Source: Candidatus Liptonbacteria bacterium
GTDB taxonomy: Bacteria > Patescibacteriota > Minisyncoccia > UBA6257 > 2-01-FULL-56-20
DNA: 64,000 bases
Reading direction: 5' to 3'
Assembly (NCBI GenBank): GCA_016204355.1
Contig: JACQKT010000016.1
Span: 47,269 to 111,268, forward strand
Shown here: in pieces, positions 1 through 64,000 of the stretch
Position numbering within the stretch: the stretch's first letter is position 1
How the letters are laid out: each line of letters begins with the position of its first letter
Notes under the pieces: model-generated
Database searches by the model: none
Told to the model about the DNA's origin: nothing
What the model saw: the letters and a program-made list of their open reading frames with translations, nothing else
Position numbers and translations under genes: made by a program

Positions 1-1719
1 CGGCCGGCGCTTCGTCTGGCCGTATATGAATTGGCCTATCTGATCCCTTATAAGGGTTTTGAGATAATCTGCTTCGATCTGCTGGTAGCTCGGAATCCGT
101 CCGACGAGTCCGCGCAGGCGTTTTCTTATTTCCTCCAAGATCTCCTTGTTTTCCTTGAGATAAATGAATCCGCGCGAGATTATGTCTGGGCTTTTTATCA
201 GCCGTCCGTTCTGCCGCTGAACAGTAAGAATGACGACAATCATTCCTTCCTGCGCGAGATTGAGTCGGTCTCTCAACACGACTTCCTCGACGTCGCCGAC
301 TCCGAGCCCGTCAACCATAACGTATGTCGCCGGCACTTTTTCGTCGGTCGGCACAAGCGAATTTTTCGTAATCAGGGCAACTTGTCCGTTATCGAGAAGA
401 ACAATTTGCTCGGGTTTCATGCCCAGTTCTTTCCCGATTTTAACGTACGATTTGCGTTTAAAATAATACCCGTGAATCGGCACGACGAATTGAGGATTAA
501 CTATCTGCAAAACAAGTTTGACGTCTTCCTTATTCCCGTGTCCGCTGGCATGGATGTCGAGAAGTTTGGAATTATAAACTTCATCAACCTGACGGGCGAT
601 ATTGTCCTGCAGCATCTGTACGCTGCGTTCGTTTCCCGGAACGACAGAAGAGGAAAAAACCACCGTATCGGTCGGTTTCAAGTGGATAAACTTGTGCTCG
701 CCGTTGACTATGCGCATAAGGCCTGCTTTCTTTTCGCCCTGCGCTCCTGTCGTCAAAATTATTATTTTCTCGTCTTTATGCCGCGCCGTTTCCTCAAGAG
801 GAATTAGTATATCTCTTTTCTCCTTGAGATAGCCGAGATTTTTTGCGATTTCGAGGTTCGTTTTCATTGAACGCCCGTTGACAGCAACTTTTCTCCCTAG
901 TTTTTCGGCAATTTTTATTATCTCGATGAGTCGGTCCACTATCGATGAGAAAGCCGCAATTATCACGCGTCCCTTGGCGCCTTTTATCAGCATTTCGAGA
1001 TTTTCTTCCACCGTTCTTTCCGACATCGAGAATCCGGAAAATTCGGCGTTCGTGCTGTCCATGAAAAGCGTGTGCACGCCGAGCTTGCCGAGTTTTTCGA
1101 AACTTTCCATATTCTGCGGTTTACCGTTCCTGTCTATGTCCAGGCGGAAATCTCCGAAGCTCGCCATGTTTCCCAAAGGAGTTTTCAAAATGAAGCCGAG
1201 CGATTCAGGAATGGTGTGTCCAACGCTGAAAAATTCCGCATCGAAATGTTCGGAAATCTTCACTCTGCTCCCGTCGGTTACGGTTTCGAAATTAAGCTTG
1301 GGAACATTGGTAAATTCCTCATGGCGTTTTTCAACCATGGCTCGAGTGAATTTCGAAGTATAAATTATCGGATTACCCATCCTCTCGAGAAGATAGTGTA
1401 TCGCGGCTATGTGGTCGTAATGTCCATGCGTAAGGATTATTCCGCGGATATTTTTCTTTTTTGCTTCAAGATAGCTGACGTTGGGAATGATGTAGTCGAT
1501 TCCGGGAGTTTCTTCCTCGGGGAATTGAATCCCGACGTCAACGACAATTATTTCGTTTTTGTATTCGAAAAACGAACAGTTCCGTCCGATTTCTTCAAGT
1601 CCGCCGAGTGCGGCGAACCGGACGTGCTCCTTTTCGGGCGCCGCAGGGTGTTTTTTGGGATGGCGGACCGCCGCGCTGGCAGGCTCGATTATTTTTATCG
1701 TTTTTTTCTGTCTTATCAT
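1..1719 (-). CDS. rnj: Ribonuclease J (metallo-beta-lactamase/beta-CASP RNase), 3' end beyond window start
   Basis: Minus-strand translation from ATG at 1717-1719 reads MIRQKKTIKII...GIILTHGHYDHIAAI (HxHxDH motif) and continues open to position 1. It is absent from the ORF track because no stop lies in the window; the + strand ORFs here are antisense shadows. Confidence 0.8.
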   Translation of the reverse strand, partial: MIRQKKTIKIIEPASAAVRHPKKHPAAPEKEHVRFAALGGLEEIGRNCSFFEYKNEIIVVDVGIQFPEEETPGIDYIIPNVSYLEAKKKNIRGIILTHGHYDHIAAIHYLLERMGNPIIYTSKFTRAMVEKRHEEFTNVPKLNFETVTDGSRVKISEHFDAEFFSVGHTIPESLGFILKTPLGNMASFGDFRLDIDRNGKPQNMESFEKLGKLGVHTLFMDSTNAEFSGFSMSERTVEENLEMLIKGAKGRVIIAAFSSIVDRLIEIIKIAEKLGRKVAVNGRSMKTNLEIAKNLGYLKEKRDILIPLEETARHKDEKIIILTTGAQGEKKAGLMRIVNGEHKFIHLKPTDTVVFSSSVVPGNERSVQMLQDNIARQVDEVYNSKLLDIHASGHGNKEDVKLVLQIVNPQFVVPIHGYYFKRKSYVKIGKELGMKPEQIVLLDNGQVALITKNSLVPTDEKVPATYVMVDGLGVGDVEEVVLRDRLNLAQEGMIVVILTVQRQNGRLIKSPDIISRGFIYLKENKEILEEIRKRLRGLVGRIPSYQQIEADYLKTLIRDQIGQFIYGQTKRRP

Positions 1720-1801
1720 TTTTTTGCTTTCCGTATTTTGACGGTCCATTTTATCGATAAACTATTCCGTCGTTGCGGTCTTATGCGTTTTATGTTTTGT
1801 G

Positions 1802-1882
1802 TGGGCAGAGAGGGACTTGAACCCTCAAGCCTTGCGGCATACGGCCCTGAACCGTACGTGTTTGCCATTTCACCACCTGCCC
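1802..1882 (-). tRNA. tRNA-Leu (anticodon CAG), long variable arm
   Basis: The reverse complement gives GGGCAGG acceptor stem, anticodon loop TTCAGGG, a 13-nt variable arm, a GGTTCAAGTCC T-arm and discriminator A. The acceptor stem pairs 7/7 (one G-U). Confidence 0.7.
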
Positions 1883-1888
1883 GAACTA

Positions 1889-2890
1889 TTACTTCATCAA
1901 TTGTTTCAGATTGCTGACGATTTTTGGGTTTACAATGTTGAATTCTGCCTGCGACACGCCGTTGAGTTTTCCAAGGAAGTAGCTCGTCCAATCCGCCAAA
2001 ATCATCATATTCCAGATCTTTTCCAATTCCGTTTTGCCCTCGAGCTTCAGTTCGATCACTTTGACGCCTTTGTTTTTAAGAAGCTTTTCCGTAAATCCGA
2101 GTCTTTTTCCCATTCTGGGATGCAAGTCGCTTTTCAAAAAAATCGCCGCGGTTTTAAATTTCTTACTGTCGAACCCCACCAGCTCGTTATGATTCATTTC
2201 CGGCAAAACGTTGTTGAACGCCGGATTCTTGGCTGTTTCGTTTATTTTTATTTTCCAAATGTATCCTAAATGTCTATGTTTTTCGTCGGTGTATATACAA
2301 ACCGTTTTTCCTTTCAAAGTTGAAGCTATTTTTTTACCTGCTTTTTTGAACCGCGCCGGTTTTATGTTCTTCGAACAGTCTTTTACCTTTACTTTCAATC
2401 CTGCGGCTTTGAGTAATTTCCCTAATCCGTAAAACATGATACCAACGGATTGCCTTGGCGTCAAGCTGTCGCTGAAAAAAGAGACCATCGGAATTCCTTT
2501 TTCCTCGGAAATTTTTTTTAGCTCTCCTCCAGTGGTAAGAGTTGCCGCAAGCACTTTCTTTTTTGTTTTAAGAAGCGTTTTTAATCCCGACAAGGTTTCT
2601 TCCGTATTGCCAGAAAAAGAAGCGAAAATATAAAGGGGCCTCCGGATTTTAAATTCCGGACCAGATATGTCAGGCAAGCCGTAATCATTCCAGGTGATCA
2701 CCGGTATATTCAATCCTATTTCTTTTTTGACGGCTTTTATCAAATTGCCGGCAAGCCCGGAGCCACCCATACCGGCTATCACAAGAGCATCCGGTCTGCC
2801 CCCCGAGAGTTCTTGAAGATTATGCGGCCAAAGGGTTCTCTCCGTTAACTGCCTGTTGAAGCCGATTATATTTTTTTCAAGAAAGTCCAT
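1889..2890 (-). CDS. Bifunctional phosphoglucose/phosphomannose isomerase-type SIS-domain protein
   Basis: SIS motifs AGMGGSGLAGNL and FASFSGNTEETL; ~330 aa archaeal-type PGI/PMI architecture. Confidence 0.55.
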   Translation of the reverse strand: MDFLEKNIIGFNRQLTERTLWPHNLQELSGGRPDALVIAGMGGSGLAGNLIKAVKKEIGLNIPVITWNDYGLPDISGPEFKIRRPLYIFASFSGNTEETLSGLKTLLKTKKKVLAATLTTGGELKKISEEKGIPMVSFFSDSLTPRQSVGIMFYGLGKLLKAAGLKVKVKDCSKNIKPARFKKAGKKIASTLKGKTVCIYTDEKHRHLGYIWKIKINETAKNPAFNNVLPEMNHNELVGFDSKKFKTAAIFLKSDLHPRMGKRLGFTEKLLKNKGVKVIELKLEGKTELEKIWNMMILADWTSYFLGKLNGVSQAEFNIVNPKIVSNLKQLMK

Positions 2891-2905
2891 TTATCGAATT
2901 ATACC

Positions 2906-4555
2906 TTACTTGAATGATCTTGCGGTTTTCAGATACCAATCGTGCACGTTCGCAAACCTGCCGGAAGATTCGTCTATCAGGCCTGTGTCTACGCCCTGAA
3001 GATCTTTTCTCGAGAAATAAACGTAATAAGGGGAGTAAAGGAAAACAGCCGGATAATCTTCGGCGATCAGATTTTGCAAATCTTTTATTTTTGATGTGCG
3101 CCCGGAATCATCGATGTCCGTATTTATGTCGGTTATCAAATTGTCTGCCTGTTTACTGTTGTACAAAGACAAATTCAAGCCCGGATAAAATCTTTGGGAT
3201 GAATGCCAAAAAGAAAATAGATCTGCCGGCGGATTAAGCATGTTGCCGAAGAGAACGGCCTGGTAATTTCTGTTTTTTATGGTATCACTCGTTATTTCTT
3301 CGGGCGAGATAGAGATTATGTTCATTTTTGCTCCTACGTCTGCCCAGTACGATTGAAGCTTCTCGGCGGTTTTTTGAAGAAAGGGTATTTGCGGGACGGA
3401 AAGATTGAATTCCAGGGCGACCTTAACTCCCTTTATTGTTTTTTGTCTTACTGTGGAAGAACCCGTGAAAATCCATCCACCGTCGTTGAAAATTTTCTCT
3501 GCGGCATTTTTGCCCTGGATATTGTTTTGGCTTTCCTCGTCTTGCAGGATTGAAGAAGAAAAAGGCCCGAAGCGGACTTCGCCGTTGCCGTTGAGTACTT
3601 CACTCACAAAATTGTCGCGATCGACTGCGGCGCTCAATCCCTGTCGCACTTTTTTATCCTGTAGCGCCAGATTTTGTCCCTGATTGAAAAAAACCGCATA
3701 GTAGCTCGGAAGGAAAAAAACATGAGCCTCATAAGAACGTTTTATGTCTTCTATGCGTCCCGATTCCACCGCAAACCCGTCTATTTGGCTGGAATTGAAA
3801 GCCGATATCATATCGTCCTGGTTCGAATAAAACCTTAAATCGAATTCGGTTATAAGAGGGCGACTGGCGAAATAAAAATTATTCGTTTTAAGGTTGTAAG
3901 ATTTTATGAAGCCGTCGTCGCGGATTTCGTAGGAATCGAAAACATACGGGCCGCTGCCGACCGGCTGAAGATTGTACTTGGACAACCGCCAATTCGAGAC
4001 GGGCGTTTCGGCAAACAAGTGCTTGGGGATGATATACAGTTTTTTAAGATTTTGCGGGAAAAAAGCATACGGGCTGCCCAAACTTATCTGAAGTTCCAGC
4101 TCGCTTACTCTCTTAATCGCAACTCCTTGCCAGCTCGAATAGAGAGGTGATCCGGAATCGGTGTCCTGTATTTTTTGGACGGTGAAAATAACATCGTCGC
4201 TGGTAAGCTTCTCTCCGTCGGACCAGCGTATATTTTCTTTCAGTCGTATGTCCCAATCGCGGTTGTCGTTAATTGAAACTATTTTGTCCGATAAATCGAC
4301 AAGATTGCTGAAAACAAGCTTCACTATGCTTCTGTCAGCGTCATTTGAGGCAGTAACGGGGTTTATATGCGAGGGTTGTCCCACTATGCCTTCAGTATAG
4401 TTTCCTCCCCTCGCCGGGACTACAACCGTTTTCTGATTTACCAGAACCGCGCCGAGACTTACGGAACTTCCCAGGGCAAGAATCAGAGCGATCATAAAAA
4501 TCACGCGTTCTGTTCTCGAAAGAGCAAAAAAAATTTTTTTGAAAATAAAGCTCAT
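2906..4555 (-). CDS. ABC transporter substrate-binding protein, family 5 (Opp/Dpp-like), N-terminal TM/signal anchor
   Basis: 549-558 aa with an N-terminal hydrophobic segment and SBP_bac_5-like length and composition. Start uncertain (ATG at 4555 preferred, 4582 possible). Confidence 0.55.
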   Translation of the reverse strand: MSFIFKKIFFALSRTERVIFMIALILALGSSVSLGAVLVNQKTVVVPARGGNYTEGIVGQPSHINPVTASNDADRSIVKLVFSNLVDLSDKIVSINDNRDWDIRLKENIRWSDGEKLTSDDVIFTVQKIQDTDSGSPLYSSWQGVAIKRVSELELQISLGSPYAFFPQNLKKLYIIPKHLFAETPVSNWRLSKYNLQPVGSGPYVFDSYEIRDDGFIKSYNLKTNNFYFASRPLITEFDLRFYSNQDDMISAFNSSQIDGFAVESGRIEDIKRSYEAHVFFLPSYYAVFFNQGQNLALQDKKVRQGLSAAVDRDNFVSEVLNGNGEVRFGPFSSSILQDEESQNNIQGKNAAEKIFNDGGWIFTGSSTVRQKTIKGVKVALEFNLSVPQIPFLQKTAEKLQSYWADVGAKMNIISISPEEITSDTIKNRNYQAVLFGNMLNPPADLFSFWHSSQRFYPGLNLSLYNSKQADNLITDINTDIDDSGRTSKIKDLQNLIAEDYPAVFLYSPYYVYFSRKDLQGVDTGLIDESSGRFANVHDWYLKTARSFK

Positions 4556-4568
4556 TTCAACAATGCAC

Positions 4569-4596
4569 AATACACAATGCACAATACAAAGAGCCG
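4569..4596. repeat. Perfect 14-bp tandem duplication (acaatgcacaatac x2) at the 5' end/leader of the SBP gene
   Basis: Read directly: 4569-4582 and 4583-4596 are identical. Confidence 0.8.
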
Positions 4597-4617
4597 CGAC
4601 CTACCCAACCTTGGGGC

Positions 4618-4839
4618 TTAGATCAAAAGCTGAGCAACGGCAAGCCCAAGGAAAATTATGGCCAGAGCTATGGTGGCGGAAAATATTATCTTTTCCATCC
4701 CTCTCCTTGTCTGGTAGAAGGAACTGTCTCCGCCGCCGCCGAAAATACCGGACAAACCGGCAGAGCGCTCCTGAAGAAGTATCAGGATTATTATTACCAC
4801 CGAAACGATGACCTGGGTTACCGCAAGTATGGTTCTCAT
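4618..4839 (-). CDS. secG: Preprotein translocase subunit SecG
   Basis: 73 aa, two TM segments, ILLQ...SAGLSGIFGGGG glycine-rich loop typical of SecG. Confidence 0.7.
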   Translation of the reverse strand: MRTILAVTQVIVSVVIIILILLQERSAGLSGIFGGGGDSSFYQTRRGMEKIIFSATIALAIIFLGLAVAQLLI

Positions 4840-4964
4840 TATTTATAAAAAATTAACATTATTTTTTTGTTGTTACAATCGGCAGCGAGGCAGGTGTAAA
4901 AACTTGAAGCGCTTTTATTTCTGCAGAGCGAACCGATTGAAGTATTGCGATTATACCGCAATAT

Positions 4965-5318
4965 TTACTCTTTTGTCGCCAGATGAAAAATGAAATTTAC
5001 CAATCCTATGATTATCGACGAATAGAGAAGGGCAAAGACGCTTTCAATAGTAAGGTCTTGAGAAAGTATGTCAAGGATATATAAGACCAACATGTTGACG
5101 AAAATCAATCCGAAGCCGAGCGTGAGGATAATTATCGGTCCCAAAAGAAGCTTCAGCAAAGGCTTAAGAAACATATTCAAAGCCGTCAAAATCAGCGCAA
5201 GAATAGCAAGGTTTTTTAGGCTTACATCGAGATTGAATCCACTGATGAAGTAAGCCGCGGCGAAAAGCGCGACTCCGTTTATCACAACAGCCACTATCAA
5301 TTTGGCTATGAGTTTCAC
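4965..5318 (-). CDS. Phage holin family protein (superfamily IV/Phage_holin_4_2-like small membrane protein)
   Basis: 117 aa with 3-4 TM helices; pattern resembles the widespread chromosomal 'phage holin family protein'. Confidence 0.5.
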   Translation of the reverse strand: MKLIAKLIVAVVINGVALFAAAYFISGFNLDVSLKNLAILALILTALNMFLKPLLKLLLGPIIILTLGFGLIFVNMLVLYILDILSQDLTIESVFALLYSSIIIGLVNFIFHLATKE

Positions 5319-5373
5319 TTTATAATTTTACCACATCGGCGGGCGGAGGCTTCCCTCTTTTCGCCCAAAGGAT

Positions 5374-6609
5374 TCAATTTTCGCGGCCCAAAAAACTGTT
5401 TTTTCTGCGGTGTCTATGAAATCTGACAGCAAAATCGTGCGTTTGAGAAACAACCGCAGGAATTATTTTTTTCAGTTCGTCGGAAGCATTCTCTATTTTC
5501 ACTCCTTTTTTTTCGAGTCCATATATTGTTTTTTCCGGTTTTGCGAAAGAAATCATTTTTATTCCGCCCGTTCCTGTTTTGGAAAGACTGGATTTCGCCG
5601 CAGCCAATTGTCCTTTCCCTCCGTCAATTATCATAAGTCCGGGATAGGGCCATTCCGGATGCCTAAGCCGCCTGGAGATAGTTTCTGCCATTGCCGCCGT
5701 ATCGTCTCCTGGTTTAGCCGTTCTTATGATAAATTTTCTCCAAAAATCCTTTCTTGGAGAAAGAACGCCCTTCCCGTCGGTTCCCGAAAAAAGCCAGGCA
5801 GTCATTCCCGCAACGGTTTCTTTGCCCGATAGATGCGAAACATCGTAACCCTCGACCAAATAAGCGGCAGCCGGCATTTCGCGATCCGCGGGCAGCGAGT
5901 CGAAATTTTCCAAATATTCGCGGTGCGCGAGTATTTTATCGAGCGCCGATTTTTCTTCCGGCTTCAAATTTTTCCCGAAGTTCTCCGGATTTTTCCCGAG
6001 AAGGACGTTTTTTATCACCTCTATATTTTTTTTGTACCGACTCAGCTGTTTTCGTTGCAGGACATTTTTTTTGCAGCAGAAGCCATAGCAGTTTCCGATC
6101 TGAGAATTAAGACAGTCACGCAGGTGCTGTTTCGGACATGTGCAATAAGGGAAGTAGCGTCGGAGCATCCTTAATACCAGGCGAAGAGCGCGACCTTCCG
6201 TAAACGGACCTACGACGCTCCCGGTTCTCGGTTTGTATGTCGCATTTTGCAATTGATTTTTGTGCGCCACCAGTATTTTCGGGAATTCATCAACGGTGAA
6301 CACTGCGTAAAAATAACTTTTGTCGTCGCGCCATATTACGTTGTACGGAGGATTGTATTTTTTAATTAGCTTCGCTTCCTCTATTAAAGCTTCTATTTCC
6401 GAGCGGAGCGGAACAAGTTTCAATTCCGTTGCATTTTCGCGCAGTCGGCTGTTTTTTAAGTCACTTTCTTTAAGATATGAATGAAGCCTGTTTTTCAGAT
6501 TCGACGCCTTGCCGACATAAATAGGCGTCCGTTTTTCATAAAAAACGTAAACGCCCGTCGTTTTCGGCGCTTTTTTAATGACGTCTTTTACTTTCTGCCA
6601 ATTATTCAC
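5374..6609 (-). CDS. uvrC: Excinuclease ABC subunit C, compact form (GIY-YIG + Cys4 + RNase H-like endonuclease domain; no HhH tail)
   Basis: GVYVFY...IYVGKASNLKNRLHSY (GIY-YIG); CTCP...C...CYGFCC cysteine cluster; IIDGGKGQL and THDFAVRFHRHRRK match the UvrC C-terminal nuclease domain. 411 aa versus ~600 for canonical UvrC. Confidence 0.65.
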   Translation of the reverse strand: MNNWQKVKDVIKKAPKTTGVYVFYEKRTPIYVGKASNLKNRLHSYLKESDLKNSRLRENATELKLVPLRSEIEALIEEAKLIKKYNPPYNVIWRDDKSYFYAVFTVDEFPKILVAHKNQLQNATYKPRTGSVVGPFTEGRALRLVLRMLRRYFPYCTCPKQHLRDCLNSQIGNCYGFCCKKNVLQRKQLSRYKKNIEVIKNVLLGKNPENFGKNLKPEEKSALDKILAHREYLENFDSLPADREMPAAAYLVEGYDVSHLSGKETVAGMTAWLFSGTDGKGVLSPRKDFWRKFIIRTAKPGDDTAAMAETISRRLRHPEWPYPGLMIIDGGKGQLAAAKSSLSKTGTGGIKMISFAKPEKTIYGLEKKGVKIENASDELKKIIPAVVSQTHDFAVRFHRHRRKNSFLGREN

Positions 6610-6680
6610 AAGGAAGTTATATCGCGGGCGAATGAATGGCGCAAATTGCCGGATAAATGTCAGTACTTTATTTCATAGCC

Positions 6681-8222
6681 CTATGTCAGATTTTGAAGCA
6701 GGCTTTCTCCGTTCATGTCCGACGGTTTGTCGATGTTCATCATCTCGAGAACGGTCGGGGCGACGTCCGAAAGCACTCCGGTAATTTCTCCCAAGGGATT
6801 TCTCCAGTTCGGAAATTTCCTTCCTTTGAATTCTGGCGCAACAAGATAAAACGGCACGGGGTTCGGATCGTGCTGCGTTTCGAATTCTCCCGTTTGCGGG
6901 TCCATCATTTCTTCAAGGTTGCCGTGATCAGCCGTGATGATTATTGCCGTATCGTCGTTAATGCCTACTTTTAATATCTTGCCGATTTCTTCATCGATTA
7001 CTTTCGCCGCTTTCAGTCCCGCCTGAAAATTTCCCGTGTGGCCTATCGTGTCGGCATTCGCGTAATTCGCAAGTATAAAATCGAAAGAACGGTTCGTTAT
7101 TGCTTCCACGATTCTGTCTGTCACCGCCGGCGCCATCATCTCCGGGCGCTCGTCGATATGCGGGACGGAAAGGGAGGGAATAAGAACGCGATATTCGTTT
7201 TTGAAGGCAGCTTCGCGGTAGCCGTTGAAAAAATATGTCACGTGGGCGTATTTGTAGGTTTCCGCGACGCGCAGCTGCGTTTTGCCGGAGTCCGAGAATA
7301 TTTTACCCAAAGGATTCTCCACGCTATCGGGAGGGAATGCGGCCGAGACGGGGAACTTGCGCTCGTATTGAGTCATGGTCGTTATGGAAAGGTTTTCGAA
7401 TTTCCTCACGGGGAATTTGTCGAATCTATCTGCTATGAAGGATTCCGCGAGCTGGCGTATCGAATCTTCCCGGAAATTGAAAAATATGACGGAATCGTTT
7501 TCCTGAACGGATTTTTCAGGAGATACCCGTATGGGGGAGAGGAATTCTTCGCTGGGATTTTTCGAATAATTGTTTTTTATTGTTGTCGCCAAATCCGTGG
7601 TTGTTTCGCCGTCTGTCCCTGTGATGCAATCGTAAGCGCGCCGGGTTGCCTCCCAGTTCTGGTTTCTGTCCATGCCGTAAAACCTTCCCGTGAGAGTGGC
7701 AAGTTTTTCAAGCGGTATTTCTTTGAGAAATTTTTCCAAAGTATGAGGCTCGCTGTCTTTGCCGTCGGCGAACAAATGCAATTTCACGTTGTCGACTTTT
7801 TCCTGTCCGGCCATTCTCAGCAAAGCGTCTATATGGTCGAGCGAAGCATGAACGTTCGCTTTTGAAAGAAGGCCGATAAGATTTACTCCCGAATTGTTTT
7901 TCCGCGCGTGTTCGAAAGCTTTTTTAAGCGCATGGTTGGCGAAAAAACTGCCGTCGCGTATCGAAAGTTCTATCCGCGGGTAATACTGATAAATCACTTT
8001 TCCGGCTCCGATGGTGAGGTGTCCGACCTCGCTGTTTCCCGTTTCGCCCCACGGAAGACCGACGGCTATGCCTGAGGCCTGCAGACTTCCCGCGGGAAAG
8101 TTTTCTTCAAGCCAAAGGAAATTTTCCGGTTTCGCCATGTAAATGGGGTTGGAATCGTCTTTTCTGCCTATTCCCCATCCGTCGAGAATCAATAAAACAA
8201 CAGTCTTTTTCATTGGTTTCAA
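6681..8222 (-). CDS. gpmI: 2,3-bisphosphoglycerate-independent phosphoglycerate mutase
   Basis: VLLILDGWG, SEVGHLTIGAG, ITADHGN motifs; 513 aa. Confidence 0.85.
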   Translation of the reverse strand: MKPMKKTVVLLILDGWGIGRKDDSNPIYMAKPENFLWLEENFPAGSLQASGIAVGLPWGETGNSEVGHLTIGAGKVIYQYYPRIELSIRDGSFFANHALKKAFEHARKNNSGVNLIGLLSKANVHASLDHIDALLRMAGQEKVDNVKLHLFADGKDSEPHTLEKFLKEIPLEKLATLTGRFYGMDRNQNWEATRRAYDCITGTDGETTTDLATTIKNNYSKNPSEEFLSPIRVSPEKSVQENDSVIFFNFREDSIRQLAESFIADRFDKFPVRKFENLSITTMTQYERKFPVSAAFPPDSVENPLGKIFSDSGKTQLRVAETYKYAHVTYFFNGYREAAFKNEYRVLIPSLSVPHIDERPEMMAPAVTDRIVEAITNRSFDFILANYANADTIGHTGNFQAGLKAAKVIDEEIGKILKVGINDDTAIIITADHGNLEEMMDPQTGEFETQHDPNPVPFYLVAPEFKGRKFPNWRNPLGEITGVLSDVAPTVLEMMNIDKPSDMNGESLLQNLT

Positions 8223-8315
8223 TTGTAAGCCATTTAAAAATCAATGGAAACAAGAAGCGTTTTGCCTTGACCACGCACCTATCGTTGCAAAATATGTGCA
8301 TCAGAAAATTTATAA

Positions 8316-8345
8316 GGCGAAGCCGCCTTTCGGCTCCGCTTTTTC
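8316..8345 (+). terminator. Orphan intrinsic-terminator-like hairpin (GGCGAAGCCG-ccttt-CGGCTCCGC + TTTTT) in the gpmI-rny divergent spacer
   Basis: Stem-loop plus T-run read directly; no + strand gene ends upstream of it. Confidence 0.35.
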
Positions 8346-8380
8346 GCATATACATAATCCGCGCCGCGATAGGGGGGGGG

Positions 8381-8410
8381 TTGACGCCGCCATGCCTTAA
8401 CTTGTAAAAT
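8381..8410 (+). promoter_or_regulatory. Putative sigma70-type promoter of rny (TTGACG-18 nt-TAAAAT), immediately preceded by a G9 homopolymer (8372-8380)
   Basis: Hexamers and spacing read directly; 125 nt upstream of the rny ATG. Confidence 0.4.
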
Positions 8411-8534
8411 AAATCCAACTTAAAGAGTCATAAAATAACTGTACATTCCTAAAAAATTCAGGATCCGGCGCCAGGGCAAAAAGCGCGACGGCGCGGGAAA
8501 TAAAATAAAATGAAGAATTTAGGGAGAAAAATTA

Positions 8535-10058
8535 ATGAATATTTCGTTTCCGCTTTTGGCAGGCGGGGTGGTTTTGGGTTTGTTAATAGGGTATTGGGCG
8601 AGGCATTTTCTGGCTTCGAAGCAGGCAGGCTCAATTGAGAGAAAAAGCAAGGAAGCCCTCGAAGAGGCCGAATCTAGATCCAAAAAAATAGTTTTGAGCG
8701 CGGAGGAAAAAGCCGCGGCGGTTTTGGTTGAAGCGAAGGAAGACGAAAAGAAACGGCAGTCTGAGATACGAGAAATAGAAAAACGCCTCATGCAGCGGGA
8801 AGAATCGCTCGATAAAAAAATATATTCCCTCGAAGAAGGAGAAAGTTCCCTAAAGAAAAAGGAGGAGTCTCTGAAGGAGAAAGAAAACGAGATCGGAGAA
8901 CTGAAAAATAAAATACAAAAAGAACTCGAGAAGGTAAGCGGCATAGGCAGAGAAGAGGCGAAAGCAGCGCTTTTCAAGGAAGTCGAGGACCAAAGCAGAA
9001 AAGATCTGGCCGAAACATTGCAGAAACTAGACCGCGAAAGAAAGGAAGAAGTCGAAAAGAAGGCGGTGGATATAATGACAACCGCGCTCCAACGTTACGC
9101 CCGTTCGCATATTTCCGAACTTACGACCACGCTCTTCCCTTTATCCGACGAGGAATTTAAAGGAAAAATAATAGGACGGGAGGGGAGGAATATCCGCGCA
9201 TTGGAACGCGCAACCGGAGTCGAGTTCGTGATAGACGAAACTCCGGATAGCGTTGTCATATCGTCTTTCGACCCGTTCCGCAGGGAGGTGGCAAGGCTTG
9301 CTTTGGCGAAGCTTGTTAAAGACGGACGCATACAGCCGGCGAAAATAGAAGAAAAAGTGGAGGAGGCAAAAGAAGAATTGCAAAAGAGGATGATAGAAAT
9401 AGGAGAAGAAGCCGCCGCAGAAATCGGGATTTACGATCTTCCAAAAGAAATAATCCAGCTTCTCGGCAGACTTAATTTCCGGACCAGTTTCGGACAGAAC
9501 GTTCTAACTCACTCCATAGAAATGGCCCACTTGGCAGGAATGATGGCGGCGGACCTGGGGCTCGATGTTCAGGTCGCCAAAAAGGGCGCCCTTCTTCACG
9601 ACATAGGAAAAGCGATAGACCACGAAGTCGAAGGGACGCATGTCGATCTCGGCAGGAAACTTCTGAAAAAATACGGGATAGACGAACGCGTTATCCAGGC
9701 GATGCAGTCGCACCATGAAGAATATCCATACGCGATTCCCGAGGCGTTCATAGTCACGGCGGTGGACGCACTGTCGGCTGCGAGACCGGGGGCGAGGCGT
9801 GGCACTCTCGAGAATTACGTGAAACGGCTTGCGGACCTCGAAAAAATAGCGGGAGAATTTCCCGGAGTGAAAAACGCGTACGCGATTTCCGCCGGACGCG
9901 AGCTGAGAGTTTTCGTCATTCCCGAAAAGATAGACGATTTCGGCGCGCTGGAATTGGCGCGCCAAATTGCCAATCGTATACAATCCGAGTTAAAATACCC
10001 CGGCGAGATAAAAGTAAACGTCATTCGCGAAGTCAGAGCGGTGGAGTATGCCAAGTAA
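8535..10058 (+). CDS. rny: Ribonuclease Y
   Basis: N-terminal TM, long coiled-coil, KH region (IIGREGRNIRALE), HD domain (LLHDIGKA...HH). Confidence 0.9.
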   Translation: MNISFPLLAGGVVLGLLIGYWARHFLASKQAGSIERKSKEALEEAESRSKKIVLSAEEKAAAVLVEAKEDEKKRQSEIREIEKRLMQREESLDKKIYSLEEGESSLKKKEESLKEKENEIGELKNKIQKELEKVSGIGREEAKAALFKEVEDQSRKDLAETLQKLDRERKEEVEKKAVDIMTTALQRYARSHISELTTTLFPLSDEEFKGKIIGREGRNIRALERATGVEFVIDETPDSVVISSFDPFRREVARLALAKLVKDGRIQPAKIEEKVEEAKEELQKRMIEIGEEAAAEIGIYDLPKEIIQLLGRLNFRTSFGQNVLTHSIEMAHLAGMMAADLGLDVQVAKKGALLHDIGKAIDHEVEGTHVDLGRKLLKKYGIDERVIQAMQSHHEEYPYAIPEAFIVTAVDALSAARPGARRGTLENYVKRLADLEKIAGEFPGVKNAYAISAGRELRVFVIPEKIDDFGALELARQIANRIQSELKYPGEIKVNVIREVRAVEYAK

Positions 10059-10141
10059 TATGGATTTAAAAATGGAGATTTATGATTTGTGAATGGGAAA
10101 AATCTTGATTCGTAAATCTTAAATCGTAAATCATCGACATC

Positions 10142-11542
10142 ATGCTTCTAAAATTCTCCAAATTTTTCCTATACGTTTCGCTTTTCAGCGTCTTGATAGT
10201 GATGATATCGACGTTCTTTCCTTTTATCGGAGGGAAGGATTATTTTTTCAGAACGGCGATACAATTGGCGCTGATTTTCTTCATTTTGTGGTGGGGATTT
10301 GAGGCCTCCGACGGAGAAGTTCTGGCGCGGCTGAAAGATATTTTCAGAAAGCCTCTGTTCGCAGCAGTTTCGGCGTTCGCTGCGGCTTTCATGCTGTCCA
10401 CGATTTTCGCATTCGATTCGCACGCCGCTTTCTGGTCCAATTACGAGCGAGGAGAAGGAGGATTCCAAATGCTTCATTACTATGCCTTATTTTTCCTTTT
10501 GGTTTTTCTTTTCAAAGAAAAAAAAGACTGGGAAAGGATTTTCTGGGTTTCCGTGATAGCGGCCGTAGGCATGATACTTTACGGAGTCGGCGCGGCGGTT
10601 TTCGTATCGAATCCCGACGGAAGCCTTTCCAATCCTTTCGGTTTTGTCGGGCCTTATTCCGATTCGGGAAAATTAACGGCGCCAACTTTTATAGGAAGAC
10701 TTTTTTACACGGAGCGATTCCAGGGGTCTCTCGGAAATCCGGCATATGTGGCTCCTTACCTGATGTTCGCGATTTTTTATCTTTTGTGGCTGTGGTTTTC
10801 CGAAAAAAATAAGACTTTGCCGAAAAAATTCGTATATGGAGGACTTGGAGCGCTGTTTTTGGTTTTTTTCCTTCTTTCCAAAACGAGAGGTACTTTTGTC
10901 GGCCTGGCGGGAGCCGTTTTCGTTTTCCTTCTTGTTTTGGCATTCAGTTATCCGAAATTAAGGAAATGGTTCGCGATTTTGATAGCGGCTTTGGCGATAA
11001 TTTTTGGTTCGCTTGTTTACTACAGGAATACGGATTTCGTGAAAAATCTTCCGGCAGGGCGGCTCTTCGATATCGAACTTACCGACAGAACCTTCCAGAC
11101 AAGGCTTTGGACATGGAATTCCGCGTGGCAGGGTTTTTTGGAGAAACCCTTATTGGGATGGGGTCCGGAAAACTTTTCGGGCGTTTTCGACAAATACTTC
11201 GATCCGCGCCATTTCATTCCGGGACAGAACTCGGAAACGTGGTTCGATTACGCGCACAGCATATTTTTCGACTATCTGGTTGAGCTGGGCCTGATAGGAT
11301 TCCTGAGCCACTTCGCGATATTCGCGATATTCTACTGGGAATGGTTTAGAAAATTCCGGCATAAAAACCCCCTTCTTAAGGCGTTGATAGTTTCTCTTCC
11401 CACAAGCTATCTGATACAGGGCTTGGCGCTTTTCAATGTTTTGCCGATATACATAAACCTCTTTTTGTTCCTCGCTTTCGCGTGTTACGAACTTTATTAT
11501 TCCAGGAACGAAACGGTCCATGAAATTTCAAGCGCAACATGA
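10142..11542 (+). CDS. O-antigen ligase/polymerase family membrane protein (Wzy_C-like)
   Basis: ~10-12 TM helices; SKTRGTFVGLAG loop motif; large periplasmic loop; 466 aa. Confidence 0.55.
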   Translation: MLLKFSKFFLYVSLFSVLIVMISTFFPFIGGKDYFFRTAIQLALIFFILWWGFEASDGEVLARLKDIFRKPLFAAVSAFAAAFMLSTIFAFDSHAAFWSNYERGEGGFQMLHYYALFFLLVFLFKEKKDWERIFWVSVIAAVGMILYGVGAAVFVSNPDGSLSNPFGFVGPYSDSGKLTAPTFIGRLFYTERFQGSLGNPAYVAPYLMFAIFYLLWLWFSEKNKTLPKKFVYGGLGALFLVFFLLSKTRGTFVGLAGAVFVFLLVLAFSYPKLRKWFAILIAALAIIFGSLVYYRNTDFVKNLPAGRLFDIELTDRTFQTRLWTWNSAWQGFLEKPLLGWGPENFSGVFDKYFDPRHFIPGQNSETWFDYAHSIFFDYLVELGLIGFLSHFAIFAIFYWEWFRKFRHKNPLLKALIVSLPTSYLIQGLALFNVLPIYINLFLFLAFACYELYYSRNETVHEISSAT

Positions 11543-12168
11543 ATCCCGAAATTAAAAAAATAATAGCCGTTTCGGTAACCATACTGATTGTGATAATCGC
11601 GTATTACGGAACCTATCTTCCGATGAGAAAATCGATGGTTTTTATAGACACAATGCAGCTTTCCGGCAGGGTCAGGACAATAACGGATTTCGAAAACGTT
11701 TTCTCTGTGCCGCTCGACTATCCTTCGCCGGTCGGGCAGGAAGAACTTGTTCGGAGCGTTGCAAACACCGTTGCGAACAACGTCAAAAATATTTCCGATC
11801 CCAGGGGCGTGGAGGAACTCATTGGCTTCATCGAGAAATACTACAACCCGATCATAGAAAGAGGGAGGGGAATGAGTTTCGGCCAGGATGTTTACATAAT
11901 GGGAATGATGAACGAATTCGCCTATTTGCAGACACGCGAACCGAAATATCTCCAAAATGCCGAAAGGTATTTCAAGCAGGAACAGGCTTTGGGACCAAAA
12001 CGCCCGCAATCCCTTTACGGACTTATGGATGTTTACAGGCTTGAGGGAAACGTGGATGAATTCAAAAAAATCGCGGAACAGGTTTTGCGCCAGTGGCCGA
12101 ACGACGCGAGAACAAAGACGTTTATCGAAGAAATGACGGAAAATTCGTCAGGCACGAAAACTCAATAA
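11539..12168 (+). CDS. Hypothetical membrane-anchored protein (N-terminal TM + helical/TPR-like soluble domain)
   Basis: ATGA overlap with the upstream gene; no recognisable catalytic motif. Confidence 0.4.
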
Positions 12169-12172
12169 GAAA

Positions 12173-13201
12173 ATGTCCGAAGATAAAAAAAGAAAGGTTT
12201 CGCTCGTAACCGGAGCCACAGGCCAGGACGGGAGTTATCTGATAGAGCTACTTTTGGACAAAGGATATGAAGTTCACGGAATAATCCGGAGAGCGTCCAC
12301 TTTCAACACCTACAGGATTGACCACATTTTCCAGGACCCGCACGAGAAAAACTTGCGTCTGATATTGCATTACGGAGATCTTGCCGACGCAAACACCGTG
12401 CGTAAGCTTATATACGAAATCGAGCCGGACGAAATTTACAATCTAGGAGCGCAATCACACGTGCGCGTAAGTTTCGATATACCTGAGTATACCGCCAACA
12501 TAACGGGGCTCGGAACACTGCGCCTTCTTGAAGCGATAAAAGACTACGAAGAGCATACGGGGAAGAAAGTTAAATTTTACCAGGCAAGCTCGAGCGAGAT
12601 GTTCGGCGCTGCGAAACCCCCGCAGAACGAATCGACTGCGTTCCAGCCGAGAAGTCCGTATGGCGTTTCAAAGGTTTTTTCTTTTTACATCACCAAAAAT
12701 TACCGCGAAGCCTATGGGATTTTCGCGGTCAACGGAATTCTCTTTAATCACGAAAGCCCGCGCCGCGGAGAAACATTCGTAACGCGCAAAATAACCAGAG
12801 GAATCGCCAAGATAGTCGCCGGTCTGGAAAATAAAATTTATCTCGGCAATCTGGAAGCAAAAAGGGACTGGGGCTACGCCCCGGAGTACGTGGAGGCGAT
12901 GTGGCTCATGATGCAGCAGCCGAAGCCGGACGATTACGTGATAGGCACCGGAGAAAGCCATTCCGTAAAAGAATTTCTTGAAGAAGCTTTCAGGTGCGCA
13001 GGCGTAAAAGACTGGGGAAAATACGTAAGTATCGATCCCCGCTATTACCGCCCAACGGAAGTTGAGAATCTCGTTGCGGATTATGCCAAGGCGAGGGAAA
13101 AACTCGACTGGAAACCGAAAACGGGCTTCAAGGAGCTTGTGAAGATAATGGTTGACCATGACATGAAACAGTACGGTCCCGAAGCAAACGCCAAAAAGTG
13201 A
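12173..13201 (+). CDS. gmd: GDP-mannose 4,6-dehydratase
   Basis: [26 protein letters not shown] (YxxxK), [17 protein letters not shown] signature. Confidence 0.9.
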
Positions 13202-13710
13202 AAAAATTCCGTCCCGTAATAAAACCTATCCCGGAAAAAATTTATCGGATTGTCCATAATTCTTTGCCGATAGTCTGCGCGGACATCGTCGTTTCGGACG
13301 GCAGAGGCCGTTTTTTGATGGTTAAGAGGAAAAATGAACCGGAAAAAGGGAAATGGTGGTTTCCCGGAGGGCGCATCCTGAAAAACGAAACATTGAGAGA
13401 AGGAGCGATAAGAAAGCTCGCGGAGGAGACGGGTCTGAAGCCAAAAAGAGTGAAAGAACTCGGAGTTTACGAATATTTCAATCCCACAGGATATTTCCGC
13501 GGCACAAATACGCACGCGATAGCATTCCCTTTTTACATGGAAATTTCCGCAGCAAAAGTTAAACTCGACGCACAGAGTTCCGATTGGAAGTGGTTTGACA
13601 GGGCAAGCAGCGGCTGGCATCCTTACTTAAAATACTCTCTTAAAAGGGCTGGGTTTCCCTTAAAAGGGAAAAAAAGGAAAAAGGTAAAAATAACTTTTCC
13701 GAAACAATGA
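13198..13710 (+). CDS. gmm: Nudix hydrolase, GDP-mannose mannosyl hydrolase-like
   Basis: Nudix box [24 protein letters not shown]; position directly after gmd as in fucose/colitose clusters. Confidence 0.65.
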
Positions 13711-14891
13711 TACGGCTCATTAAATACACGTTTTATCACGAGAACGAAACAAAGAAAAAACTGGCGGATTTTGTGGTTAAATCGAAACGTCTGAGTTTCG
13801 GTTCGGAATGCGAATCTTTCGAAAGGAATTTCGCCAAGTATCAGGGGAGAAAAGACGCCGTTATGTTCAATAGCGGAAGCTCGGCGAATTTGGCGCTCAT
13901 ACGCGCCTTGCTAAATTTGGGAATTCTCCGCAAAGGAGACGCCGTGGGATTTTCCGCTACAACCTGGTCCACCAATGTCATGCCGCTTATAGAGATGGGC
14001 CTTGAGCCGGTTCCCGTCGACGTGGAAATAGAAACGCTGAACGTATCGTCGGAAACTTTAAAAAAGGCCTTCAAACGCCGGCGGCTGAAAGGATTTTTCC
14101 TGACAAACGCGCTGGGATTTTGCGATGACATCGATAACATAAAAACTTTTTGCAAGCGGAATAAAATTGTTTTCATAGAAGACAATTGCGAAGCGTTAGG
14201 CAGCGTTTTCAAACGGAAAAAGCTCGGCAATTTCGGCCTTGCGGGCACTTTTTCTTTTTACGTCGGGCATCACATGCCGACCATAGAGGGAGGAGCGGTG
14301 GCGACTGACGACAAAGAACTCGCGGCGATGCTCCGCATCGTCCGCGCGCACGGATGGGACAGAAACCTCAAAGAAGCGGAAAGCAAAAAACTGCGCCGGT
14401 GCTTCAAAATAACGTCTCCTTTGTATGCCAAGTACACGTTTTACGATCTCGGATACAATCTTCGCCCTACGGAGATACAGGGGTTTCTCGGAAAAAATCA
14501 GCTCAAATTCCTTCCGGAGATAGTGAAAAAACGTCAGAATAATTTCATCTCGATCGGGCGACAAATATACAGGATGAAGAACAAATATGTTCCTATCGAA
14601 TACGGCCACATGGACGTCGTTTCCAATTTCACTTTTCCGGTGGTATGCCGTTCTGGCAGGATAATGGAAGAATTGGTCAAAAAGTGTGACAAAAAAATAG
14701 AAATAAGGCCTCTGATAGCAGGCGATATAACGCGCCAACCGTTTTTCAAAAAATACGTTAAGCGCTACGCCGATTCCAAAATGACGCCTAATGCGAAAAT
14801 CATCCATGAACGCGGAATTTATTTCGCGAACCATCCCGACCTGTCGGCGGCGGAAAAGAAAACAATAATCGATGTTTTCTCTAAAGGATAA
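13707..14891 (+). CDS. DegT/DnrJ/EryC1-family PLP enzyme with His in place of the Schiff-base Lys: GDP-4-keto-6-deoxy-D-mannose 3-dehydratase (ColD)-like
   Basis: The motif SFYVGHHMPTIEGG has Lys->His, as in ColD/E1 3-dehydratases. 394 aa with no C-terminal Fe-S Cys cluster, which argues against E1/RfbH. It sits between gmd/gmm and an Fcl-like reductase. Confidence 0.55.
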   Translation: MIRLIKYTFYHENETKKKLADFVVKSKRLSFGSECESFERNFAKYQGRKDAVMFNSGSSANLALIRALLNLGILRKGDAVGFSATTWSTNVMPLIEMGLEPVPVDVEIETLNVSSETLKKAFKRRRLKGFFLTNALGFCDDIDNIKTFCKRNKIVFIEDNCEALGSVFKRKKLGNFGLAGTFSFYVGHHMPTIEGGAVATDDKELAAMLRIVRAHGWDRNLKEAESKKLRRCFKITSPLYAKYTFYDLGYNLRPTEIQGFLGKNQLKFLPEIVKKRQNNFISIGRQIYRMKNKYVPIEYGHMDVVSNFTFPVVCRSGRIMEELVKKCDKKIEIRPLIAGDITRQPFFKKYVKRYADSKMTPNAKIIHERGIYFANHPDLSAAEKKTIIDVFSKG

Positions 14892-15807
14892 AAAAATACT
14901 TCTTACCGGCGGCTGGGGATTTTTGGGCAGCGTCGTAAAAGACACGCTTCTGGAGCGTGGCGTGGAAGAAAAAAACATTTATGCGCCGCGGAGCACAGAG
15001 ATGGATCTGAGGAAAGCTGATGATTGCCGCAAGGTTGTTTCCGGATGCGAAGCCGTAATTCACGTAGCCGGCACGGTTGGCGGAGTGGGATTCAACATAG
15101 AGCATCCGGCTATGGCGTTTTACGACAATGCGGCGATGTCGCTCAATCTTCTTGAAGCCTCACGCCTGGAAGGCGTTAAAAAATTCGTCGGCGTCGGTTC
15201 CGTCTGCGAATACCCCAAACTCACACCCGTTCCTTTCAGGGAAGACGACCTTTGGAGCGGGTATCCCGAGGAGACGAACGCCGCCTATGGTTTGGCAAAG
15301 AAAATGATGCTTGTGCAATCGCAGGCATACCGGGCGGAATACGGCTTCAACGCCGTACATTTGCTTTTCACCAATCTGTACGGGCCGGGGGACAATTTCG
15401 ACCTCAAAAATTCGCATGTTCTCGTGGCTCTTGTCAGAAAGGCCGTTGAAGCGGCCGAACGGGGCGACAAATTCATAGACGTTTGGGGGACCGGAAAGGC
15501 GACAAGGGATTTCCTTTATGTGGATGACGCGGCCGAGGCGATAGTTCTTGCGGCGGAAAAATATGACGGAGGAGAGCCGGTGAACGCAGGTAGCGGCCGC
15601 GAAATTTCCATAAAAGAATTGGCGGAGCTTATAATGCGCCTGGTAAAATTCAATGGAGAATTAAAATGGGATACTTCCAAGCCCGATGGACAGCCGCGGC
15701 GCATGCTCGACATTTCCCGCGCGAAAAATGAATTCGGGTTCGAAGCCAAGATGGCGCTTGAGGAAGGACTAAAAAGAACGATTGACTGGTATCTAAAGAC
15801 CCGCTAA
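14872..15807 (+). CDS. GDP-L-fucose synthase family epimerase/reductase (Fcl/ColC-like)
   Basis: ILLTGGWGFLGS, YGLAKK (YxxxK), DVWGTG...RDFLYVDD; typical Fcl architecture. Confidence 0.75.
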   Translation: MFSLKDKKILLTGGWGFLGSVVKDTLLERGVEEKNIYAPRSTEMDLRKADDCRKVVSGCEAVIHVAGTVGGVGFNIEHPAMAFYDNAAMSLNLLEASRLEGVKKFVGVGSVCEYPKLTPVPFREDDLWSGYPEETNAAYGLAKKMMLVQSQAYRAEYGFNAVHLLFTNLYGPGDNFDLKNSHVLVALVRKAVEAAERGDKFIDVWGTGKATRDFLYVDDAAEAIVLAAEKYDGGEPVNAGSGREISIKELAELIMRLVKFNGELKWDTSKPDGQPRRMLDISRAKNEFGFEAKMALEEGLKRTIDWYLKTR

Positions 15808-15821
15808 AATAACGCCCATCA

Positions 15822-16775
15822 ATGAGCGAATCGAGATTCAAAAAAATATTGGTGACGGGTGGCGCAGGATATGTCGGGACAAGCCTTGTTCCAGAACTTC
15901 TTAAGAACGGATACAAAGTCCGCGTTTTCGACAATCTCCGTTACGGAGGGGACGGATTGCTGCATTATTTCAGCGACAAGAATTTCGAGTTCGTCAAAGG
16001 AGACATCCGCGACAAAAAAGCGGTTGAAAAAGCCGTGGAGGGAACGGATGCGGTCATACATTTAGCCTGCATAGTCGGCTTTCCGGCCTGCAAAAAAGAG
16101 CCGGAACTTTCGCGCGAGATAAACGTCGGCGGAACAAAAAATCTCGTGGAAGCGACCAACGGGAGAGCCCCGATATTTTTCGCGTCAACAGGAAGCACGT
16201 ACGGACAGCTCAAAGAAGACCTTTGCACGGAAAACACACCGGTGAATCCGTTGAGCGATTACGGCAAGCATAAAGTCGAGGCGGAAGAAATAATCAAAAA
16301 CGGAAACAAAGGAGAATACGTGATTTACAGGTATGCCACCGCTTTCGGAGTTTCCGGAAGAATGCGCCTGGATCTTTTACCGAACGATTTTACCTACCGC
16401 GCCGTAAAAGAAAAAAGCCTAATTCTTTACGAAAAAACTTTTCTCCGAACTTTCATACACGTCCGCGATATGGCAAAATCCTTTTTGTTTGCTCTGGAAA
16501 ATTATGACAAAATGAAGGGCGAAATTTACAACGTCGGGGACAACAGCATGAATTGCAGCAAGGAAGATTTGGCGAAAATGATCCGCGAAAAGGTGGATTA
16601 TTATCTTCACTTTGCCGACGTGGGACACGACATCGACCAGCGTGATTATATGGTCTCTTACGAGAAAATAAGTAGTCTCGGTTTCCGCACGACGATTACT
16701 TTGCAGGAAGGAATAGATGAATTGATCAAAGCGGCCGAAGCGCTCGAAGTCAGGAACTCGTATTCCAACGTTTGA
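15822..16775 (+). CDS. NAD-dependent epimerase/dehydratase family protein (SDR)
   Basis: ILVTGGAGYVGT Rossmann motif, YGKHK catalytic YxxxK. Confidence 0.7.
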   Translation: MSESRFKKILVTGGAGYVGTSLVPELLKNGYKVRVFDNLRYGGDGLLHYFSDKNFEFVKGDIRDKKAVEKAVEGTDAVIHLACIVGFPACKKEPELSREINVGGTKNLVEATNGRAPIFFASTGSTYGQLKEDLCTENTPVNPLSDYGKHKVEAEEIIKNGNKGEYVIYRYATAFGVSGRMRLDLLPNDFTYRAVKEKSLILYEKTFLRTFIHVRDMAKSFLFALENYDKMKGEIYNVGDNSMNCSKEDLAKMIREKVDYYLHFADVGHDIDQRDYMVSYEKISSLGFRTTITLQEGIDELIKAAEALEVRNSYSNV

Positions 16776-16791
16776 TCGCGAAGCTCGTAAA

Positions 16792-16829
16792 AAATAAAAA
16801 CACCGCCGAACGGCGGTGTTTTTATTTAC
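16792..16829. terminator. Bidirectional intrinsic terminator between convergent genes
   Basis: A-run, CACCGCC-gaac-GGCGGTG hairpin, TTTTTATTT. Confidence 0.65.
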
Positions 16830-16842
16830 ATGCATATGTGAT

Positions 16843-17958
16843 TTACGCCTTTTGATAAAACTCCTTTATTTTTCCAACGACTTCATCTTTTTGTTCGCTG
16901 GTCAGCTGCGATGACGACGGAAGATAAAGTCCGTTGTCGCCGTAGTGATCCGCCCACGGGAATCTTTCGTCTTTCTGAAGATGCTGATAGACGGGCTGGC
17001 GGTGCATCGGGATGAAGAAAGTCCTTGTTTCTATTCCGTTTTCCGCGAGGAAATCCATAAGCTCGTCGCGTTTCGGCGCCAATAGGCCGAACATCCAGAA
17101 AACCGAAAAAGTGTCCGGTTTTTCGGGGAACAAAGTCAGTCCGGGAACATCTTTTAGTCCGTTTATATAATATTGGGCATTTGTTCTCCTTTTCCCTACC
17201 AGTTCATCAAACCGCTTTAGCTGCGCGGAGCCGAGCGCCGCGTTCAGCGCGGGATAACGGAGATTGAAAGCGACGGTCTTGTGCCAGAAATGCATGTCGT
17301 CGTTGAAATCATAGCTCTTCATGTGGTTAAGGGCGTTCGCTAGAGAATCGTCATTTGTAAGAATTACTCCTCCTTCGCCGGAACTGATTATCTTGTTTGC
17401 GAAAAGCGAGAAGCAGCCGGCAATGCCGAAAGTTCCCGCCATTTTGCCCTTGTATTTCGCGCCGTGAATTTCGGCGGCGTCTTCGACTACGTGAAGATTG
17501 TGCTTTTTCGCGATTTCCATTATTGGGTCCATGTCGCACGGTTCGCCGTAAATATGCACCGGCATTATCGCTTTGGTTCTCGGAGTTATTTTTTCCTCGA
17601 TTTTTTTCGGGTCCATATTGAAACTCTGCTCGGAAGAATCCACAAAAACAGGAATCGCGCCGCAGTGGCTTGCCGCCGCCGGACTCGCGACCATCGTGAA
17701 CGAAGGCATAATGACTTCATCTCCTTCTTTTACGCCGAGAGCTTTCAATACGATAAAAAGCGCGGAACCGCCGGAATTAACGGCGATTGCGTGTTTCATT
17801 CCAAATTTTTCAGCGAATTCTTTCTCGAAACGTTTGACCGGCGGCGCGAAGCCTGAAACGTAATTGTTTTTAATGGCCTCGGTTACGTATTCTATTTCAA
17901 GATTGCTCAAGTCCGGCTCGCATACTCTTATTTTTATCGGCGGATATTCTTTTTTCAT
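16843..17958 (-). CDS. DegT/DnrJ/EryC1/StrS aminotransferase (NDP-4-keto-6-deoxyhexose 4-aminotransferase; GDP-perosamine synthase-like by context)
   Basis: SLFANKIISSGEGG retains the catalytic Lys; co-oriented immediately downstream of the second gmd. Confidence 0.7.
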   Translation of the reverse strand: MKKEYPPIKIRVCEPDLSNLEIEYVTEAIKNNYVSGFAPPVKRFEKEFAEKFGMKHAIAVNSGGSALFIVLKALGVKEGDEVIMPSFTMVASPAAASHCGAIPVFVDSSEQSFNMDPKKIEEKITPRTKAIMPVHIYGEPCDMDPIMEIAKKHNLHVVEDAAEIHGAKYKGKMAGTFGIAGCFSLFANKIISSGEGGVILTNDDSLANALNHMKSYDFNDDMHFWHKTVAFNLRYPALNAALGSAQLKRFDELVGKRRTNAQYYINGLKDVPGLTLFPEKPDTFSVFWMFGLLAPKRDELMDFLAENGIETRTFFIPMHRQPVYQHLQKDERFPWADHYGDNGLYLPSSSQLTSEQKDEVVGKIKEFYQKA

Positions 17959-18020
17959 TGGTTATTAGTTTTGGGTTTAGGCGCCGGTTTTTCGCATGCG
18001 CCGGCGGCCACAACTAAAAC
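17959..18020 (-). repeat. Intercistronic hairpin repeat, copy 1 (full, exactly fills stop-to-start gap)
   Basis: Minus strand reads GTTTTAGTTGTGGCCGCCGG...ACCGGCGCCTAAACCCAAAACT...ATG; homologous to 31408-31463. Confidence 0.7.
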
Positions 18021-18998
18021 TTATTTTTTGTCGACCATCTCGCGCTTCGCTTCTTTCAAATCGTGCTCGAGCATTATCTTTATAAGTTCTTTGAATTTTA
18101 CTTTGGGGTCGAACCCGAAGGCATTTTTTGCCTTGGAAATATCACCGAAAAGTATCGTATTCGTAGCCGGCCGCAAAAATTTAGGATTTACCTTGACGTA
18201 TTTCGACGGGTCTAAATTCACCTGTCTGAAAGTTTCATCGACGAACTCCTGGACCGAGTGCGTTTCGCCCGTTGAAATTATGTAATCGTCGGCCTTCGGC
18301 TGCTGCAAAATGCTCCAGGCGGCTTCCATGTATTCTTTCGAATAACCCCAGTCGATTTTGGCGGAAAGGTCGCCGAGCTCGAGAGCATTCTGGAGACCGA
18401 GCGATATTCTGGCGGCGGCTTTGGTAACTTTTCTCGAAAGGTATTCATCCGGCCGGCGGGGAGATTCATGATTGTAAAAAATCGCCGTGCCCACGAACAT
18501 GTCGTAGGTTTCGCGGTAAAACCTGCTGATTACCGCCGCCAGAACTTTGGCGCAGGCGTACGGGCTTTGCGGCTGGAAGTCCGTATTTTCCGTCTGCGGG
18601 ATATCTGTCGTTTTTCCGAACATGTGAGAAGACAGCGGCTGGAACACTTTTATTTTCGGATTGAGCTGGCGGATTATCTCAAGAAGGCGTCCCACAGCCG
18701 CTCCCGTCACGTTGTACTGAAAATCAACGGCCTCGAAACTCCAGCCGACGTGGTCCTGGTCGGCTTCGTTATAAATTTCGTCCGGCTGAACAGTCGTTAT
18801 TATTCTGTAAAGAGAAGTCGAATCCAAAATATCGCCGCGGTGAAGCGTAATCTTATCCGTAAAATGTTCGATGTTCCGCGTATTGCCGGTCGCGGTTTTC
18901 CGGTACATGCCGTGGACTTCGTATCCTTTCTCCAAGAGCACTTCCGCGAGATAAGAACCATCCTGTCCTGTAACGCCGAGAATCAGAGCTTTTTTCAT
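18021..18998 (-). CDS. GDP-mannose 4,6-dehydratase paralog (divergent; His replaces the catalytic Glu)
   Basis: [35 protein letters not shown]. The active-site stretch reads LSSHMFG instead of SSEMFG. Confidence 0.7.
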   Translation of the reverse strand: MKKALILGVTGQDGSYLAEVLLEKGYEVHGMYRKTATGNTRNIEHFTDKITLHRGDILDSTSLYRIITTVQPDEIYNEADQDHVGWSFEAVDFQYNVTGAAVGRLLEIIRQLNPKIKVFQPLSSHMFGKTTDIPQTENTDFQPQSPYACAKVLAAVISRFYRETYDMFVGTAIFYNHESPRRPDEYLSRKVTKAAARISLGLQNALELGDLSAKIDWGYSKEYMEAAWSILQQPKADDYIISTGETHSVQEFVDETFRQVNLDPSKYVKVNPKFLRPATNTILFGDISKAKNAFGFDPKVKFKELIKIMLEHDLKEAKREMVDKK

Positions 18999-19068
18999 TG
19001 AAATAAAAAGTGCCTTTATCTTACAAAAAGTTTTATAAAAGTAAAAGGGTTGGCAAACAAAGCAGTTT

Positions 19069-20355
19069 TTGACTTTGTTAATGGATAAATTTATCTTTAA
19101 TCAAACAATGAAAATCGCAATTGTATCGATAAATCTCGAGGCGCAAGGCGGGGGCAACCGCCAGATTTTGATTCTTGCAAGAAACCTTCAGAAGATGGGG
19201 AACAAGGTCGCGATATACACAGTCGCCGCAAATAAAGGAGCATTCTCGAAAATTCAGGAAAATTTGGATGTCAGGGTTATTCCTGCGCCGGGCGGAGCGA
19301 TGGACTGGAAAGCGAAACAAACGGGGTTCATCGGCAGAATGCTTTCAAGGATGCACCATTACCGGCAGGAACTGGAGGCGGCGAAGACGATTGCCGAAGC
19401 GATGGACGCCGATTTCGATGTCGTGAACGTGCACGATTTCGCCTATCAGGCGGCGTATTTTTACAAAAAGAGAAATCCGTCGTGCCGCGTCGTCTGGACA
19501 ATGAACGAGCCGCCGTATATTCATCTTAAAAAAGACGACTTCCTTTCCAATATCGGCAGTATCGTTTACAACAAAATGCGCGATTTCACTGAAAAGAAAT
19601 TCATTCGTGCCGTCGATGCCGGGGCTGTTCTCGCGCCTTTCCAGATGGAGTGGTTGAAAAAAAGGGGAGTAAATGAATCGAGAGTGATAATAAGCGGCGT
19701 CGATTTCGATGACTTCTACGCGCCGGCAAAAAGATTGCCTCAGGATTTGAGCAAAGAGCCCTTCGGCAAGGCTCAGAGCGGGCCGCTGAAGTTGATGACG
19801 CTCGGAACGCCGAACAAATATCGCCGGTACGAAGACGCGATAATTGCCGCTAAAATTCTCCGCGATAAGGGATTGAATGTTCGCCTAGATGTCGTTGCCA
19901 ATAACGTCTGGCAGGAAAACGAATATTGCGGAATGCTCGAAAAGCTCGTTAAAGAAAACAATCTCGAAAGTATCGTAAAGCTGAGTTTCGCGGGCGTTTC
20001 AGAAGAAGAACTGCGCCGGCTTTACAAGGAAAGCCATATACTTTTGCATCTTATCCACGTGCCGCCTATAAGGAGCGGTTCGACTTTCGGACTCGTTATA
20101 TGGGAAGCGATGGCGGCGGGAATTCTTGTTATAGCAAACCACGAACCGAAGCTCGGCTCGCGGCTGACCGACGGCGAAAACGCGGTTTTCGTAAAGCCCG
20201 AGAACGCCGCCGACCTTGCCGAAAAAATAGAAAAAATCGCCTCGCAGCCGGAACTATATTTCAAAATCGCGCAAAGCAGCCAGCGGTTCGTCAAAGAAAA
20301 CATATCGTGGGACATTTATGCCCGCGAAATGATGGAGTTGTTTACCCCAGTATAA
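19069..20355 (+). CDS. Glycosyltransferase family 4 (GT-B, retaining)
   Basis: MKIAIVS start region (probable true start ~19108); C-terminal EAMAAGILVI motif; paralog of the GT4 at 29.1 kb. Confidence 0.75.
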   Translation: MTLLMDKFIFNQTMKIAIVSINLEAQGGGNRQILILARNLQKMGNKVAIYTVAANKGAFSKIQENLDVRVIPAPGGAMDWKAKQTGFIGRMLSRMHHYRQELEAAKTIAEAMDADFDVVNVHDFAYQAAYFYKKRNPSCRVVWTMNEPPYIHLKKDDFLSNIGSIVYNKMRDFTEKKFIRAVDAGAVLAPFQMEWLKKRGVNESRVIISGVDFDDFYAPAKRLPQDLSKEPFGKAQSGPLKLMTLGTPNKYRRYEDAIIAAKILRDKGLNVRLDVVANNVWQENEYCGMLEKLVKENNLESIVKLSFAGVSEEELRRLYKESHILLHLIHVPPIRSGSTFGLVIWEAMAAGILVIANHEPKLGSRLTDGENAVFVKPENAADLAEKIEKIASQPELYFKIAQSSQRFVKENISWDIYAREMMELFTPV

Positions 20356-20370
20356 AATATTTATTGCCGG

Positions 20371-20616
20371 CGGTTTGTAAAGAAAACCGTCTCGCAGGCC
20401 GAACGGGCATGGTGCGTCATCCGTGTTTTTCGGAACCGCGGTTCGTACACTCCTGCGGCGTACGCCCGCTGCCTCTCGCTCCGACGTATTCGCAAAGCGA
20501 ATAACCAAGCCGTCGGAGCTCCGAGAGCTTCCTTAAAAATACGGATGACGCGAGCGAGGCCGAGAGCGAGCGCAAATTCCTCGCTGGGGAATTTGATAGC
20601 GTGTTTTCGTACAAAC
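20371..20616. repeat. GC-rich ~245-bp imperfect palindrome with nested inverted repeats (MITE-like or structured-RNA element)
   Basis: Terminal inverted repeats GCCGGCGGTTTGTA / TACAAACCGCCGGC; internal pairs GCGTCATCCGT/ACGGATGACGC and CTCTCGCTCCGACG/CGTCGGAGCTCCGAGAG; centre TATTCGCaaaGCGAATA. Confidence 0.7.
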
Positions 20617-20634
20617 CGCCGGCGGGAAAACTTA

Positions 20635-21831
20635 TTAAGAAATAACCTTGAACTTCGGGATGGAAACTATGAATTTCCCGCCCCTCTTGAAGAATCCTTT
20701 TTCTCTTTCCTTCTTTTTGAAGGATTCGATGAACCCCCACGGGAGAACGAAGAAATAATCGGGCTTTTCTGCCCTTGCATTACCCTCTTTTATTATCGGA
20801 ACCAATGTTCCGACGGTGAACTTGCCCCATTTTTTGGGGTCTTTGTCGGCAGCGGCGGCGATCAGTTTCGAGTTCAAGCCGTAATACTGGAGAATCGTGT
20901 TTCCCTTCGTTGAAGCTCCGTAAGCGTAAACCTTCTTTCCTTTTTTAACTTCCTTTTTGATGAACTCGACGGTTTTTTTCTTGTTTTCGACGAGACGTTT
21001 CGCGAATGCCTTGTAGTCGAATTTCAGTTCGCGGTATTTTATGCTTCCTTTCTTCAATTTTCTCGCGAACAGGCGGTAGCTGCCGCCGTTTATGCCGTTT
21101 TCCTCGACTTTGAAAATTTCCAATCCGTTTTTCTCAAAAAGATAAACCAGCGAGGGATAAGAATAAAATTCCAAATGTTCGTGGCAGATATTTCCAACGT
21201 CGTTTTTGAGAATCATCGGCTTGAGCGTCATCATCTGGGCGATGAAAAGGCCGTCGTCGGCGAGAACGCGCGCCGCGTCCCTGACGAACTGACTCGGGTC
21301 TTCCATGTCGTAGAACATCCCGATGGCCGTGATGATTTTCGCTTTCGGCAGACCGAGCTTGTCATATGTTTTCTTGTACCAGAAATCGTGGATGGCATAA
21401 TCGGCGTTTTTGCGGAGTTTCGCCTGAAGGTTGTCCGCCGGCTCACAGCCAACGCGAATGTATTTCTTCGGAACGAAACCGAGCATTGTGCCGTCGTTGG
21501 CGCCGATATCGAGAAAAACATCGCCTTTTTTCGGCTTGGCCATTTTTATGGTCTGCGAAACTATTTGCTTGAGGTCGCTGACGATGACGTTATTTATTCC
21601 GGACTCGTACCAGTAGTGGCGCGAGTACATAAGTTCCTGCGGAGCCGTGTGCTTGAGTTGAAGAAGGTCGCATTTCGGATTTTGGCAGAGGACCAGTTCG
21701 AGAGGCGAGCGCATTCCTTTTTCTTTTCTGCTTTTTACGAAAGTGGAAACGTAAAGATTTCCGAGATTGAGAATGCTTTTGAGTTTATTCGACCCGCAGA
21801 GCCGGCATGTTTTTCTTGTGATTATTTTCAT
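20635..21831 (-). CDS. SAM-dependent methyltransferase with N-terminal zinc ribbon and C-terminal C-methyltransferase domain (TylCIII/NDP-hexose 3-C-methyltransferase-like)
   Basis: Start taken at MKIITRKTCRLCGSNK...CQNPKC (4-Cys ribbon); LDIGANDG SAM motif; C-terminal Methyltransf_14-like region. The upstream 84 codons of the ORF are intergenic. Confidence 0.65.
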   Translation of the reverse strand: MKIITRKTCRLCGSNKLKSILNLGNLYVSTFVKSRKEKGMRSPLELVLCQNPKCDLLQLKHTAPQELMYSRHYWYESGINNVIVSDLKQIVSQTIKMAKPKKGDVFLDIGANDGTMLGFVPKKYIRVGCEPADNLQAKLRKNADYAIHDFWYKKTYDKLGLPKAKIITAIGMFYDMEDPSQFVRDAARVLADDGLFIAQMMTLKPMILKNDVGNICHEHLEFYSYPSLVYLFEKNGLEIFKVEENGINGGSYRLFARKLKKGSIKYRELKFDYKAFAKRLVENKKKTVEFIKKEVKKGKKVYAYGASTKGNTILQYYGLNSKLIAAAADKDPKKWGKFTVGTLVPIIKEGNARAEKPDYFFVLPWGFIESFKKKEREKGFFKRGGKFIVSIPKFKVIS

Positions 21832-21877
21832 GAGGTATATGTTAAAGGAAATGTTATTAAGGGGCAATATCCGGGGG

Positions 21878-21905
21878 TTGACAGCTGCCGTCCATAGGCT
21901 ATAAT
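21878..21905 (+). promoter_or_regulatory. Near-consensus sigma70 promoter (TTGACA-16 nt-TATAAT), 11 nt before the ATG (near-leaderless)
   Basis: Read directly; drives the RHH-cysD-cysN operon. Confidence 0.6.
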
Positions 21906-21916
21906 TACCTGTAATT

Positions 21917-22129
21917 ATGAAATACACCACCGTTTCCATACCGGAGCCGCTCAACAAAAAGCTCCAAAAAATCATCAAAAACAGCGGGTTTGCCTCGACT
22001 TCTTCTTTTGTTACCTTCATTCTCCGGGAGGTTCTTTCCCAGCAGAACGAAGACGGCGAAAAAGAAAAAGTGTCTTTTGACAAAGAAAGCGTAAAGGAAC
22101 ACTTGAGAGCGCTCGGCTATCTTAAATAA
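21917..22129 (+). CDS. Ribbon-helix-helix (CopG/MetJ-like) DNA-binding protein
   Basis: TVSIPEPLNKKLQKIIKNSGFASTSSFVTFILREVL matches the RHH beta-strand/helix pattern; 70 aa. Confidence 0.6.
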   Translation: MKYTTVSIPEPLNKKLQKIIKNSGFASTSSFVTFILREVLSQQNEDGEKEKVSFDKESVKEHLRALGYLK

Positions 22130-22153
22130 AATATCAAGCCAATTTTCAATAAC

Positions 22154-22939
22154 ATGAATGCGCGTTTAAAAGAACTCGAAGAAAAAAGCATATCGGTCAT
22201 AAGGGAAGCGAAGGCGCGCTTCAAGAATATCGCCATGCTTTGGAGCATGGGCAAAGATTCCACAGTAACGCTTGGGCTCGCCCGGAAAGCGTTTCTCGGA
22301 GAAATTCCGTTTCCCGTAATACATATCGATAACGGCATAGATTTTCCGGAAACTTACGAACTCCGCGAGAAAGTTTCCAAAGATTGGGGATTCGAAATGG
22401 TTGTCGAAAAAAGCATAGTCAAACGGGATAAAATTTCCGGAGTGGATTGCTGCGGCGCGAACAAAACGGACGCGCTCAAAAAAGTCATGGATGAAAGAAA
22501 AATCGACGCGCTAATAGTTTCCATACGCCGCGACGAACACGGCATCCGCGCCAAGGAACGCTATTTTTCGCCGCGCGACAAGCAGTTCAACTGGGATTAC
22601 AAAAATCAGGCGCCGGAAATTTGGGACTATCTTTCGGATTTTCCGGGGAGCGACCATGTCCGCGTGCATCCGCTTCTTCACTGGCAGGAAATAGACGTTT
22701 GGAAATATCTTAAAGCCGAAAATCTTCCGGTCAATCCGCTTTATTTTTCGAAGAACGGAAAAAGATTCCGTTCGCTCGGATGCACGAAGTGCACGGTGGC
22801 AATGGATTCGGAAGCCAAAACCATAGACGAGATAATCGCCGAACTCGAAAAAACAACCGATTCCGAACGCGGCGGCCGAGCGCAGGACAAAGAAAAGGAA
22901 TATGTGATGCAGCAGTTGCGGGCGTTAGGGTATATGTAA
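22154..22939 (+). CDS. cysD: Sulfate adenylyltransferase subunit 2 (PAPS-reductase-fold ATP pyrophosphatase)
   Basis: LWSMGKDSTV PP-loop; overall collinear with E. coli CysD including the C-terminal ...RALGYM tail. Confidence 0.8.
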   Translation: MNARLKELEEKSISVIREAKARFKNIAMLWSMGKDSTVTLGLARKAFLGEIPFPVIHIDNGIDFPETYELREKVSKDWGFEMVVEKSIVKRDKISGVDCCGANKTDALKKVMDERKIDALIVSIRRDEHGIRAKERYFSPRDKQFNWDYKNQAPEIWDYLSDFPGSDHVRVHPLLHWQEIDVWKYLKAENLPVNPLYFSKNGKRFRSLGCTKCTVAMDSEAKTIDEIIAELEKTTDSERGGRAQDKEKEYVMQQLRALGYM

Positions 22940-22965
22940 TTTTGGGTTTAGGTGTAAGCGCCAGT
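22940..22965. repeat. Intercistronic hairpin repeat, partial copy in inverted orientation (left end of insertion)
   Basis: TTTTGGGTTTAGGTGTAAGCGCC is ~identical to the 17969-17987 arm. Confidence 0.55.
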
Positions 22966-22973
22966 TAAATATT

Positions 22974-23410
22974 ATGGATGAGAAACAAAACCGGAAAACA
23001 ATTAAAAACTTCACGGATTTAGAAGTTTATCAAAACAGTTATAGTGCCTGCATTCGCGTTCATAAAGAATTACTGCCCCTACTTCCAAAGAACGAGAAAT
23101 TTGATTTATGCGATCAACTTTCTCGTTCAACAAAGGCGGTTCCAAGATTAATTGCTGAAGGATATGGCAAAAAGCATCAGAAAGAAAGCGGGATTCCAAA
23201 AATATTTAGACGATGCTATGTCTGAATGTAATGAAACTATTGTCGGAATATCACAATGCCGAGATATTTACTTACGGTATCGACAAAAATTTATGCAGCG
23301 AATTAATGGAAATATACAGCATAACTGCGCGTCAACTTTTTCGATTAGCCGAAGCATGGGATAAATTTGCTTTGGGTTACAGAAATAAAAAAACCAGCGG
23401 CCAAAACTAA
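22974..23410 (+). pseudogene. Four-helix-bundle protein (23S rRNA intervening-sequence protein family), disrupted by two +1 frameshifts
   Basis: Frame 0: FTDLEVYQNSY...LSRSTKAVPRLIAEGYGKK. The family pattern continues in frame +1 (GFQKYLDDAMSECNETIVGISQCRDIYL) and then frame +2 (LCSELMEIYSITARQLFRLAEA). Confidence 0.5.
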
Positions 23411-23414
23411 ACCC
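23393..23414 (+). repeat. Intercistronic hairpin repeat, partial copy abutting the cysN ATG (right end of insertion)
   Basis: CGGCCAAAACTAAACCC-ATG versus CGCCTAAAACTAAACCCAAACCC-ATG at 31441-31466. Confidence 0.55.
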
Positions 23415-24584
23415 ATGCCCACTCCAAGCATAGTAGTTCTTGGCCATAAGGACCACGGTAAATCCACATTTCTGGGACGGCTTCTTTTTGAGACAAACTC
23501 GGTTCCCGCCGATAAAGTGCAGACAATCAAAGAAATCGACGCCGAAGCCGGGCGTCCTTTCGAATGGGCGCATCTTCTCGACAGTTTCAAAGAAGAACGT
23601 GAGCAGGAAATGACGTACGATACCGCTTCGGTCTTCGTAAACGGCCGCGATGGGGCCTTGTACGTTTTCATAGACGTTCCCGGGCATTCCGAGCTTGTCC
23701 ACCAAATGATCTCCGGCGCTTCCAGGGCGGATATGGCGATTTTGATGGTTTCTGCCAAAGAAGGAATAGACGAAATGAGCGTCGGGCACCTTATGCTCGC
23801 GGAGTTCCTCGGCTTGGAAAAACTAATCGTCGCCGTAAACAAGATGGACGAGTTCGGGTATGAAGAAGCGGCGTTCAGCGGCATAAAAGAAAAGGTGGAA
23901 AAAATACTGGTCGGCAAATTTTCCGCGGAAGACGTTCATTACATCCCTCTTTCCGCGCGCGAGGGCGAAAACATAACGAAAGCTTCTTCGAAAATGCAGT
24001 GGTACGAAGGTTCAAGCGTTTTTGAAAAAACGGAAGAAATTATCGGTGGAATGAAGCCAGTTTCTTTGCCGTTGCGCGCGGTTGTCCAGGATGTTTACAT
24101 CCGCGCCGGAAATCGGATAGCGGCAGTCAGCGTCAAAAGCGGCGAAATGAAAAGAGGAGAAAAAATCGTTGCGCTGCCGTCCGGAAAAGTTTTTGCGGCC
24201 GATAAATTACTTTCCGTTTCCGGGGACGAAACGCAATCGGTCAAAGCAGGGGAAAACGCCGGAATTTTCGCCGAAAAGGAATGGGAAATTTCCCGCGGAA
24301 CAATCATCGCTCCAGAAAATAACAGGCCGAATTTCGCGAAAGACGCCGACAGCGAGATTTTTCTTTTCGAAAATTTCAAACCGAACGAAGCGGCAACCGT
24401 GGAATGCGGTTCGCTGAACGCTTCCCAGGGATTGATCCCGTCAGCCGCGCCGAATAAAATCCAGAAGCTGAAACTTAACCTTTCTTCCCCGGTTCTTTTC
24501 GACAAAGAAGAAACTTTTTTGAACAAGTTCGTGATAAAGCAAGGCGGTGATATAATCGGGGTCGGCAGGATAAAAGACTTTTAA
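23415..24584 (+). CDS. cysN: Sulfate adenylyltransferase subunit 1 (GTPase, EF-Tu-like), short form without APS-kinase domain
   Basis: GHKDHGKSTF (G1), DVPGH (G3), NKMD (G4). Start placed at ATG 23415, supported by the shared upstream repeat; the ORF extends further upstream into the pseudogene. Confidence 0.75.
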   Translation: MPTPSIVVLGHKDHGKSTFLGRLLFETNSVPADKVQTIKEIDAEAGRPFEWAHLLDSFKEEREQEMTYDTASVFVNGRDGALYVFIDVPGHSELVHQMISGASRADMAILMVSAKEGIDEMSVGHLMLAEFLGLEKLIVAVNKMDEFGYEEAAFSGIKEKVEKILVGKFSAEDVHYIPLSAREGENITKASSKMQWYEGSSVFEKTEEIIGGMKPVSLPLRAVVQDVYIRAGNRIAAVSVKSGEMKRGEKIVALPSGKVFAADKLLSVSGDETQSVKAGENAGIFAEKEWEISRGTIIAPENNRPNFAKDADSEIFLFENFKPNEAATVECGSLNASQGLIPSAAPNKIQKLKLNLSSPVLFDKEETFLNKFVIKQGGDIIGVGRIKDF

Positions 24585-24586
24585 TC

Positions 24587-25948
24587 ATGTCCAAAAAACC
24601 CAACGTAATACTTATAACCCTCGACGCGTTGCGCCCGGACCATCTGGGCGTTTACGGCCACAAGAAAAATACAAGCCCGTTTCTCGACTCGCTTGCGGAA
24701 AGAGGGGTTGTTTTCAAAAACTCTTTTTCGACCGGTTCGGCTACGCCGCAATCTTTCCCGGGAATACTGTCTTCGACTTACCCGCTGGATTTCGGCGGAT
24801 ATTCTCGGGAAGCGTTAAATAAAAGGACCTTGATTTCGGAGGTTTTTCAAAAAGCCGGTTATAAAACGATGGGATTCCACTCCAACGCCTATCTTTCGGA
24901 ATATTTCGGATATGGCAAAGGATGGGATGTTTTCAGGTATCTTAACTACTTCAAGAACAGCGGCGTTTCGCGGGCGATGCGTAGCAGCACCTGGCAGGCG
25001 AAGTTCGCCAAAAAACTTTTCGACTGGGAAACGAAAGGAGCCGAGAAGAAAACGATTTTTGGCCGCATAGCGAAACTGCTCGAGCCGGTTATTTCCACGC
25101 TGAGAAAAATCTATCTGAACATAGTCCGGCCGATTCCTCCCTATTACACTGCCTTCGAGATGAACGAAGCGGTAAAAGAAGAAATAAAAGAGAAACAGAA
25201 CAAGCCGGTTTTTCTTTGGGTTCACTACATGGACGCGCACGACCCTTACGGGCTTTTTCTGCGCAAAGGAAAAAATTTTTTCCCGAAAATGAAGTCGTAT
25301 TTTCTCGATTATCTTATGACTTTTTTCGGGGAATATCCGAAAGTGAACCGGCTTTTCAGGAGGTTTTATCTGGAGATGTACGACGAAGGCATACGGAATA
25401 TAGACAACGCGCTTAAAGAGCTTTTTGCTCGTCTTTCCGAAAGGGGAATCCTAAACGACGAAACCGCTGTTTTCATAACCGCTGACCACGGCGAAGAATT
25501 CGGCGAACACGGTGGGTTTATACATCCGCAAAAAGCTTTCGGCGAGAACATAAAAGTTCCTCTGATTGTTGTCGCTCCGGAGAAATTTGCCGGAGAGCCG
25601 GGGAAAACGGAAACGCCGCGTTCGCTTATCGACCTTGCGCCGACGATGCTCGCGTATTCCGGAATCTCTCAGCCGGCGAATTTCAGGGGTAAAAATATTT
25701 TCGACGGCGAAGAAAGAGACGTCATAATAGAACTTTCAACGCACGAAGCCGACCTTTCCGGAATCAGCCTTAAGGCGTCGGCGATAATTTCGGAAGGCCA
25801 CAAACTTATAAAAATGAAATCATGCAGTTTGCTTTTTTCGCTCGACGACCCGAGGGACGAAAAAAATCTTTTCGGGAAAAACGAAAAAATTGATTCGTTG
25901 CTCGGGAAGAAGCTTGAAAAATTCTTGAATTCAAACCGCAACAAATGA
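24587..25948 (+). CDS. Sulfatase-like alkaline-phosphatase-superfamily hydrolase/transferase, cytosolic, Thr at the nucleophile position
   Basis: ITLDALRPDHLGVYG, TSPFLDSLAERGVVF. The sulfatase signature C-x-P-S-R is replaced by T-P-Q-S-F. No signal peptide or TM segment. Confidence 0.6.
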   Translation: MSKKPNVILITLDALRPDHLGVYGHKKNTSPFLDSLAERGVVFKNSFSTGSATPQSFPGILSSTYPLDFGGYSREALNKRTLISEVFQKAGYKTMGFHSNAYLSEYFGYGKGWDVFRYLNYFKNSGVSRAMRSSTWQAKFAKKLFDWETKGAEKKTIFGRIAKLLEPVISTLRKIYLNIVRPIPPYYTAFEMNEAVKEEIKEKQNKPVFLWVHYMDAHDPYGLFLRKGKNFFPKMKSYFLDYLMTFFGEYPKVNRLFRRFYLEMYDEGIRNIDNALKELFARLSERGILNDETAVFITADHGEEFGEHGGFIHPQKAFGENIKVPLIVVAPEKFAGEPGKTETPRSLIDLAPTMLAYSGISQPANFRGKNIFDGEERDVIIELSTHEADLSGISLKASAIISEGHKLIKMKSCSLLFSLDDPRDEKNLFGKNEKIDSLLGKKLEKFLNSNRNK

Positions 25949-27021
25949 GAAGTCTTTATATTTTATTGGCAGGCGCGGACCAGTTCCCGAAAAGCTTTTT
26001 CGAAGGCAAAGGAATTTTTTTCCGGCCGTACGACGGTGGGAGCCCCAACGCACTTTTTTGGAACGATTTTTACGAAACGTGCGCCAAAAAAGGAGTATCT
26101 GTTAAATCCTATACGGAATGGAACAGAGAAAAGTCCAAGCCCGACGACATACTGCTCGTTTTAAACCACCCCGGCGAAACGTTGCTCTGGCGTCTTTATT
26201 ATTATCTCCGCTATCCCAAGGCGGGAGGGGGATTTTTACTTAAACGCAGAACATTTTTCCGCGAAAATTATAAATTTTTCAAAAGGAGGATTTTGATGCA
26301 GCTCGAACCGCTTGTCGCGATGCCATACGTGTATTCGCAGCTCGACGACGTTGTAAGGGCTGGTTTTTACGACAAAATTTTCATTACGAGCCGCGTTTCG
26401 AACGAAAAGTGGGAATACTTCAACTATTTCGAACATCGCGCCAGAAATATAATAAGCCCGCATTTTGACGCCTCCAAAACAAAGTACATAACGATGGTGA
26501 ATTCGAATGTCAGGCCGCATTCGCTAAAAGGCGACCTCTACGGCGAGCGGCTGAAAGCTATAAAATTTTTCAGCAATTCCCTCGATTTCGACCTGTACGG
26601 CTTCTATTGGGATTTGCCGGTAAGGCATCCGTTGTATTTCGGCTACGACAAATACGTAAAGAAATCCTGGCGCGGAAGAATCCCGGACAAATTGAAAACC
26701 GTCAGCGAATACAAATTCTCAATTTGCTTCGAAAACGGCGCGTATCCGGGATGGGTCAGCGAGAAAATTTTCGATTGCCTGGCCGCCGGTTCCATCCCCG
26801 TTTATCTCGGAGCTCCGGACATAGAAAAAATCGTTCCGCAGGATTGTTTCGTAGATTTCAGAAAATTCGGAAGTTATGCGGAGTTAAATAAATTTTTGCA
26901 CAATCTTTCCGAGAAGGAACTGGAAGAATACCGAAATAGGATAAAAAAATTTCTTAGCGCACCTGCGGATTACGGCAAAGTGAAAAAATTCGCCGATAAG
27001 GTTATTGGGGTAATCAAGTAA
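25945..27021 (+). CDS. Glycosyltransferase family 10 (alpha-1,3/4-fucosyltransferase-like)
   Basis: YKFSICFENGAYPGWVSEKIFDCLAAGSIPVYLG matches the GT10 FEN-x-YVTEK-type motif. Confidence 0.6.
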   Translation: MRSLYILLAGADQFPKSFFEGKGIFFRPYDGGSPNALFWNDFYETCAKKGVSVKSYTEWNREKSKPDDILLVLNHPGETLLWRLYYYLRYPKAGGGFLLKRRTFFRENYKFFKRRILMQLEPLVAMPYVYSQLDDVVRAGFYDKIFITSRVSNEKWEYFNYFEHRARNIISPHFDASKTKYITMVNSNVRPHSLKGDLYGERLKAIKFFSNSLDFDLYGFYWDLPVRHPLYFGYDKYVKKSWRGRIPDKLKTVSEYKFSICFENGAYPGWVSEKIFDCLAAGSIPVYLGAPDIEKIVPQDCFVDFRKFGSYAELNKFLHNLSEKELEEYRNRIKKFLSAPADYGKVKKFADKVIGVIK

Positions 27022-27029
27022 AAGGAAAT

Positions 27030-27872
27030 TTACTGCGTTGTGCTCGAGGCGGTAGATGTCGGATTCGGGTTGTATGCGCCGATGTAATACGGCAATGCGT
27101 ATTTTTGCGCTTCGGTGAGGGATTGGTAGCTGTTGCGGGTGTCGCCACGGGCAACATCTGAACTTAAAAGAATCTCTTGCGGATAAGCGGCTTGTAGTTG
27201 CTTGACTCTCGAATCGTTCTCAGCCAATTCTCGCAATTGAGCGTTTGATAAGTTAGGATTGACACTGATTAGCTTGGTCACGCGCGGAAAAGAATTGACG
27301 TGATACCTGTTTTCTTTTTCGCTGTATCTTGTCGGCAAAAGGTAGGTCACTCCTGGCTGGAGCATATAACCAGCTTCAGGATGGTCAGCCGGAACCAAAA
27401 GATCGCCGTAGTTTATTCCGCCTACTACATATAAAACACCGTCTATGTATCCCCCTGTCTGACTAACAATAATAATGCCTCGTGCGCTTCCCTTGATATT
27501 GTAGGCAACCTCCGCTTCAAAATATGTTTGTGGGCGAAGCGCACCTGAGGGTGTGTCGATTTGTTTTATAATCTTCGCTACGAATACGTTATGCGATCCT
27601 CCGACTAATATTCTGTCGTTTGAAAAATCCGCCGCCCATTCATTGTGAATTTCTCTTATAACCAACGGCCCGCTTTTTTCAGCTCCATTCGTGGTTGTTG
27701 CACCTTGCGTAACACCAGATATTTCATCGGACGATTGTGTTACTTTTTCAGTAACAGCAGGAATACTCACGATAATGTCTGGTTCCGAAATTCTGTAGAA
27801 GTAAAAATAGACACTGGTGCCAATAACCACAAGCACGACAATACTTCCTACCAATAAACTTAATTTAGTCAT
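27030..27872 (-). CDS. Hypothetical secreted/membrane-anchored protein
   Basis: N-terminal TM anchor, Thr/Ser-rich linker, C-terminal PNPTSTASSTTQ; no identifiable domain. Confidence 0.4.
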   Translation of the reverse strand: MTKLSLLVGSIVVLVVIGTSVYFYFYRISEPDIIVSIPAVTEKVTQSSDEISGVTQGATTTNGAEKSGPLVIREIHNEWAADFSNDRILVGGSHNVFVAKIIKQIDTPSGALRPQTYFEAEVAYNIKGSARGIIIVSQTGGYIDGVLYVVGGINYGDLLVPADHPEAGYMLQPGVTYLLPTRYSEKENRYHVNSFPRVTKLISVNPNLSNAQLRELAENDSRVKQLQAAYPQEILLSSDVARGDTRNSYQSLTEAQKYALPYYIGAYNPNPTSTASSTTQ

Positions 27873-27920
27873 GTTTACGTTGTATTAACATTTTGCGTTA
27901 TTATTTTCGACTTTTGAAAT

Positions 27921-28118
27921 CTATGGCCAGAAATAGTTAAAATCTTCTATATCACGATTACCAAGCCAAGTTTGCGTAGTTTGTATGTAATACATAACGT
28001 TACTTATTATACTATGCGCCAAACCCAATGCATGTCCAAGCTCATGAGCAAAAGTATTCTGCGTTGATGAGCCGCCTGATTGGTTAATCGTGTAAAGTAC
28101 CCATACTGCGCGGCCCAT
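27921..28118 (-). pseudogene. Remnant of a matrixin/metzincin zinc metalloprotease (C-terminal 65 aa only)
   Basis: HELGHALGLAHS (HExxHxxGxxH) + Met-turn SNVMYY + LGNRDIEDFNYFWP. The in-frame upstream sequence hits a stop after 18 codons with no protease N-terminal half. Confidence 0.45.
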
Positions 28119-28179
28119 TTGCTGCGAAAAAGTAATTGATTTTAAATAGAACTGATGCGATAATTGGCTTTATCCAAGC

Positions 28180-29097
28180 ATGAGAAAATTACTCATAAAA
28201 CCATATGTTTTTCTGAGAAACCTTTTCAGAGGAAGAGGTTTATCGAGAATAAAGTTTTTGAAGAATATCAATCTCGCGGCGGACAAGTTTCTTAGGGGCA
28301 AGACCGAAGAATTCATGATGAAAAGAGGCGGGAAAATGTACATGGACCCGTTCGGTTATCTGAGCGAGAGATTTCAGGAATACGAGCCGTACGAAAGCGA
28401 CCTTATCGAGTCGCTTCTTAAGGAGGGCGACACATTCGTGGACATTGGCGCGTCAATCGGCTGGTACACGCTCATCGGCGCGAATAAAGTCGGTCCTTCG
28501 GGGAAAGTTTACGCTTTTGAGCCCGACCCGAGGAGTTCCGCCCTTCTTCGAAAAAACGTTGACGCGAACGATTACAAAAACGTCACAGTAGTTGAAAAAG
28601 CCGTTTCCGAAAAAGTCGGCGAGCATGAAATATTTTTAAGGGAAGAAAAATGGGGGAATAATTCTTTTTTCAATCCGATGCAGGACCCGGAAACTTTGGT
28701 GCTTCCTTTCGTAAGGGGCAATTCACCCGAAGGATACGCGAAAGAGACCAGCGTTAAGACGGTTTCGCTCGACGATTATTTCAAGGATACGCGCATAGAT
28801 TTGATGAAAATCGACACCGAAGGAGCGGAAAATCTCGCCTTGAAGGGAGGAAAGGGAGTTTTTACGAAAAACAGGAACATAACCGTAATCTGCGAATATA
28901 TCCCGTTCATAATGGAAGCCACCGGTGGCAAAGGCGAACACGAAAGATTTCTGCGCGGTTTCGAGGAACTTGGTTTTTCCATTCAGGACCTTGATGAGCA
29001 CGAAAAACGCCTGGTGCCTGTTTCCGTAGAAGAAGTTCTTGAGAAATATACAGCTGGGAAACGCAACGGCACGAATCTGCTTTTCAAGCGCGCCTAG
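28180..29097 (+). CDS. FkbM-family SAM-dependent methyltransferase
   Basis: VDIGASIGWYT...VYAFEPDP...MKIDTEGAE pattern of TIGR01444. Confidence 0.65.
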   Translation: MRKLLIKPYVFLRNLFRGRGLSRIKFLKNINLAADKFLRGKTEEFMMKRGGKMYMDPFGYLSERFQEYEPYESDLIESLLKEGDTFVDIGASIGWYTLIGANKVGPSGKVYAFEPDPRSSALLRKNVDANDYKNVTVVEKAVSEKVGEHEIFLREEKWGNNSFFNPMQDPETLVLPFVRGNSPEGYAKETSVKTVSLDDYFKDTRIDLMKIDTEGAENLALKGGKGVFTKNRNITVICEYIPFIMEATGGKGEHERFLRGFEELGFSIQDLDEHEKRLVPVSVEEVLEKYTAGKRNGTNLLFKRA

Positions 29098-29122
29098 TGC
29101 GTTGTGTACCGGCGACAAAGAC

Positions 29123-30349
29123 GTGGAGAAAAAACCCCTTAAAATTGGAATAGTTCACCTCGACCTTTCCCATCCAATGGGTGATACGTATTCGGTTGCC
29201 TGCATAGCGCAAGGTTTAAGACGGCTTGGGCACGAGGTCTCGGTGTGGACACCGGTGTTCGATGCCGGGCCGTTCGCCGACAAGTGGAAAGGACTTGAGC
29301 TGAAAATAATCCCTTCGGACAAGCCTTTAAGCAAAGTTCTCGAATACATAAATTCGCCGAACCCGCTAAAGAAAATCATCGGGAGATTGAAAGTGCGCCG
29401 CTGGTCCGACGCTTCGGCGCGCGCGATTGCCGCAACACTGCCGGCGAACCTCGACGTTCTCGACTGCCACAACTGGTACGCGTACCGCGCCGCAAAATAT
29501 TACCGGTCGCGCAATCCGTCGTGCAGGATAGTCTGGATAATGCATGATATGCCCTCCAATTACAGGGCGAAAAAAAATCCGGTAACGAATATTTTAAGCT
29601 GGCTTGCGTTCAAACTGGAACCGTTGGCGGAAAAAGATTACTACCGTTACGTCGACGAAGTTATAGTAATGGACAAACACAGCATTCCGATCGCCGCGCA
29701 GTGCGGCAAGCCGGTGGCACTCTTATATCTCGGACTCGATTATCCGCATTTCGAACAGCCTGTAAAAATACGCGACGAATTTAAAAAGGGGCAGGTCACG
29801 CTTCTCGGTGTCGGCGCTTTGAGCCCGTATCGGAGATACGAAGACATCGTTTCTGCGGTTTCCATCCTTCGGAAAAATGGAATAAAGGCGAGCGCGATGA
29901 TTGTGTGCCGCGACGCCTGGGGGAATCCCGGCTACCGAAAATCATTCGACGAATTTGTTGAATCATCGAACGCGGCGCCGTACATTACCATCAATTACGA
30001 AGGCGTGAGCGCGGAGGGGCTGCTCGAAACTTTTCGCGCCACGGATATTTTCGTTTTTCCGAACGACATAGAAATATGGGGGATGGCGGCGTTCGAGGCG
30101 ATGGCGGCGGGAATGCCTTTGATAGTTTCGAACGTGACGAGCGCGGCGATGTACCTGAAAGAAAGGAACGGGGCGGCGCTTTTCGTCGACCCGCGCAGGC
30201 CGGAGCAAATAGCGGCAGCGGCGGAAAAACTGATAAATGACCGCGAACTTTATCTCAAAATGGCGAAGGACGGCCAGAAATTCGTAAAAGAAAACTTGAG
30301 TTGGGGCGCTTACGCAAAAGGTTTTCTCGATGCTGCTTTCAAAAAATAA
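29123..30349 (+). CDS. Glycosyltransferase family 4 (GT-B)
   Basis: LKIGIVHLD start region (GTG 29123 or ATG 29176; the ORF opens at 29039, overlapping the upstream gene); FEAMAAGMPLIVSN; paralog of the GT4 at 19.1 kb (SRNPSCR-VW motif shared). Confidence 0.7.
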   Translation: MEKKPLKIGIVHLDLSHPMGDTYSVACIAQGLRRLGHEVSVWTPVFDAGPFADKWKGLELKIIPSDKPLSKVLEYINSPNPLKKIIGRLKVRRWSDASARAIAATLPANLDVLDCHNWYAYRAAKYYRSRNPSCRIVWIMHDMPSNYRAKKNPVTNILSWLAFKLEPLAEKDYYRYVDEVIVMDKHSIPIAAQCGKPVALLYLGLDYPHFEQPVKIRDEFKKGQVTLLGVGALSPYRRYEDIVSAVSILRKNGIKASAMIVCRDAWGNPGYRKSFDEFVESSNAAPYITINYEGVSAEGLLETFRATDIFVFPNDIEIWGMAAFEAMAAGMPLIVSNVTSAAMYLKERNGAALFVDPRRPEQIAAAAEKLINDRELYLKMAKDGQKFVKENLSWGAYAKGFLDAAFKK

Positions 30350-30358
30350 CCCACATTC

Positions 30359-31414
30359 ATGCGCATAATTTACACCGGCATCCAATATTCGTTCTACAAA
30401 AAAGAAGCGGGGTTGAGCTTCGAACACAACAATTTTTATTTGAGCCTCAAAGACTTTCCGGGGGTAGAGATAAAGTATTTTCCGTTCGACAGGATTCTCG
30501 AAGTGGGCAAGAAAAAATTCAACGAGGAACTTTTTGAAGCCGCAAAATCATGGCAGCCGGATTTGCTTTTCGTGTTCATGCTTACGGATGAGGTAAGCAA
30601 GGAAACTCTTTCCAAGATTAGGCGCGAAACGCAAACGAAAACGCTGGCTTGGTTTTCGGACGACACTTGGAGATTTTGGAGTTATTCAAAGCATTGGGCG
30701 CCGTTTTTCGACTGGGTTGTGACCGTTTACGACGAGCCGTTCGAGTGGTATCAAAAACTCGGATTCAAAAACGTAATAAAGTCCTGCTGGGCGGCGAATA
30801 CGAAGCTTTATAAACCGTCAGCAGACGAATTGCCGACGACAGACGTGAGCCTCGTCGGTTCCTGGAACAAGGGTCGGAAGAGAGTTATCGATGCGTTGAG
30901 AAAGGCGGGAGTGAAAGTTTCCGTATATGGCGCGGGTTGGGGCGAAGGAAGAATTTCCGAAGAAGGCATGATAAAACTTTTCGGGAGCAGCAAAATAAAT
31001 CTTGGCCTTAACCAGCCGAACATGGATTATTCGGCAAAGTCGCTCGGCAAACTTTTTTTCAGAAGGAGCGTTCACAGAATAGTGCCGGATTTTTGGCATT
31101 TCCCGCGAAACCTCCATTCTTTTTTGGTCGGCAGGAAAATTTCGCAAATAAAGGCAAGGGTTTTCGAGATACCGGCTTGCGGAGGATTTCTTCTAACGGG
31201 ACACGCAAAAGGCCTGGAGCGTTATTACGAAACGGGGAAAGAAATAGCGGTTTACAAAAACGAAGAAGAAATTCCGGAAATCGTCAAATACTATCTGGTT
31301 CATGAGGAAGAAAGAAAAAAAATCGCCCGCGCCGGATATGAACGGACAATCCGCGACCATGTTTACGAGAAAAGGTTCGACGAGATATTTAGTAAAATTG
31401 GTTTAAAGTTTTAG
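30359..31414 (+). CDS. CgeB-family glycosyltransferase (DUF3880 + Glycos_transf_1_2-like)
   Basis: C-terminal KARVFEIPACGGFLLT typical of CgeB-like GTs. Confidence 0.55.
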   Translation: MRIIYTGIQYSFYKKEAGLSFEHNNFYLSLKDFPGVEIKYFPFDRILEVGKKKFNEELFEAAKSWQPDLLFVFMLTDEVSKETLSKIRRETQTKTLAWFSDDTWRFWSYSKHWAPFFDWVVTVYDEPFEWYQKLGFKNVIKSCWAANTKLYKPSADELPTTDVSLVGSWNKGRKRVIDALRKAGVKVSVYGAGWGEGRISEEGMIKLFGSSKINLGLNQPNMDYSAKSLGKLFFRRSVHRIVPDFWHFPRNLHSFLVGRKISQIKARVFEIPACGGFLLTGHAKGLERYYETGKEIAVYKNEEEIPEIVKYYLVHEEERKKIARAGYERTIRDHVYEKRFDEIFSKIGLKF

Positions 31415-31463
31415 GTGTGGCCACCAGTACTCAAGACCGGCGCCTAAAACTAAACCCAAACCC
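31408..31463 (+). repeat. Intercistronic hairpin repeat, copy 2 (full; overlaps the upstream stop, abuts the downstream ATG)
   Basis: TTTTAGGTGTGGCC...ACCGGCGCCTAAAACTAAACCCAAACCC-ATG. Confidence 0.7.
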
Positions 31464-32426
31464 ATGACCAAACCCCTTGTTTCAATATTAATACCGGCAT
31501 ACAACGCGGAAAAATATGTTAAAGCCGCCGTAGACTCCGCGCTCGGTCAAACCTATCCCAATATAGAAGTAATAATCGTCAACGACGGCTCGACGGACGG
31601 CACCGCGGGCGTCGTAAGGCCTTATCTTGAAGACAAAAGAATTGTTTACTTCGAACAGCCCAACGGCGGAATTTCGAAGGCAAGAAACAAGGCATTCGAA
31701 CTTTCTCGCGGAGATTACATAACGTTTCTCGATGCCGATGACATTGACGCTCCGGCGAAAGTCAAAGAGGAAATGAATTTTTTCGAAGCCAATCCGGAAT
31801 GTGGAGTCGTCTATTGCCGCGTCTTGAGTTTTTACGACGACGCTCCCGGGAAAATGTACGAATACGGTAGACATATGCCAAGCGGCGATATTTTTAGACA
31901 GCTTTTACGCCATCAGTTCATCAATCCCGGTTCGGTAATGCTCCGGCGGGAAATTTTTGCATCCGAAAAAGGCTTCAATCCGGAGTTCCGCGATGCCGAA
32001 GACTGGGATTTGTGGAGGCGCTTGGCTTACCGTGGCGTAAAATTCGGCTTCATAGACAAACCGCTTCACTATAATCGCATAACCAAAAAAAGCCTGTCCG
32101 GTTTTCACAATCAGGCGAAAATGAAAAGCATGAATCTAAGAAGTTTTCGGGAGCTTTTCGGAAAAATGACGAAAGCCGAAAGAAAAAAATACGGCGCCCG
32201 GAAAATCATTCGCTTGCTGAAAATAAAGCTTGCTATTGCTCATCTTCTGCTTGAAGAAAAAAAAGAAGCACTCGCCATTTTTAAAGACGCCCTTAAGAAC
32301 AATTGGTGGGTGGTTTTTTATCCGTTAATAGTTTTCTTGATTCTTCTAATTCCCAGAAAATTGATTTCTGCGGTAATAAAGTTCTTTTGGCAACTGAAAC
32401 ACAGGATGTTATTCTATCAGCAATGA
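31464..32426 (+). CDS. Glycosyltransferase family 2
   Basis: VSILIPAYNAEKYV...IVNDGSTDGT...FLDADD. Confidence 0.8.
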   Translation: MTKPLVSILIPAYNAEKYVKAAVDSALGQTYPNIEVIIVNDGSTDGTAGVVRPYLEDKRIVYFEQPNGGISKARNKAFELSRGDYITFLDADDIDAPAKVKEEMNFFEANPECGVVYCRVLSFYDDAPGKMYEYGRHMPSGDIFRQLLRHQFINPGSVMLRREIFASEKGFNPEFRDAEDWDLWRRLAYRGVKFGFIDKPLHYNRITKKSLSGFHNQAKMKSMNLRSFRELFGKMTKAERKKYGARKIIRLLKIKLAIAHLLLEEKKEALAIFKDALKNNWWVVFYPLIVFLILLIPRKLISAVIKFFWQLKHRMLFYQQ

Positions 32427-33475
32427 AAAAGGAAAAGATTTTGATAACCGGAGGAGCTGGATTTATAGGAAGCCATACGGCGGACGCCTTAACTAAAAGA
32501 GGATATTCGATAGTCATTTTGGACAACCTCCAGCCGCCGGTTCACAACGGACGCTGGCCCAACTATCTTCTTAATAAAGGGTACAAACTGATACGCGGGG
32601 ATGTCAGAAAGAGAGAAGATTGGTTGAAGGCGTTTAAAGGCGTTTCGTACGTTTACCATCTCGCCGCCTATCAGGACCAGCGTCCGGATTTTAGCAAATT
32701 TTTCCATACGAACACGGTTAGTTCGGCGCTGCTTTACGAGTTGATTCTAGAAAAAAAATTGGAGGTAAAAAAAGTAATTCTTGCCAGCACGCAGTTCGCA
32801 TACGGCGACGGAATATATCAGTGCAAACATGACAAAAAATTGTTTTTCCCCGAACCGCGGACCGAAAAGCAGTTTAAATCGAAAAAGTTCGACATTCTCT
32901 GCAAGCACGGGAAACCGGCAAAGTTTTTCCCATTTAAAGAAGACCAGCAGCTAACCCCGACAAATTCCTATGGCCTTTCGAAAGAGGCAATAGAACGTCT
33001 GGCATTGAGATTCGGAAAGACATACGGGATTCCCACTACTCTTTTGAGATATTCCATAGTTCAGGGGCCGCGACAGTCTCCTCGGAATCTTTATTCCGGA
33101 GCGCTTCGCATATTCGTGACACAGGCATTGGCAAAAAAACCTATTACGGTTTATGAAGACGGGAACGAGACGCGCGATTTTGTAAACATTGAGGATGTCG
33201 TTTCGGCGAACATCCTTTGCCTGAAGAATAAAAAAACCGACTTCGAGATTTTCAATGTCGGCGGCGGAAAAGCACACAAAGTCATCGACTTCGCAAAAGC
33301 GGTTAAAAAAATAACCGGCTCCCCATCGCCCATTGTGGTCGGAGGATTCAGGCGGACTGACACGCGCCACGCGGTATCAGGCGTATCAAAACTCAAAAAG
33401 CTCGGCTGGCGGCCTAAATTCGGGATAGAAAAATCTGTGCGCGATTACGCCGCGTGGTACAAAGAAAATTTTTGA
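32423..33475 (+). CDS. NAD-dependent epimerase/dehydratase (UDP-sugar 4-epimerase/4,6-dehydratase-like SDR)
   Basis: Start at MKKEKILITGGAGFIGSH (ATGA overlap with the GT2 stop); YGLSK YxxxK. Confidence 0.7.
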   Translation: MKKEKILITGGAGFIGSHTADALTKRGYSIVILDNLQPPVHNGRWPNYLLNKGYKLIRGDVRKREDWLKAFKGVSYVYHLAAYQDQRPDFSKFFHTNTVSSALLYELILEKKLEVKKVILASTQFAYGDGIYQCKHDKKLFFPEPRTEKQFKSKKFDILCKHGKPAKFFPFKEDQQLTPTNSYGLSKEAIERLALRFGKTYGIPTTLLRYSIVQGPRQSPRNLYSGALRIFVTQALAKKPITVYEDGNETRDFVNIEDVVSANILCLKNKKTDFEIFNVGGGKAHKVIDFAKAVKKITGSPSPIVVGGFRRTDTRHAVSGVSKLKKLGWRPKFGIEKSVRDYAAWYKENF

Positions 33476-33487
33476 TACGGCATTAAA

Positions 33488-34114
33488 ATGTTAACGAAGT
33501 TGAGCCTTCTTGTAAGGGGCATTCTTACTTTCAAAGACTGGCATCTTTGGGTTTTGGACAGATTCAAATTGCTCGATAAAAGCGTGCCGAGATTGTTCCG
33601 CCTACGGAACGGCATTTCTTTTCTTTTGGTTCAGGAGGGGGAAATCGAACAGGGATTCGGTTCGTTTCAAGAAATTTTTATAGAGGACAGATACAACAAA
33701 TACTATAAATTAAAACCTGGTGATACCGTTTTAGACATCGGTTCCGGGATAGGAGAGTTCCTGGTTTATTCCGCAAAGCGTGGAGCAAAAGCGACCGGTT
33801 ACGAGACAATCGAGAAAAGGCTTCTTCTAAGCAAAGTAAATCTTTCGATAAACAAGTGCAATGCGGAAGTTTCCCTCAAAAAGGTAACTTCGCTGGACGA
33901 TATAGCCGGGGCGGACTTTCTCAAGATGGACATAGAAGGAGGAGAATTCGAAGTTTTCAAGAACACAAAAGATTTGAGGAAGTTCAGGAATATTGCTATG
34001 GAATTCCATGCTTCGCCGGAACATATTGAAGAAAAACTGAAGGCGCATGGGTTTGGTGTGAAAACGGAGTATGTCGGCGAGAAATGCGGGTATTTATATG
34101 CGATCCGTAAGTGA
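33488..34114 (+). CDS. FkbM-family SAM-dependent methyltransferase (second copy)
   Basis: VLDIGSGIGEF...ATGYE...DFLKMDIEGGEFEV. Confidence 0.65.
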   Translation: MLTKLSLLVRGILTFKDWHLWVLDRFKLLDKSVPRLFRLRNGISFLLVQEGEIEQGFGSFQEIFIEDRYNKYYKLKPGDTVLDIGSGIGEFLVYSAKRGAKATGYETIEKRLLLSKVNLSINKCNAEVSLKKVTSLDDIAGADFLKMDIEGGEFEVFKNTKDLRKFRNIAMEFHASPEHIEEKLKAHGFGVKTEYVGEKCGYLYAIRK

Positions 34115-34153
34115 TTTTAAAAACTGACAGCAAACTGGATAAAATCCATTATT

Positions 34154-35761
34154 ATGCAACTTCAGTCGAAAATCAGCATTTTTCTCGAAAACAAAAGAAC
34201 GCGTTTGATTGCGCTTGTTACACTAACCACACTTTACGGAATTTTACTTGCGCAAAACATCGCCGCACCATTCTGGGGGATTCTTGATGATGAACCGGCT
34301 TTATTCGGAATTGCGGCTAAAAGCTGGATAGTACATTCTCCGATGGCATTCGGCTTCGGGCTATGGCTTCCTGAATGGATATGGGGTGGAAACGGATATT
34401 TTTTCCATCATCCCCAATTCATCGGTATTCCTCTCTATTTGTCGTATTTGTTTTTCGGCGTCGGTGAATGGCAGACGCGGCTTCCAGCGATACTATTTTC
34501 CCTTCTTTCGCTTGTCGTGTTCTGGTTTTTGATCGAACGCGCATTCCGCAATCATTTTTTGACGCTCACCGCGTCTTTCTTTTTAGCGCTTTTCCCCACT
34601 TCTGTTTTTTTCGGCAGAATGATGTCGTTTCACACAGTAGTCGGGTTCTTCACTCTTCTTTCTTTTCTTCTTTTGCTTCTTATTGAAACAGAAAAGAAAC
34701 AAAAATACGTTTGGTTTTTTCTCCTTAGCGTTATTATCGGCGGTCTTACGGACTGGACTTATTTCTTGGCCTCGTTAGCGGCCTGGATGTATATAGTTCT
34801 CAGAAAAGATATGGCTTATCGCCGCGTTTTGTTATGGACGTTGCCGCTGGCAGCGCTATTTTCCGTTGCAATAACCGCACTTCAAGTGGTTCTCTTGGGG
34901 GGCGTTGCCGCAATTTTAGAGGTGCCGAGTACTTTTATTGACCATACCACGCAATATCATGCTTCATTTATAAAACTGATTCTATTCAGGGGAGAGAATG
35001 AGGTCAGGATGTTCACTGGTATAGGCCTTGCGCTTGCCTTGGTGGGCGCCGTGTTCTTGTTTAGGAAAAAGGAACATCGGCTTTTCGCCGGAATGCTTGC
35101 TTTTCAAGGCGCGGTATATCTGGCGTTAATCGGCGGCTGGTCTTTGGCTCAAAACCACCCTTTTTGGAGTTTTCATCTGATACCTTTCATTGCCCTGGCG
35201 GCCGCCTACGCGCTTCAAAAAGTCAAACATATTGCATTTATTGCGTTGGTTGCGATTTTCATTTTTGAAAGCGGCTGGCTCGTTTACGGATTGTTCAATA
35301 CAAAGTCTTTTGAAAAAGACGATTACGCGCTTTTCAAAAAGGCCAACCGCGGAGTTCCGGCGCAAGAACCAATTTGTTCGGGCAGAGTAAATCCTTCATA
35401 CGCCCAGTCATTTGTTTTTGGTCACGATATGGAATACGGTTTGTGCGCCAATTCCCGTTATGCCGTAATGAGAAGATGGGAGCCGGCAATCGAATACGCC
35501 AAACAAATATCCTACGGCTTTGACAAACCCTTTTCTTCGAACATAAGAAAAAGCTCGCCGGAAGTCGCTCTTGTCATGGAAATAGTAAAATTATTTCCGG
35601 AATTGAAGGCGCGCGTCGCGCATCTTATAAGCGGCGGCGACGCCGACTATCGTGAGAAGATTGCAATCGCTGCAGAAGAAGCGTCTCTTAGACAGCAGCG
35701 CGGATTCACGGAAACAGAATGCTCAACCAATTTTTGTTTTTATATAATTTATATAAAATGA
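34154..35761 (+). CDS. GT-C fold membrane glycosyltransferase (PMT_2/ArnT-like, GT39/GT83 type)
   Basis: ~11 N-terminal TM helices with a DDEP first-loop acidic motif; large C-terminal extracytoplasmic domain. Confidence 0.5.
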   Translation: MQLQSKISIFLENKRTRLIALVTLTTLYGILLAQNIAAPFWGILDDEPALFGIAAKSWIVHSPMAFGFGLWLPEWIWGGNGYFFHHPQFIGIPLYLSYLFFGVGEWQTRLPAILFSLLSLVVFWFLIERAFRNHFLTLTASFFLALFPTSVFFGRMMSFHTVVGFFTLLSFLLLLLIETEKKQKYVWFFLLSVIIGGLTDWTYFLASLAAWMYIVLRKDMAYRRVLLWTLPLAALFSVAITALQVVLLGGVAAILEVPSTFIDHTTQYHASFIKLILFRGENEVRMFTGIGLALALVGAVFLFRKKEHRLFAGMLAFQGAVYLALIGGWSLAQNHPFWSFHLIPFIALAAAYALQKVKHIAFIALVAIFIFESGWLVYGLFNTKSFEKDDYALFKKANRGVPAQEPICSGRVNPSYAQSFVFGHDMEYGLCANSRYAVMRRWEPAIEYAKQISYGFDKPFSSNIRKSSPEVALVMEIVKLFPELKARVAHLISGGDADYREKIAIAAEEASLRQQRGFTETECSTNFCFYIIYIK

Positions 35762-35803
35762 GTGGTATGAAAAGAATTTTTAATTCTGATATAAAGAACT
35801 CGA

Positions 35804-35945
35804 TTCAAGTAAATAGAGCCATTCCAAGAATCAGCCACAACAGGCGGAAAACAGACATATTGTCGAACATAGCCGCCACCATAAGCCCGGTCAGGGAAGA
35901 GAGAATATAAACCAGCCATAACCTGTTTTCAACGACAGAATTTTT
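35804..35945 (-). pseudogene. C-terminal remnant of an O-antigen-ligase-family gene (paralog of the 36819-38057 gene)
   Basis: Minus-strand translation ENRLWLVYILSSLTGLMVAAMFDNMSVFRLLWLILGMALFT* aligns with the C-terminus ERLWVAYLFASLVGLFVASIFDNMSAFRLMWLILGLAAFV* of the intact ligase. Confidence 0.55.
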
Positions 35946-35949
35946 TATT

Positions 35950-36822
35950 ATGGAACCGATAAAACCTTCGCCGGAAAAGTGTCCGATATGTTTTTCGCCG
36001 CCCGATCCCGGAGAAGAAATTAAATTTGTTGAAAATTATCAAAACCCGAAAGGGAAGTGGTCGCTGTATCAATGTCCCAAGTGTAGAGTTCAATTCTGGA
36101 CACCTTTTGAATACTACGAAGCCGATTACCGCTCCCAGCATATAGACGGCGGAAGCCATTTCTTTTTGCCTTGGAACTATCGTCAATTTTTCAGGTTTCC
36201 TCATCCGAAAGGAGCCAGAATTCTTGATATAGGATGCGGCTCGGGAGAATTTTTGGCGCTTTGCAGAGACGAGGGATATTCGGTATACGGTCTCGAGATC
36301 AATCAAGGATTGGTGAATAAAGTGAAAGAAAACGATATCGAATGCTTTTTTGGGTACCTTAGCGATTTTGTAAGTGAGTTCAAACGAAAGAATATCGAGA
36401 GTTTCGATGTTGTTACTTTTTTTGAAGTCATGGAGCATCTTATCGATCCAATCGGATTTCTAAAAGACGCAAATTCAATATTAAAGCCGAGTGGCGCGGT
36501 GGTTTTTTCGGTGCCATTCAGGGAGCGAAGTGAAATTTTTAAAATGATAGACTATCCTCCGGGACATCTCACGCGCTGGAACGCCGCAGCGCTATCGTAC
36601 GCCGTAAGGAGAGCGGGATTCGAGCCGGAAATTATCATAGCGAGGCCCATAAGTCTCCAAGGCGTTGCGGGACAGTTTTTCCAATCGGGCAAATTGCGGC
36701 GATTCAGTCCGATTGCGAAATTTGCAACGGCGTGTTTTTTGGGATTGCTGTTCTGGCTGCCGCTGAAGTTAAGTGGCGGCAACGGAAATAGAATATTCGT
36801 GATTGCGAGAAAAAAGAGTTAG
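35950..36822 (+). CDS. Class I SAM-dependent methyltransferase with N-terminal zinc ribbon
   Basis: CPICF...CPKC ribbon; ILDIGCGSGEF SAM motif; 3' end overlaps the ligase gene stop. Confidence 0.65.
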   Translation: MEPIKPSPEKCPICFSPPDPGEEIKFVENYQNPKGKWSLYQCPKCRVQFWTPFEYYEADYRSQHIDGGSHFFLPWNYRQFFRFPHPKGARILDIGCGSGEFLALCRDEGYSVYGLEINQGLVNKVKENDIECFFGYLSDFVSEFKRKNIESFDVVTFFEVMEHLIDPIGFLKDANSILKPSGAVVFSVPFRERSEIFKMIDYPPGHLTRWNAAALSYAVRRAGFEPEIIIARPISLQGVAGQFFQSGKLRRFSPIAKFATACFLGLLFWLPLKLSGGNGNRIFVIARKKS

Positions 36823-38057
36823 ACGAACGCAGCCAAACCCAAAATAAGCCACATCAGCCGAAAAGCAGACATGTTATCGAATATCGAGGCGACGAATAAT
36901 CCGACAAGTGAAGCGAAAAGATATGCGACCCACAACCGTTCTTGAATAACGAACCTCTTCATTTTCAGGAAAACATTTTTTAAGGCGGCAAAGAGAAGCC
37001 AAACGAAACCCGCAAAACCGATAGGCCCGGCAAGAACCATAAATTCAAGAACGGTATTGTGCGGGCCCTGTTTTCCGAAGCCGACGTTAACAGGTTGATA
37101 ATTAACGCCGAAACCGAGCGGCGAATTAAGAAGCTTTTCGGTATATATTCCCCAAAGTTCCAGGCGGTACGGTTCGGAAAGTATGCCCGAAACCGGTTTC
37201 AATCCCGGAACTTCGACGTTTTCTGTCGGTGGGGTGCTTACGTTTTGCGGAAAAATTTTGACGGAAACCATTGTTTTTATCAACGGGTTAAGAACTGAAA
37301 AAGCGAGAAGCAAAATCAGAAATGCAAAAAAACCTCCGGATATGATTTTTTTCAAGTTGCCGCCAGACCAGATAAGAATCAAAAGAAAAAGAGATATAAC
37401 CAATCCGAGCCAGGCAGCTCTTGATTGTGTCCAGAGAAGTACGGCTGAAAGTCCGACGGCTATTGCGAGGTAAGCGAAAAAAGTTTTTCTAAGTGGCTTG
37501 ATTTTTTCGAGCGTGAGAACGGCAATACAAGTCAGGCTGACAATGAGATAATAGCCGACATTCGACGGCCAATTTTCAAAAAGTTTAAAACGATACATCG
37601 CAATCACAAAATCGGCGTTCGGTAAAATAAGGGTCGGCAGGTAAACGAGTGTCGAAAGCTGCGCAAACGCAGCTTTTTTATAAAAATTTCCGTCGAAGGT
37701 TTGGAAAAACGAAACAAGGAAGAGAATCGCGAAAACTTCGGCAAATCTGCCGATTGTCAGAATTCCCTCTTTCGTGAAACCAAGTCCTTCGGAGAAATAC
37801 CCGCCTAGCGACGCAAGGACAAGCCCTAGACAAATCAACGAGAGTCCGGTCAAAACGTTTTTGTTGCCGAGAAAGTTTTTATAACCTTCTTTGAACCGGA
37901 GAATGACGTATAAAGCGATCAGGGCAGAAAGAAAAAAAAGAATGTCGCTCGAGCGTTTTATCCAAAAAGGATAGGAATTATTCCTGACTATAAGCAGCGC
38001 CACGCCTGCGAGAAAAAAATATTTTCCCGCAACAATTATTTTTTCTTTAATCGCCAT
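36819..38057 (-). CDS. O-antigen ligase/polymerase family membrane protein
   Basis: Polytopic; WTQSRAAWLGL loop motif typical of Wzy_C/WaaL-family proteins. Confidence 0.55.
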   Translation of the reverse strand: MAIKEKIIVAGKYFFLAGVALLIVRNNSYPFWIKRSSDILFFLSALIALYVILRFKEGYKNFLGNKNVLTGLSLICLGLVLASLGGYFSEGLGFTKEGILTIGRFAEVFAILFLVSFFQTFDGNFYKKAAFAQLSTLVYLPTLILPNADFVIAMYRFKLFENWPSNVGYYLIVSLTCIAVLTLEKIKPLRKTFFAYLAIAVGLSAVLLWTQSRAAWLGLVISLFLLILIWSGGNLKKIISGGFFAFLILLLAFSVLNPLIKTMVSVKIFPQNVSTPPTENVEVPGLKPVSGILSEPYRLELWGIYTEKLLNSPLGFGVNYQPVNVGFGKQGPHNTVLEFMVLAGPIGFAGFVWLLFAALKNVFLKMKRFVIQERLWVAYLFASLVGLFVASIFDNMSAFRLMWLILGLAAFV

Positions 38058-38136
38058 TTACCTAACTATAGTATCAAACTTGCCGCCAAAAAGTTACTTT
38101 GACACATCGTTTTCTTTGTTTTATTATTTTGAAACT

Positions 38137-39150
38137 ATGATAGTTGTATGCGCTCCTCTTCGCATAAGTTTTGTCGGCGGCGGAACAGACCTACCGGATT
38201 TTTACCGCAGGCATCCTGGCCGCGTGATTTCCACGGCAATAGATAAATTTGTCTACGTTGCCATAAACAGGACGCCGCTAATTCCAAAAATATCGGCGCG
38301 GTATTCCATTTCCGAAACCGTCGATAAACCGGACGATCTCCAGCACACGCGCATAAAGGCGGCGCTTTTGGATCTCGGAATAGACAAAGGAATAGAAATA
38401 GGCTCTTTTGCGAGCTTGCCGGCCAAGACCGGGCTGGGCTCTTCCTCCACCTTTTCTGTGGCCTTGATGAAGGGACTGCATGCCTTCAAGGGAAATAAGC
38501 TCGACAAAAAGGAAACCGCGGAAGAAGCTTCGCGGCTCGAAATAGAACTTCTCGGCGAGCCGATAGGCAAGCAGGACCAGTACGCCGCGTCTTTCGGCGG
38601 GTTAAACGTGGTCCAGTTCAACCCCGACGAGAGCGTAAACGTCGACCCTGTTCTTTTGGACTATAAAAAACGTCTCGGACTGGAAGGCAGTATGCTCTTA
38701 TTCTTCACGGGGATTACCCGCATGGCATCGAGCGTTTTGACGGAACAAAAATCTAACATCGACAAAAAATTCGAGACATTGAAAGAAATGGCCGAGTCGG
38801 TTCACGATTTTAAAGGACGGCTTTTGGCCGGCGACTACAAAGGGCTCGGCGAAATGCTTCATCAGGGATGGTTGAGAAAAAAGAGTTTGGCCTCGAATGT
38901 TTCCAACTCCGTCATTGACGACATTTACGGCGCCGGAATAAATGCCGGGGCGTGGGGCGGAAAAGTGCTCGGTGCCGGCGGAGGAGGATGCGTCATGTTC
39001 CTTGTTCCTGAAGGTAAAAAACCGGCGGTTCGCGAAGCGGTTGCCAGAATCGCCAAAGAAAAGGAACTCAAAGATTTCCAGGAAATTCCCGTAAAATTCG
39101 TCCAGTCCGGCGTCGAAATACTTTTTAACGGCGACGAAATGAAAAAATGA
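38137..39150 (+). CDS. hddA: GHMP kinase, D-glycero-alpha-D-manno-heptose 7-phosphate kinase-like
   Basis: RISFVGGGTDL, PAKTGLGSSST (GHMP ATP motif); first gene of a heptose cassette. Confidence 0.7.
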   Translation: MIVVCAPLRISFVGGGTDLPDFYRRHPGRVISTAIDKFVYVAINRTPLIPKISARYSISETVDKPDDLQHTRIKAALLDLGIDKGIEIGSFASLPAKTGLGSSSTFSVALMKGLHAFKGNKLDKKETAEEASRLEIELLGEPIGKQDQYAASFGGLNVVQFNPDESVNVDPVLLDYKKRLGLEGSMLLFFTGITRMASSVLTEQKSNIDKKFETLKEMAESVHDFKGRLLAGDYKGLGEMLHQGWLRKKSLASNVSNSVIDDIYGAGINAGAWGGKVLGAGGGGCVMFLVPEGKKPAVREAVARIAKEKELKDFQEIPVKFVQSGVEILFNGDEMKK

Positions 39151-39758
39151 AAGATTTTATCACCGAATTTTCAAAAAAATCAATTGAGGCGATAGAAAAT
39201 CTTCCGCACGAAGAAATTGCCAAAGCATTGAACATTCTGCAGGGAGTTTACGAGCGCGACGGCAGAGTCTATATCTTCGGCAACGGCGGTTCGTGGGCGA
39301 TAGCCGGACACTGGGTTACCGATTTCAACAAAACCGTTTTCAGTCATCACCTCGGCGAGCACAGCAAGCGTTTCAGAGTCAGCAGAATTCCGGCGACCGA
39401 AGAGGAACTTACGGCATGGGCGAACGACATCGGTTACGACATGGTTTTTGCCGGCCCGCTCGACAATGTTTTGGAAGATTGCGATGTCGTAATAGCAATT
39501 TCAAGTTCTGGAAATTCAACAAACATAATTAAGGCAGTCGAAGTGGCAAAAAAACACAAAGTTCCCGTGATCGGTCTTTCGGGATTCGACCCGTCGAATA
39601 AGCTGAACCAGATTGCCGACGTAAAAATTCACGTGCCGACGCCGAAGGGGGAATATGAGGTTGTTGAAAGCACGCACGACACGATAATGCATCTGATGAC
39701 CAAGTATTTCAAAAACTACTTCGACCATTTGGTGGAAGGGAAGCAAGGTAATGGTTGA
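39147..39758 (+). CDS. gmhA: D-sedoheptulose 7-phosphate isomerase (SIS domain)
   Basis: IFGNGGSWAIAGH, AISSSGNS motifs. Confidence 0.75.
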   Translation: MKDFITEFSKKSIEAIENLPHEEIAKALNILQGVYERDGRVYIFGNGGSWAIAGHWVTDFNKTVFSHHLGEHSKRFRVSRIPATEEELTAWANDIGYDMVFAGPLDNVLEDCDVVIAISSSGNSTNIIKAVEVAKKHKVPVIGLSGFDPSNKLNQIADVKIHVPTPKGEYEVVESTHDTIMHLMTKYFKNYFDHLVEGKQGNG

Positions 39759-40500
39759 TTTATCAAACTACAAGGTTTTTATTTTGGCTGCCGGTCTGGG
39801 AACAAGATTGGGGGATTTAGGAAAAAATTTGCCTAAAGTAATGTTTCCCGTCGGCGGTAAACCGCTTTTGGAAAACACAATAAACCTTTTAAAATTCCAG
39901 GGTTTCGGAAACTTCATTTTAAATACCCATTATTTCCCGGAGAAAATTGCGGGTTATTTCAGCAAAGGAGAAAAAATGGGCGTTTCAATAGAATATAGCG
40001 ACGAATCAAAAAAACTGCTTGAAACTGCCGGCGCAATAAAAAAAGCGGAGAATTTGCTGACGGAAGATTTCGTTCTTATATATGGCGACCAGGTTTTTTC
40101 TTTGGATATTAGGCCTTTAATCGAATTGCACAAAGACAGAAAAGCTCTTGCTACCATTGTTTTGAAACGTTCCGATGAACCGCAAAACGGAGATTTGGTA
40201 GAGATTGATCCAAAAACTTCAAAAATAACCGGATGGCATCAACGGCCTCATAACTTTAAAAATTTTAGCGAAAATATGTTTTTAAACGCCGGCATTTATG
40301 TGCTTTCAAAAAAAATAACAGAATTCATCCCCGAAGGAAAATCAAGGCTGGATATAGATATTTTTCCGGCGCTTGTAAAAAACGGGGCGGCGATATACGG
40401 ATTTCCGACTGGCGAAAAAATTCTGGACATAGGAACTCCGGAAAAATATGAATATGCCAAGAAATGGTATGAAGAACAAAAGAGCGTTATTTCTCGATAG
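39751..40500 (+). CDS. hddC: D-glycero-alpha-D-manno-heptose 1-phosphate guanylyltransferase-like nucleotidyltransferase
   Basis: ILAAGLGTRLGDLGKNLPKVMFPV NTP_transferase motif. Confidence 0.7.
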   Translation: MVDLSNYKVFILAAGLGTRLGDLGKNLPKVMFPVGGKPLLENTINLLKFQGFGNFILNTHYFPEKIAGYFSKGEKMGVSIEYSDESKKLLETAGAIKKAENLLTEDFVLIYGDQVFSLDIRPLIELHKDRKALATIVLKRSDEPQNGDLVEIDPKTSKITGWHQRPHNFKNFSENMFLNAGIYVLSKKITEFIPEGKSRLDIDIFPALVKNGAAIYGFPTGEKILDIGTPEKYEYAKKWYEEQKSVISR

Positions 40501-40993
40501 GGACGGCGTAATTTGCGAGGCCATGCCGCGCGGTCAGTATTTGACGCGCCTGGAAGAGTTCAAACTTTTGCCGGGCATAATAGGATTGATAGACGAAGCC
40601 AAGAACAAGGGATATTTTGTAATAGTTATCACAAACCAGCCGCAGATTTCCAGAGGAATGGTAAGCGAGGCGGAAGTAATTTCAATTAACGATAAGATGA
40701 ACGAATTGCTCGGCATGAAATTGGACGCGATTTATTATTGTCCGCACCGAAATGAGGACAACTGCGATTGCCGCAAGCCGAAGCCCGGCATGTTTTTGAA
40801 AGCAGCAAAAGATTTCGATATAGACTTTTCAGGATCGTTTTTCTTGGGGGATAGCGATAAAGACGTTAAACCCGGAAAAGCGATCGGTTGCAAAACAATA
40901 TTTTTAAAAAACGAACATAACGGTGAAGAACTTAAAAATTGCAGTCCCGATTTCGTAATAGAGTCTTTAAAAGAAGCGGAAAAAATTATTTGA
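40469..40993 (+). CDS. gmhB: D,D-heptose 1,7-bisphosphate phosphatase (HAD-IIIA)
   Basis: LFLDRDGVI motif I, CDCRKPKPGM, GDSDKD. Start could also be ATG 40448. Confidence 0.75.
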   Translation: MKNKRALFLDRDGVICEAMPRGQYLTRLEEFKLLPGIIGLIDEAKNKGYFVIVITNQPQISRGMVSEAEVISINDKMNELLGMKLDAIYYCPHRNEDNCDCRKPKPGMFLKAAKDFDIDFSGSFFLGDSDKDVKPGKAIGCKTIFLKNEHNGEELKNCSPDFVIESLKEAEKII

Positions 40994-41005
40994 CTAAAAA
41001 AAATC

Positions 41006-41032
41006 GGCTGCACACGCGGTGCAGCCTTTTTG
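41006..41032 (+). terminator. Intrinsic terminator after gmhB
   Basis: GGCTGCAC-acgcg-GTGCAGCC + TTTTT. Confidence 0.65.
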
Positions 41033-41058
41033 CAGTATTCGAGAACTTGGTGTTTATT

Positions 41059-41856
41059 TCACGGCGCGAGCAGGAAATCCCTGGTGGCTTCGTGCGGCCA
41101 CGGCAGGACGAACGGCGTGCCGAGATCGAGTGCCGCGAACTCGCTGCCACCCCAATTGTTGAGAATCGGAGTGTAACGGGCCCACCATTCCGTTTCGCTG
41201 TGTAAGGCGATGAAGAGGCAGTAGTCTGGCTGGTTGAACTTGTTGTTGAACATTTCTACCAGTTTCCAGCTCTCGGTGGCGAACTTGGACAGGTCAGATT
41301 GTGGTATGTAAGAAACCTTGGGAAAGATAAAGGCCTGTCCGGCCCTTGTTCCACCCAGGTGCACACTGAACGCGTCGCTCGACCAAAGAGGCGTAAGTAA
41401 CCCTTCGCAGTCAAGATTCTTCGGCTTGGTTGGCGGTTCGCATATGTGCCAGTGCAGATGTGGCAAATTCTGCCCGGCGCCGTAGCCGATATGCGTGTAA
41501 ATCCATATCGGAAACAAGTGTCCTCGCGTACGGACCACGTCGTCGATTGCGAGCCGAAGCATCGTTTCCAGAGTTTCCTTACCACCGAGCGACCATAACT
41601 TGTCGATCGGCCAACAGTAGGCAGGGATGAGAAGCCGGTGATAGGGCCACGGCGTATTGGAATTCTCGAAAGTTTTCCACCAGCCGGGTTCCGGGATATA
41701 TTCGTCTATTTGTTCCCGAGAGCACAACGGGCAATCGGACTGGTTTGCCGGCAGAGTCATGCGAACTTGCCAGGGACGAGTCGTTTTCACCGTTGTTCTT
41801 GTCCCGCCGCTCAATGTGGAAAATCCACCGGGTGCCATGTTTATGATTCCAGCCAT
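41059..41856 (-). CDS. GalT-like HIT-superfamily nucleotidyltransferase/phosphorylase
   Basis: RPWQV...CPLCSRE resembles the GalT N-terminal Zn site (RPWQG...CFLCAG). The histidine motif is HLHWH (canonical HxHxH, not GalT's HxHxQ). Local GC is visibly higher than neighbours. Start uncertain (ORF opens at 41955). Confidence 0.45.
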   Translation of the reverse strand: MAGIINMAPGGFSTLSGGTRTTVKTTRPWQVRMTLPANQSDCPLCSREQIDEYIPEPGWWKTFENSNTPWPYHRLLIPAYCWPIDKLWSLGGKETLETMLRLAIDDVVRTRGHLFPIWIYTHIGYGAGQNLPHLHWHICEPPTKPKNLDCEGLLTPLWSSDAFSVHLGGTRAGQAFIFPKVSYIPQSDLSKFATESWKLVEMFNNKFNQPDYCLFIALHSETEWWARYTPILNNWGGSEFAALDLGTPFVLPWPHEATRDFLLAP

Positions 41857-42055
41857 ACAGAATTCCTTTCCGCGGCGATGCCGCAAAATAAATCGGTGTA
41901 TTAGTATTTCAATCCGCAGTTTTAAGGCCTGCGGAACTGCCGTGCATTTAATCATAAAAATGGTAATTTGTCAAAGAAATTTGTATGGACGAAATTGTTA
42001 TTAAAAAATGCGGCGGGCGGTTTTGGTAAACCGCGTCGCCGCGTGCAGGACCGAA

Positions 42056-42907
42056 CTACGGGAAACTCAATCCCATTACCTGGTAAACGCGCTGGGATTT
42101 CCGAAAACCGTTGAGCGCGAGAATCTGCTCGTGCAGGTGTCCGTTCGAGAGCACCAAGCTGTTGCAGTTTTCGAGAGACCACGGATTACCGAAGTGGTCG
42201 GTCACTTCGCCGCCTGCTTCTTCCACCAAAAGCGCAATCGGCAAGTTGTCCGTCGGTTTGTTGCCCGTGGAAATCAGCACATCTGCGCTTGTCGGCAGGG
42301 ACGAACCCGATGCAATTCGCGTTCCTGACCAGCAACTGGAAAGGCAGAGACGCGTGCGTTTCGTGTTACGAATTGCCCGTAGCGCGAACTCATTGCCTGT
42401 GCCGAAGTTATTTTGCGTTTGCCCTTCCAAAAGCAAGAATGCTTCCTTCAGGGTCTTTTTTTCGGACACGCTGATTCGTTTCGGAGTCTCGTTCATCTGG
42501 AATTGCCAAGCTCCCGCGCCGCGCAGGGCTAGGTAAAGCCCGGCCGGGTGAAAAGGCAGGTAGATAACGGACATCGCGACCTCGCCGTCGTCAATGAGTG
42601 CCAGCATTGAGCCGAAGATCGGCGCCTCGATGGCGGCGTTGTGTGTGCCGTCGCAGGGGTCGAGAACGAAAAACTTCGTTTCTTTCGGTGGCCACTCGCT
42701 GTCTTTTTCTTCGCTGATTACAGGAATACCGGCGAAATTTTCGGAAAGGAAATCCGAGATCCGCTTATCGAGATCGTCGTCCATTTCTCCCACGAGCTCG
42801 CCTTCGGCTTTGGAACGCAGGAGTTGCCCCTTAGCCAGATATTTTTCGTAAACAGGCTTGAGCCCTGTGAATACCCCATAAAACATGGTCATCAGTGCTA
42901 GTTCCAT
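42056..42907 (-). CDS. Inositol monophosphatase family protein (SuhB/CysQ-like)
   Basis: VLDPCDGTHN (DPIDGT motif), LLVEEAGGEVTD (WDxAAG-like). Confidence 0.7.
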   Translation of the reverse strand: MELALMTMFYGVFTGLKPVYEKYLAKGQLLRSKAEGELVGEMDDDLDKRISDFLSENFAGIPVISEEKDSEWPPKETKFFVLDPCDGTHNAAIEAPIFGSMLALIDDGEVAMSVIYLPFHPAGLYLALRGAGAWQFQMNETPKRISVSEKKTLKEAFLLLEGQTQNNFGTGNEFALRAIRNTKRTRLCLSSCWSGTRIASGSSLPTSADVLISTGNKPTDNLPIALLVEEAGGEVTDHFGNPWSLENCNSLVLSNGHLHEQILALNGFRKSQRVYQVMGLSFP

Positions 42908-43023
42908 ATCTACCCCCTCCTTGAGGTGTGGAGTTACAGGAAGTTAAGAAACTTCGAGAATAATAATTATTTTCGGCATAGTTTGTCAAAAGATTTTTAA
43001 ACTGCTAATTTTATGGAACGAAT

Positions 43024-43845
43024 ATGGCAAAGGTGTCAATTTTGCTCGCCACATATAACCGCGCAGGACTCATAAAAGCCGCAGTTGAAAGCGTCAAAAA
43101 ACAATCTTTCCAGGATTGGGAAATCATCGTTGCCGATGACGGTTCGACAGACAGTACTCCGGAAGTCGTAGCAGGGTTGGCAAAAGACGAGTCCCGCATA
43201 ATTTATACGAGGAGCGATATCAATCAGGGAATTTCCAAAAACTACAATCGCGGCTTGAAAATTGCAAAAGGCGAATACATAGCGATGCTCGACGACGATG
43301 ATATTTGGAGCGACCACGACAAATTGGAAAAGCAAGTGGAATTTTTGGATAAAAACCCCGAATATGTCGGTTGCGGCGGAGGTGTAATCGTTATCGATGA
43401 AAACGGCGGCGAAATTTACAAGTATCTCAAGCCGGAGACCGACGAAGAGATAAGAAAAAAAATGCTTTTCGGGAACCCGATGGCCAACAGCACAACCGTT
43501 TTCAGAAAAAGCGCCGGCGAGAAAGTCGGCTGGTACGACGAAACAACAAGATATTCCGGCGACCGCGATTTCTGGCTTAAAATGGGGCTTATCGGCAAAC
43601 TTTATAACTTCCCGGAATATTTTTCTTACTATCTCTTGTCCAATGACAACACTTCGGTAAAAAGAGCACGGCCTCATCTCAAGGCGTCGCTCATGATAAT
43701 GGAACGATACAAGGACAAGTATCCGGGATATCTGCCGGCACTTGTTTTTAACAGGCTTCAGTATTTTTACGCGTTTTTGCCGGAAATAGTAAGAAGAAAA
43801 ATACATCCGGCACTAGCAAGAATTAAGAGGAAACTTGCCGGGTAA
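43024..43845 (+). CDS. Glycosyltransferase family 2
   Basis: VSILLATYNRAGLI...VADDGSTDST...AMLDDDD. Confidence 0.8.
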   Translation: MAKVSILLATYNRAGLIKAAVESVKKQSFQDWEIIVADDGSTDSTPEVVAGLAKDESRIIYTRSDINQGISKNYNRGLKIAKGEYIAMLDDDDIWSDHDKLEKQVEFLDKNPEYVGCGGGVIVIDENGGEIYKYLKPETDEEIRKKMLFGNPMANSTTVFRKSAGEKVGWYDETTRYSGDRDFWLKMGLIGKLYNFPEYFSYYLLSNDNTSVKRARPHLKASLMIMERYKDKYPGYLPALVFNRLQYFYAFLPEIVRRKIHPALARIKRKLAG

Positions 43846-43904
43846 TAGAAACTCGGCTGATTTTATTTTGCTCGGCAAAAAAAGACGAGCAAATCGAATT
43901 TTCA

Positions 43905-45401
43905 CTACCCGGCTTGCAGGATGGACCTAGCTTCTTTCAGAATAGATTCTTTCAGCAGATATAGCATGGTTAGATAAAGAAGTCCCGCAAGCGGAATCGC
44001 AAGGAGTATATGCGCGCCCATTCTCAAAATCGCGTAAAGAAAAAGGGCCGAAACCGCGGACGATAAAAGGATTTTCCCTACTTTTAGGTTCAGGTCGAAT
44101 CCTACTATCCGCCAGGCAATGTACCAGAGATAAAAATCGGCAATTATCGATGACAAGAGGGTTGCGACTGCCGAACCGTTTATGCCGTACCTCGGTATAA
44201 GAAGAAGATCGAACGCAACGTTCAAAAAGCCTCCGATAGCCGCGTAGACTATCAGAACCCTTTGTCTGTTGTATACAAAAATCACGTTGTTCAATATGAC
44301 GGCCATGGAACCGAAAGTGAAAGTCATAAGAAGAAGCTGGAAAGACAAAGCCGCCGGCGCGTATTCTGCGCCGAAAAGAAGATTGATAATCTCGTTGCCT
44401 GCCGCTATTCCGCAAAAAGCTACGGGAAGCGAAAATGAAAAAGCGAATCTTAAAATATTTCTCAAAGCAATTCTGATTCTTTCCTGCTCCTCTTTTATAA
44501 ATCTTGAAAATATCGGCAGGGAACTCGATGCGAGTACGCCGCCGAAGATATAGAGAAGTTGTATGACTCTAACCGAGGCCGAATAAAATCCGACGTCCGT
44601 CGCCGAGCGGAACCAGCCGATGATCAGAATGTCGGTGTTGAGAAGCAAAAGTCCGAGAACTCCGGAAATGGCAAACGGCCAGGCGGATGAGAGAATTTCT
44701 TTTACAAGCGATTTCGAAAAATTCGACAGTGTTCCAGCAATATCTTTCCTGAGCACGTAAGAAGTTGCCAAAAGACCGATGGCTGTGCCAACCGCATAAG
44801 CCAATGTGAACGACATCACAGTCGGGCGCAGATAAAGCGCTCCGAATCCGAAAGCGACTATTGCAACGTTCGTAAGAAGATAAAGCGCCGCTTCCACCTC
44901 CATTTTTTCTCGCGCCCTTATGAGAGAAAATCCCAAATTTCTAAAGGTGTCGAATACAAGAATAGCCGCCATAATGGGCAAAAGGCGGTCAACTCCCGGG
45001 AGAGTGGCAAATTCGGGAGCCACGAATATGACCACCAAAACTCCCATTGCCAAAAGGAGAATTTTGATGAAAAACGAAGTCGATATTATCTGAACCTGCC
45101 TGAGCAGGTCTTCCTTTGCCTTTGCGCTTTCGCGCGTGAGAATGGAATCTATCCCGATGTCGACGAAAATCGTCAGAAAAGCGACCAATGTTATGCCGTA
45201 AGAAAAAACACCCCACCCGGCGGCGCCGAGAACGCGGGCGGCATAAATTATTACCGCGGCGCGTATAAAGCGTCCGCCGAGATTGCCTACCGCGAGCCAA
45301 AAAGCGTTCTTCGCGAGAGTCTGCCTGTTGGTCAGATTTTTAAAAAGAAAATTCTTGACCTCCACACCAAACGAGGATTCTTTTTCGTTTTGCGAATTCA
45401 T
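43905..45401 (-). CDS. wzx: Oligosaccharide flippase (Wzx/MOP superfamily polysaccharide biosynthesis protein)
   Basis: ~14 TM helices; 498 aa; typical Wzx composition. Confidence 0.7.
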   Translation of the reverse strand: MNSQNEKESSFGVEVKNFLFKNLTNRQTLAKNAFWLAVGNLGGRFIRAAVIIYAARVLGAAGWGVFSYGITLVAFLTIFVDIGIDSILTRESAKAKEDLLRQVQIISTSFFIKILLLAMGVLVVIFVAPEFATLPGVDRLLPIMAAILVFDTFRNLGFSLIRAREKMEVEAALYLLTNVAIVAFGFGALYLRPTVMSFTLAYAVGTAIGLLATSYVLRKDIAGTLSNFSKSLVKEILSSAWPFAISGVLGLLLLNTDILIIGWFRSATDVGFYSASVRVIQLLYIFGGVLASSSLPIFSRFIKEEQERIRIALRNILRFAFSFSLPVAFCGIAAGNEIINLLFGAEYAPAALSFQLLLMTFTFGSMAVILNNVIFVYNRQRVLIVYAAIGGFLNVAFDLLLIPRYGINGSAVATLLSSIIADFYLWYIAWRIVGFDLNLKVGKILLSSAVSALFLYAILRMGAHILLAIPLAGLLYLTMLYLLKESILKEARSILQAG

Positions 45402-45488
45402 GACTTCATATCCAAGTTTATACTTTTATCCTTGTTATGGTGTGCGGGTTGATATGTTCCGCCATTCTGGTTTATACTTTGGCTTATT

Positions 45489-46190
45489 ATGAAAGCAGTG
45501 ATTTTGGCCGGCGGCGCAGGCACCCGTCTTCGTCCGATAACATATGAGATCCCGAAACCGCTTTTGCCCGTCAAGAAAAAACCGATAATCAGCCACCTGA
45601 TAGAACTTTTTTTGAAGCACGGCGTTTCGGAAATAGCCGTGCTCGCGAGCCGCTCGCACGACAAGGATTTTTTAAGCTGGAGAAAAAATTTGGAAGGAGA
45701 ATTAGCTGAGGCAAACATTAACATATTTTTCGAGGACGAACAAAGAGGAACTTTCGGCGGCCTTGAACTTTTAAAAAATTGGCTGAACGGCGAGCCGTTC
45801 ATTCTCTCCAACGGCGACGAGCTGAAGGATTTCGATTTGTCCGCGATGAAAAATTTCCACGAAGAAAAAGGCGGAATTGGAACGATTGCATTAGTGTCAG
45901 TTCAAAATCCCTCCGAGTACGGCGTGCCGGTCATGAGCGGCCACCACATAAATGAATTTTTGGAAAAGCCGAATCCGTCCCCTTCGAACTATATTTCCTC
46001 GGGATTATACATACTTGAGCCGAAAATCTTCGATTACGCCGACTTTTCGAACAGATTTATAATGATCGAAAAAGATATTTTCCCGGAAGTGGCGAGCAAC
46101 GGCGAACTTGTGGGGTTTATGGTTGAAAAAGGAAGGTGGTACGATTGCGGAAATCTCGAGAGGTGGGAAAAGGCAATCAAAGAGTGGTGA
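45489..46190 (+). CDS. Sugar-1-phosphate nucleotidyltransferase (NTP_transferase family)
   Basis: MKAVILAGGAGTRLRPITYEIPKPLLPV. Confidence 0.75.
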   Translation: MKAVILAGGAGTRLRPITYEIPKPLLPVKKKPIISHLIELFLKHGVSEIAVLASRSHDKDFLSWRKNLEGELAEANINIFFEDEQRGTFGGLELLKNWLNGEPFILSNGDELKDFDLSAMKNFHEEKGGIGTIALVSVQNPSEYGVPVMSGHHINEFLEKPNPSPSNYISSGLYILEPKIFDYADFSNRFIMIEKDIFPEVASNGELVGFMVEKGRWYDCGNLERWEKAIKEW

Positions 46191-46203
46191 TAATCCGAAG
46201 TTA

Positions 46204-47148
46204 TTACAGCGTTTCAAGAGTTCTTCCTATTCCTTCTTCGAATTTTATTTTCGGCTTCCAGCCGAGAATTTTTGTCGCGCGGCCGCTGTCGAGAGCAATT
46301 TGATAAATTTCCCCTTTGCGGTAAGACGCATAACGAGGCGTGTCAACGGGTCCTTTCTCTTTTATTTTTTCGACAAACGAAATTTCTTTTTTAATAGTAT
46401 CGAATACTTTCTTGTCCGTTATTTTTTTACCCCATCCGAGATTCAATATTTCGTTTACGCCTTTTTTCAGTCCAAGAATGTTTGCTTGGGCTATGTCTTC
46501 AATATAGGTATAATCGCGCGCCTTGCTACCGTCGCCGAAGATTGTCGGTTTAATGCCTTTTTTCATCAATCTTGCGAAAATCGGGATAACGTGGCTGATA
46601 TCCCTTGGGCCATACACGTTTGGATAGCGGAAAATTAAGTACTCAAATCCAAAAGATTTGCCGTAAAATTTCACTGTTTCCTCTCCGAGAAATTTGGAAA
46701 GCCCGTATGGAGATATAGGCGCAAGTGCGATACTTTCGTGGACTGGAATTTTTTTCGGCTGGCCATAAATTGTTCCGCCGCTTGAAGCGAATATGAACTT
46801 TTTCCTGTAGCCCGCCGATCCACTGCCATATTCCCCGAACGTAAGAAGAAGATTGACGGTGCCGATAAGGTTGGTTTCGTACGTCAGAATTTGATTGTCG
46901 ATGGACGACATGACCAAGGAAACAGCCGCATGATGATTTACCATCGTTGGTTTCTCGTGTTTGAAAATTTTTTCCATCTCCGGAAAGTTTCTGATATCAG
47001 ATTTGTAAAATTTCGCTTTCGGATTTAGATTTTTTCTGAAGCCGGTCGAGAGATTGTCCACAACGATCACTTTGTGCCCCGCTTTAACGTAGTCGTCGAC
47101 AATGTGAGAAGCTATAAATCCCGCTCCGCCAGTAACAAGTATTTTCAT
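46204..47148 (-). CDS. NAD-dependent epimerase/dehydratase (GalE/UDP-sugar epimerase-like)
   Basis: ILVTGGAGFIASH, YGLSK. Confidence 0.7.
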   Translation of the reverse strand: MKILVTGGAGFIASHIVDDYVKAGHKVIVVDNLSTGFRKNLNPKAKFYKSDIRNFPEMEKIFKHEKPTMVNHHAAVSLVMSSIDNQILTYETNLIGTVNLLLTFGEYGSGSAGYRKKFIFASSGGTIYGQPKKIPVHESIALAPISPYGLSKFLGEETVKFYGKSFGFEYLIFRYPNVYGPRDISHVIPIFARLMKKGIKPTIFGDGSKARDYTYIEDIAQANILGLKKGVNEILNLGWGKKITDKKVFDTIKKEISFVEKIKEKGPVDTPRYASYRKGEIYQIALDSGRATKILGWKPKIKFEEGIGRTLETL

Positions 47149-47202
47149 AATGATATTTCTTGCATTATACTATAAGCATGCCAACGTCGAAATTCAATGT
47201 GA

Positions 47203-47748
47203 TTATTCAACCATAGGCGGAAAATCAAAACATTCATAGTTCTTTTTTGAGCTACCATCTATGGTAACGATTTCGAATTCTGATTGTAGCTTCTTAAGTC
47301 TTTCTATTTGATCTTGGGCATGCTTTTTAACAATTGCCAAAGTCCGTTCGCTGTTCCACCAGCGCTTTTTCTGTTGCCGCTCATAAGTTTCTCTGGAGGC
47401 CGTGTTTATGAAAATAGTTCTATGTTTGCAACGGGGCAGGGCCGTTTTTACCGCCCTTAGTCTGTCTTCATCCAAATCGATGTTTTGCCCTTTTATTAAA
47501 ATGACCGAGTTCGGTTTATCCGCCAGTTTTACAATAACCGCAGGCAAATCCCCCCGCCTCTCTTCATTTCCATCGCCCTCTGCCTGAACGACCCAATTGA
47601 TGCTCTCCATGCAGGGAATTATTTCTTTTCCGGTCCATCCGAGTCCACGCAAAACATCGGCCGGTTTTTTCTCGGAGATAGTTTTTATAAAAGTTTCTTT
47701 TCCTGCACTGCTGTTGCCGTATACCCAAACAATTTCAGTTCCATCCAT
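47203..47748 (-). CDS. P-loop NTPase/small kinase-like protein of unknown specificity
   Basis: Walker A VYGNSSAGKET; GDGNEERRGD and LDEDRL acidic stretches; 181 aa. Confidence 0.4.
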   Translation of the reverse strand: MDGTEIVWVYGNSSAGKETFIKTISEKKPADVLRGLGWTGKEIIPCMESINWVVQAEGDGNEERRGDLPAVIVKLADKPNSVILIKGQNIDLDEDRLRAVKTALPRCKHRTIFINTASRETYERQQKKRWWNSERTLAIVKKHAQDQIERLKKLQSEFEIVTIDGSSKKNYECFDFPPMVE

Positions 47749-47757
47749 TTGACTAAC

Positions 47758-48741
47758 TTATTTCTGTGGGTCTTTTCTGGAGAGCAGGGCGTCTGCCGGA
47801 GAGAAACGGTAATCAAAACCAGTTGATTTTATTTTTGAACCGTCCACGTTTATCGGATAGACAAGCCCGGCCGAGGAATCCGGATGAGTCGGTATCCTTC
47901 CTAAGGTCAGATTCCACGCGAGCCAAAAAAGCGGGCGCACGAACGATTTAGGAATTTTTATAACGATTTTTCCGAGAAGTTCCGCCATTTCGCGGGCTGT
48001 AAGAAAAGAAGGCGGAGCGAAGTTATATATTTCTTCCGATCCTTTTTTGCCGGGGGAGTTGATTAATTTGATTATTGCTCCGGCAACATCTTCTTCATGA
48101 ACGAATTGCCTCGCCCACGCGGGGTCGGTTTCTATCACGAACGGAAGAATTTTTCTGACGAAAGATATCAAGCTTATCGATTTGCTTTTGAGACTTTGTC
48201 CGATTGGACCGGTAACGCTGCCCAGCCGCAGAATCACCGTTTCTGTTTCGGGATTCTTTTCGGAAGTAATCTTTAAAAGCATTTCTTCAACTTCTTTTTT
48301 CTGAAGCCCGTAGGGTGATTTGTTTTCTCTAAGCGGAAAATTTTCTTTCAGCAAGACCCCGACATTTTCTTCCAATGCGCCGTAAGCGGCGACGCTGCTC
48401 GAATATATCAGCCTTGGGATTTTGTTTTCAAACGCGAAATCGAATAGATTCCGGCAGTTTGCGAAATTTTCTTCGGCGGTTTCCCGGACTTTCCCGTAAG
48501 GGCTTCTTATCTTGAAAGCGAGATGGATAATGACGTCGAACGGGCCGTGCTCTAGGGCTTCTTCTTCCCATCCTGGTTCCGCAAGGTTATGTTTTATCCA
48601 GAAAAGCTTTCTGTTTTCCATACCTTGCGGTTGAGACAGAAGGTCTATTCCGACTATTTTTTCTACGTTTTCTTCCTCAAAAAGTTTTCCAAGAAGGACG
48701 CGCGCTATATACCCCGCGCTTCCCGTCAATAGTATTTTCAT
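47758..48741 (-). CDS. NAD-dependent epimerase/dehydratase family protein
   Basis: Start at MKILLTGSAGYIA; SPYGLQK YxxxK. Confidence 0.65.
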   Translation of the reverse strand: MKILLTGSAGYIARVLLGKLFEEENVEKIVGIDLLSQPQGMENRKLFWIKHNLAEPGWEEEALEHGPFDVIIHLAFKIRSPYGKVRETAEENFANCRNLFDFAFENKIPRLIYSSSVAAYGALEENVGVLLKENFPLRENKSPYGLQKKEVEEMLLKITSEKNPETETVILRLGSVTGPIGQSLKSKSISLISFVRKILPFVIETDPAWARQFVHEEDVAGAIIKLINSPGKKGSEEIYNFAPPSFLTAREMAELLGKIVIKIPKSFVRPLFWLAWNLTLGRIPTHPDSSAGLVYPINVDGSKIKSTGFDYRFSPADALLSRKDPQK

Positions 48742-48748
48742 TTTTGTT

Positions 48749-50083
48749 TCAGCGGCCCTGTGCCGTAAAAAGCACTTTAACCGTTTTGGCGATGATTGCA
48801 ATGTCCAGTGCTATAGACCTGTTTTTTATGTAATAGAGATCATAGGCAAGGCGTTCTTTCGTTTGCTCAAGAGACGCGGTAATAGGATATTTCGTTTGCG
48901 CCCAACCCGTAACCCCGGGACGCACGAGCGTTCTTACGGAGTAATAAGGAATAGTTTTTTCGAGTCCATGGTAGAAATCCAAGAAATCAGGCCTGGGGCC
49001 AACAAAGGAAATGTCTCCTTTGATTATATTTATAAGCTGGGGAAGCTCGTCCAAGTGTGTTTTTCTAAGCAATTTCCCGATGACGGTTATTCTTTTGTCA
49101 TTTTCTTCGGGCCAGGCGTGCGCTTCGCTTACTTTCATTGTTCTGAATTTGTATATTATGAATTCTTTTTTGTTTCTTCCAACCCGCGCCTGTTTGTATA
49201 TAGCGGGCCCAGGCGAAGAAATTTTTACAAGAAGCGCTATGAGTATTTCAAGCGGAAGAAGAATTACGCCTAAAGCCGCCGCCAAAATAAACTCAATTGC
49301 CCTTTTCAGGTTGTCGTAGAATTTGTCCTTTTCCACAATCTCGTCCAGAAACCATTCTTCGCTTACTTCGTCCAGCGGAACTTTTTGGAAAATTATTTCA
49401 TAAAAAGCGGGCAAATCTATGACATCAATGCCCAGCGTAAGAAGACTGTAAAATACTTTTGCCGCCCCTGGTTCGCTTTTGAAATATCTCGGGATTACGA
49501 TCAGGTTTATTTTGTTATTGTGGACAAGCCTTTTCCAATCGTCGATTTCTTTTAGGGAAGAGTTCTCCTTGCCATCAAGCCAGATCGTAAGTTCATAGCC
49601 GAGCTGGGAATTTTCTCTTATAAGTTCGGAAATTTCCCGCGCCGCCCGGCTTGAGCCGACTACGGCAATTTTCGTTTTGGCCTGGAATTCAGCCGTGAAC
49701 TTGTTGAAAGAGCGGCGCCAAACGGTTTCAAGCGCCGTAAAAATAATTATGAATATCAATAAATTCGTTTTCGGAGTAATTCCGAAATAGGGGATCAAAT
49801 AGAAGAAGGTCATTGATAGAAAAGCATTTACCGCTATGGCAAGCCAAAGCGTTTTCAAAAAATCGATATTGTTGCGCAATCGTTTTGGGTCATAAAGTCC
49901 GGAAACGTAAAAAACGATCAGCCAAAGCACAAAAACTGCGCTGAACGGCATCAGGTGACTGTCTATAAATCTGTCGAAATCCGAGCCATACCGAAAAATA
50001 AGAGTCAAAAACAAACTCAAGTAGAGCGCCAGAACATCCCCGATCAAGATAAAAAAAATTTTTACTTTATTGTCTGTTTTCAT
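48749..50083 (-). CDS. wbaP: Undecaprenyl-phosphate hexose-1-phosphate transferase (WbaP/CpsE-type initiating sugar transferase)
   Basis: N-terminal TM block; C-terminal PGPAIYKQARVGRN...FIIYKFRTM...DELPQL...ISFVGPRP motifs. Confidence 0.85.
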   Translation of the reverse strand: MKTDNKVKIFFILIGDVLALYLSLFLTLIFRYGSDFDRFIDSHLMPFSAVFVLWLIVFYVSGLYDPKRLRNNIDFLKTLWLAIAVNAFLSMTFFYLIPYFGITPKTNLLIFIIIFTALETVWRRSFNKFTAEFQAKTKIAVVGSSRAAREISELIRENSQLGYELTIWLDGKENSSLKEIDDWKRLVHNNKINLIVIPRYFKSEPGAAKVFYSLLTLGIDVIDLPAFYEIIFQKVPLDEVSEEWFLDEIVEKDKFYDNLKRAIEFILAAALGVILLPLEILIALLVKISSPGPAIYKQARVGRNKKEFIIYKFRTMKVSEAHAWPEENDKRITVIGKLLRKTHLDELPQLINIIKGDISFVGPRPDFLDFYHGLEKTIPYYSVRTLVRPGVTGWAQTKYPITASLEQTKERLAYDLYYIKNRSIALDIAIIAKTVKVLFTAQGR

Positions 50084-50663
50084 GTGGTTTGATTTTACTC
50101 ACAATAAAATGGTGTTCCAGCCGGTAATGCGGTTTCCACCAAAGAACGTAAAAATTGGCCAGCACGAAAGCAACAGCCCATATCACCGATGTCCAATAAT
50201 CGTATCCCCACAGAACTCCTATAACAGCCGCAAAGCAGAACAATGTGCCGAGTCCGTCAATCCGTATTTTCATGTAAAGAAGTTTCGAGTATCCCGCCAG
50301 CCGCGTCAAGAACACGTATTTAAGCGTAGCTATAATAAAAAGCAAAGTCGAAATAATCGTAAAATTGAGAACAGAGTTCAAATTGAACGTTAAAAGAAGC
50401 ATGCACGCTCCGAGCGCAGCGTCGACCAACTGCTGGCCGGGATGTTCTTTCGGAGTTATGCTCGCGAACGAACGCACGGAAAAGTAGGTATTTGTAAGCA
50501 GGGTTGCATAAAAAATAACCAGCGGCCACGATTTTTCCCAGTCTGCGACGTAATTCAGCGACACGAGAAAAATTATCGCGAATGCAGCCGTAACTGCGGC
50601 TGCGCGGCGGCGCGCATAAGGAGTGAATCCCGCGCCGATATTAGATAAAGGATTTATTTCCAT
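50067..50663 (-). CDS. Hypothetical polytopic membrane protein
   Basis: 5-6 predicted TM helices; 17-nt overlap with wbaP. Confidence 0.4.
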   Translation of the reverse strand: MEINPLSNIGAGFTPYARRRAAAVTAAFAIIFLVSLNYVADWEKSWPLVIFYATLLTNTYFSVRSFASITPKEHPGQQLVDAALGACMLLLTFNLNSVLNFTIISTLLFIIATLKYVFLTRLAGYSKLLYMKIRIDGLGTLFCFAAVIGVLWGYDYWTSVIWAVAFVLANFYVLWWKPHYRLEHHFIVSKIKPHENRQ

Positions 50664-50737
50664 AAAAACATCCTCGAAATACTTTTCGTACTATAAGTAC
50701 ATATGTAAATTCAATATTACGTCGGCGCAGGACAAGT

Positions 50738-51451
50738 TTACCTGACATCTTGATAATGCTCGGTGAACGGCTTTTTAAAAATAACCCCCCAAACAAAGTT
50801 GATTGCGTACACCAAATATGTTTTTAAAACACCTTCTTTCATTAGGCGTCGGCCGGAGCCATAGACGAAAAAATTCATCCGGAAAACAACCTTGCCCACC
50901 CTATGCAGTCTTCTGGCGATATCGGTGTCTTCCCCATAAAATTTTATGTTTGTGTTAAAACCTCCTATTTTTTCGATGGCGTCCCGACGGGCCACAAAAT
51001 TGCCTCCGAGTATCATATAGCCCACCAGCCGGTAAGTAATAGGCGCGAACCACCAGCCGCCATCAGCCAGAAATTTTTTGAATCTTGGTATGCCGTAGTA
51101 ATACCGGGGGCCGCTGAGGGCGACAACAGACGGATTTTCAAATTCGGAAAGAGCTATTTTTAGCCAGCCATCTTTCAGGACACAATCGGCATCGATATAC
51201 GCCAGTAAATCGCCCGCCGCTTCTTTAAGTCCTCTTTGCCTGGCGTATGTCAGGCCTTTGTTAGGCTCATTGACGACGTGGATACCCTTGTACTTTCGAG
51301 CGATTTCGTCAGTACGGTCTGTGGAAGCGTTGTTGACAACGATTATCTCCGCTTCACGGGGATTTTCCCCCAGTTCTTTCTGGATGGAAGCGATGCAATT
51401 GCCGACGTAGTTTTCTTCGTTATAAGCAGGGATTACGAAGCTGATGCGCAT
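50738..51451 (-). CDS. Glycosyltransferase family 2
   Basis: ISFVIPAYNEE...VVNNASTDRT...YIDADC. Confidence 0.8.
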   Translation of the reverse strand: MRISFVIPAYNEENYVGNCIASIQKELGENPREAEIIVVNNASTDRTDEIARKYKGIHVVNEPNKGLTYARQRGLKEAAGDLLAYIDADCVLKDGWLKIALSEFENPSVVALSGPRYYYGIPRFKKFLADGGWWFAPITYRLVGYMILGGNFVARRDAIEKIGGFNTNIKFYGEDTDIARRLHRVGKVVFRMNFFVYGSGRRLMKEGVLKTYLVYAINFVWGVIFKKPFTEHYQDVR

Positions 51452-52647
51452 TATTTTCTACGGTGATTATTATACTCCCTTATCGCTTTTTCGTAAATTT
51501 TTTCCCACTCTTTCGCGATGCTTTCAGAACCGAAATTCAACGCGAATTTTCTTGCGCCTGCGCCGAGTTTTTTTCTCGCTTCGGGATTTTTGAAAAGGAA
51601 AATTATTTTTTGAGCAAGGGCTTCGGGATTATCCGATTCTACCAATATTCCATTGTTCTTTCTTATGTATTCAGGCAGCGCCCTGGCCTTTACTCCTATC
51701 ACCGGCAAACCGGATGCCATTGCCTGCATCATAACCATGCTTTGCGTATCGGAAGTGCTTGTTATCGCAAAAATTTCCGACGCGTTATAGACTTCCGCAA
51801 GAACCGGTTTCCCCAAAAACCCCATGAATTTGACGGAAGCGCTGATTCCAAGTTTGGCGGCAAGCGATTTCAGATCGTTTTCCGCGCTGCCGTGGCCGGC
51901 AACGGCCAGTTCCGCTTTGGAAAATTCTTTTTTTACGAGGGGCATGGCTTTTATTATCACCTCGATTTTTCTTTCCGGTGAAAAGCGGCCCGCATGCACA
52001 ACAGTGCAGCCGGAGAAGCCGAATTTTTTTCTGAGCCAGTTTTTATTCGGAAGCGGAGAAAATGTTTGTATATCAAGCGGATTGGAAATAACGTGTGATT
52101 CTTTTTCCAATCCGTAAAATTTCATTTCGTCTATGACTGAACGGGAAGGTGCAGTTATCAAGTCGCATTTGCCGTAATACCAATTGACGTAGCGGAGTAT
52201 TTTGTTTTCCGCCCATTCGCCCTTGAGCGGGCTGTACTTCATAAATTCTTTTATTGCTGTGTGATTTGTTCCTATAAGCGGTTTTTTCAGGACTCTCGCG
52301 CACCATAGAGCTTCAAGTCCGGCCCCAAAAAAAAGCTGCGTATGAATGATGTCCGGATTGAATTTTTTGGCGTTGGAATATACGAAGGGGTGGGGAATTA
52401 TCGCGCGTCCCTGCCCGGTGCCGGTTGGATAAGGAACGGAGAATAATCTGACAATGCTTATGTCTCTGCCTAGGTCGATCTCCTGCGGCGGCAGACCTGT
52501 CTTGGCATAGTTTTTCCGAACGTAGCGCGGAACGTAAAAACGTATTTGATGCCCGCGGCCCGCCAGCTCCTTTGCGAGCGATATTATCGAGTCGGATATA
52601 CCCGATATTTCGGGGTAAAAATTGTCCGAAAAAATGGCGATTTTCAT
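51451..52647 (-). CDS. Glycosyltransferase family 4 (GT-B)
   Basis: Start at MKIAIFSDNFYPEISGIS; EAxxxG-type C-terminal motif QAMASGLPVIG. The upstream 64 codons of the ORF are intergenic. Confidence 0.8.
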   Translation of the reverse strand: MKIAIFSDNFYPEISGISDSIISLAKELAGRGHQIRFYVPRYVRKNYAKTGLPPQEIDLGRDISIVRLFSVPYPTGTGQGRAIIPHPFVYSNAKKFNPDIIHTQLFFGAGLEALWCARVLKKPLIGTNHTAIKEFMKYSPLKGEWAENKILRYVNWYYGKCDLITAPSRSVIDEMKFYGLEKESHVISNPLDIQTFSPLPNKNWLRKKFGFSGCTVVHAGRFSPERKIEVIIKAMPLVKKEFSKAELAVAGHGSAENDLKSLAAKLGISASVKFMGFLGKPVLAEVYNASEIFAITSTSDTQSMVMMQAMASGLPVIGVKARALPEYIRKNNGILVESDNPEALAQKIIFLFKNPEARKKLGAGARKFALNFGSESIAKEWEKIYEKAIREYNNHRRK

Positions 52648-52664
52648 AAGCGGCTGTATAATTA

Positions 52665-53618
52665 ATGCTAATGGAAAAGTTTGGGTTTGAAAACGAAGAA
52701 AATCGGCGGTCTTTTGAAGAACAATTTCGAGAAAGGGAAGCGATAAAAACCGACGGTGGCAAAGTCGATACGATTGATGTAGATCTTGGCTCTCCGGACA
52801 AAGTGCCGGTTCTGATGGCTCCGGCATGGGGATGTACAATGAACGTTTATGAAGCGGCTATTAAGCAACTTGCGGAAGAAAGTTCCGAGCCGGATGACAA
52901 AGGCAATAAAAAAGAAAAACGGAGAGTGATATCACTCGATTACGCGCGTTTCGGCGGCTCGGGAACTTCTCCTGCGGAAGCGGTTGAAGAGTATCCCGAG
53001 GAAGAAATAAGAAAAGCGAAAGCGATACTCGGCGTGCTAAAGGAAAAAGGCATCGAAAAAACCGACGCCATCACACACTCGGAGTCGGCAATAAACGTGA
53101 TTATGGCTGCGTTGGTCGAGCCGGAAAAATTCCGCAACATAGTTTTGTTCGCTCCGGCAGGGTTGATCGGCAAAGACACTTTTACTCGTCTGGTTAAAGG
53201 ATTTTCCGGCCAGTTCAAAGGGCGGGCCGGCGTGGAAAGCATGTCGACAATTCCAGTCACCGAAACCGAGAAAAAAGTCGGCGCGGTGGCCGGCAAGGAA
53301 GGCGCTAAATATTTCGCCAAAAATCCGCTGCGGGCGCTGAAAGAAGGTGTTGCGATATCCAACAGTCAGATACACGAGGCCCTAAGATACCTCCACGGGA
53401 AGGACATCGGCGTCTGCGTCATATCTGGAGTCGATGATCCGGTTTTTCCGATGAAACGGCTACAGAAGATTGTCAAAGCCGACATGCTTGACGGGTTTCT
53501 TTCCGTTCGCGGAGGACACGGCGCCGTAGGAGAACACCCGGAACATTACATTGAGGCTGCAAAAGGAATGCTTGCTGCCATGGAAAACAAGCAGGTGAAA
53601 AATTCTCTTGTCGGTTAA
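52665..53618 (+). CDS. Alpha/beta-hydrolase-fold protein (paralog of 62541-63548)
   Basis: ITHSESA nucleophile elbow, C-terminal GGHGAVGEHPE; shares the VLMAPAWG N-terminal block with the second copy. TATAAT at 52658-52663 directly precedes the ATG. Confidence 0.5.
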   Translation: MLMEKFGFENEENRRSFEEQFREREAIKTDGGKVDTIDVDLGSPDKVPVLMAPAWGCTMNVYEAAIKQLAEESSEPDDKGNKKEKRRVISLDYARFGGSGTSPAEAVEEYPEEEIRKAKAILGVLKEKGIEKTDAITHSESAINVIMAALVEPEKFRNIVLFAPAGLIGKDTFTRLVKGFSGQFKGRAGVESMSTIPVTETEKKVGAVAGKEGAKYFAKNPLRALKEGVAISNSQIHEALRYLHGKDIGVCVISGVDDPVFPMKRLQKIVKADMLDGFLSVRGGHGAVGEHPEHYIEAAKGMLAAMENKQVKNSLVG

Positions 53619-54337
53619 TCTCCTTCGAGTTCTTCGGCGACTTTTTCCGTAAGCTTTTTGTAAGCGTAATAAACCCCTGTGCCGACGACTATTGCAGCGA
53701 GTATCACATATCCCAGATTGTCCACATAAATCGATATCGAATCATAGGCTTCGCCGAAATAATATCCGATGGCGATGAAAATCACCGCCCTTACGAAAGC
53801 TATCAGAAAATTTATCAGGGAAAATTTTTTTACAGACATGCGCGTTGAGCCGACAAGCATCAGCCCTGGTACCGGAAGTATTGGCGCGAGTTTTATCGCG
53901 GTGAGTGTTTTCCCGGGATGGGAATGGATCAATCTTTCCAGCTTCTCCATTTTTTTCGTCGATATTCCGAAGCGGTGCCCGTATTTTTCAATCACGGCGA
54001 TTCTGCTGAAATATCCTACGGCGTATAAAATCAAATCAATGGCAAGTTCTCCGAAAACCGCTATTGAGAAAACCAGCCATATATTCAGATAACCGAGCGC
54101 CGAAGCGAAAGCGGCTGCAGATATTATTACCGGACCGAACATAAACATCCCGAGAAATGTCAGGAAATATCCTCCGGCAATTACCCATTGAAGCGCTCCC
54201 GAGAAAGAAATTGCTTCCGAGAGCGCGGCTCTGTTGGTTTTATAGAAATCAGAGTGGAAAACCGCCGCGGCGAACAATGTTATTGTCGCGGCAAGAATAA
54301 GAAAATATGCAATTTTCTTCATATTCTGCCTAATCAT
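53615..54337 (-). CDS. DedA/SNARE-associated (VTT-domain) family membrane protein
   Basis: Polytopic; G-rich re-entrant loop region FGELAIDLILYAVGY. Confidence 0.55.
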   Translation of the reverse strand: MIRQNMKKIAYFLILAATITLFAAAVFHSDFYKTNRAALSEAISFSGALQWVIAGGYFLTFLGMFMFGPVIISAAAFASALGYLNIWLVFSIAVFGELAIDLILYAVGYFSRIAVIEKYGHRFGISTKKMEKLERLIHSHPGKTLTAIKLAPILPVPGLMLVGSTRMSVKKFSLINFLIAFVRAVIFIAIGYYFGEAYDSISIYVDNLGYVILAAIVVGTGVYYAYKKLTEKVAEELEGD

Positions 54338-54428
54338 ACCAGTTTTACTGGGCCCAGTCCGTCCTGCGCGAATGGCTGTGGGATTTTGCCAAAACCAGCA
54401 GGTTTGATATTATTTTACTGATGAAGCG

Positions 54429-55079
54429 ATGATTAAAATGTTCAGCGAGCATGAAGGTTTTTGGACTAGTGAAAGGAAAAAATCTCTCTACGCGGGAGTT
54501 TTATTTTTAGCGGTTGCCCTTGTTGCTCAGCGCGCAGCAGGCAATTATTCGGCAAAAAGTGCCACAAATTTTGTCGGCGACATGTTTTTGGACAATATTC
54601 CGACGATAGACTTGGACTACATAATAGTCGACGGAGCTTTTTTGGTCACGGTTATCGGTGCGATAATCCTCGTATTGAGACCGAGATATCTTCTTTTTTC
54701 CCTGAAGGTTGTGTCCTTTTTCATAATTGTCAGATCTTTCTTTGTCAGCCTGACGCATCTCGGAATTTATCCGCACCAAATAACTCTCGGCACGGGAATA
54801 CTTGACCAGATTTACACACTTCTCAATCTCCAGGACGGATTCTTTTTTTCCGGCCACACGGGTTTGACATTCCTTGCGGCGCTGATTTTTTGGGACATAA
54901 AATTCTGGAGGTATTTTTTTCTCACGGTTTCATTTCTTTTTGGGGCGGCGGTTCTTTTGGCTCACGTTCATTACTCGATAGATGTTTTCGCGGCGCCTTT
55001 CATGACATACGCGATTTTCAAGTTTTGCGAACAGGAGCTTTTCCGGAAAGACTACGCTTTGATAAAAGAACGAACTTGA
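54429..55079 (+). CDS. PAP2-superfamily-like membrane protein
   Basis: FSGHTG and HVHYSIDV motifs resembling PAP2 boxes 2-3. Confidence 0.45.
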   Translation: MIKMFSEHEGFWTSERKKSLYAGVLFLAVALVAQRAAGNYSAKSATNFVGDMFLDNIPTIDLDYIIVDGAFLVTVIGAIILVLRPRYLLFSLKVVSFFIIVRSFFVSLTHLGIYPHQITLGTGILDQIYTLLNLQDGFFFSGHTGLTFLAALIFWDIKFWRYFFLTVSFLFGAAVLLAHVHYSIDVFAAPFMTYAIFKFCEQELFRKDYALIKERT

Positions 55080-55112
55080 CATGTTCCTATTCCCTTATAG
55101 AATTAACTTAAA

Positions 55113-55832
55113 GTGATGGAAACAGGAGAAACGGTCAAGAAGGAAAAAGATTATCTGCTGCCGGCTAGCATAATCGTGGCAGCAGTTTTAATTTCCGGAG
55201 CGATAATATACCTTGTAGGGTCCTCGAAAGGCGGAAATAATCAAGGCGGAGATTCCGGAACGATAAGCGATTCTCTGAAAAAAGAAACTCCACGCGATGT
55301 AATTCTCGGCGAACCAAATGCGCCGGTGACGATAATAGAATACGGTGACTACCAGTGTCCTTTCTGCTCGAGGTTTTTCGATACAACGGAAAGATCTATC
55401 CGTGAAAATTACGTAAAGCCTGGAAAAGCAAAAATGGTTTTCAGAAATTTCCAGTTTATTGGAGCAGAATCGGAACTCGCGGCACAGGCGGCGGAGTGCG
55501 CAAAAGATCAAGGAAGTTTCTGGGCTTACCATGACGCCATATACGCCGCGGAACTCAGGGATGGAAAAGAAAACAACGGAAATCTGAATAAAACTTTATT
55601 TGTGCAGATAGCTAACGACCTCAAACTGAATGTAAACGACTTTACCTCGTGCTACGACAGCGGAAAGTACGTGAACCAAGTTAAGGACGACACGTCCAGC
55701 GGAAGTTCTTTGGGAATAAATTCTACACCGACTCTTTTTGTAAACGGCCAGGTGGTGAAAGGAGCTCTCCCTTACGAACAATTCCAGCCGATAATCGAAA
55801 ACGCGCTAAAAGCGGCTACCCAATCTCAATAA
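55113..55832 (+). CDS. DsbA-family thiol:disulfide oxidoreductase, membrane-anchored
   Basis: N-terminal TM; CPFC active site; 239 aa. Confidence 0.8.
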   Translation: MMETGETVKKEKDYLLPASIIVAAVLISGAIIYLVGSSKGGNNQGGDSGTISDSLKKETPRDVILGEPNAPVTIIEYGDYQCPFCSRFFDTTERSIRENYVKPGKAKMVFRNFQFIGAESELAAQAAECAKDQGSFWAYHDAIYAAELRDGKENNGNLNKTLFVQIANDLKLNVNDFTSCYDSGKYVNQVKDDTSSGSSLGINSTPTLFVNGQVVKGALPYEQFQPIIENALKAATQSQ

Positions 55833-55937
55833 CATTATTTCTTTAGTTATGGATTTCAGGTGCGGCGTTACCCCGCAAGGGGACGATTTCGCCCGGGATT
55901 AAAATAAAAGGGCGAAAAACAAAGCAGAAAACAAACG

Positions 55938-56135
55938 ATGGCTTTTGATAACCAGGGAGGATTCAATCGTACGATGCACAAGGCGGGAGACGCAGATGGA
56001 TGCACCGGAGGATGGGCTTGCTCGAAATGTCAGACGTCAATAGAAGAACTTCCCTTCGCGCCGGATCCGAGCCGATTGGGGCAGCTTCTTTGCCGCGACT
56101 GTCACAGAGCGAGAAAGCAGTCTTTCGGACGATAA
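55938..56135 (+). CDS. Small Cys-rich (CxxC...CxxC zinc-ribbon-like) protein
   Basis: CTGGWACSKC...CRDCH; followed by its own terminator. Confidence 0.35.
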   Translation: MAFDNQGGFNRTMHKAGDADGCTGGWACSKCQTSIEELPFAPDPSRLGQLLCRDCHRARKQSFGR

Positions 56136-56163
56136 CTTTAATATAGTTATTGCGGTATGAATT

Positions 56164-56190
56164 TTAAAACCCTGCTAATAGCGGGGTTTT
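56164..56190 (+). terminator. Intrinsic terminator
   Basis: AAAACCCTGC-taata-GCGGGGTTTT then TAAAAT. Confidence 0.6.
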
Positions 56191-56216
56191 AAAATGCCGG
56201 TTCGGGTTGGGGATTT

Positions 56217-56444
56217 TTGACTTTGAAAGCTTCTCCAAATAAAATTACTACCGTGACTCGCAATTATGTCCAACTTGCCATAGGAATATGGATTTTGATA
56301 TCCCCGTGGCTTCTGGGGTTCTACAACATTTCTATCATGATGTGGAGCAATCTGATTGCAGGAATAATCCTGATTTTGGTCAACGTCTGGGCAATTTTCG
56401 GCGAGCCAAAGAACAATCCACAGGGAGGCGGAATACCGGAATAA
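56217..56444 (+). CDS. SPW-repeat small membrane protein
   Basis: WILISPWLLGF SPW motif, two TM helices. Confidence 0.5.
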   Translation: MTLKASPNKITTVTRNYVQLAIGIWILISPWLLGFYNISIMMWSNLIAGIILILVNVWAIFGEPKNNPQGGGIPE

Positions 56445-56477
56445 AAAGGTCGTTCCGGTGTTTAAATAAAAAATAAA

Positions 56478-56711
56478 ATGAGCGTTAAAATTTATACAAC
56501 TCCAAGTTGCGTTTATTGCAGAATGGCAAAGGAGTTTTTCAAAAAGAACAACGTCGAATTCCAGGAACTCAATGTGGTCCAGGATGACAAAGCAAGAGAC
56601 GAAATGGTCAAGAAGTCGCGACAGCTGGCCGTGCCGGTTATCGATGTCAACGGAGAAATATTCGTCGGATTCGACCAGCGCGGGCTCAAAAAGGCTCTCG
56701 GAATCGCCTAA
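56478..56711 (+). CDS. Glutaredoxin/NrdH-like redoxin
   Basis: KIYTTPSCVYC active site; 77 aa. Confidence 0.8.
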   Translation: MSVKIYTTPSCVYCRMAKEFFKKNNVEFQELNVVQDDKARDEMVKKSRQLAVPVIDVNGEIFVGFDQRGLKKALGIA

Positions 56712-56720
56712 AAAGCAGAG

Positions 56721-57638
56721 ATGTACGAGTTGATAATAATAGGCGGCGGGCCGGCGGGTGTCGCCGCAGGAATTTACACTGCCCGGAAAAAAATAAAATC
56801 ACTTATTATAACGGAATCTTTCGGCGGACAGTCTTTTCTTTCCGCCGGAATAGAGAATTGGATAGGAACCAAGTCGGTTTCCGGATTTGATTTCGCAAAA
56901 ATGCTCGAAGACCATCTTCGTGCGCAGGAAGGCATAGACATAATAGACGACGACAGAGTGGCTTCCATGGAAAAATCGGGGGAAAAGTTTTTGCTGACAA
57001 CCAAATCCGGCAAAAATTTCGAAACAAAATATATTTTGATGGCTACCGGAAGCGAAAGAAAAAAACTCAACGTTCCTGGCGAAAAAGAACTTGAAGGCAG
57101 GGGCGTTTCGTATTGCTCTATTTGCGACGCGCCGCTTTTTAAAGACAAGGAAGTCGCGGTAGTGGGCAGCGGCAATGCCGGACTGGAGGCGGTAATCGAT
57201 CTTTTCCCTTACGCAACGAAAATATATCTTTTGGAAAGGTCGGAAATGCTGAAAGGAGACCCTGTCACTCAGGGAAAAATAATTTCCAATAAAAAAGTTG
57301 AAATTTTGAAAATGGCCGAGGTGGTTTCCATCGAAGGGAAAGATTTTGTGTCAGGGATAAGATATAAAGACCTGAAAGGCGGCAACGAAAAAGTAGTTCC
57401 AATCGGAGGCATTTTCGTGGAGATAGGGGCGGTGCCCAGTTCCGAACTCGTAAAGGGCCTCGTTGAAATGACGCCCTATGGAGAAGTTATCGTGGACCAC
57501 AAAACACAGCAGACTTCCGACGCGGGAATCTGGGCGGCCGGCGACATAACCGATGTTTTATACAAGCAAAACAATATTTCCGCGGGCGACGCTGTGAAGG
57601 CGATTTTGAATATAGATGACAAACTGCGCAAGAAGTAG
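56721..57638 (+). CDS. trxB: Thioredoxin-disulfide reductase
   Basis: IIGGGPAG FAD motif, redox CSICDAPLF, VVGSGNAG NADPH motif. Confidence 0.8.
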   Translation: MYELIIIGGGPAGVAAGIYTARKKIKSLIITESFGGQSFLSAGIENWIGTKSVSGFDFAKMLEDHLRAQEGIDIIDDDRVASMEKSGEKFLLTTKSGKNFETKYILMATGSERKKLNVPGEKELEGRGVSYCSICDAPLFKDKEVAVVGSGNAGLEAVIDLFPYATKIYLLERSEMLKGDPVTQGKIISNKKVEILKMAEVVSIEGKDFVSGIRYKDLKGGNEKVVPIGGIFVEIGAVPSSELVKGLVEMTPYGEVIVDHKTQQTSDAGIWAAGDITDVLYKQNNISAGDAVKAILNIDDKLRKK

Positions 57639-57646
57639 CGGAAATC

Positions 57647-57676
57647 TTGACAGAGCGACGTTCTCTCGCATAAAAT
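57647..57676 (+). promoter_or_regulatory. Putative sigma70 promoter upstream of groES (TTGACA-18 nt-TAAAAT)
   Basis: Read directly; ~100 nt upstream of the groES ATG. Confidence 0.45.
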
Positions 57677-57779
57677 GACTCGGCCTTGGGTCGAAAAATA
57701 GCAAAGTGCGAGTAGCTAGTAGCAAATTGTTAAACACTATTTGCAATTTGCAATAAGCCATTTGCCATAAGCAACATTT

Positions 57780-58070
57780 ATGAATTTCAAACCTTTATCA
57801 AACAGGGTTTTTATCGAACCAGTCGAGGAAGAAAAAACGACAAAATCGGGAATTGTTCTTCCCGAAACCGCCGACAAAGAAAAGCCAATGATGGGGAAAG
57901 TTCTGGCAATCGGGCCGGGCAAGCTGAACGAAAAAGGCGAACGCGTTCCCATGTCGGTCAAAGTGGGCGACTCGGTCCTTTTCAAGAAGTACGGTCCGGA
58001 CGAGATAGAAATCGAAGGGAAAAAATATCTGGTCGGCGATGAGGAAGACATCTTAGCAATAATTGAATGA
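57780..58070 (+). CDS. groES: Co-chaperonin GroES
   Basis: 96 aa, KPLSNRVFIEP...GIVLPETA...VGDSVLF. Confidence 0.9.
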   Translation: MNFKPLSNRVFIEPVEEEKTTKSGIVLPETADKEKPMMGKVLAIGPGKLNEKGERVPMSVKVGDSVLFKKYGPDEIEIEGKKYLVGDEEDILAIIE

Positions 58071-58160
58071 CTTGCTAATTTGCACGAATTTGGTCACGAA
58101 TTTCACTAATCATTTGTGAAATTAGTGCTCAAATTAGAGAGTATTAGCGAAACAACAAAA

Positions 58161-59801
58161 ATGGCAAAACAAATTTTATTCGATGAGAACGCGCGGACAG
58201 CGCTCAAAAAAGGAATAGACAAACTCGCGCAGGCGGTCAGAATGACGCTCGGCCCGAGAGGCAGGGCGGTAGTAATAGAAAAAGGATACGGAGCACCTCA
58301 AGTTACTTTCGACGGCGTGACCGTTGCCAAGGAAGTCGAGCTCGAAGACAAGTACGAAAATCTCGGTGCCGATTTCATAAAGCAAGCAGCGGACAAAACG
58401 AACGACAACGTGGGAGACGGAACAACGACATCCGTTGTCTTGGCGCACGCAATGATTGAAGAAGGCGAAAAAGCTATCCGCGACAAAGGTTTTAACGTTA
58501 TCCAGCTCGCCGAAGAGCTAAAAAAAGTTTCGAAAGAAATCGTGAAGTTGCTGGAGGAGCAAAGGGAATCGATAAACGACAACAAAAAAGTTCAGGAGGT
58601 CGCCACACTTTCGGCGAAGGACGGCGAAATCGGAAAACTTATCGCCGAAGTAATGGATAAAATTGGGAAAGAAGGAGTTGTAACAATCGAGGATTCGAAC
58701 ACCATAGGCAACACTTATGAGATTGTGGAAGGAATGCAGTTCGACCGCGGCTATGTTTCTCAATACATGATAACCAACGCGGAAAGAATGGAGGCCGTTC
58801 TCGAAGACCCGCACATTCTTGTAACGGACAAAAAGATATCTTCCATACAGGAACTTCTGCCCTTGCTCGAGAAGCTTTTACAGGAAGGCAAAAAGGAGCT
58901 CGTTATAATCGCCGATGAAGTGGAAGGAGAAGCGATGGCTACCCTGGTTTTAAACAAGCTCCGCGGGATTTTCACGGCTCTGGCGGTGAAAGCTCCCGGC
59001 TTCGGAGACAGAAGAAAGGAAATGCTTCAGGATATAGCCATTGTTACCGGCGCAACGTTCGTTTCCGAAGACGTAGGCAAAAAGCTCGACAGCGTGCAAG
59101 TTTCCGATCTGGGACACGCTCACAAGGTCGTTTCGAATAAAGACAATACGACGATAGTCGGAGGCAAAGGCGACAAGAAGACTATCGATGAAAGAGTAAA
59201 TCAACTCAAAGCGCAGATAAAAAAGACCGATTCGGAATTCGACAAAGAGAAGCTCCAGGAACGCCTTGGCAAACTTTCCGGCGGAGTCGCGGTCATCAAA
59301 GTCGGTGCGCCCGCAGAATCGGCGCAGAAAGAACTCAAGCAAAGAGTTGAAGACGCCGTCGCCGCAACCCGTGCCGCCATGGAAGAAGGAATAGTCCCCG
59401 GAGGAGGAATAGCGCTTTACAATGTCGCAACAAAAATACACGGAAATATTTCCGGCGAGAAAAACGATGCAATAAAAGCGGCGCTCGGAATAGTAGACCG
59501 TGCGTTGACCGCTCCGGTACAGTCGATTGTCGCAAACAGCGGAGAACATTGGAGCAGGGTCGAAGGAGAACTTTCCAAACGCGCAGTCTCCGATTCATGG
59601 AAAGGGTTCAACGCACTGAACAATCAGGTGGGCGACCTTAAAGCCGCCGGCATAGTCGACCCTCTCAAAGTCGTAAAAACTGCTTTTTTGAACGCCGTTT
59701 CGGTGGCGGCGAATTATCTGACCGTCGGCGCCGCGATGACGAATATTCCCGAGAAAAAAGAAAGAGCCGATGGAATGCCTCCGATGGGCGGAGATTACTA
59801 A
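58161..59801 (+). CDS. groEL: Chaperonin GroEL
   Basis: [12 protein letters not shown]..., GDGTTT, C-terminal GMPPMGGDY. Confidence 0.9.
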
Positions 59802-59911
59802 ACAATCCGCTAAAACGCGTATTTCAACAAAAACTCCGCCTGTTATGCGGAGGTTTTGATTCTTGAGAAAACAGTCCGGCGCATTTATACTCCATATCGA
59901 AGGAAAAACAA

Positions 59912-60829
59912 ATGAAACAATACCTCGACCTTTTAAGGGACATCAAGGAGAACGGACACCGCAAGAACGACCGCACCGGTACGGGAACGATAGACGTATT
60001 CGGCAGGCAAATCCGGTTCAATCTCTCGGACGGTTTTCCCGCAATGACGACCAAAAAACTTTTCATGAAAGCGGTGATAGTGGAACTTCTCTGGTTTCTG
60101 CGTGGCGATTCGAACATAAAATTTTTGGTGGATAGTGGCGTTCATATCTGGGACGAGTGGCCTTACAAAGCGTATCTTTTGAAACAAGGGAAACCGGTTC
60201 CGAAAGTAGGAAGTGAAGAGTGGAGTGCCGGCATAAAAGAATTTGCCGCCAAAGTATCCGCCGACGCCGAGTTCGCAAAACAATACGGCGAGCTTGGTCC
60301 CGTTTATGGCTATCAATGGCGGAGTTGGCCGGCGCCGGGCGGAAAAAAAATCGACCAGATTTCGCAGGTTATAGAACAAATAAAGAAAAGCCCGAACTCG
60401 CGGCGGCACATCGTTTGCGCGTGGAATGTTGCGGACATCGAAGAAATGGCGAAAGCAGGGCTTCCTCCGTGCCATTGCCTTTTTCAATTTGACGTTACCG
60501 ACGGCAAACTTTCCTGCCAGCTTTACCAGCGGAGTTCCGACATGTTTCTCGGCGTGCCGTTCAACATCGCGTCATACGCTCTTCTTATGTGCATGGTGGC
60601 TCACGTAACGGGACTTAAGCCGGGAGAATTCGTGCACACTTTCGGCAGTGCGCACATTTACTTGAATCATCTTGAGCAGGTGGATTCACAGCTTTCGCGC
60701 GAGCCGAAGCCGTTGCCCAAGTTATGGCTGAACAAGGAGGTTAAGTCAATCTTCGATTTCAAATACGAGGACATTCGCCTGGAAAACTACGACCCCCACC
60801 CCGCGATTTCCGCGCCGATAGCCGTTTAG
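59912..60829 (+). CDS. thyA: Thymidylate synthase (ThyA, with internal insertion)
   Basis: [17 protein letters not shown] (catalytic Cys), 305 aa. Confidence 0.9.
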
Positions 60830-60837
60830 ATTTTTCG

Positions 60838-61326
60838 ATGAAAACGATTTCCATTATTGCCGCAATGGGAAAAAACCGCGCCATAGGCAACGCGGGGAAA
60901 ATCCCGTGGCATTTGCCTGCCGATCTCGCCCATTTCAAATCGCTTACCATGGGACATCCCGTAATTATGGGCCGAAAAACTTACGAGTCGATAGGAAAAC
61001 CGCTTTTGGGAAGGCAGAATATTGTGGTTACACGCCAGGTCGGGTATCTTGCCGAAGGATGCATTATGGTTACCTCGCTCGAAGATGCCGTTGAAATTGC
61101 GCAAGGAGACGAAGTTTTTATTATCGGCGGAGCGGAGATTTACAGGCAAGCGCTCCCGTTAGCCGACAGGGTTTATCTTACGGTCGTCGATGAGGAATTT
61201 ACGGCGGACGCTTATTTCCCTGAACTCAACGAGAAAGATTGGCGAAGGACGGAAATAATTCAGGGAACGAAAGACGAGAAAAATCCCTACAACCACACCT
61301 TTCTTACATTTGAGAGAATTTCTTAA
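60838..61326 (+). CDS. folA: Dihydrofolate reductase
   Basis: ISIIAAMGKNRAIG...IPWHLPADL...VIMGRKTYESI. Confidence 0.9.
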   Translation: MKTISIIAAMGKNRAIGNAGKIPWHLPADLAHFKSLTMGHPVIMGRKTYESIGKPLLGRQNIVVTRQVGYLAEGCIMVTSLEDAVEIAQGDEVFIIGGAEIYRQALPLADRVYLTVVDEEFTADAYFPELNEKDWRRTEIIQGTKDEKNPYNHTFLTFERIS

Positions 61327-61433
61327 CTTGAAAACGTTTGACTTTCTTTTTCCCTGGAACAATACTGTTGATAGCGTTCGGAGAACTTAACTTGCTCCGA
61401 ATACATTAATAACCAAACTGCCGGAGACGCACT

Positions 61434-61640
61434 ATGATTGTGGTACACGTACTACAAAACGGTCTGGCCATTTGCCTGTTTTCGGACGATATCCCCGTGA
61501 ACTGGCCCGCAGGTCACGGATGGATAAACCCGCATGATGTCGAAAAGATGGGAATCGAAAGTATAACCTGTCCGGAATGCAGGCGGCTGGTAGAGCGGCT
61601 GTTGGAAGGGAAATGGAAAATACGAGTAGAGACCATTTAG
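61434..61640 (+). CDS. Hypothetical small protein (68 aa)
   Basis: ORF only; local GC higher than flanks; translationally coupled to the next small ORF. Confidence 0.3.
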   Translation: MIVVHVLQNGLAICLFSDDIPVNWPAGHGWINPHDVEKMGIESITCPECRRLVERLLEGKWKIRVETI

Positions 61641-61653
61641 AACAGGAGGACTT

Positions 61654-61800
61654 ATGAAAAGCAAGAGAGACGCAAATTGTTCCGGCGGCAATAAGGCCGC
61701 CGAGCGGCCGCCCAAAAGGAAGAGACAAGGCACGCAGAAAGCCATGACGGAAAGTCAGGCACGCGCGTTGAAAAATCTTATTGAAAGGCGCGCCGGCTAG
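61654..61800 (+). CDS. Hypothetical small basic protein (48 aa), possibly DUF3072-like
   Basis: AGGAGG 4 nt upstream of the ATG; not in the ORF track (<60 aa); KAMTESQARALKNLIERRAG resembles the DUF3072 core. Confidence 0.3.
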   Translation: MKSKRDANCSGGNKAAERPPKRKRQGTQKAMTESQARALKNLIERRAG

Positions 61801-61808
61801 CGCAGGTG

Positions 61809-61856
61809 ACGGCGGTTTACTGTCCGGGGCAGTGTGCGAACACCGCCCTTTTTGTT
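61809..61856 (+). terminator. Intrinsic terminator (compound hairpin + T-run)
   Basis: GGCGGT...ACTG-tccgggg-CAGT...ACCGCC then CTTTTTG. Confidence 0.5.
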
Positions 61857-61979
61857 CTGCATTTATCCTCAAATTTGTGTGAAGGATTGCATTTCATTTT
61901 TGCGGTGGTAAAATAAGCCTATGCCGGAAGCGGTTTGGATAATACTCGGAGTACTTTTTATCCTTATGGTGTTGTTTTT

Positions 61980-62537
61980 CATATGAGCATTACGAACATA
62001 ATTTTAATTTTAATCGCAGCGGTCATCATCTGGCTGGTTTTCGTTTACAACCGGCTGATTACGATGCGCAACCGCGCCAAAGAAGCGATGTCGGACATCG
62101 ACGTTCAGACGAAACGCCGGTATGACCTGATACCAAACCTCGTTGAAAGCGTAAAAGGATATATGGCGCACGAGCGCGGAGTTTTCGAAAAAGTTACGGA
62201 AGCGAGAACCAGGGCGATGGGCGCGACCGGAGGGAAAGAAAAACTTGCGGCCGAGAACATGCTTTCTGGAGCGCTGAAAACGCTTTTTGCCGTGGCGGAA
62301 AATTATCCGGAGCTCAAGGCGAACCAGAACTTTTTGGATTTGCAAAACGAGCTGACCGACACGGAAGACAAAATCCAGGCGGCTCGAAGATTTTACAATA
62401 CGAACGTGCGCGATATGAACACCGCCATTCAGGTTTTCCCGACGAATCTGATCGCCGGAGTGTTCGGTTTCAAGGAAATGGAATTTTTCGAATCGGAGAA
62501 CGAAGCGGAACGCCAGCCGGTCAAGGTACAATTCTGA
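61980..62537 (+). CDS. lemA: LemA family protein
   Basis: N-terminal TM then RRYDLIPNLVE...ENYPELKAN...RRFYN; start taken at MSITNIIL. Confidence 0.8.
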   Translation, partial: HMSITNIILILIAAVIIWLVFVYNRLITMRNRAKEAMSDIDVQTKRRYDLIPNLVESVKGYMAHERGVFEKVTEARTRAMGATGGKEKLAAENMLSGALKTLFAVAENYPELKANQNFLDLQNELTDTEDKIQAARRFYNTNVRDMNTAIQVFPTNLIAGVFGFKEMEFFESENEAERQPVKVQF

Positions 62538-62540
62538 TTT

Positions 62541-63548
62541 ATGCCTTTCGAATATCCTTCGGGTTCTTTTGCTGAAGTAAAAAGCAAAGGAGAAGGTGCT
62601 GACGCGATAAAAGTTTACGAAACAGAAAACGGGTTGGTTGAGGTGGAATTGAAAAAAATTGAACCTTCGCCGGAAGCCGAGAAACATAAAACAAAAGAAA
62701 AAGAATCTCTAACGGAGGCGGTTTTGTTTATGCCGGGATGGTCAATGACGCCGGAGTCTAAATCCGCCCGGGAGCTGAGCCAGTCATTCGCCGATTATGC
62801 CAACGTGCCTGCTTATGAAATTTTCGCGCGAGCCGAAAAAATTTCCGGAAGCGGACAGCTTGGACACGAAGCCGAGGCCATCCGCAGATTCATTGAAGAA
62901 AGCGGCTTGAACAATGTTGTCATCAGCGGCCATTCGCAGGGAGGCGATAGGGCTATCGACCTGACTGTACTCCTTCAGGAAAGAAATCCGGAAATAAAAA
63001 TCAGAGGTTTGGTGCTAATGAATACTGTTGGTTTGCATGAACAGGGCAAAGCGGCACTTGTCGGAAATTTCGCCAAAGATGCGGCCATCGGAACGCCCAA
63101 ATCCGTGATGAAAACCGTTCTGGGAATAAGCAGGCATTTCAAAGGGGAAGGCTCTTTTCCAAAAAGGTCTGTGAGGCCGCTTGTCGACGGCCTTTTTGGA
63201 ATAATAAGGGAGGCAGGCAAATCCGGCGCGGGATACCCAAAACGTTTCTTGAACGAAATTTCCAACATGGCGAAGGCCAATGAGCATATCACGGAAGTCA
63301 ATGTGCCGGTTATCCTTGTGCAAGGAGAAAGAGACCCGATTTCCGCTCACGAAAAAATCGCTCCAGTCGACAAGCCATCGGAGCGCGAGAAACTTTTGAA
63401 GGTGAATCTTTTCAAGAACAGTCCTTATGTCCGGATGGTTGTTGCAGAGAAGGCCGGTCACCACAACATGCCGCTGTTCCGCCCGGAATCGGTTGCGCGA
63501 GCATCACTTTACATGTTAGAACGTTTTTATAGGAGCAAGGAAAAATAA
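62541..63548 (+). CDS. Alpha/beta-hydrolase-fold protein (second paralog)
   Basis: ISGHSQGG nucleophile elbow; EKAGHHNMP C-terminal His. Confidence 0.55.
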   Translation: MPFEYPSGSFAEVKSKGEGADAIKVYETENGLVEVELKKIEPSPEAEKHKTKEKESLTEAVLFMPGWSMTPESKSARELSQSFADYANVPAYEIFARAEKISGSGQLGHEAEAIRRFIEESGLNNVVISGHSQGGDRAIDLTVLLQERNPEIKIRGLVLMNTVGLHEQGKAALVGNFAKDAAIGTPKSVMKTVLGISRHFKGEGSFPKRSVRPLVDGLFGIIREAGKSGAGYPKRFLNEISNMAKANEHITEVNVPVILVQGERDPISAHEKIAPVDKPSEREKLLKVNLFKNSPYVRMVVAEKAGHHNMPLFRPESVARASLYMLERFYRSKEK

Positions 63549-63555
63549 TTTTTTA

Positions 63556-64000
63556 TGGCTTCCTTATACACACAACAGGAATCGAACATACGCCGCACGT
63601 GGCTTCTTTTCAGTGTTTTTCTCGTCGTAATTATAAGCATCGGTTGGGCTTTCTCTTATGTTTATAACAATCAGGGGATTCTTTGGTTCGCCGTCATTTT
63701 CAGCACGATATCGAGCATAATCAGTTATTGGTACTCGGATAAAATCGCGCTTTCGATGGCCCGCGCCATCCGGATAGAAAAGAAAGACAACCCTCAGCTC
63801 TACAATATCGTCGAGAATCTTTCGATAACTGCCGGTTTGCCGATGCCGCGTGTATATATAGCACCCGGCCAGCAGATAAACGCTTTTGCCACAGGTCGCG
63901 ACCCGGAGCACGCGGCGGTTGCCGTGACTGAAGGCGCGTTGAAACGCCTTGATAAAACTGAGCTTGAAGGCGTACTCGCACACGAGCTTTCTCACGTCGG
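63556..64000 (+). CDS. htpX: Protease HtpX (M48 zinc metalloprotease), 3' end beyond window
   Basis: Two N-terminal TM helices, then ...LEGVLAHELSHV (HExxH) at the window edge. Confidence 0.8.

What the first reader, a model, noticed from the sequence alone, without database searches (positions are those of the whole stretch)
20371..20616. ~245-bp GC-rich nested palindrome between convergent genes
The element has perfect 14-bp terminal inverted repeats (GCCGGCGGTTTGTA / TACAAACCGCCGGC), at least two further internal inverted pairs, and a central TATTCGC-aaa-GCGAATA palindrome, so it can fold into one very long hairpin. Its GC content is clearly above the flanking genes. Four ORFs of 84-134 aa predicted inside it are artefacts. 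It is far more elaborate than a bidirectional terminator. It could be a MITE, a structured RNA or a recombination hotspot.
Basis: seen in the sequence. Interest (0 to 1): 0.6.

Follow-up and report, generated by a model that had tools for sequence, protein, structure and literature searches.

The report
Nested structured repeat element of Patescibacteria
The "nested palindrome" is real: it is two copies, one inside the other, of an apparently undescribed folded repeat element scattered through the tiny genomes of Patescibacteria (CPR bacteria), and it behaves like selfish DNA while showing the base-pair conservation of a functional RNA.

Summary
The element is window 20366-20623 (258 nt). It fills the 279-nt gap between a convergent GT4 glycosyltransferase and a C-methyltransferase in a Candidatus Liptonbacteria MAG.

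It is branched, not one long hairpin. It folds far better than shuffles (RNA z = -8.4, ssDNA z = -9.4). Rfam 15 has no match.

A six-frame translation search and one 21-mer scan of 185,579 species genomes found 23 further loci with relatives. All are in Patescibacteria, with up to three copies per genome. Several lie at contig ends.

Most copies are 135-195 nt ("A-type"). They have a variable closing stem P1, a near-invariant core of about 90 nt, and variable hairpin P4. Covariation is strong: 97% of cells paired against 81% in shuffles, and 18 of 42 pairs compensatory.

In the window, P4 is replaced by a diverged relative ("B-type", 20414-20551) in reverse orientation. Four other genomes show the same nesting.

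Copies lie in unrelated contexts and both orientations. They show no promoter signal, transposase or target duplication. One sits in-frame inside a pilin leader-peptide coding region, and a related contig with the same gene order lacks it there.

Best reading: a selfish, structure-dependent interspersed repeat, like REP, RPE or MITE elements. Its mobility mechanism is unknown.

The parts
20360..20379 (+). P1 5' arm, the closing stem of the outer (A-type) copy. The core 20366-20379 is a perfect 14-mer. 20360-20365 is a weak extension through two G-U pairs and three A-U pairs.
   Evidence: P1 covaries in all 9 modelled pairs across 23 copies.
20380..20413 (+). A-type 5' conserved block, AAGAAAACCGTCTCGCAGGCCGAACGGGCATGGT. 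It holds the AAG linker, P2 5' strand GAAAAC (20382-20387), P3 5' strand (20388-20395), GGCC (20397-20400), a GA dinucleotide opposite a second GA, and the loop GGGCATGGT (20405-20413).
   Evidence: alignments A2, A3 and A5; CM R1 match 20365-20625 on the + strand, 131.9 bits, E = 4.6e-35.
20414..20551 (-). Inner B-type copy (138 nt) in reverse orientation, occupying the position of hairpin P4 of the outer copy. Its own P1 is 20414-20430 / 20535-20551. Its P3b is 20478-20486 / 20511-20519. Its P4 is the central palindrome 20487-20503. Its P5 hairpin lies at about 20433-20470.
   Evidence: R1 matches 20415-20549 on the - strand, 28.6 bits, E = 3e-5 to 6e-6. The B-type alignment A7 has 43 predicted pairs, 34 with compensatory changes.
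20552..20609 (+). A-type 3' conserved block, GAGCGAGGCCGAGAGCGAGCGCAAATTCCTCGCTGGGGAATTTGATAGCGTGTTTTCG. It includes the P5 hairpin 20573-20580 / 20588-20595 with loop TCGCTGG, and the P2 3' strand GTTTTC (20603-20608).
   Evidence: near-invariant in all full copies. P2 covaries GAAAAC/GUUUUC to GCAGAC/GUCUGC, and P5 covaries C-G to U-A.
20610..20629 (+). P1 3' arm (core 20610-20623).
19081..20355 (+). Flanking gene: GT4 glycosyltransferase. Its stop codon lies 10 nt before the 14-bp P1 core, and its C-terminus is intact compared with orthologues.
20635..21831 (-). Flanking gene: sugar C-methyltransferase (start codon uncertain; the ORF is open to 22083). Its stop codon lies 11 nt after the 14-bp P1 core, and its C-terminus is intact.

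Best explanation
Window 20366-20623 is a composite of two members of one family of interspersed, structured palindromic repeats specific to Patescibacteria (CPR bacteria).

Architecture. Each member folds, as a single strand, into a long closing stem (P1) that carries a three-way junction (P2; the arm P3-P3b-P4; hairpin P5). A conserved core of about 90 nt sits between stems that vary in sequence but stay paired. Here an A-type copy on the + strand carries a diverged B-type copy on the - strand in place of its P4 hairpin.

Behaviour. I read the family as selfish, non-autonomous DNA that has spread, or once spread, within and between these small genomes. Spread would go through a form that must fold as single-stranded DNA or RNA. 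That requirement would explain why pairing and a core are conserved rather than the terminal sequences.

Local role. The copy in the window lies neutrally between two convergent genes. There its very stable hairpin probably acts, as a by-product, as a barrier between the two transcripts.

Shown: the family exists; it is restricted to Patescibacteria among the genomes scanned; it is multi-copy; stems covary; copies are nested; contexts and orientations vary; one related contig with the same gene order lacks the element; one copy is an in-frame insertion in a coding region.

Inferred: that spread was by active transposition, that the folded single strand is the intermediate, and the barrier effect.
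For: 1. Relatives exist. The six-frame translation of the element hit three 'proteins' whose N-termini are read-through translations of related elements. A 21-mer from the conserved block found 24 stretches among 185,579 species genomes. 23 are Patescibacteria MAGs and one is a chance hit.

2. Multi-copy. Three copies occur in JBBTQX01, and two each in CAYPDQ01, CAYISE01 and CAYIFL01. Six of the 23 lie within about 350 nt of a contig end and three are cut by one. The two Logan contigs of the window's own locus both stop at 20533. That position follows a 30-mer shared exactly with the inner copy in L033.

3. Structure.
- Over 23 copies, 97.3% of cells are paired, against 81.3% in shuffles and 24-50% with slid partners.
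- 155 cells show a change on both sides, against 46 in shuffles.
- 18 of 42 pairs have compensatory changes.
- The B-type has 34 of 43 pairs with compensatory changes.
- In P1, G-U pairs outnumber A-C by 30 to 9, so folding is selected on one strand.

4. Nesting. CM R1 matches the insert on the opposite strand in all five long forms: window, L011, L013, L016 and L033. It also matches B-type copies that lie outside any intact A-type copy.

5. Mobile-like distribution.
- Flanks are non-homologous between loci.
- Neighbours are unrelated housekeeping genes.
- Orientation relative to neighbours is mixed.
- The same P1 type recurs in unrelated contexts and never as a solo hairpin in the loci held.
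- No -10 box enrichment appears upstream: 5 of 21, against 5, 9 and 3 in controls.

6. Insertion polymorphism.
- L011 carries the element between the codons for MYKLF(P) and (P)KKSG|QSLIEVL of a pilin-like gene.
- Homologues at 66-77% identity start with ordinary 8-12-residue leaders.
- L044, a related contig with the same gene order (its pilin-like protein is 77% identical), has a 15-nt spacer at that position and no element.

7. Open frames exceed expectation: 59 against 33.5 +/- 4.2.

8. Orthologous loci of the window's closest relatives lack the element.
Against: - No transposase, reverse transcriptase or integrase was seen near any copy. No target-site duplication is visible, and ends are not conserved in sequence. 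No known transposition chemistry is therefore indicated.
- The core is almost identical in MAGs labelled Wolfe-, Jorgensen-, Azam- and Liptonbacteria. Together with covarying stems, that is what a functional RNA looks like.
- Part of the invariance is built in, because every scanned copy had to contain the exact 21-mer.
- Copies within one genome have quite different P1 and P4 stems, so no recent burst of identical copies was seen.
- Only one empty site was found, between loci whose pilin-like proteins are 77% identical. Exact insertion boundaries could not be read from it.
- Whole genomes could not be censused, and no expression data were available.
Confidence: 0.6

Rival explanations
1. A family of paralogous functional structured RNAs that the host uses. 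Examples would be an RNA-stability or processing module, a protein-binding scaffold, or a small ribozyme. On this reading the window's copy is an expressed gene or a 3'-UTR element with an expanded P4 domain.
For: - Strong covariation around a highly conserved, partly unpaired core.
- G-U pairs exceed A-C, giving a strand bias.
- Variable-length peripheral stems and extra hairpins inserted in loops, in L036 and L040, as seen in many RNA families.
- A- and B-types share their architecture and the unpaired motifs GCNUGGU and CGCUGG.
Against: - No promoter-like signal upstream and no intrinsic terminator.
- Orientation relative to host transcription is mixed, so about half the copies would be transcribed antisense.
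- One copy lies inside a coding region.
- Copies are nested in reverse orientation.
- The element is absent from orthologous loci of close relatives.
- No conserved gene neighbour and no Rfam match.
Confidence: 0.22
2. A single-stranded-DNA recombination site, folded like an integron attC site or an IS200/IS605 or REP hairpin. It would be used by a host recombinase or HUH enzyme encoded elsewhere in trans. This is a specific mechanistic version of the mobile-element reading.
For: - Structure is conserved rather than end sequence, folding is strand-biased, and there is no target duplication.
- The ssDNA fold has z = -9.4.
- Copies often sit within about 10 nt of stop codons.
Against: - No integrase, Y1/HUH or RAYT gene was found among 86 flanking ORFs.
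- There are no cassette arrays and no common orientation.
- The element is much larger and more branched than attC, REP or IS200 end hairpins.
Confidence: 0.1
3. An unusually elaborate but single, locus-specific bidirectional terminator, or an assembly artefact such as a fold-back or chimeric join.
For: - It lies between convergent genes, about 10 nt from each stop codon.
- Independent Logan contigs break inside it.
Against: - At least 23 homologous copies exist in other genomes and in other kinds of context.
- No U-tract terminator is detected.
- The first 168 nt are identical in two independent assemblies.
- P1 and inner-P1 arms are complementary although these stems differ between copies. 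A join of two different copies would not produce that.
Confidence: 0.03

Closest known systems
Rickettsia palindromic elements (RPEs)
   Same: - Palindromic repeats of about 100-150 bp in reduced genomes of host-dependent bacteria.
- Found in intergenic regions and also in-frame inside protein-coding genes.
- Several related sub-families.
- No linked transposase and an unknown mobility mechanism.
   Basis: the MITE review PMC10969869 and my own knowledge of Ogata et al. 2000. Here, one copy is in-frame in a pilin leader and open frames exceed expectation.
   Different: No sequence relationship was seen. The hosts are Patescibacteria, not Rickettsia. In-ORF copies appear rare here: three protein clusters in a database of 5.8 billion. 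The structure is a three-way junction with covarying stems and a near-invariant core. Copies nest inside one another.
MITEs (for example Correia, ERIC, RUP)
   Same: Small, non-coding, multi-copy and able to fold into long hairpins. They lie between genes and occasionally within genes, and can nest. They can affect transcript ends (PMC10969869).
   Different: The terminal inverted repeats are not conserved in sequence; they covary. No target-site duplication and no parent IS or transposase were found.
REP / BIME / REPIN elements mobilised by RAYT transposases
   Same: Extragenic palindromes found in both orientations near gene ends. They are thought to be recognised as folded single strands and leave no target duplication (my own knowledge).
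   Different: REPs are 20-40 nt simple hairpins with a conserved sequence. No RAYT-like gene was seen in the sampled flanks. The present elements are 135-280 nt and branched.
Integron attC sites
   Same: Structure is conserved more than sequence, one strand is the one that folds, and they sit just after stop codons (my own knowledge).
   Different: There are no R/L core boxes at the base, no cassette arrays, no integrase, and mixed orientation. The inner core is conserved rather than the outer ends.
Curated structured RNA families (Rfam 15)
   Same: Covariation-supported helices, conserved loops and variable peripheral stems.
   Different: No family reaches even E = 0.01 on the long or the short form. 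The best hits are chance hairpin resemblances: Fibrobacter-1 at 18.7 bits against a gathering score of 77.9, and mir-1460 at 23.8 against 74.

Membership tests
MITE | Terminal inverted repeats conserved in sequence among copies (the transposase binding sites) | tested here: not met
   P1 arms differ almost completely between copies while staying paired. All 9 modelled P1 pairs show changes on both sides.
MITE | Target-site duplication flanking each copy | tested here: not met
   Flanks of 23 copies were inspected by eye. No recurrent direct repeat abuts P1, and the flanks more often extend the palindrome. Boundaries are not exactly defined, so short duplications cannot be fully excluded.
MITE | Multi-copy, short, non-coding, dispersed | tested here: met
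   Up to three copies per partially sampled genome, 135-280 nt each, in unrelated contexts.
MITE | A related autonomous IS or transposase sharing the ends | tested here: inconclusive
   None among the 86 flanking ORFs. Whole genomes could not be searched.
Rickettsia palindromic elements (as a kind: in-frame palindromic selfish DNA) | Insertion in-frame within protein-coding genes, without stop codons | tested here: met
   In L011, removing 273 nt restores the leader MYKLFPKKSG|QSLIEVL. Homologues and the related locus L044 lack the element. In L016, removing 279 nt restores a signal peptide. These cases are a minority and were found through a protein search, so ascertainment is biased.
Rickettsia palindromic elements (as a family) | Sequence homology to RPE-1 to RPE-10; host genus Rickettsia | not tested
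   No RPE sequences were available for comparison. All hosts found here are Patescibacteria, so membership by descent is not claimed.
REP/REPIN | A 20-40 nt conserved palindrome, with a RAYT gene in the genome | tested here: not met
   The size and branched fold differ. No Y1 transposase was found in the flanks. Genome-wide presence was not testable.
Intrinsic (bidirectional) terminator | A short G+C-rich stem-loop followed by a U-tract on the transcribed strand(s) | tested here: not met
   No terminator-like site in 20200-20800. The stem system is 258 nt long.
Integron attC | R''/L''-L'/R' boxes, cassette array, nearby intI | tested here: not met
   No arrays, mixed orientation and no integrase among neighbours. 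The R/L boxes themselves were not searched for.
Known RNA families (6S, SRP, RNase P, tmRNA, tRNA, riboswitches, ribozymes, group I/II introns) | A match to the family's covariance model at or near its gathering score | tested here: not met
   Rfam 15 in gathering and E-value modes on the long and short forms. ARAGORN finds nothing.
Retron or other RT-associated ncRNA | An adjacent reverse transcriptase gene | tested here: not met
   No reverse transcriptase among the 86 flanking ORFs. The window's neighbours are a glycosyltransferase and a methyltransferase.
Cis-regulatory 5'-UTR RNA (riboswitch or leader) | A constant orientation and position upstream of a related set of genes | tested here: not met
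   In the window the element lies 3' of both neighbours. Elsewhere the orientation is mixed and the neighbours are unrelated.

The most novel reading that the evidence does not exclude
The A- and B-type elements are a new class of mobile element in Patescibacteria that propagates through its fold rather than through conserved ends.

Two forms of this are possible:
- a small RNA, possibly catalytic, that is copied back into DNA;
- a single-stranded-DNA substrate of a still unrecognised CPR enzyme.

Such an element would insert preferentially into hairpin loops, including the P4 loop of its own relatives, and next to gene boundaries. It would be shaped to be 'stealthy' when it lands in coding sequence, by having few stop codons in either orientation. 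One example is its landing in cleaved leader or signal peptides of pilins.
Probability: 0.2. Interest if true: 0.85.

Novelty: new variant of a known kind. Interest (0 to 1): 0.7.

Why it matters
Patescibacteria are a large share of bacterial diversity. Their genomes are about 1 Mb and are usually described as poor in mobile elements and hard to annotate.

A widespread repeat with a near-invariant core and covarying stems has three consequences:

1. Practical. It breaks metagenome assemblies (contigs end in it). It also produces false N-terminal extensions and spurious ORFs in gene calls.
2. Evolutionary. It marks sites of gene-content change in surface-structure loci, namely polysaccharide and type IV pilus clusters.
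3. Mechanistic. It raises an open question: what machinery in such reduced cells recognises a folded 3-way-junction element?

If the fold is an RNA with a function of its own, it would be one of the few lineage-specific structured RNAs known from this radiation.

Tried and rejected
- **Outer inverted repeat as a search pattern.** An exact pair of arms with a 215-245 nt gap gave 0 hits in genome contigs. The ends are not the conserved part.
- **BLASTN.** The element found nothing in the plasmid or phage collections.
- **Viral contig scans.** Two window-specific patterns gave nothing. The conserved 21-mer gave three contigs that the covariance model rejects, so they are chance matches.
- **Rfam.** Gathering and E-value modes gave no credible family.
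- **Exact-protein look-ups.** The GT start at 19108, the GDP-mannose-dehydratase-like gene and two methyltransferase start variants are not on record. I therefore could not check whether an independent contig enters the element from the right.
- **Orthologous loci of the window's glycosyltransferase (L003, L007).** No element is present, and the gene content differs, so no clean empty site exists for this copy.
- **Own promoter.** No enrichment of -10-like boxes.
- **P1 as a pre-existing host hairpin into which a core inserts.** Rejected. The same P1 type recurs in unrelated contexts in five contigs, and no solo P1 hairpins were found in the loci held.
- **Pseudoknot between the P5 loop and the GAGCGA strand.** The variants in L027 and L037 are not compensatory, so I dropped it.
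- **tRNA, tmRNA and tRNA-like readings.** These were suggested by GGCCGAGCGG. ARAGORN and Rfam are both negative.
- **Self-splicing intron reading of the in-ORF copies.** Rejected, because two of the three are antisense to the gene.

Full report
**1. Checking the observation**

- A perfect 14-bp inverted repeat (GCCGGCGGTTTGTA / TACAAACCGCCGGC) lies at 20366-20379 and 20610-20623.
- A second pair lies at 20414-20430 / 20535-20551 (16 of 17 complementary).
- A third pair lies at 20478-20486 / 20511-20519.
- The central TATTCGC-AAA-GCGAATA is at 20487-20503.

The element (258 nt) takes up nearly all of the 279-nt gap between two convergent genes. One is a GT4 glycosyltransferase (19081-20355, +). 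The other is a sugar C-methyltransferase (20635-21831 or longer, -). Both belong to a polysaccharide-biosynthesis cluster.

G+C peaks at 0.585, against 0.46 for the window. The fold is far better than dinucleotide shuffles:

| Molecule and strand | Energy (kcal/mol) | z-score |
|---|---|---|
| RNA, + strand | -135.5 | -8.4 |
| RNA, - strand | -125.9 | -6.5 |
| ssDNA, + strand | -82.5 | -9.4 |

The inverted pairs do not share one centre, and the two halves are unequal (34 and 58 nt between the outer and inner arms). The structure is therefore branched, not a single long hairpin.

The element occurs once in the 64-kb window. It matches no Rfam 15 family, no tRNA or tmRNA, and no consensus terminator.

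**2. Host and local context**

A 415-aa protein 100% identical to the glycosyltransferase is on record from a MAG named Candidatus Liptonbacteria (Patescibacteria/CPR).

Two independent Logan assemblies (SRR12113383 and SRR12113384) carry the same gene and the first 168 nt of the element, with identical sequence. Both contigs end at window position 20533.

In the closest relative (L003, glycosyltransferase 75% identical), four genes separate the glycosyltransferase from the methyltransferase and there is no element. L007 (66% identical) also lacks it. The C-termini of both flanking genes in the window are intact.

**3. Finding relatives**

Searches built on the terminal repeat failed. That failure was itself informative, because the ends turned out not to be the conserved part.

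What worked was searching the protein database with the concatenated six-frame translation of the element. Three database 'proteins' have N-termini that are read-through translations of related elements lying upstream of pilin-like genes. Their loci (L011, L013, L016) gave the first alignment. It shows two near-invariant blocks:
- 5' block: AAGAAAACCGTCTCGCAGGCCGAGCGGGCATGGTGC
- 3' block: GCGAGCGAGGCCGAGAGCGAGCGCAAATTCCTCGCTGGGGAATTTGATAGCGTGTTTTCG

Around these blocks, the outer stem and the long inner stem differ in sequence but remain complementary.

A 21-mer from the 3' block was then scanned over one genome from each of 185,579 species and returned 24 stretches. 23 are Patescibacteria MAGs, labelled Minisyncoccia, Wolfe-, Jorgensen- and Azambacteria, 'Patescibacteria group', or Saccharibacteria. 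One (Haladaptatus) is a chance hit that the covariance model rejects.

Several genomes have two or three copies. Six of the 23 lie within about 350 nt of a contig end and three are cut by one.

The same 21-mer in IMG/VR hit three contigs that are not elements. Plasmid and phage collections have nothing.

**4. The family**

Most copies are a short form of 135-195 nt. In order along the strand it reads:
- P1, a closing stem of 6-27 bp that is different in nearly every copy;
- an AAG linker;
- P2 (GAAAAC/GUUUUC, covarying to GCAGAC/GUCUGC);
- P3;
- a GGCC/GGCC helix continued by two GA dinucleotides facing each other and a 2-bp helix, whose G-C pair becomes A-U in both L027 and L037;
- a conserved loop GGGCAUGGU;
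- P4, a hairpin of variable length;
- then, on the 3' side, hairpin P5 (CAAAUUCC/GGAAUUUG, loop UCGCUGG).

Evidence for this structure on a model-based alignment of 23 copies:
- 97.3% of cells form standard pairs, against 81.3% in column shuffles and 24-50% when partners are slid by 1-3 columns.
- 155 cells carry changes on both sides, against 46 in shuffles.
- 18 of 42 pairs show compensatory changes (all 9 in P1, all 4 in P4, 3 in P2).

One caveat applies. P3, GGCC and part of P5 are invariant partly by construction, because every scanned copy had to contain the 21-mer.

In P1, G-U pairs outnumber A-C mismatches 30 to 9 (336 Watson-Crick pairs). Pairing is therefore selected on the strand that is the + strand of the window. 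That fits either RNA or single-stranded DNA.

L036 and L040 carry extra hairpins in other loops. The short form has no Rfam match either.

**5. The window's element is a nested composite**

A covariance model built only from short forms (R1) matches window 20365-20625 on the + strand (131.9 bits). It also matches the 135-nt insert 20415-20549 on the - strand (28.6 bits, E about 1e-5).

The same holds in the other four long forms (L011, L013, L016, L033; 32-40 bits). In each, the insert replaces P4 and lies in reverse orientation.

Copies of this 'B-type' also occur outside an intact A-type copy (L013 11331-11462, L033 4964-5104, L025 5576-5719, and others). The L013 copy, however, still carries about 12 nt of the A-type 5' block on one side. 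It may be the remnant of another composite.

Aligned on their own, B-type copies give 43 predicted pairs, 34 with compensatory changes. The architecture is the same as in the A-type. The shared unpaired motifs are AAG, a 3-nt bulge after P3, GCNUGGU before P4, AG before P5, and CGCUGG in the P5 loop.

This also explains the Logan contig ends. Position 20533 follows the 30-mer ACCAAGCCGTCGGAGCTCCGAGAGCTTCCT, which occurs identically in the inner copy of L033. It is a repeat that would branch a k = 31 assembly graph.

P1 and inner-P1 sequences differ between copies, yet both pairs of arms in the window are complementary. A chimeric join of two different copies is therefore unlikely.

**6. How the copies behave in genomes**

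- Flanks of different copies are not homologous (tblastx).
- The 86 nearest ORFs are ordinary and unrelated: GatB, MreB, DnaE, ligase, aminoacyl-tRNA synthetases, glycosyltransferases and pilus genes. None is a transposase, integrase or reverse transcriptase.
- Orientation relative to neighbours is mixed: co-directional, antisense, or between convergent genes.
- There is no excess of -10-like boxes upstream (5 of 21, against 5, 9 and 3 in controls).
- The same P1 type (for example GCAGGCAATTCGC) recurs in five contigs in unrelated contexts and was never found as a solo hairpin in the loci held. P1 therefore travels with the element and is not a pre-existing host hairpin.
- No target-site duplication is apparent.
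- Copies from one genome share small core variants (L027 and L037; L023 and L028) but have unrelated P1 and P4 stems.

**7. Insertion polymorphism and in-frame copies**

*L011.* The element lies inside the 5' end of a pilin-like gene.
- The reading frame runs from an ATG that overlaps the upstream stop codon, through all 273 nt of the element, into KKSG|QSLIEVL.
- Deleting 4972-5244 gives MYKLFPKKSG|QSLIEVL.
- Homologues at 66-77% identity are about 97 residues shorter. They start with ordinary prepilin leaders such as MNRFNKRSG|QSLIEII and MNLLNKKGG|QSLIEIL.
- L044, a related contig with the same gene order (T2SSE, T2SSF, a 167-aa gene, then the pilin-like gene), carries the 77%-identical homologue.
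- In L044 the upstream protein ends ...NPNGSIEF; in L011 it ends ...NPNGSITF.
- L044 has a 15-nt spacer at this position and no element.

*L016.* Deleting 661-939 (279 nt) restores a typical signal peptide, MKLIRVIIIIVLFLLGRTTFAA.

*Stop codons.* Across 23 copies, 59 of 138 frames are open, against 33.5 +/- 4.2 in shuffles. The copies are related, so this is only suggestive.

These in-ORF cases were found through a protein search and are rare: three clusters in 5.8 billion. They show that the element can land in coding sequence and be tolerated. They do not show that this is typical.

**8. Interpretation**

*Shown.* The family is restricted to Patescibacteria among the genomes scanned, is multi-copy, and is dispersed. 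Its members have a conserved single-strand fold, nest within each other, differ in presence between related genomes, and have no recognisable promoter or partner gene.

*Inferred.* These are selfish, non-autonomous repeats that spread through a folded single-stranded intermediate. That would account for selection on pairing and on a core rather than on terminal sequences.

The mechanism (ssDNA enzyme, RNA intermediate or recombination) is unknown.

In the window, the copy sits harmlessly between two stop codons at a point where gene content differs from the nearest relative. Its very stable stem system probably blocks read-through between the convergent genes. That is a by-product, and I did not test it.

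The main rival is a host-used structured RNA family. The degree of conservation keeps it alive. It is weakened by the mixed orientation, the missing promoter signal, the in-ORF and nested copies, and the absence from orthologous loci.

**9. Comparison with known kinds**

- The closest analogy in behaviour is the Rickettsia palindromic elements: palindromic, about 150 bp, found in reduced genomes, often in-frame in genes, with no known transposase (PMC10969869, and my own knowledge).
- MITEs and REP/BIME elements share other traits.
- The family fails the defining MITE tests (conserved terminal repeats, target duplication). It also fails those of REP, attC, terminators and all Rfam families.
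- Full-text searches found no description of it: Candidate Phyla Radiation with structured RNA; Patescibacteria with MITE; Parcubacteria with palindromic repeats; and the core sequence itself. The library is incomplete, so prior description cannot be excluded.

**10. Verdict**

This is a real and non-trivial feature. I class it as a new variant of the interspersed-palindromic-repeat kind, with unusually RNA-like conservation and self-nesting. Interest 0.7.

Noticed in passing
L011 4955-5260; L016 639-970; L013 10001-10360: Gene callers fused the element to the downstream pilin-like or secreted-protein gene. In each case the called ATG overlaps the upstream gene's stop codon, and the frame stays open through the whole element, which is antisense to the gene in L011 and L016 and sense in L013. 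No canonical start codon lies between the element and the mature N-terminus in L011 and L013.
   Followed up: partly
window 20356-20634 compared with L003 7222-10995: The element sits exactly where the closest relative has four extra genes: a second glycosyltransferase, a 243-aa hypothetical, a His_Phos_1 phosphatase and a Mem_trans permease. This is a break in shared gene order inside a polysaccharide cluster. The direction of change (deletion or insertion) is unknown.
   Followed up: partly
L001 and L002 (ends at window 20533); L021, L026, L030 (cut by contig ends); the contig of P0050: Metagenome contigs repeatedly end inside these elements. The family is a systematic cause of assembly breaks in Patescibacteria MAGs.
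   Followed up: partly
L040 4398-4586; L036 5780-5973: Two otherwise typical short copies carry extra structured inserts at other loops. L040 has about 51 nt in the P5 loop. L036 has a hairpin of about 36 nt in the GAGC loop and an unusual P4 region. I did not test whether these inserts are further nested relatives.
   Followed up: no
L038 7177-7454; L025 5383-5719: These are adjacent copies in opposite orientation. L038 has two diverged A-like 3' halves flanking a G+C-rich hairpin (CCCCTCCCCAGTTTT...AAAACTGGGGAGGGG). L025 has an A-type and a B-type copy 28 nt apart.
   Followed up: no
L037 about 3570-3600: The 3' flank of this copy contains GGATTCGAACC, which looks like the reverse complement of a tRNA T-arm. 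A tRNA gene may abut the element.
   Followed up: no
window 1802-1882 (-): This is the only Rfam hit in the window: an 81-nt tRNA with an insert in the variable-arm region relative to the 71-position model (50.8 bits).
   Followed up: no
L003 12562-13221; L007 4608-4955: In the relatives' polysaccharide clusters a GIY-YIG nuclease domain appears. It is fused to the PAPS-reductase-like gene in L003 and is a separate 115-aa ORF in L007. The window's PAPS-reductase homologue (22154-22939) shows only the PAPS_reduct domain.
   Followed up: no
L013 11331-11462: This second B-type copy lies 1.2 kb from the composite in the same genome. Its P1 is almost the same, with one compensatory double change (GCATATG/CATATGC against GCGTATG/CATACGC). 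It retains about 12 nt of the A-type 5' block on one side, so it may be the remnant of another composite.
   Followed up: partly

What the first reader, a model, noticed from the sequence alone, without database searches (positions are those of the whole stretch)
21878..25948. Sulfate-activation operon lacks APS kinase and sulfotransferase and is followed by a cytosolic Thr-type sulfatase-like enzyme
A near-consensus, almost leaderless promoter drives an RHH regulator, cysD and a short cysN (no fused CysC). The next gene is a sulfatase-superfamily protein with Thr at the formylglycine position and no export signal. No APS kinase or PAPS sulfotransferase is recognisable in the window, although the locus otherwise encodes glycan tailoring (methylation, fucosylation). 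Either PAPS enzymes lie elsewhere, or APS itself is the sulfuryl (or adenylyl) donor for an alkaline-phosphatase-superfamily transferase acting on a glycan or nucleotide sugar. The second option would be a new sulfation route.
Basis: inference. Interest (0 to 1): 0.6.

Follow-up and report, generated by a model that had tools for sequence, protein, structure and literature searches.

The report
Kinase-less glycan sulfation operon
A tiny-genome (CPR) bacterium has an operon that activates sulfate and then encodes, in place of a normal sulfotransferase, a cytoplasmic sulfatase-like enzyme that most likely adds sulfate to a surface sugar chain, possibly from APS without the usual PAPS step.

Summary
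A perfect sigma-70 promoter (21878-21905) drives RHH, cysD, a decayed four-helix-bundle pseudogene, a short cysN, a signal-less sulfatase-fold protein with Thr53 at the formylglycine position, and a translationally coupled GT10 gene. About 50 window ORFs gave no APS kinase or PAPS sulfotransferase.

Relatives of the Thr/Ser-type sulfatase-like enzyme sit within 10 kb of sulfate-activating genes in 18 distinct loci across several bacterial and archaeal phyla. Only two of these (Asgard archaea, using Sat) also carry APS kinase. Searching from the short CysD subfamily gave 80 metagenome loci (653 kb): 52 hold an alkaline-phosphatase-superfamily gene and none holds APS kinase. The 70-aa RHH protein is a conserved partner across both domains.

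The idea is not wholly new. Zaretsky et al. (2025) showed that the sulfatase-like proteins Agl30 and Agl31 are the N-glycan sulfotransferases of Halobacterium salinarum. Their best structural matches (6HHM, BT1596) are also the best for this protein. That paper does not name the donor.

Best reading: a CysDN-fed, sulfatase-fold glycan O-sulfotransferase. APS as direct donor is plausible but unproven, because the rest of the genome could not be searched.

The parts
21878..21905 (+). Consensus sigma-70-type promoter (TTGACA, 16 nt, TATAAT). It lies in the 85-bp gap between the divergent C-methyltransferase gene and the RHH gene.
   Evidence: The only 12/12 match in 21500-27400; sequence read. 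The ATG at 21917 is 11 nt after the -10 hexamer.
21917..22129 (+). 70-aa ribbon-helix-helix protein, the first gene of the operon. It is a conserved partner of sulfate-activation modules and has a C-terminal LRALGYL tail.
   Evidence: Weak NikR N-terminal and RHH_1 hits. Homologues at roughly 30-69% identity lie next to CysDN or Sat-CysC in CPR, Dehalococcoidia, Asgard archaea and haloarchaea, and in 49 of 80 short-CysD loci.
22154..22939 (+). cysD, sulfate adenylyltransferase small subunit (short 261-aa subfamily; PP-loop SMGKDS).
   Evidence: NF003587 at 294.6 bits (cutoff 195); PF01507 at 3.8e-39. The four aligned members are 57-59% identical to it, and the 80 metagenome relatives 55-92%.
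22974..23410 (+). Decayed four-helix-bundle (23S_rRNA_IVP / TIGR02436) gene, read in three frames, filling the cysD-cysN spacer.
   Evidence: PF05635 at 1.4e-12 on the first 83-aa piece only. The frame changes are visible. An intact gene occupies the same position in L042, L147, L158, L160 and L165.
23416..24584 (+). cysN-like GTPase subunit, 389 aa, with no fused APS kinase. The mechanical ORF begins at TTG 23367.
   Evidence: PF00009 at 3e-36. CysN models score 205-213 bits, below their cutoffs, and an EF-1alpha subfamily model scores 244. G1, G3 and G4 motifs are seen in the translation. Public gene calls give 389 aa.
24587..25948 (+). Cytoplasmic sulfatase-fold enzyme with a Thr53 nucleophile, proposed to be a glycan O-sulfotransferase.
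25945..27021 (+). GT10 (fucosyltransferase-family) glycosyltransferase, overlapping the previous gene by 4 nt; the last gene of the operon.
   Evidence: PF00852 at 3.2e-17. It is directly adjacent to the sulfatase-like gene in L005, L007, L008 and L089, and within 5 kb in L009 and L014.
20635..21831 (-). Divergently transcribed sugar C-methyltransferase, a conserved neighbour. The start is set at the MKIITRK methionine, not at the longer ORF that runs to 22083.
   Evidence: PF08421, PF13489 and PF08484. The same neighbour occurs in L001, L003, L005, L009, L013 and L014. The start codon was read.

Best explanation
The operon RHH-cysD-cysN-(sulfatase-like)-GT10 is a self-contained module for sulfating a cell-surface glycan on the cytoplasmic side.

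Proposed steps:
1. CysD and CysN make APS from sulfate and ATP, with GTP hydrolysis pulling this unfavourable step.
2. The sulfatase-fold enzyme is the sulfotransferase. Its metal-bound Thr53 (Ser in relatives) takes the sulfuryl group from the activated donor.
3. A Ser/Thr-O-sulfate cannot break down the way a formylglycine adduct does. The enzyme therefore holds the group until a sugar hydroxyl accepts it (ping-pong transfer).
4. The coupled GT10 enzyme acts on the same glycan, which is built from the GDP-sugars made elsewhere in the 10-52 kb cluster.
5. The donor is most likely APS itself, because this CysDN subfamily is never found beside an APS kinase. PAPS is not excluded.
6. The RHH protein is taken to be the autoregulator acting at the consensus promoter.

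Shown: gene identities, fold, the substituted active-site residues, the synteny statistics, and the published archaeal precedent.
Inferred: sulfotransferase activity, the covalent intermediate, the donor, the acceptor, and the RHH role.
For: - Tight operon: a 2-nt gap between cysN and the sulfatase-like gene, and a 4-nt overlap with the GT10 gene.
- The same gene order occurs in L005/L006 (66% identity) and L089 (59%).
- cysD-cysN sits next to homologues in L016, L032, L042, L097, L108 and L110.
- 18 distinct loci of the Thr/Ser-type clade have CysDN or Sat within 10 kb. That is 16 of the 80 genome loci. By my estimate, under 1% would be expected for a single-copy gene in a genome of several megabases.
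- Only 2 of those 18 loci carry APS kinase.
- From the CysD side: 80 loci, 653 kb. CysN is present in 68, RHH in 49, an alkaline-phosphatase-superfamily gene in 52 (36 of 48 loci of at least 5 kb), and APS kinase in 0.
- TauE-family anion permeases in the same operons point to a sulfur oxyanion as substrate.
- The fold is that of S1 sulfatases, not lipid-donor transferases. The formylglycine motif is replaced.
- The protein has no signal peptide.
- From my own knowledge: formylglycine-to-Ser mutants of arylsulfatases trap a stable sulfo-enzyme.
Against: - No enzyme assay or glycan analysis exists for this organism.
- Asgard loci L019 and L026 place APS kinase in the RHH-Sat operon beside a homologue, so PAPS may be the family's donor there.
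- CPR homologues L009, L014 and L015 have no sulfate-activating gene within 10 kb. L001, L003 and L012 carry a different RHH-led module instead.
- Only 64 kb of a 115-kb contig, from a genome of unknown size, was examined.
- An orphan P-loop kinase (47203-47748) cannot be excluded as a non-orthologous APS kinase.
- The basic residues that bind sulfate in S1 sulfatases (Arg and Lys) are lost. H313 is, from memory, more like the phosphoethanolamine-transferase active site.
- In 11 Sat-linked loci the third gene is a PAPS_reduct-family protein and the context is not glycan-related. The family's job may differ there.
Confidence: 0.55

Rival explanations
1. The enzyme has the same sulfotransferase role, but the donor is PAPS. 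An APS kinase encoded outside the window, or a non-orthologous kinase such as the orphan P-loop protein at 47203-47748, converts the operon's APS to PAPS.
For: - In the Asgard loci, RHH-Sat-CysC lies directly beside a homologue.
- The window holds an IMPase-family gene (42056-42907) with a weak CysQ hit of 59 bits. An IMPase-family gene also follows a homologue in Haloferax massiliensis locus L052.
- Every characterised carbohydrate sulfotransferase with a known nucleotide donor uses PAPS (general knowledge).
- The P-loop protein is a confident kinase fold (pLDDT 91).
Against: - APS kinase is present in 0 of 80 short-CysD loci and in only 2 of 18 sulfate-linked loci.
- The P-loop protein's best structural matches are polynucleotide, adenylate, shikimate and gluconate kinases, with no APS kinase in the top 50.
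- A homologue of the P-loop protein lies in a housekeeping context.
- The IMPase-family protein scores higher for HisN (101 bits) and FBPase/IMPase (72 bits), and it sits beside a GalT-like HIT protein. That pairing fits nucleotide-sugar metabolism.
Confidence: 0.22
2. The sulfatase-like protein is not a sulfotransferase. It is a cytoplasmic phospho-group transferase or hydrolase of the alkaline-phosphatase superfamily that acts on the glycan or a nucleotide sugar. Its place after cysN is a matter of shared regulation, and CysDN serves another purpose.
For: - A Ser/Thr nucleophile with His at position 313 is, from memory, typical of phosphoryl-transfer members of the superfamily.
- Several close CPR homologues lack nearby sulfate-activating genes and sit beside a PF01663 gene, two genes with a nucleotidyltransferase-like motif, and HD-domain genes.
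Against: - The enzyme family is linked to CysDN or Sat in several bacterial and archaeal phyla.
- CPR bacteria have no evident other use for APS in this window. No CysH or sulfite reductase was found.
- Overall sequence and fold are closest to S1 sulfatases.
- The Agl30/Agl31 precedent also argues against this reading (PMC11980604).
Confidence: 0.12
3. The enzyme attacks APS at phosphorus rather than sulfur. It either transfers AMP to an acceptor or hydrolyses APS or pyrophosphate, acting as a control valve or pull for sulfate activation, as nucleotide pyrophosphatases do with a Thr nucleophile.
For: - PF01663 (nucleotide pyrophosphatase family) genes are the most frequent alkaline-phosphatase-superfamily partners of this CysDN subfamily. 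A roughly 230-aa form lies between cysD and cysN in 32 of 80 loci.
- The window protein also gives a PF01663 hit at 4e-09.
Against: - It is translationally coupled to a glycosyltransferase inside a glycan cluster. That fits a tailoring enzyme better than a housekeeping valve.
- Hydrolysing the product of a GTP-driven reaction would be futile.
Confidence: 0.08

Closest known systems
Agl31 (VNG1057C) and Agl30 (VNG1056C), the N-glycan sulfotransferases of Halobacterium salinarum (Zaretsky et al. 2025, PMC11980604)
   Same: - Both are alkaline-phosphatase-superfamily, sulfatase-like proteins encoded in a glycan-assembly cluster.
- Agl31 is soluble and cytosolic, like the window protein.
- Haloarchaeal homologues at 28-35% identity share the Thr-type motif.
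   Different: - The window protein is bacterial (CPR) and is co-transcribed with cysD and cysN.
- The paper never mentions a donor, a nucleophile or sulfate-activating genes.
S1 formylglycine-dependent sulfatases (e.g. FA22070 6HHM, BT1596 5G2T, BT1918 7OZ8, human arylsulfatase A)
   Same: - Retains the first metal-binding Asp (D13), the DH pair (D300, H301), and H98 and H218, which I assign by motif comparison to the two catalytic His.
   Different: - The formylglycine motif is absent: T53 for Cys/Ser, F57 for Arg, H313 for Lys.
- There is no signal peptide, and no maturase gene was seen among the window ORFs scanned.
- The context is biosynthetic, not degradative.
Phosphoethanolamine and phosphoglycerol transferases (EptA/MCR-1, EptC, LtaS, OpgB)
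   Same: - Thr/Ser nucleophile with a T-x-x-S-x-P spacing and a His at the position of H313 (comparison made from memory).
- These enzymes are transferases that work through a covalent enzyme intermediate.
   Different: - Those enzymes have an N-terminal membrane domain, act outside the cytoplasm and use lipid donors. This protein has none of these features.
Canonical bacterial glycan sulfation (NodP/NodQ plus NodH; CysDNC plus a PAPS sulfotransferase)
   Same: CysD/CysN-type sulfate activation dedicated to modifying a glycan and encoded with the tailoring genes.
   Different: - There is no APS kinase domain or gene here or in 80 related loci.
- There is no P-loop PAPS sulfotransferase family.
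Arylsulfate sulfotransferase (ASST), the known PAPS-independent bacterial sulfotransferase
   Same: Works without PAPS through a covalent sulfo-enzyme intermediate, by a ping-pong mechanism (general knowledge).
   Different: ASST is a periplasmic beta-propeller with a sulfo-His intermediate and phenolic sulfate donors. Its fold is unrelated and it has no link to sulfate activation.

Membership tests
S1 formylglycine sulfatase | C/S-x-P-x-R motif providing the formylglycine residue | tested here: not met
   T53-P-Q-S-F aligns to S-T-P-A-R of 7oz8. The column holds T or S across 42 relatives and T across most of the wider clade.
S1 formylglycine sulfatase | Sulfatase fold with N-terminal alpha/beta domain and C-terminal subdomain | tested here: met
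   [not shown]
S1 formylglycine sulfatase | Export signal and a formylglycine-generating maturase (FGE or anSME) | tested here: not met
   The first strand starts at residue 7. No FGE-sulfatase or radical-SAM maturase family appeared among the window ORFs scanned. The rest of the genome was not searched.
Agl30/Agl31-type sulfatase-fold sulfotransferase | Alkaline-phosphatase-superfamily sulfatase-like protein encoded within a glycan assembly cluster | tested here: met
   It lies inside a 10-52 kb cluster of Wzy, Wzx, glycosyltransferase, GDP-sugar and methyltransferase genes. It shares its top structural neighbours with those reported for Agl31 and Agl30.
Agl30/Agl31-type sulfatase-fold sulfotransferase | Sequence orthology to Agl31 or Agl30 | not tested
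Only haloarchaeal homologues at 28-35% identity were seen.
Agl30/Agl31-type sulfatase-fold sulfotransferase | Required and sufficient for sulfation of a glycan in vivo | not testable with these tools
   This needs genetics or biochemistry. The evidence here is synteny with sulfate activation only.
Phosphoethanolamine / phosphoglycerol transferases (EptA, MCR-1, LtaS) | N-terminal multi-span membrane domain with an extracytoplasmic catalytic domain | tested here: not met
   The 453-aa protein begins directly with the catalytic strand. Matches to these families cover only the region around the conserved DHG motif, at 17-41 bits against cutoffs of 493-1250.
Phosphoethanolamine / phosphoglycerol transferases (EptA, MCR-1, LtaS) | Closest structural and sequence neighbours are members of this group | tested here: not met
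   [not shown]
CysDN sulfate adenylyltransferase | CysD PP-loop subunit scoring above the curated cutoff | tested here: met
   NF003587 at 294.6 bits against a cutoff of 195. The SMGKDS motif is present.
CysDN sulfate adenylyltransferase | CysN GTPase subunit scoring above the curated cutoff | tested here: inconclusive
   G1, G3 and G4 motifs are present and the gene is adjacent to cysD. However, TIGR02034 scores 205 against a cutoff of 336, and an EF-1alpha subfamily model scores higher, at 244. The pairing with CysD is conserved in 68 of 80 loci.
Canonical PAPS pathway | APS kinase (CysC, PF01583), fused to CysN or encoded nearby | tested here: not met
   There is no Pfam hit in the window ORFs. 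The same queries detect L019 and L026 at 1e-41 to 1e-45. The count is 0 of 80 in related loci. The whole genome was not searched.
Canonical PAPS pathway | P-loop PAPS-dependent sulfotransferase (Sulfotransfer_1 to _5 and related families) | tested here: not met
   No such family appeared among about 50 window ORFs at E<=0.001.

The most novel reading that the evidence does not exclude
RHH-CysD-CysN plus an alkaline-phosphatase-superfamily enzyme is a widespread sulfation system in bacteria and archaea that works without APS kinase. In it, APS is the direct sulfuryl donor and a Ser/Thr-O-sulfate enzyme intermediate carries the group. This would be a third mechanistic class of sulfotransferase, beside the PAPS-dependent and arylsulfate-dependent ones. 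It would also identify the unknown donor of the archaeal Agl30/Agl31 enzymes.
Probability: 0.33. Interest if true: 0.8.

Novelty: new variant of a known kind. Interest (0 to 1): 0.6.

Why it matters
Sulfated surface glycans are known in archaea and suspected in many uncultured lineages. The enzymes were identified only in 2025, and their sulfate donor is still unknown.

This locus and its roughly 100 relatives show that the sulfatase-fold enzymes are wired directly to sulfate activation, and almost never to APS kinase. That turns the donor question into a simple in-vitro test: APS against PAPS, and a mass shift on Thr53.

If APS is the donor, textbook statements that biological sulfation needs PAPS would need revising. 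Annotation pipelines that call these proteins 'sulfatase' would be mislabelling a biosynthetic family. It would also show that CPR bacteria, which have almost no biosynthetic metabolism, spend ATP and GTP on sulfating their envelope.

Tried and rejected
1. P-loop protein 47203-47748 as a hidden APS kinase.
   - No Pfam, NCBIfam or PDB sequence match.
   - It belongs to an orphan family of 6 proteins.
   - The confident model matches generic nucleotide and polynucleotide kinases, not APS kinase.
   - A homologue lies in a housekeeping context.
   - Verdict: not supported, not excluded.
2. IMPase-family gene 42056-42907 as CysQ. Its best scores are HisN and FBPase/IMPase, all far below cutoff. 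Its neighbour 41059-41955 looks GalT-like by eye (RPWQ, DCPLC and HLHWH motifs) and gives only a weak HIT hit. I read the pair as nucleotide-sugar metabolism.
3. Walking along the 115-kb contig with the end genes. One end gave only a 3.6-kb contig and the other was not on record.
4. AFDB fold search, intended to find Agl7 or Agl31 by name. The library was unavailable.
5. Which protein family Agl7 (HVO_2046) belongs to. Neither the papers held nor their supplements say.
6. Haloferax massiliensis locus L052 as an agl5-15 cluster. The gene content did not show it.
7. Haloarchaeal RHH contexts (L033, L044). Naive ORF calling in high-GC DNA was uninformative.
8. Literature on an APS-dependent or alkaline-phosphatase-superfamily sulfotransferase donor. 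Nothing relevant was found.

Full report
**What is in the sequence**

The window comes from a Candidatus Liptonbacteria (CPR/Patescibacteria) metagenome-assembled genome. The sulfatase-like protein is 100% identical to an NCBI protein of that organism, on a 114,963-nt contig.

Between 21878 and 27021 the + strand carries one compact operon:

| Element | Coordinates | Evidence |
|---|---|---|
| Promoter TTGACA-16-TATAAT | 21878-21905 | The only 12/12 match in the region; the ATG is 11 nt after the -10 hexamer |
| RHH protein, 70 aa | 21917-22129 | Weak NikR N-terminal and RHH_1 hits |
| cysD | 22154-22939 | NF003587 at 294.6 bits, cutoff 195 |
| Four-helix-bundle pseudogene | 22974-23410 | Broken by at least two frame changes |
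| cysN-like GTPase | most likely 23416-24584 | 389 aa in public gene calls; no APS-kinase domain |
| Sulfatase-fold protein, 453 aa | 24587-25948 | PF00884 at 1.4e-42 |
| GT10 glycosyltransferase | 25945-27021 | Overlaps the previous gene by 4 nt |

Everything else it described is there.

**The sulfatase-like protein**

- In the HMMER alignment to the S1 sulfatase 7OZ8, Thr53 falls on the Ser that becomes formylglycine. Phe57 falls on the motif Arg, and His313 on the sulfate-binding Lys.
- In an alignment of 42 relatives at 40% identity or more, all annotated ones from Patescibacteria, position 53 is Ser or Thr. D13, S56, H98, H213, H218, D300, H301 and H313 are invariant.
- The wider clade, across about 85 loci from bacteria and archaea, mostly has Thr there.
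- The AlphaFold2 model is confident (pLDDT 91.9). The first strand starts at residue 7, so there is no signal peptide.

**Is a PAPS pathway hidden in the window?**

I scanned about 50 window ORFs against Pfam. No APS_kinase or Sulfotransfer family appeared. The same CysC queries find real APS kinases in other loci at 1e-41 to 1e-45.

I examined three candidates:
- **The 181-aa P-loop protein (47203-47748).** It belongs to an orphan family of six. It folds confidently as a small kinase, but it matches polynucleotide, adenylate, shikimate and gluconate kinases rather than APS kinase. A homologue lies among housekeeping genes.
- **The IMPase-family protein (42056-42907).** It scores best for HisN, then FBPase/IMPase, then CysQ, all far below cutoff.
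- **Its neighbour (41059-41955).** It has GalT-like motifs and a weak HIT hit. This pair fits nucleotide-sugar metabolism.

The rest of the window from 10 to 52 kb is one large glycan cluster. It contains GDP-mannose dehydratases, GDP-heptose genes, aminotransferases, Wzy, Wzx, glycosyltransferases and methyltransferases.

**Comparative evidence, starting from the enzyme**

- The order RHH-cysD-cysN-enzyme-GT10 recurs in L005/L006 (66% identity) and L089 (59%).
- Among 80 genome loci found with the family profile, 16 have sulfate-activating genes within 10 kb:
  - cysD-cysN in L016, L032 and L042.
  - RHH-Sat-CysC in two Promethearchaeota loci, L019 and L026. The Sat was confirmed at 491 bits.
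  - A tight Sat, enzyme, PAPS_reduct-family trio in 11 loci from Bacillota, Planctomycetota, Thermotogota, Bathyarchaeia, Actinomycetota, Synergistota and Spirochaetota.
- Only the two Asgard loci carry APS kinase.
- The link is not universal. L009, L014 and L015 have nothing of the kind nearby. L001, L003 and L012 carry a different RHH-led module: a PF01663 protein, two paralogues with a nucleotidyltransferase-like motif, and HD-domain proteins.

**Comparative evidence, starting from CysD**

A profile of the short CysD subfamily retrieved 80 metagenome loci at 55-92% identity, 653 kb in total.

| Feature | Loci (of 80) |
|---|---|
| CysN | 68 |
| RHH | 49 |
| TauE-family permease | 22 |
| Any alkaline-phosphatase-superfamily gene (sulfatase-like, PF01663-like of about 460 or 258 aa, or a roughly 230-aa form between cysD and cysN) | 52 (36 of 48 loci of at least 5 kb) |
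| APS kinase | 0 |

This CysDN subfamily is therefore a dedicated partner of alkaline-phosphatase-superfamily enzymes and is not coupled in cis to APS kinase.

The RHH protein is strikingly conserved from CPR to haloarchaea (YTTVSIP...SSFV.F.LRE...LR.LGYL). Its tail resembles the invariant CysD C-terminus, LRALGYM.

**What is already known**

The words PAPS, APS, donor and adenylyl do not occur in that paper. A follow-up paper (PMC12624080) mentions neither PAPS nor a sulfate donor. Agl7 of Hfx. volcanii is needed for sulfation of a dolichol-phosphate-linked hexose, but I could not establish its protein family.

A sulfatase-fold sulfotransferase is therefore a known kind, recently discovered. 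Its donor and mechanism remain open.

**Most likely mechanism**

1. CysDN makes APS, with GTP hydrolysis supplying the pull that APS kinase supplies in Sat-based systems.
2. The metal-activated Thr53 of the sulfatase-fold enzyme takes the sulfuryl group.
3. A Ser/Thr sulfate ester cannot eliminate as a formylglycine adduct does. From my own knowledge, formylglycine-to-Ser arylsulfatase mutants trap exactly such an intermediate. The group therefore waits for a sugar hydroxyl.
4. The coupled GT10 enzyme acts on the same glycan.

I give 0.55 to this overall reading, and about 0.33 to the sharper claim that APS is the direct donor.

The dichotomy is suggestive: Sat appears with CysC in the Asgard loci, while CysDN never appears with CysC. 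It could also mean that the enzyme accepts either nucleotide.

The rivals, with evidence and refutation tests given separately, are:
- a PAPS donor made by an unlinked kinase (0.22);
- a phospho-group transferase unrelated to sulfate (0.12);
- attack on APS at phosphorus (0.08).

**Limits**

- No whole-genome search was possible.
- The metagenome loci are often short.
- Agl31's sequence was not compared.
- The 11 Sat-linked trios are not in glycan contexts and may do something different.

**Verdict**

This is a new variant of a recently recognised kind. It is of moderate to high interest, because it makes the donor question directly testable.

Noticed in passing
window 22940-23415; also L005 8193-8660, L089 10858-11085, L099 1122-1985, L093 1215-2036, L042 17405-17776: The cysD-cysN junction is a hotspot for selfish or orphan genes. 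The window holds a frameshifted four-helix-bundle (PF05635) pseudogene there. Intact four-helix-bundle genes occupy the same slot in five other loci. GIY-YIG, LAGLIDADG and NUMOD3/Vsr-like endonuclease genes occupy it in others.
   Followed up: partly
window 22105-22129 and 22913-22939; RHH homologues listed: The RHH protein ends in LRALGYLK and CysD ends in LRALGYM. The RHH tail is conserved from CPR to haloarchaea, including loci with Sat-CysC and no CysN. Its binding partner is therefore unknown.
   Followed up: partly
L102 3376-4083, L120 10806-11504 and 30 further metagenome loci: A roughly 230-aa alkaline-phosphatase-superfamily protein (PF01663 at 27 bits, starting MIILALDALD) is encoded between cysD and cysN in 32 of 80 short-CysD loci. 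Its function is unknown.
   Followed up: partly
L001 4867-9671; L003 5276-9743; L012: In CPR relatives that lack cysDN, the sulfatase-like gene faces an operon made of RHH, a PF01663 protein (466 aa), two paralogous 357/360-aa proteins and an HD_4-like protein. The two paralogues carry a GRSDIDIMVFG nucleotidyltransferase-like motif and have no Pfam hit. A homologue of the PF01663 protein (34% identity) sits between Sat and CysC in Asgard locus L026.
   Followed up: partly
L077 8790-12027, L068 8817-12024, L025 (Sat 6383-7645; 9995-12091), L043 4850-8108, L045 9890-13460 and six more: A tight three-gene operon occurs in seven phyla, outside glycan clusters and without APS kinase. It consists of Sat, a sulfatase-like protein of about 400 aa (motif GPYTQASFPGILTSSYY) and a PAPS_reduct-family protein (TWTGGKDST).
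   Followed up: partly
window 47203-47748 (-): An orphan 181-aa P-loop kinase (six relatives in 5.8 billion proteins) sits among sugar epimerase genes. Its model is confident, with generic nucleotide and polynucleotide kinase matches. One homologue lies next to a small HIT protein.
   Followed up: yes
window 41059-42907 (-): An IMPase-family gene is followed by a 298-aa protein with GalT-like motifs (RPWQ, DCPLC, HLHWH) and no Pfam hit above threshold. This may be an NDP-sugar phosphorylase and sugar-phosphate phosphatase pair, as in GDP-L-galactose metabolism.
   Followed up: partly
window 38080-40993: A four-gene set for a nucleotide-activated heptose: GHMP kinase, SIS isomerase, nucleotidyltransferase and HAD phosphatase. 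The same set occurs near the sulfatase-like gene in L001.
   Followed up: no
L005 4277-5907; L001 80-1694; L008 20326-21222: Close relatives carry a PF03547 (Mem_trans) permease, and in L001 and L005 also a His_Phos_1 phosphatase, beside the C-methyltransferase. Both are missing from the window, which has no recognisable sulfate transporter.
   Followed up: no
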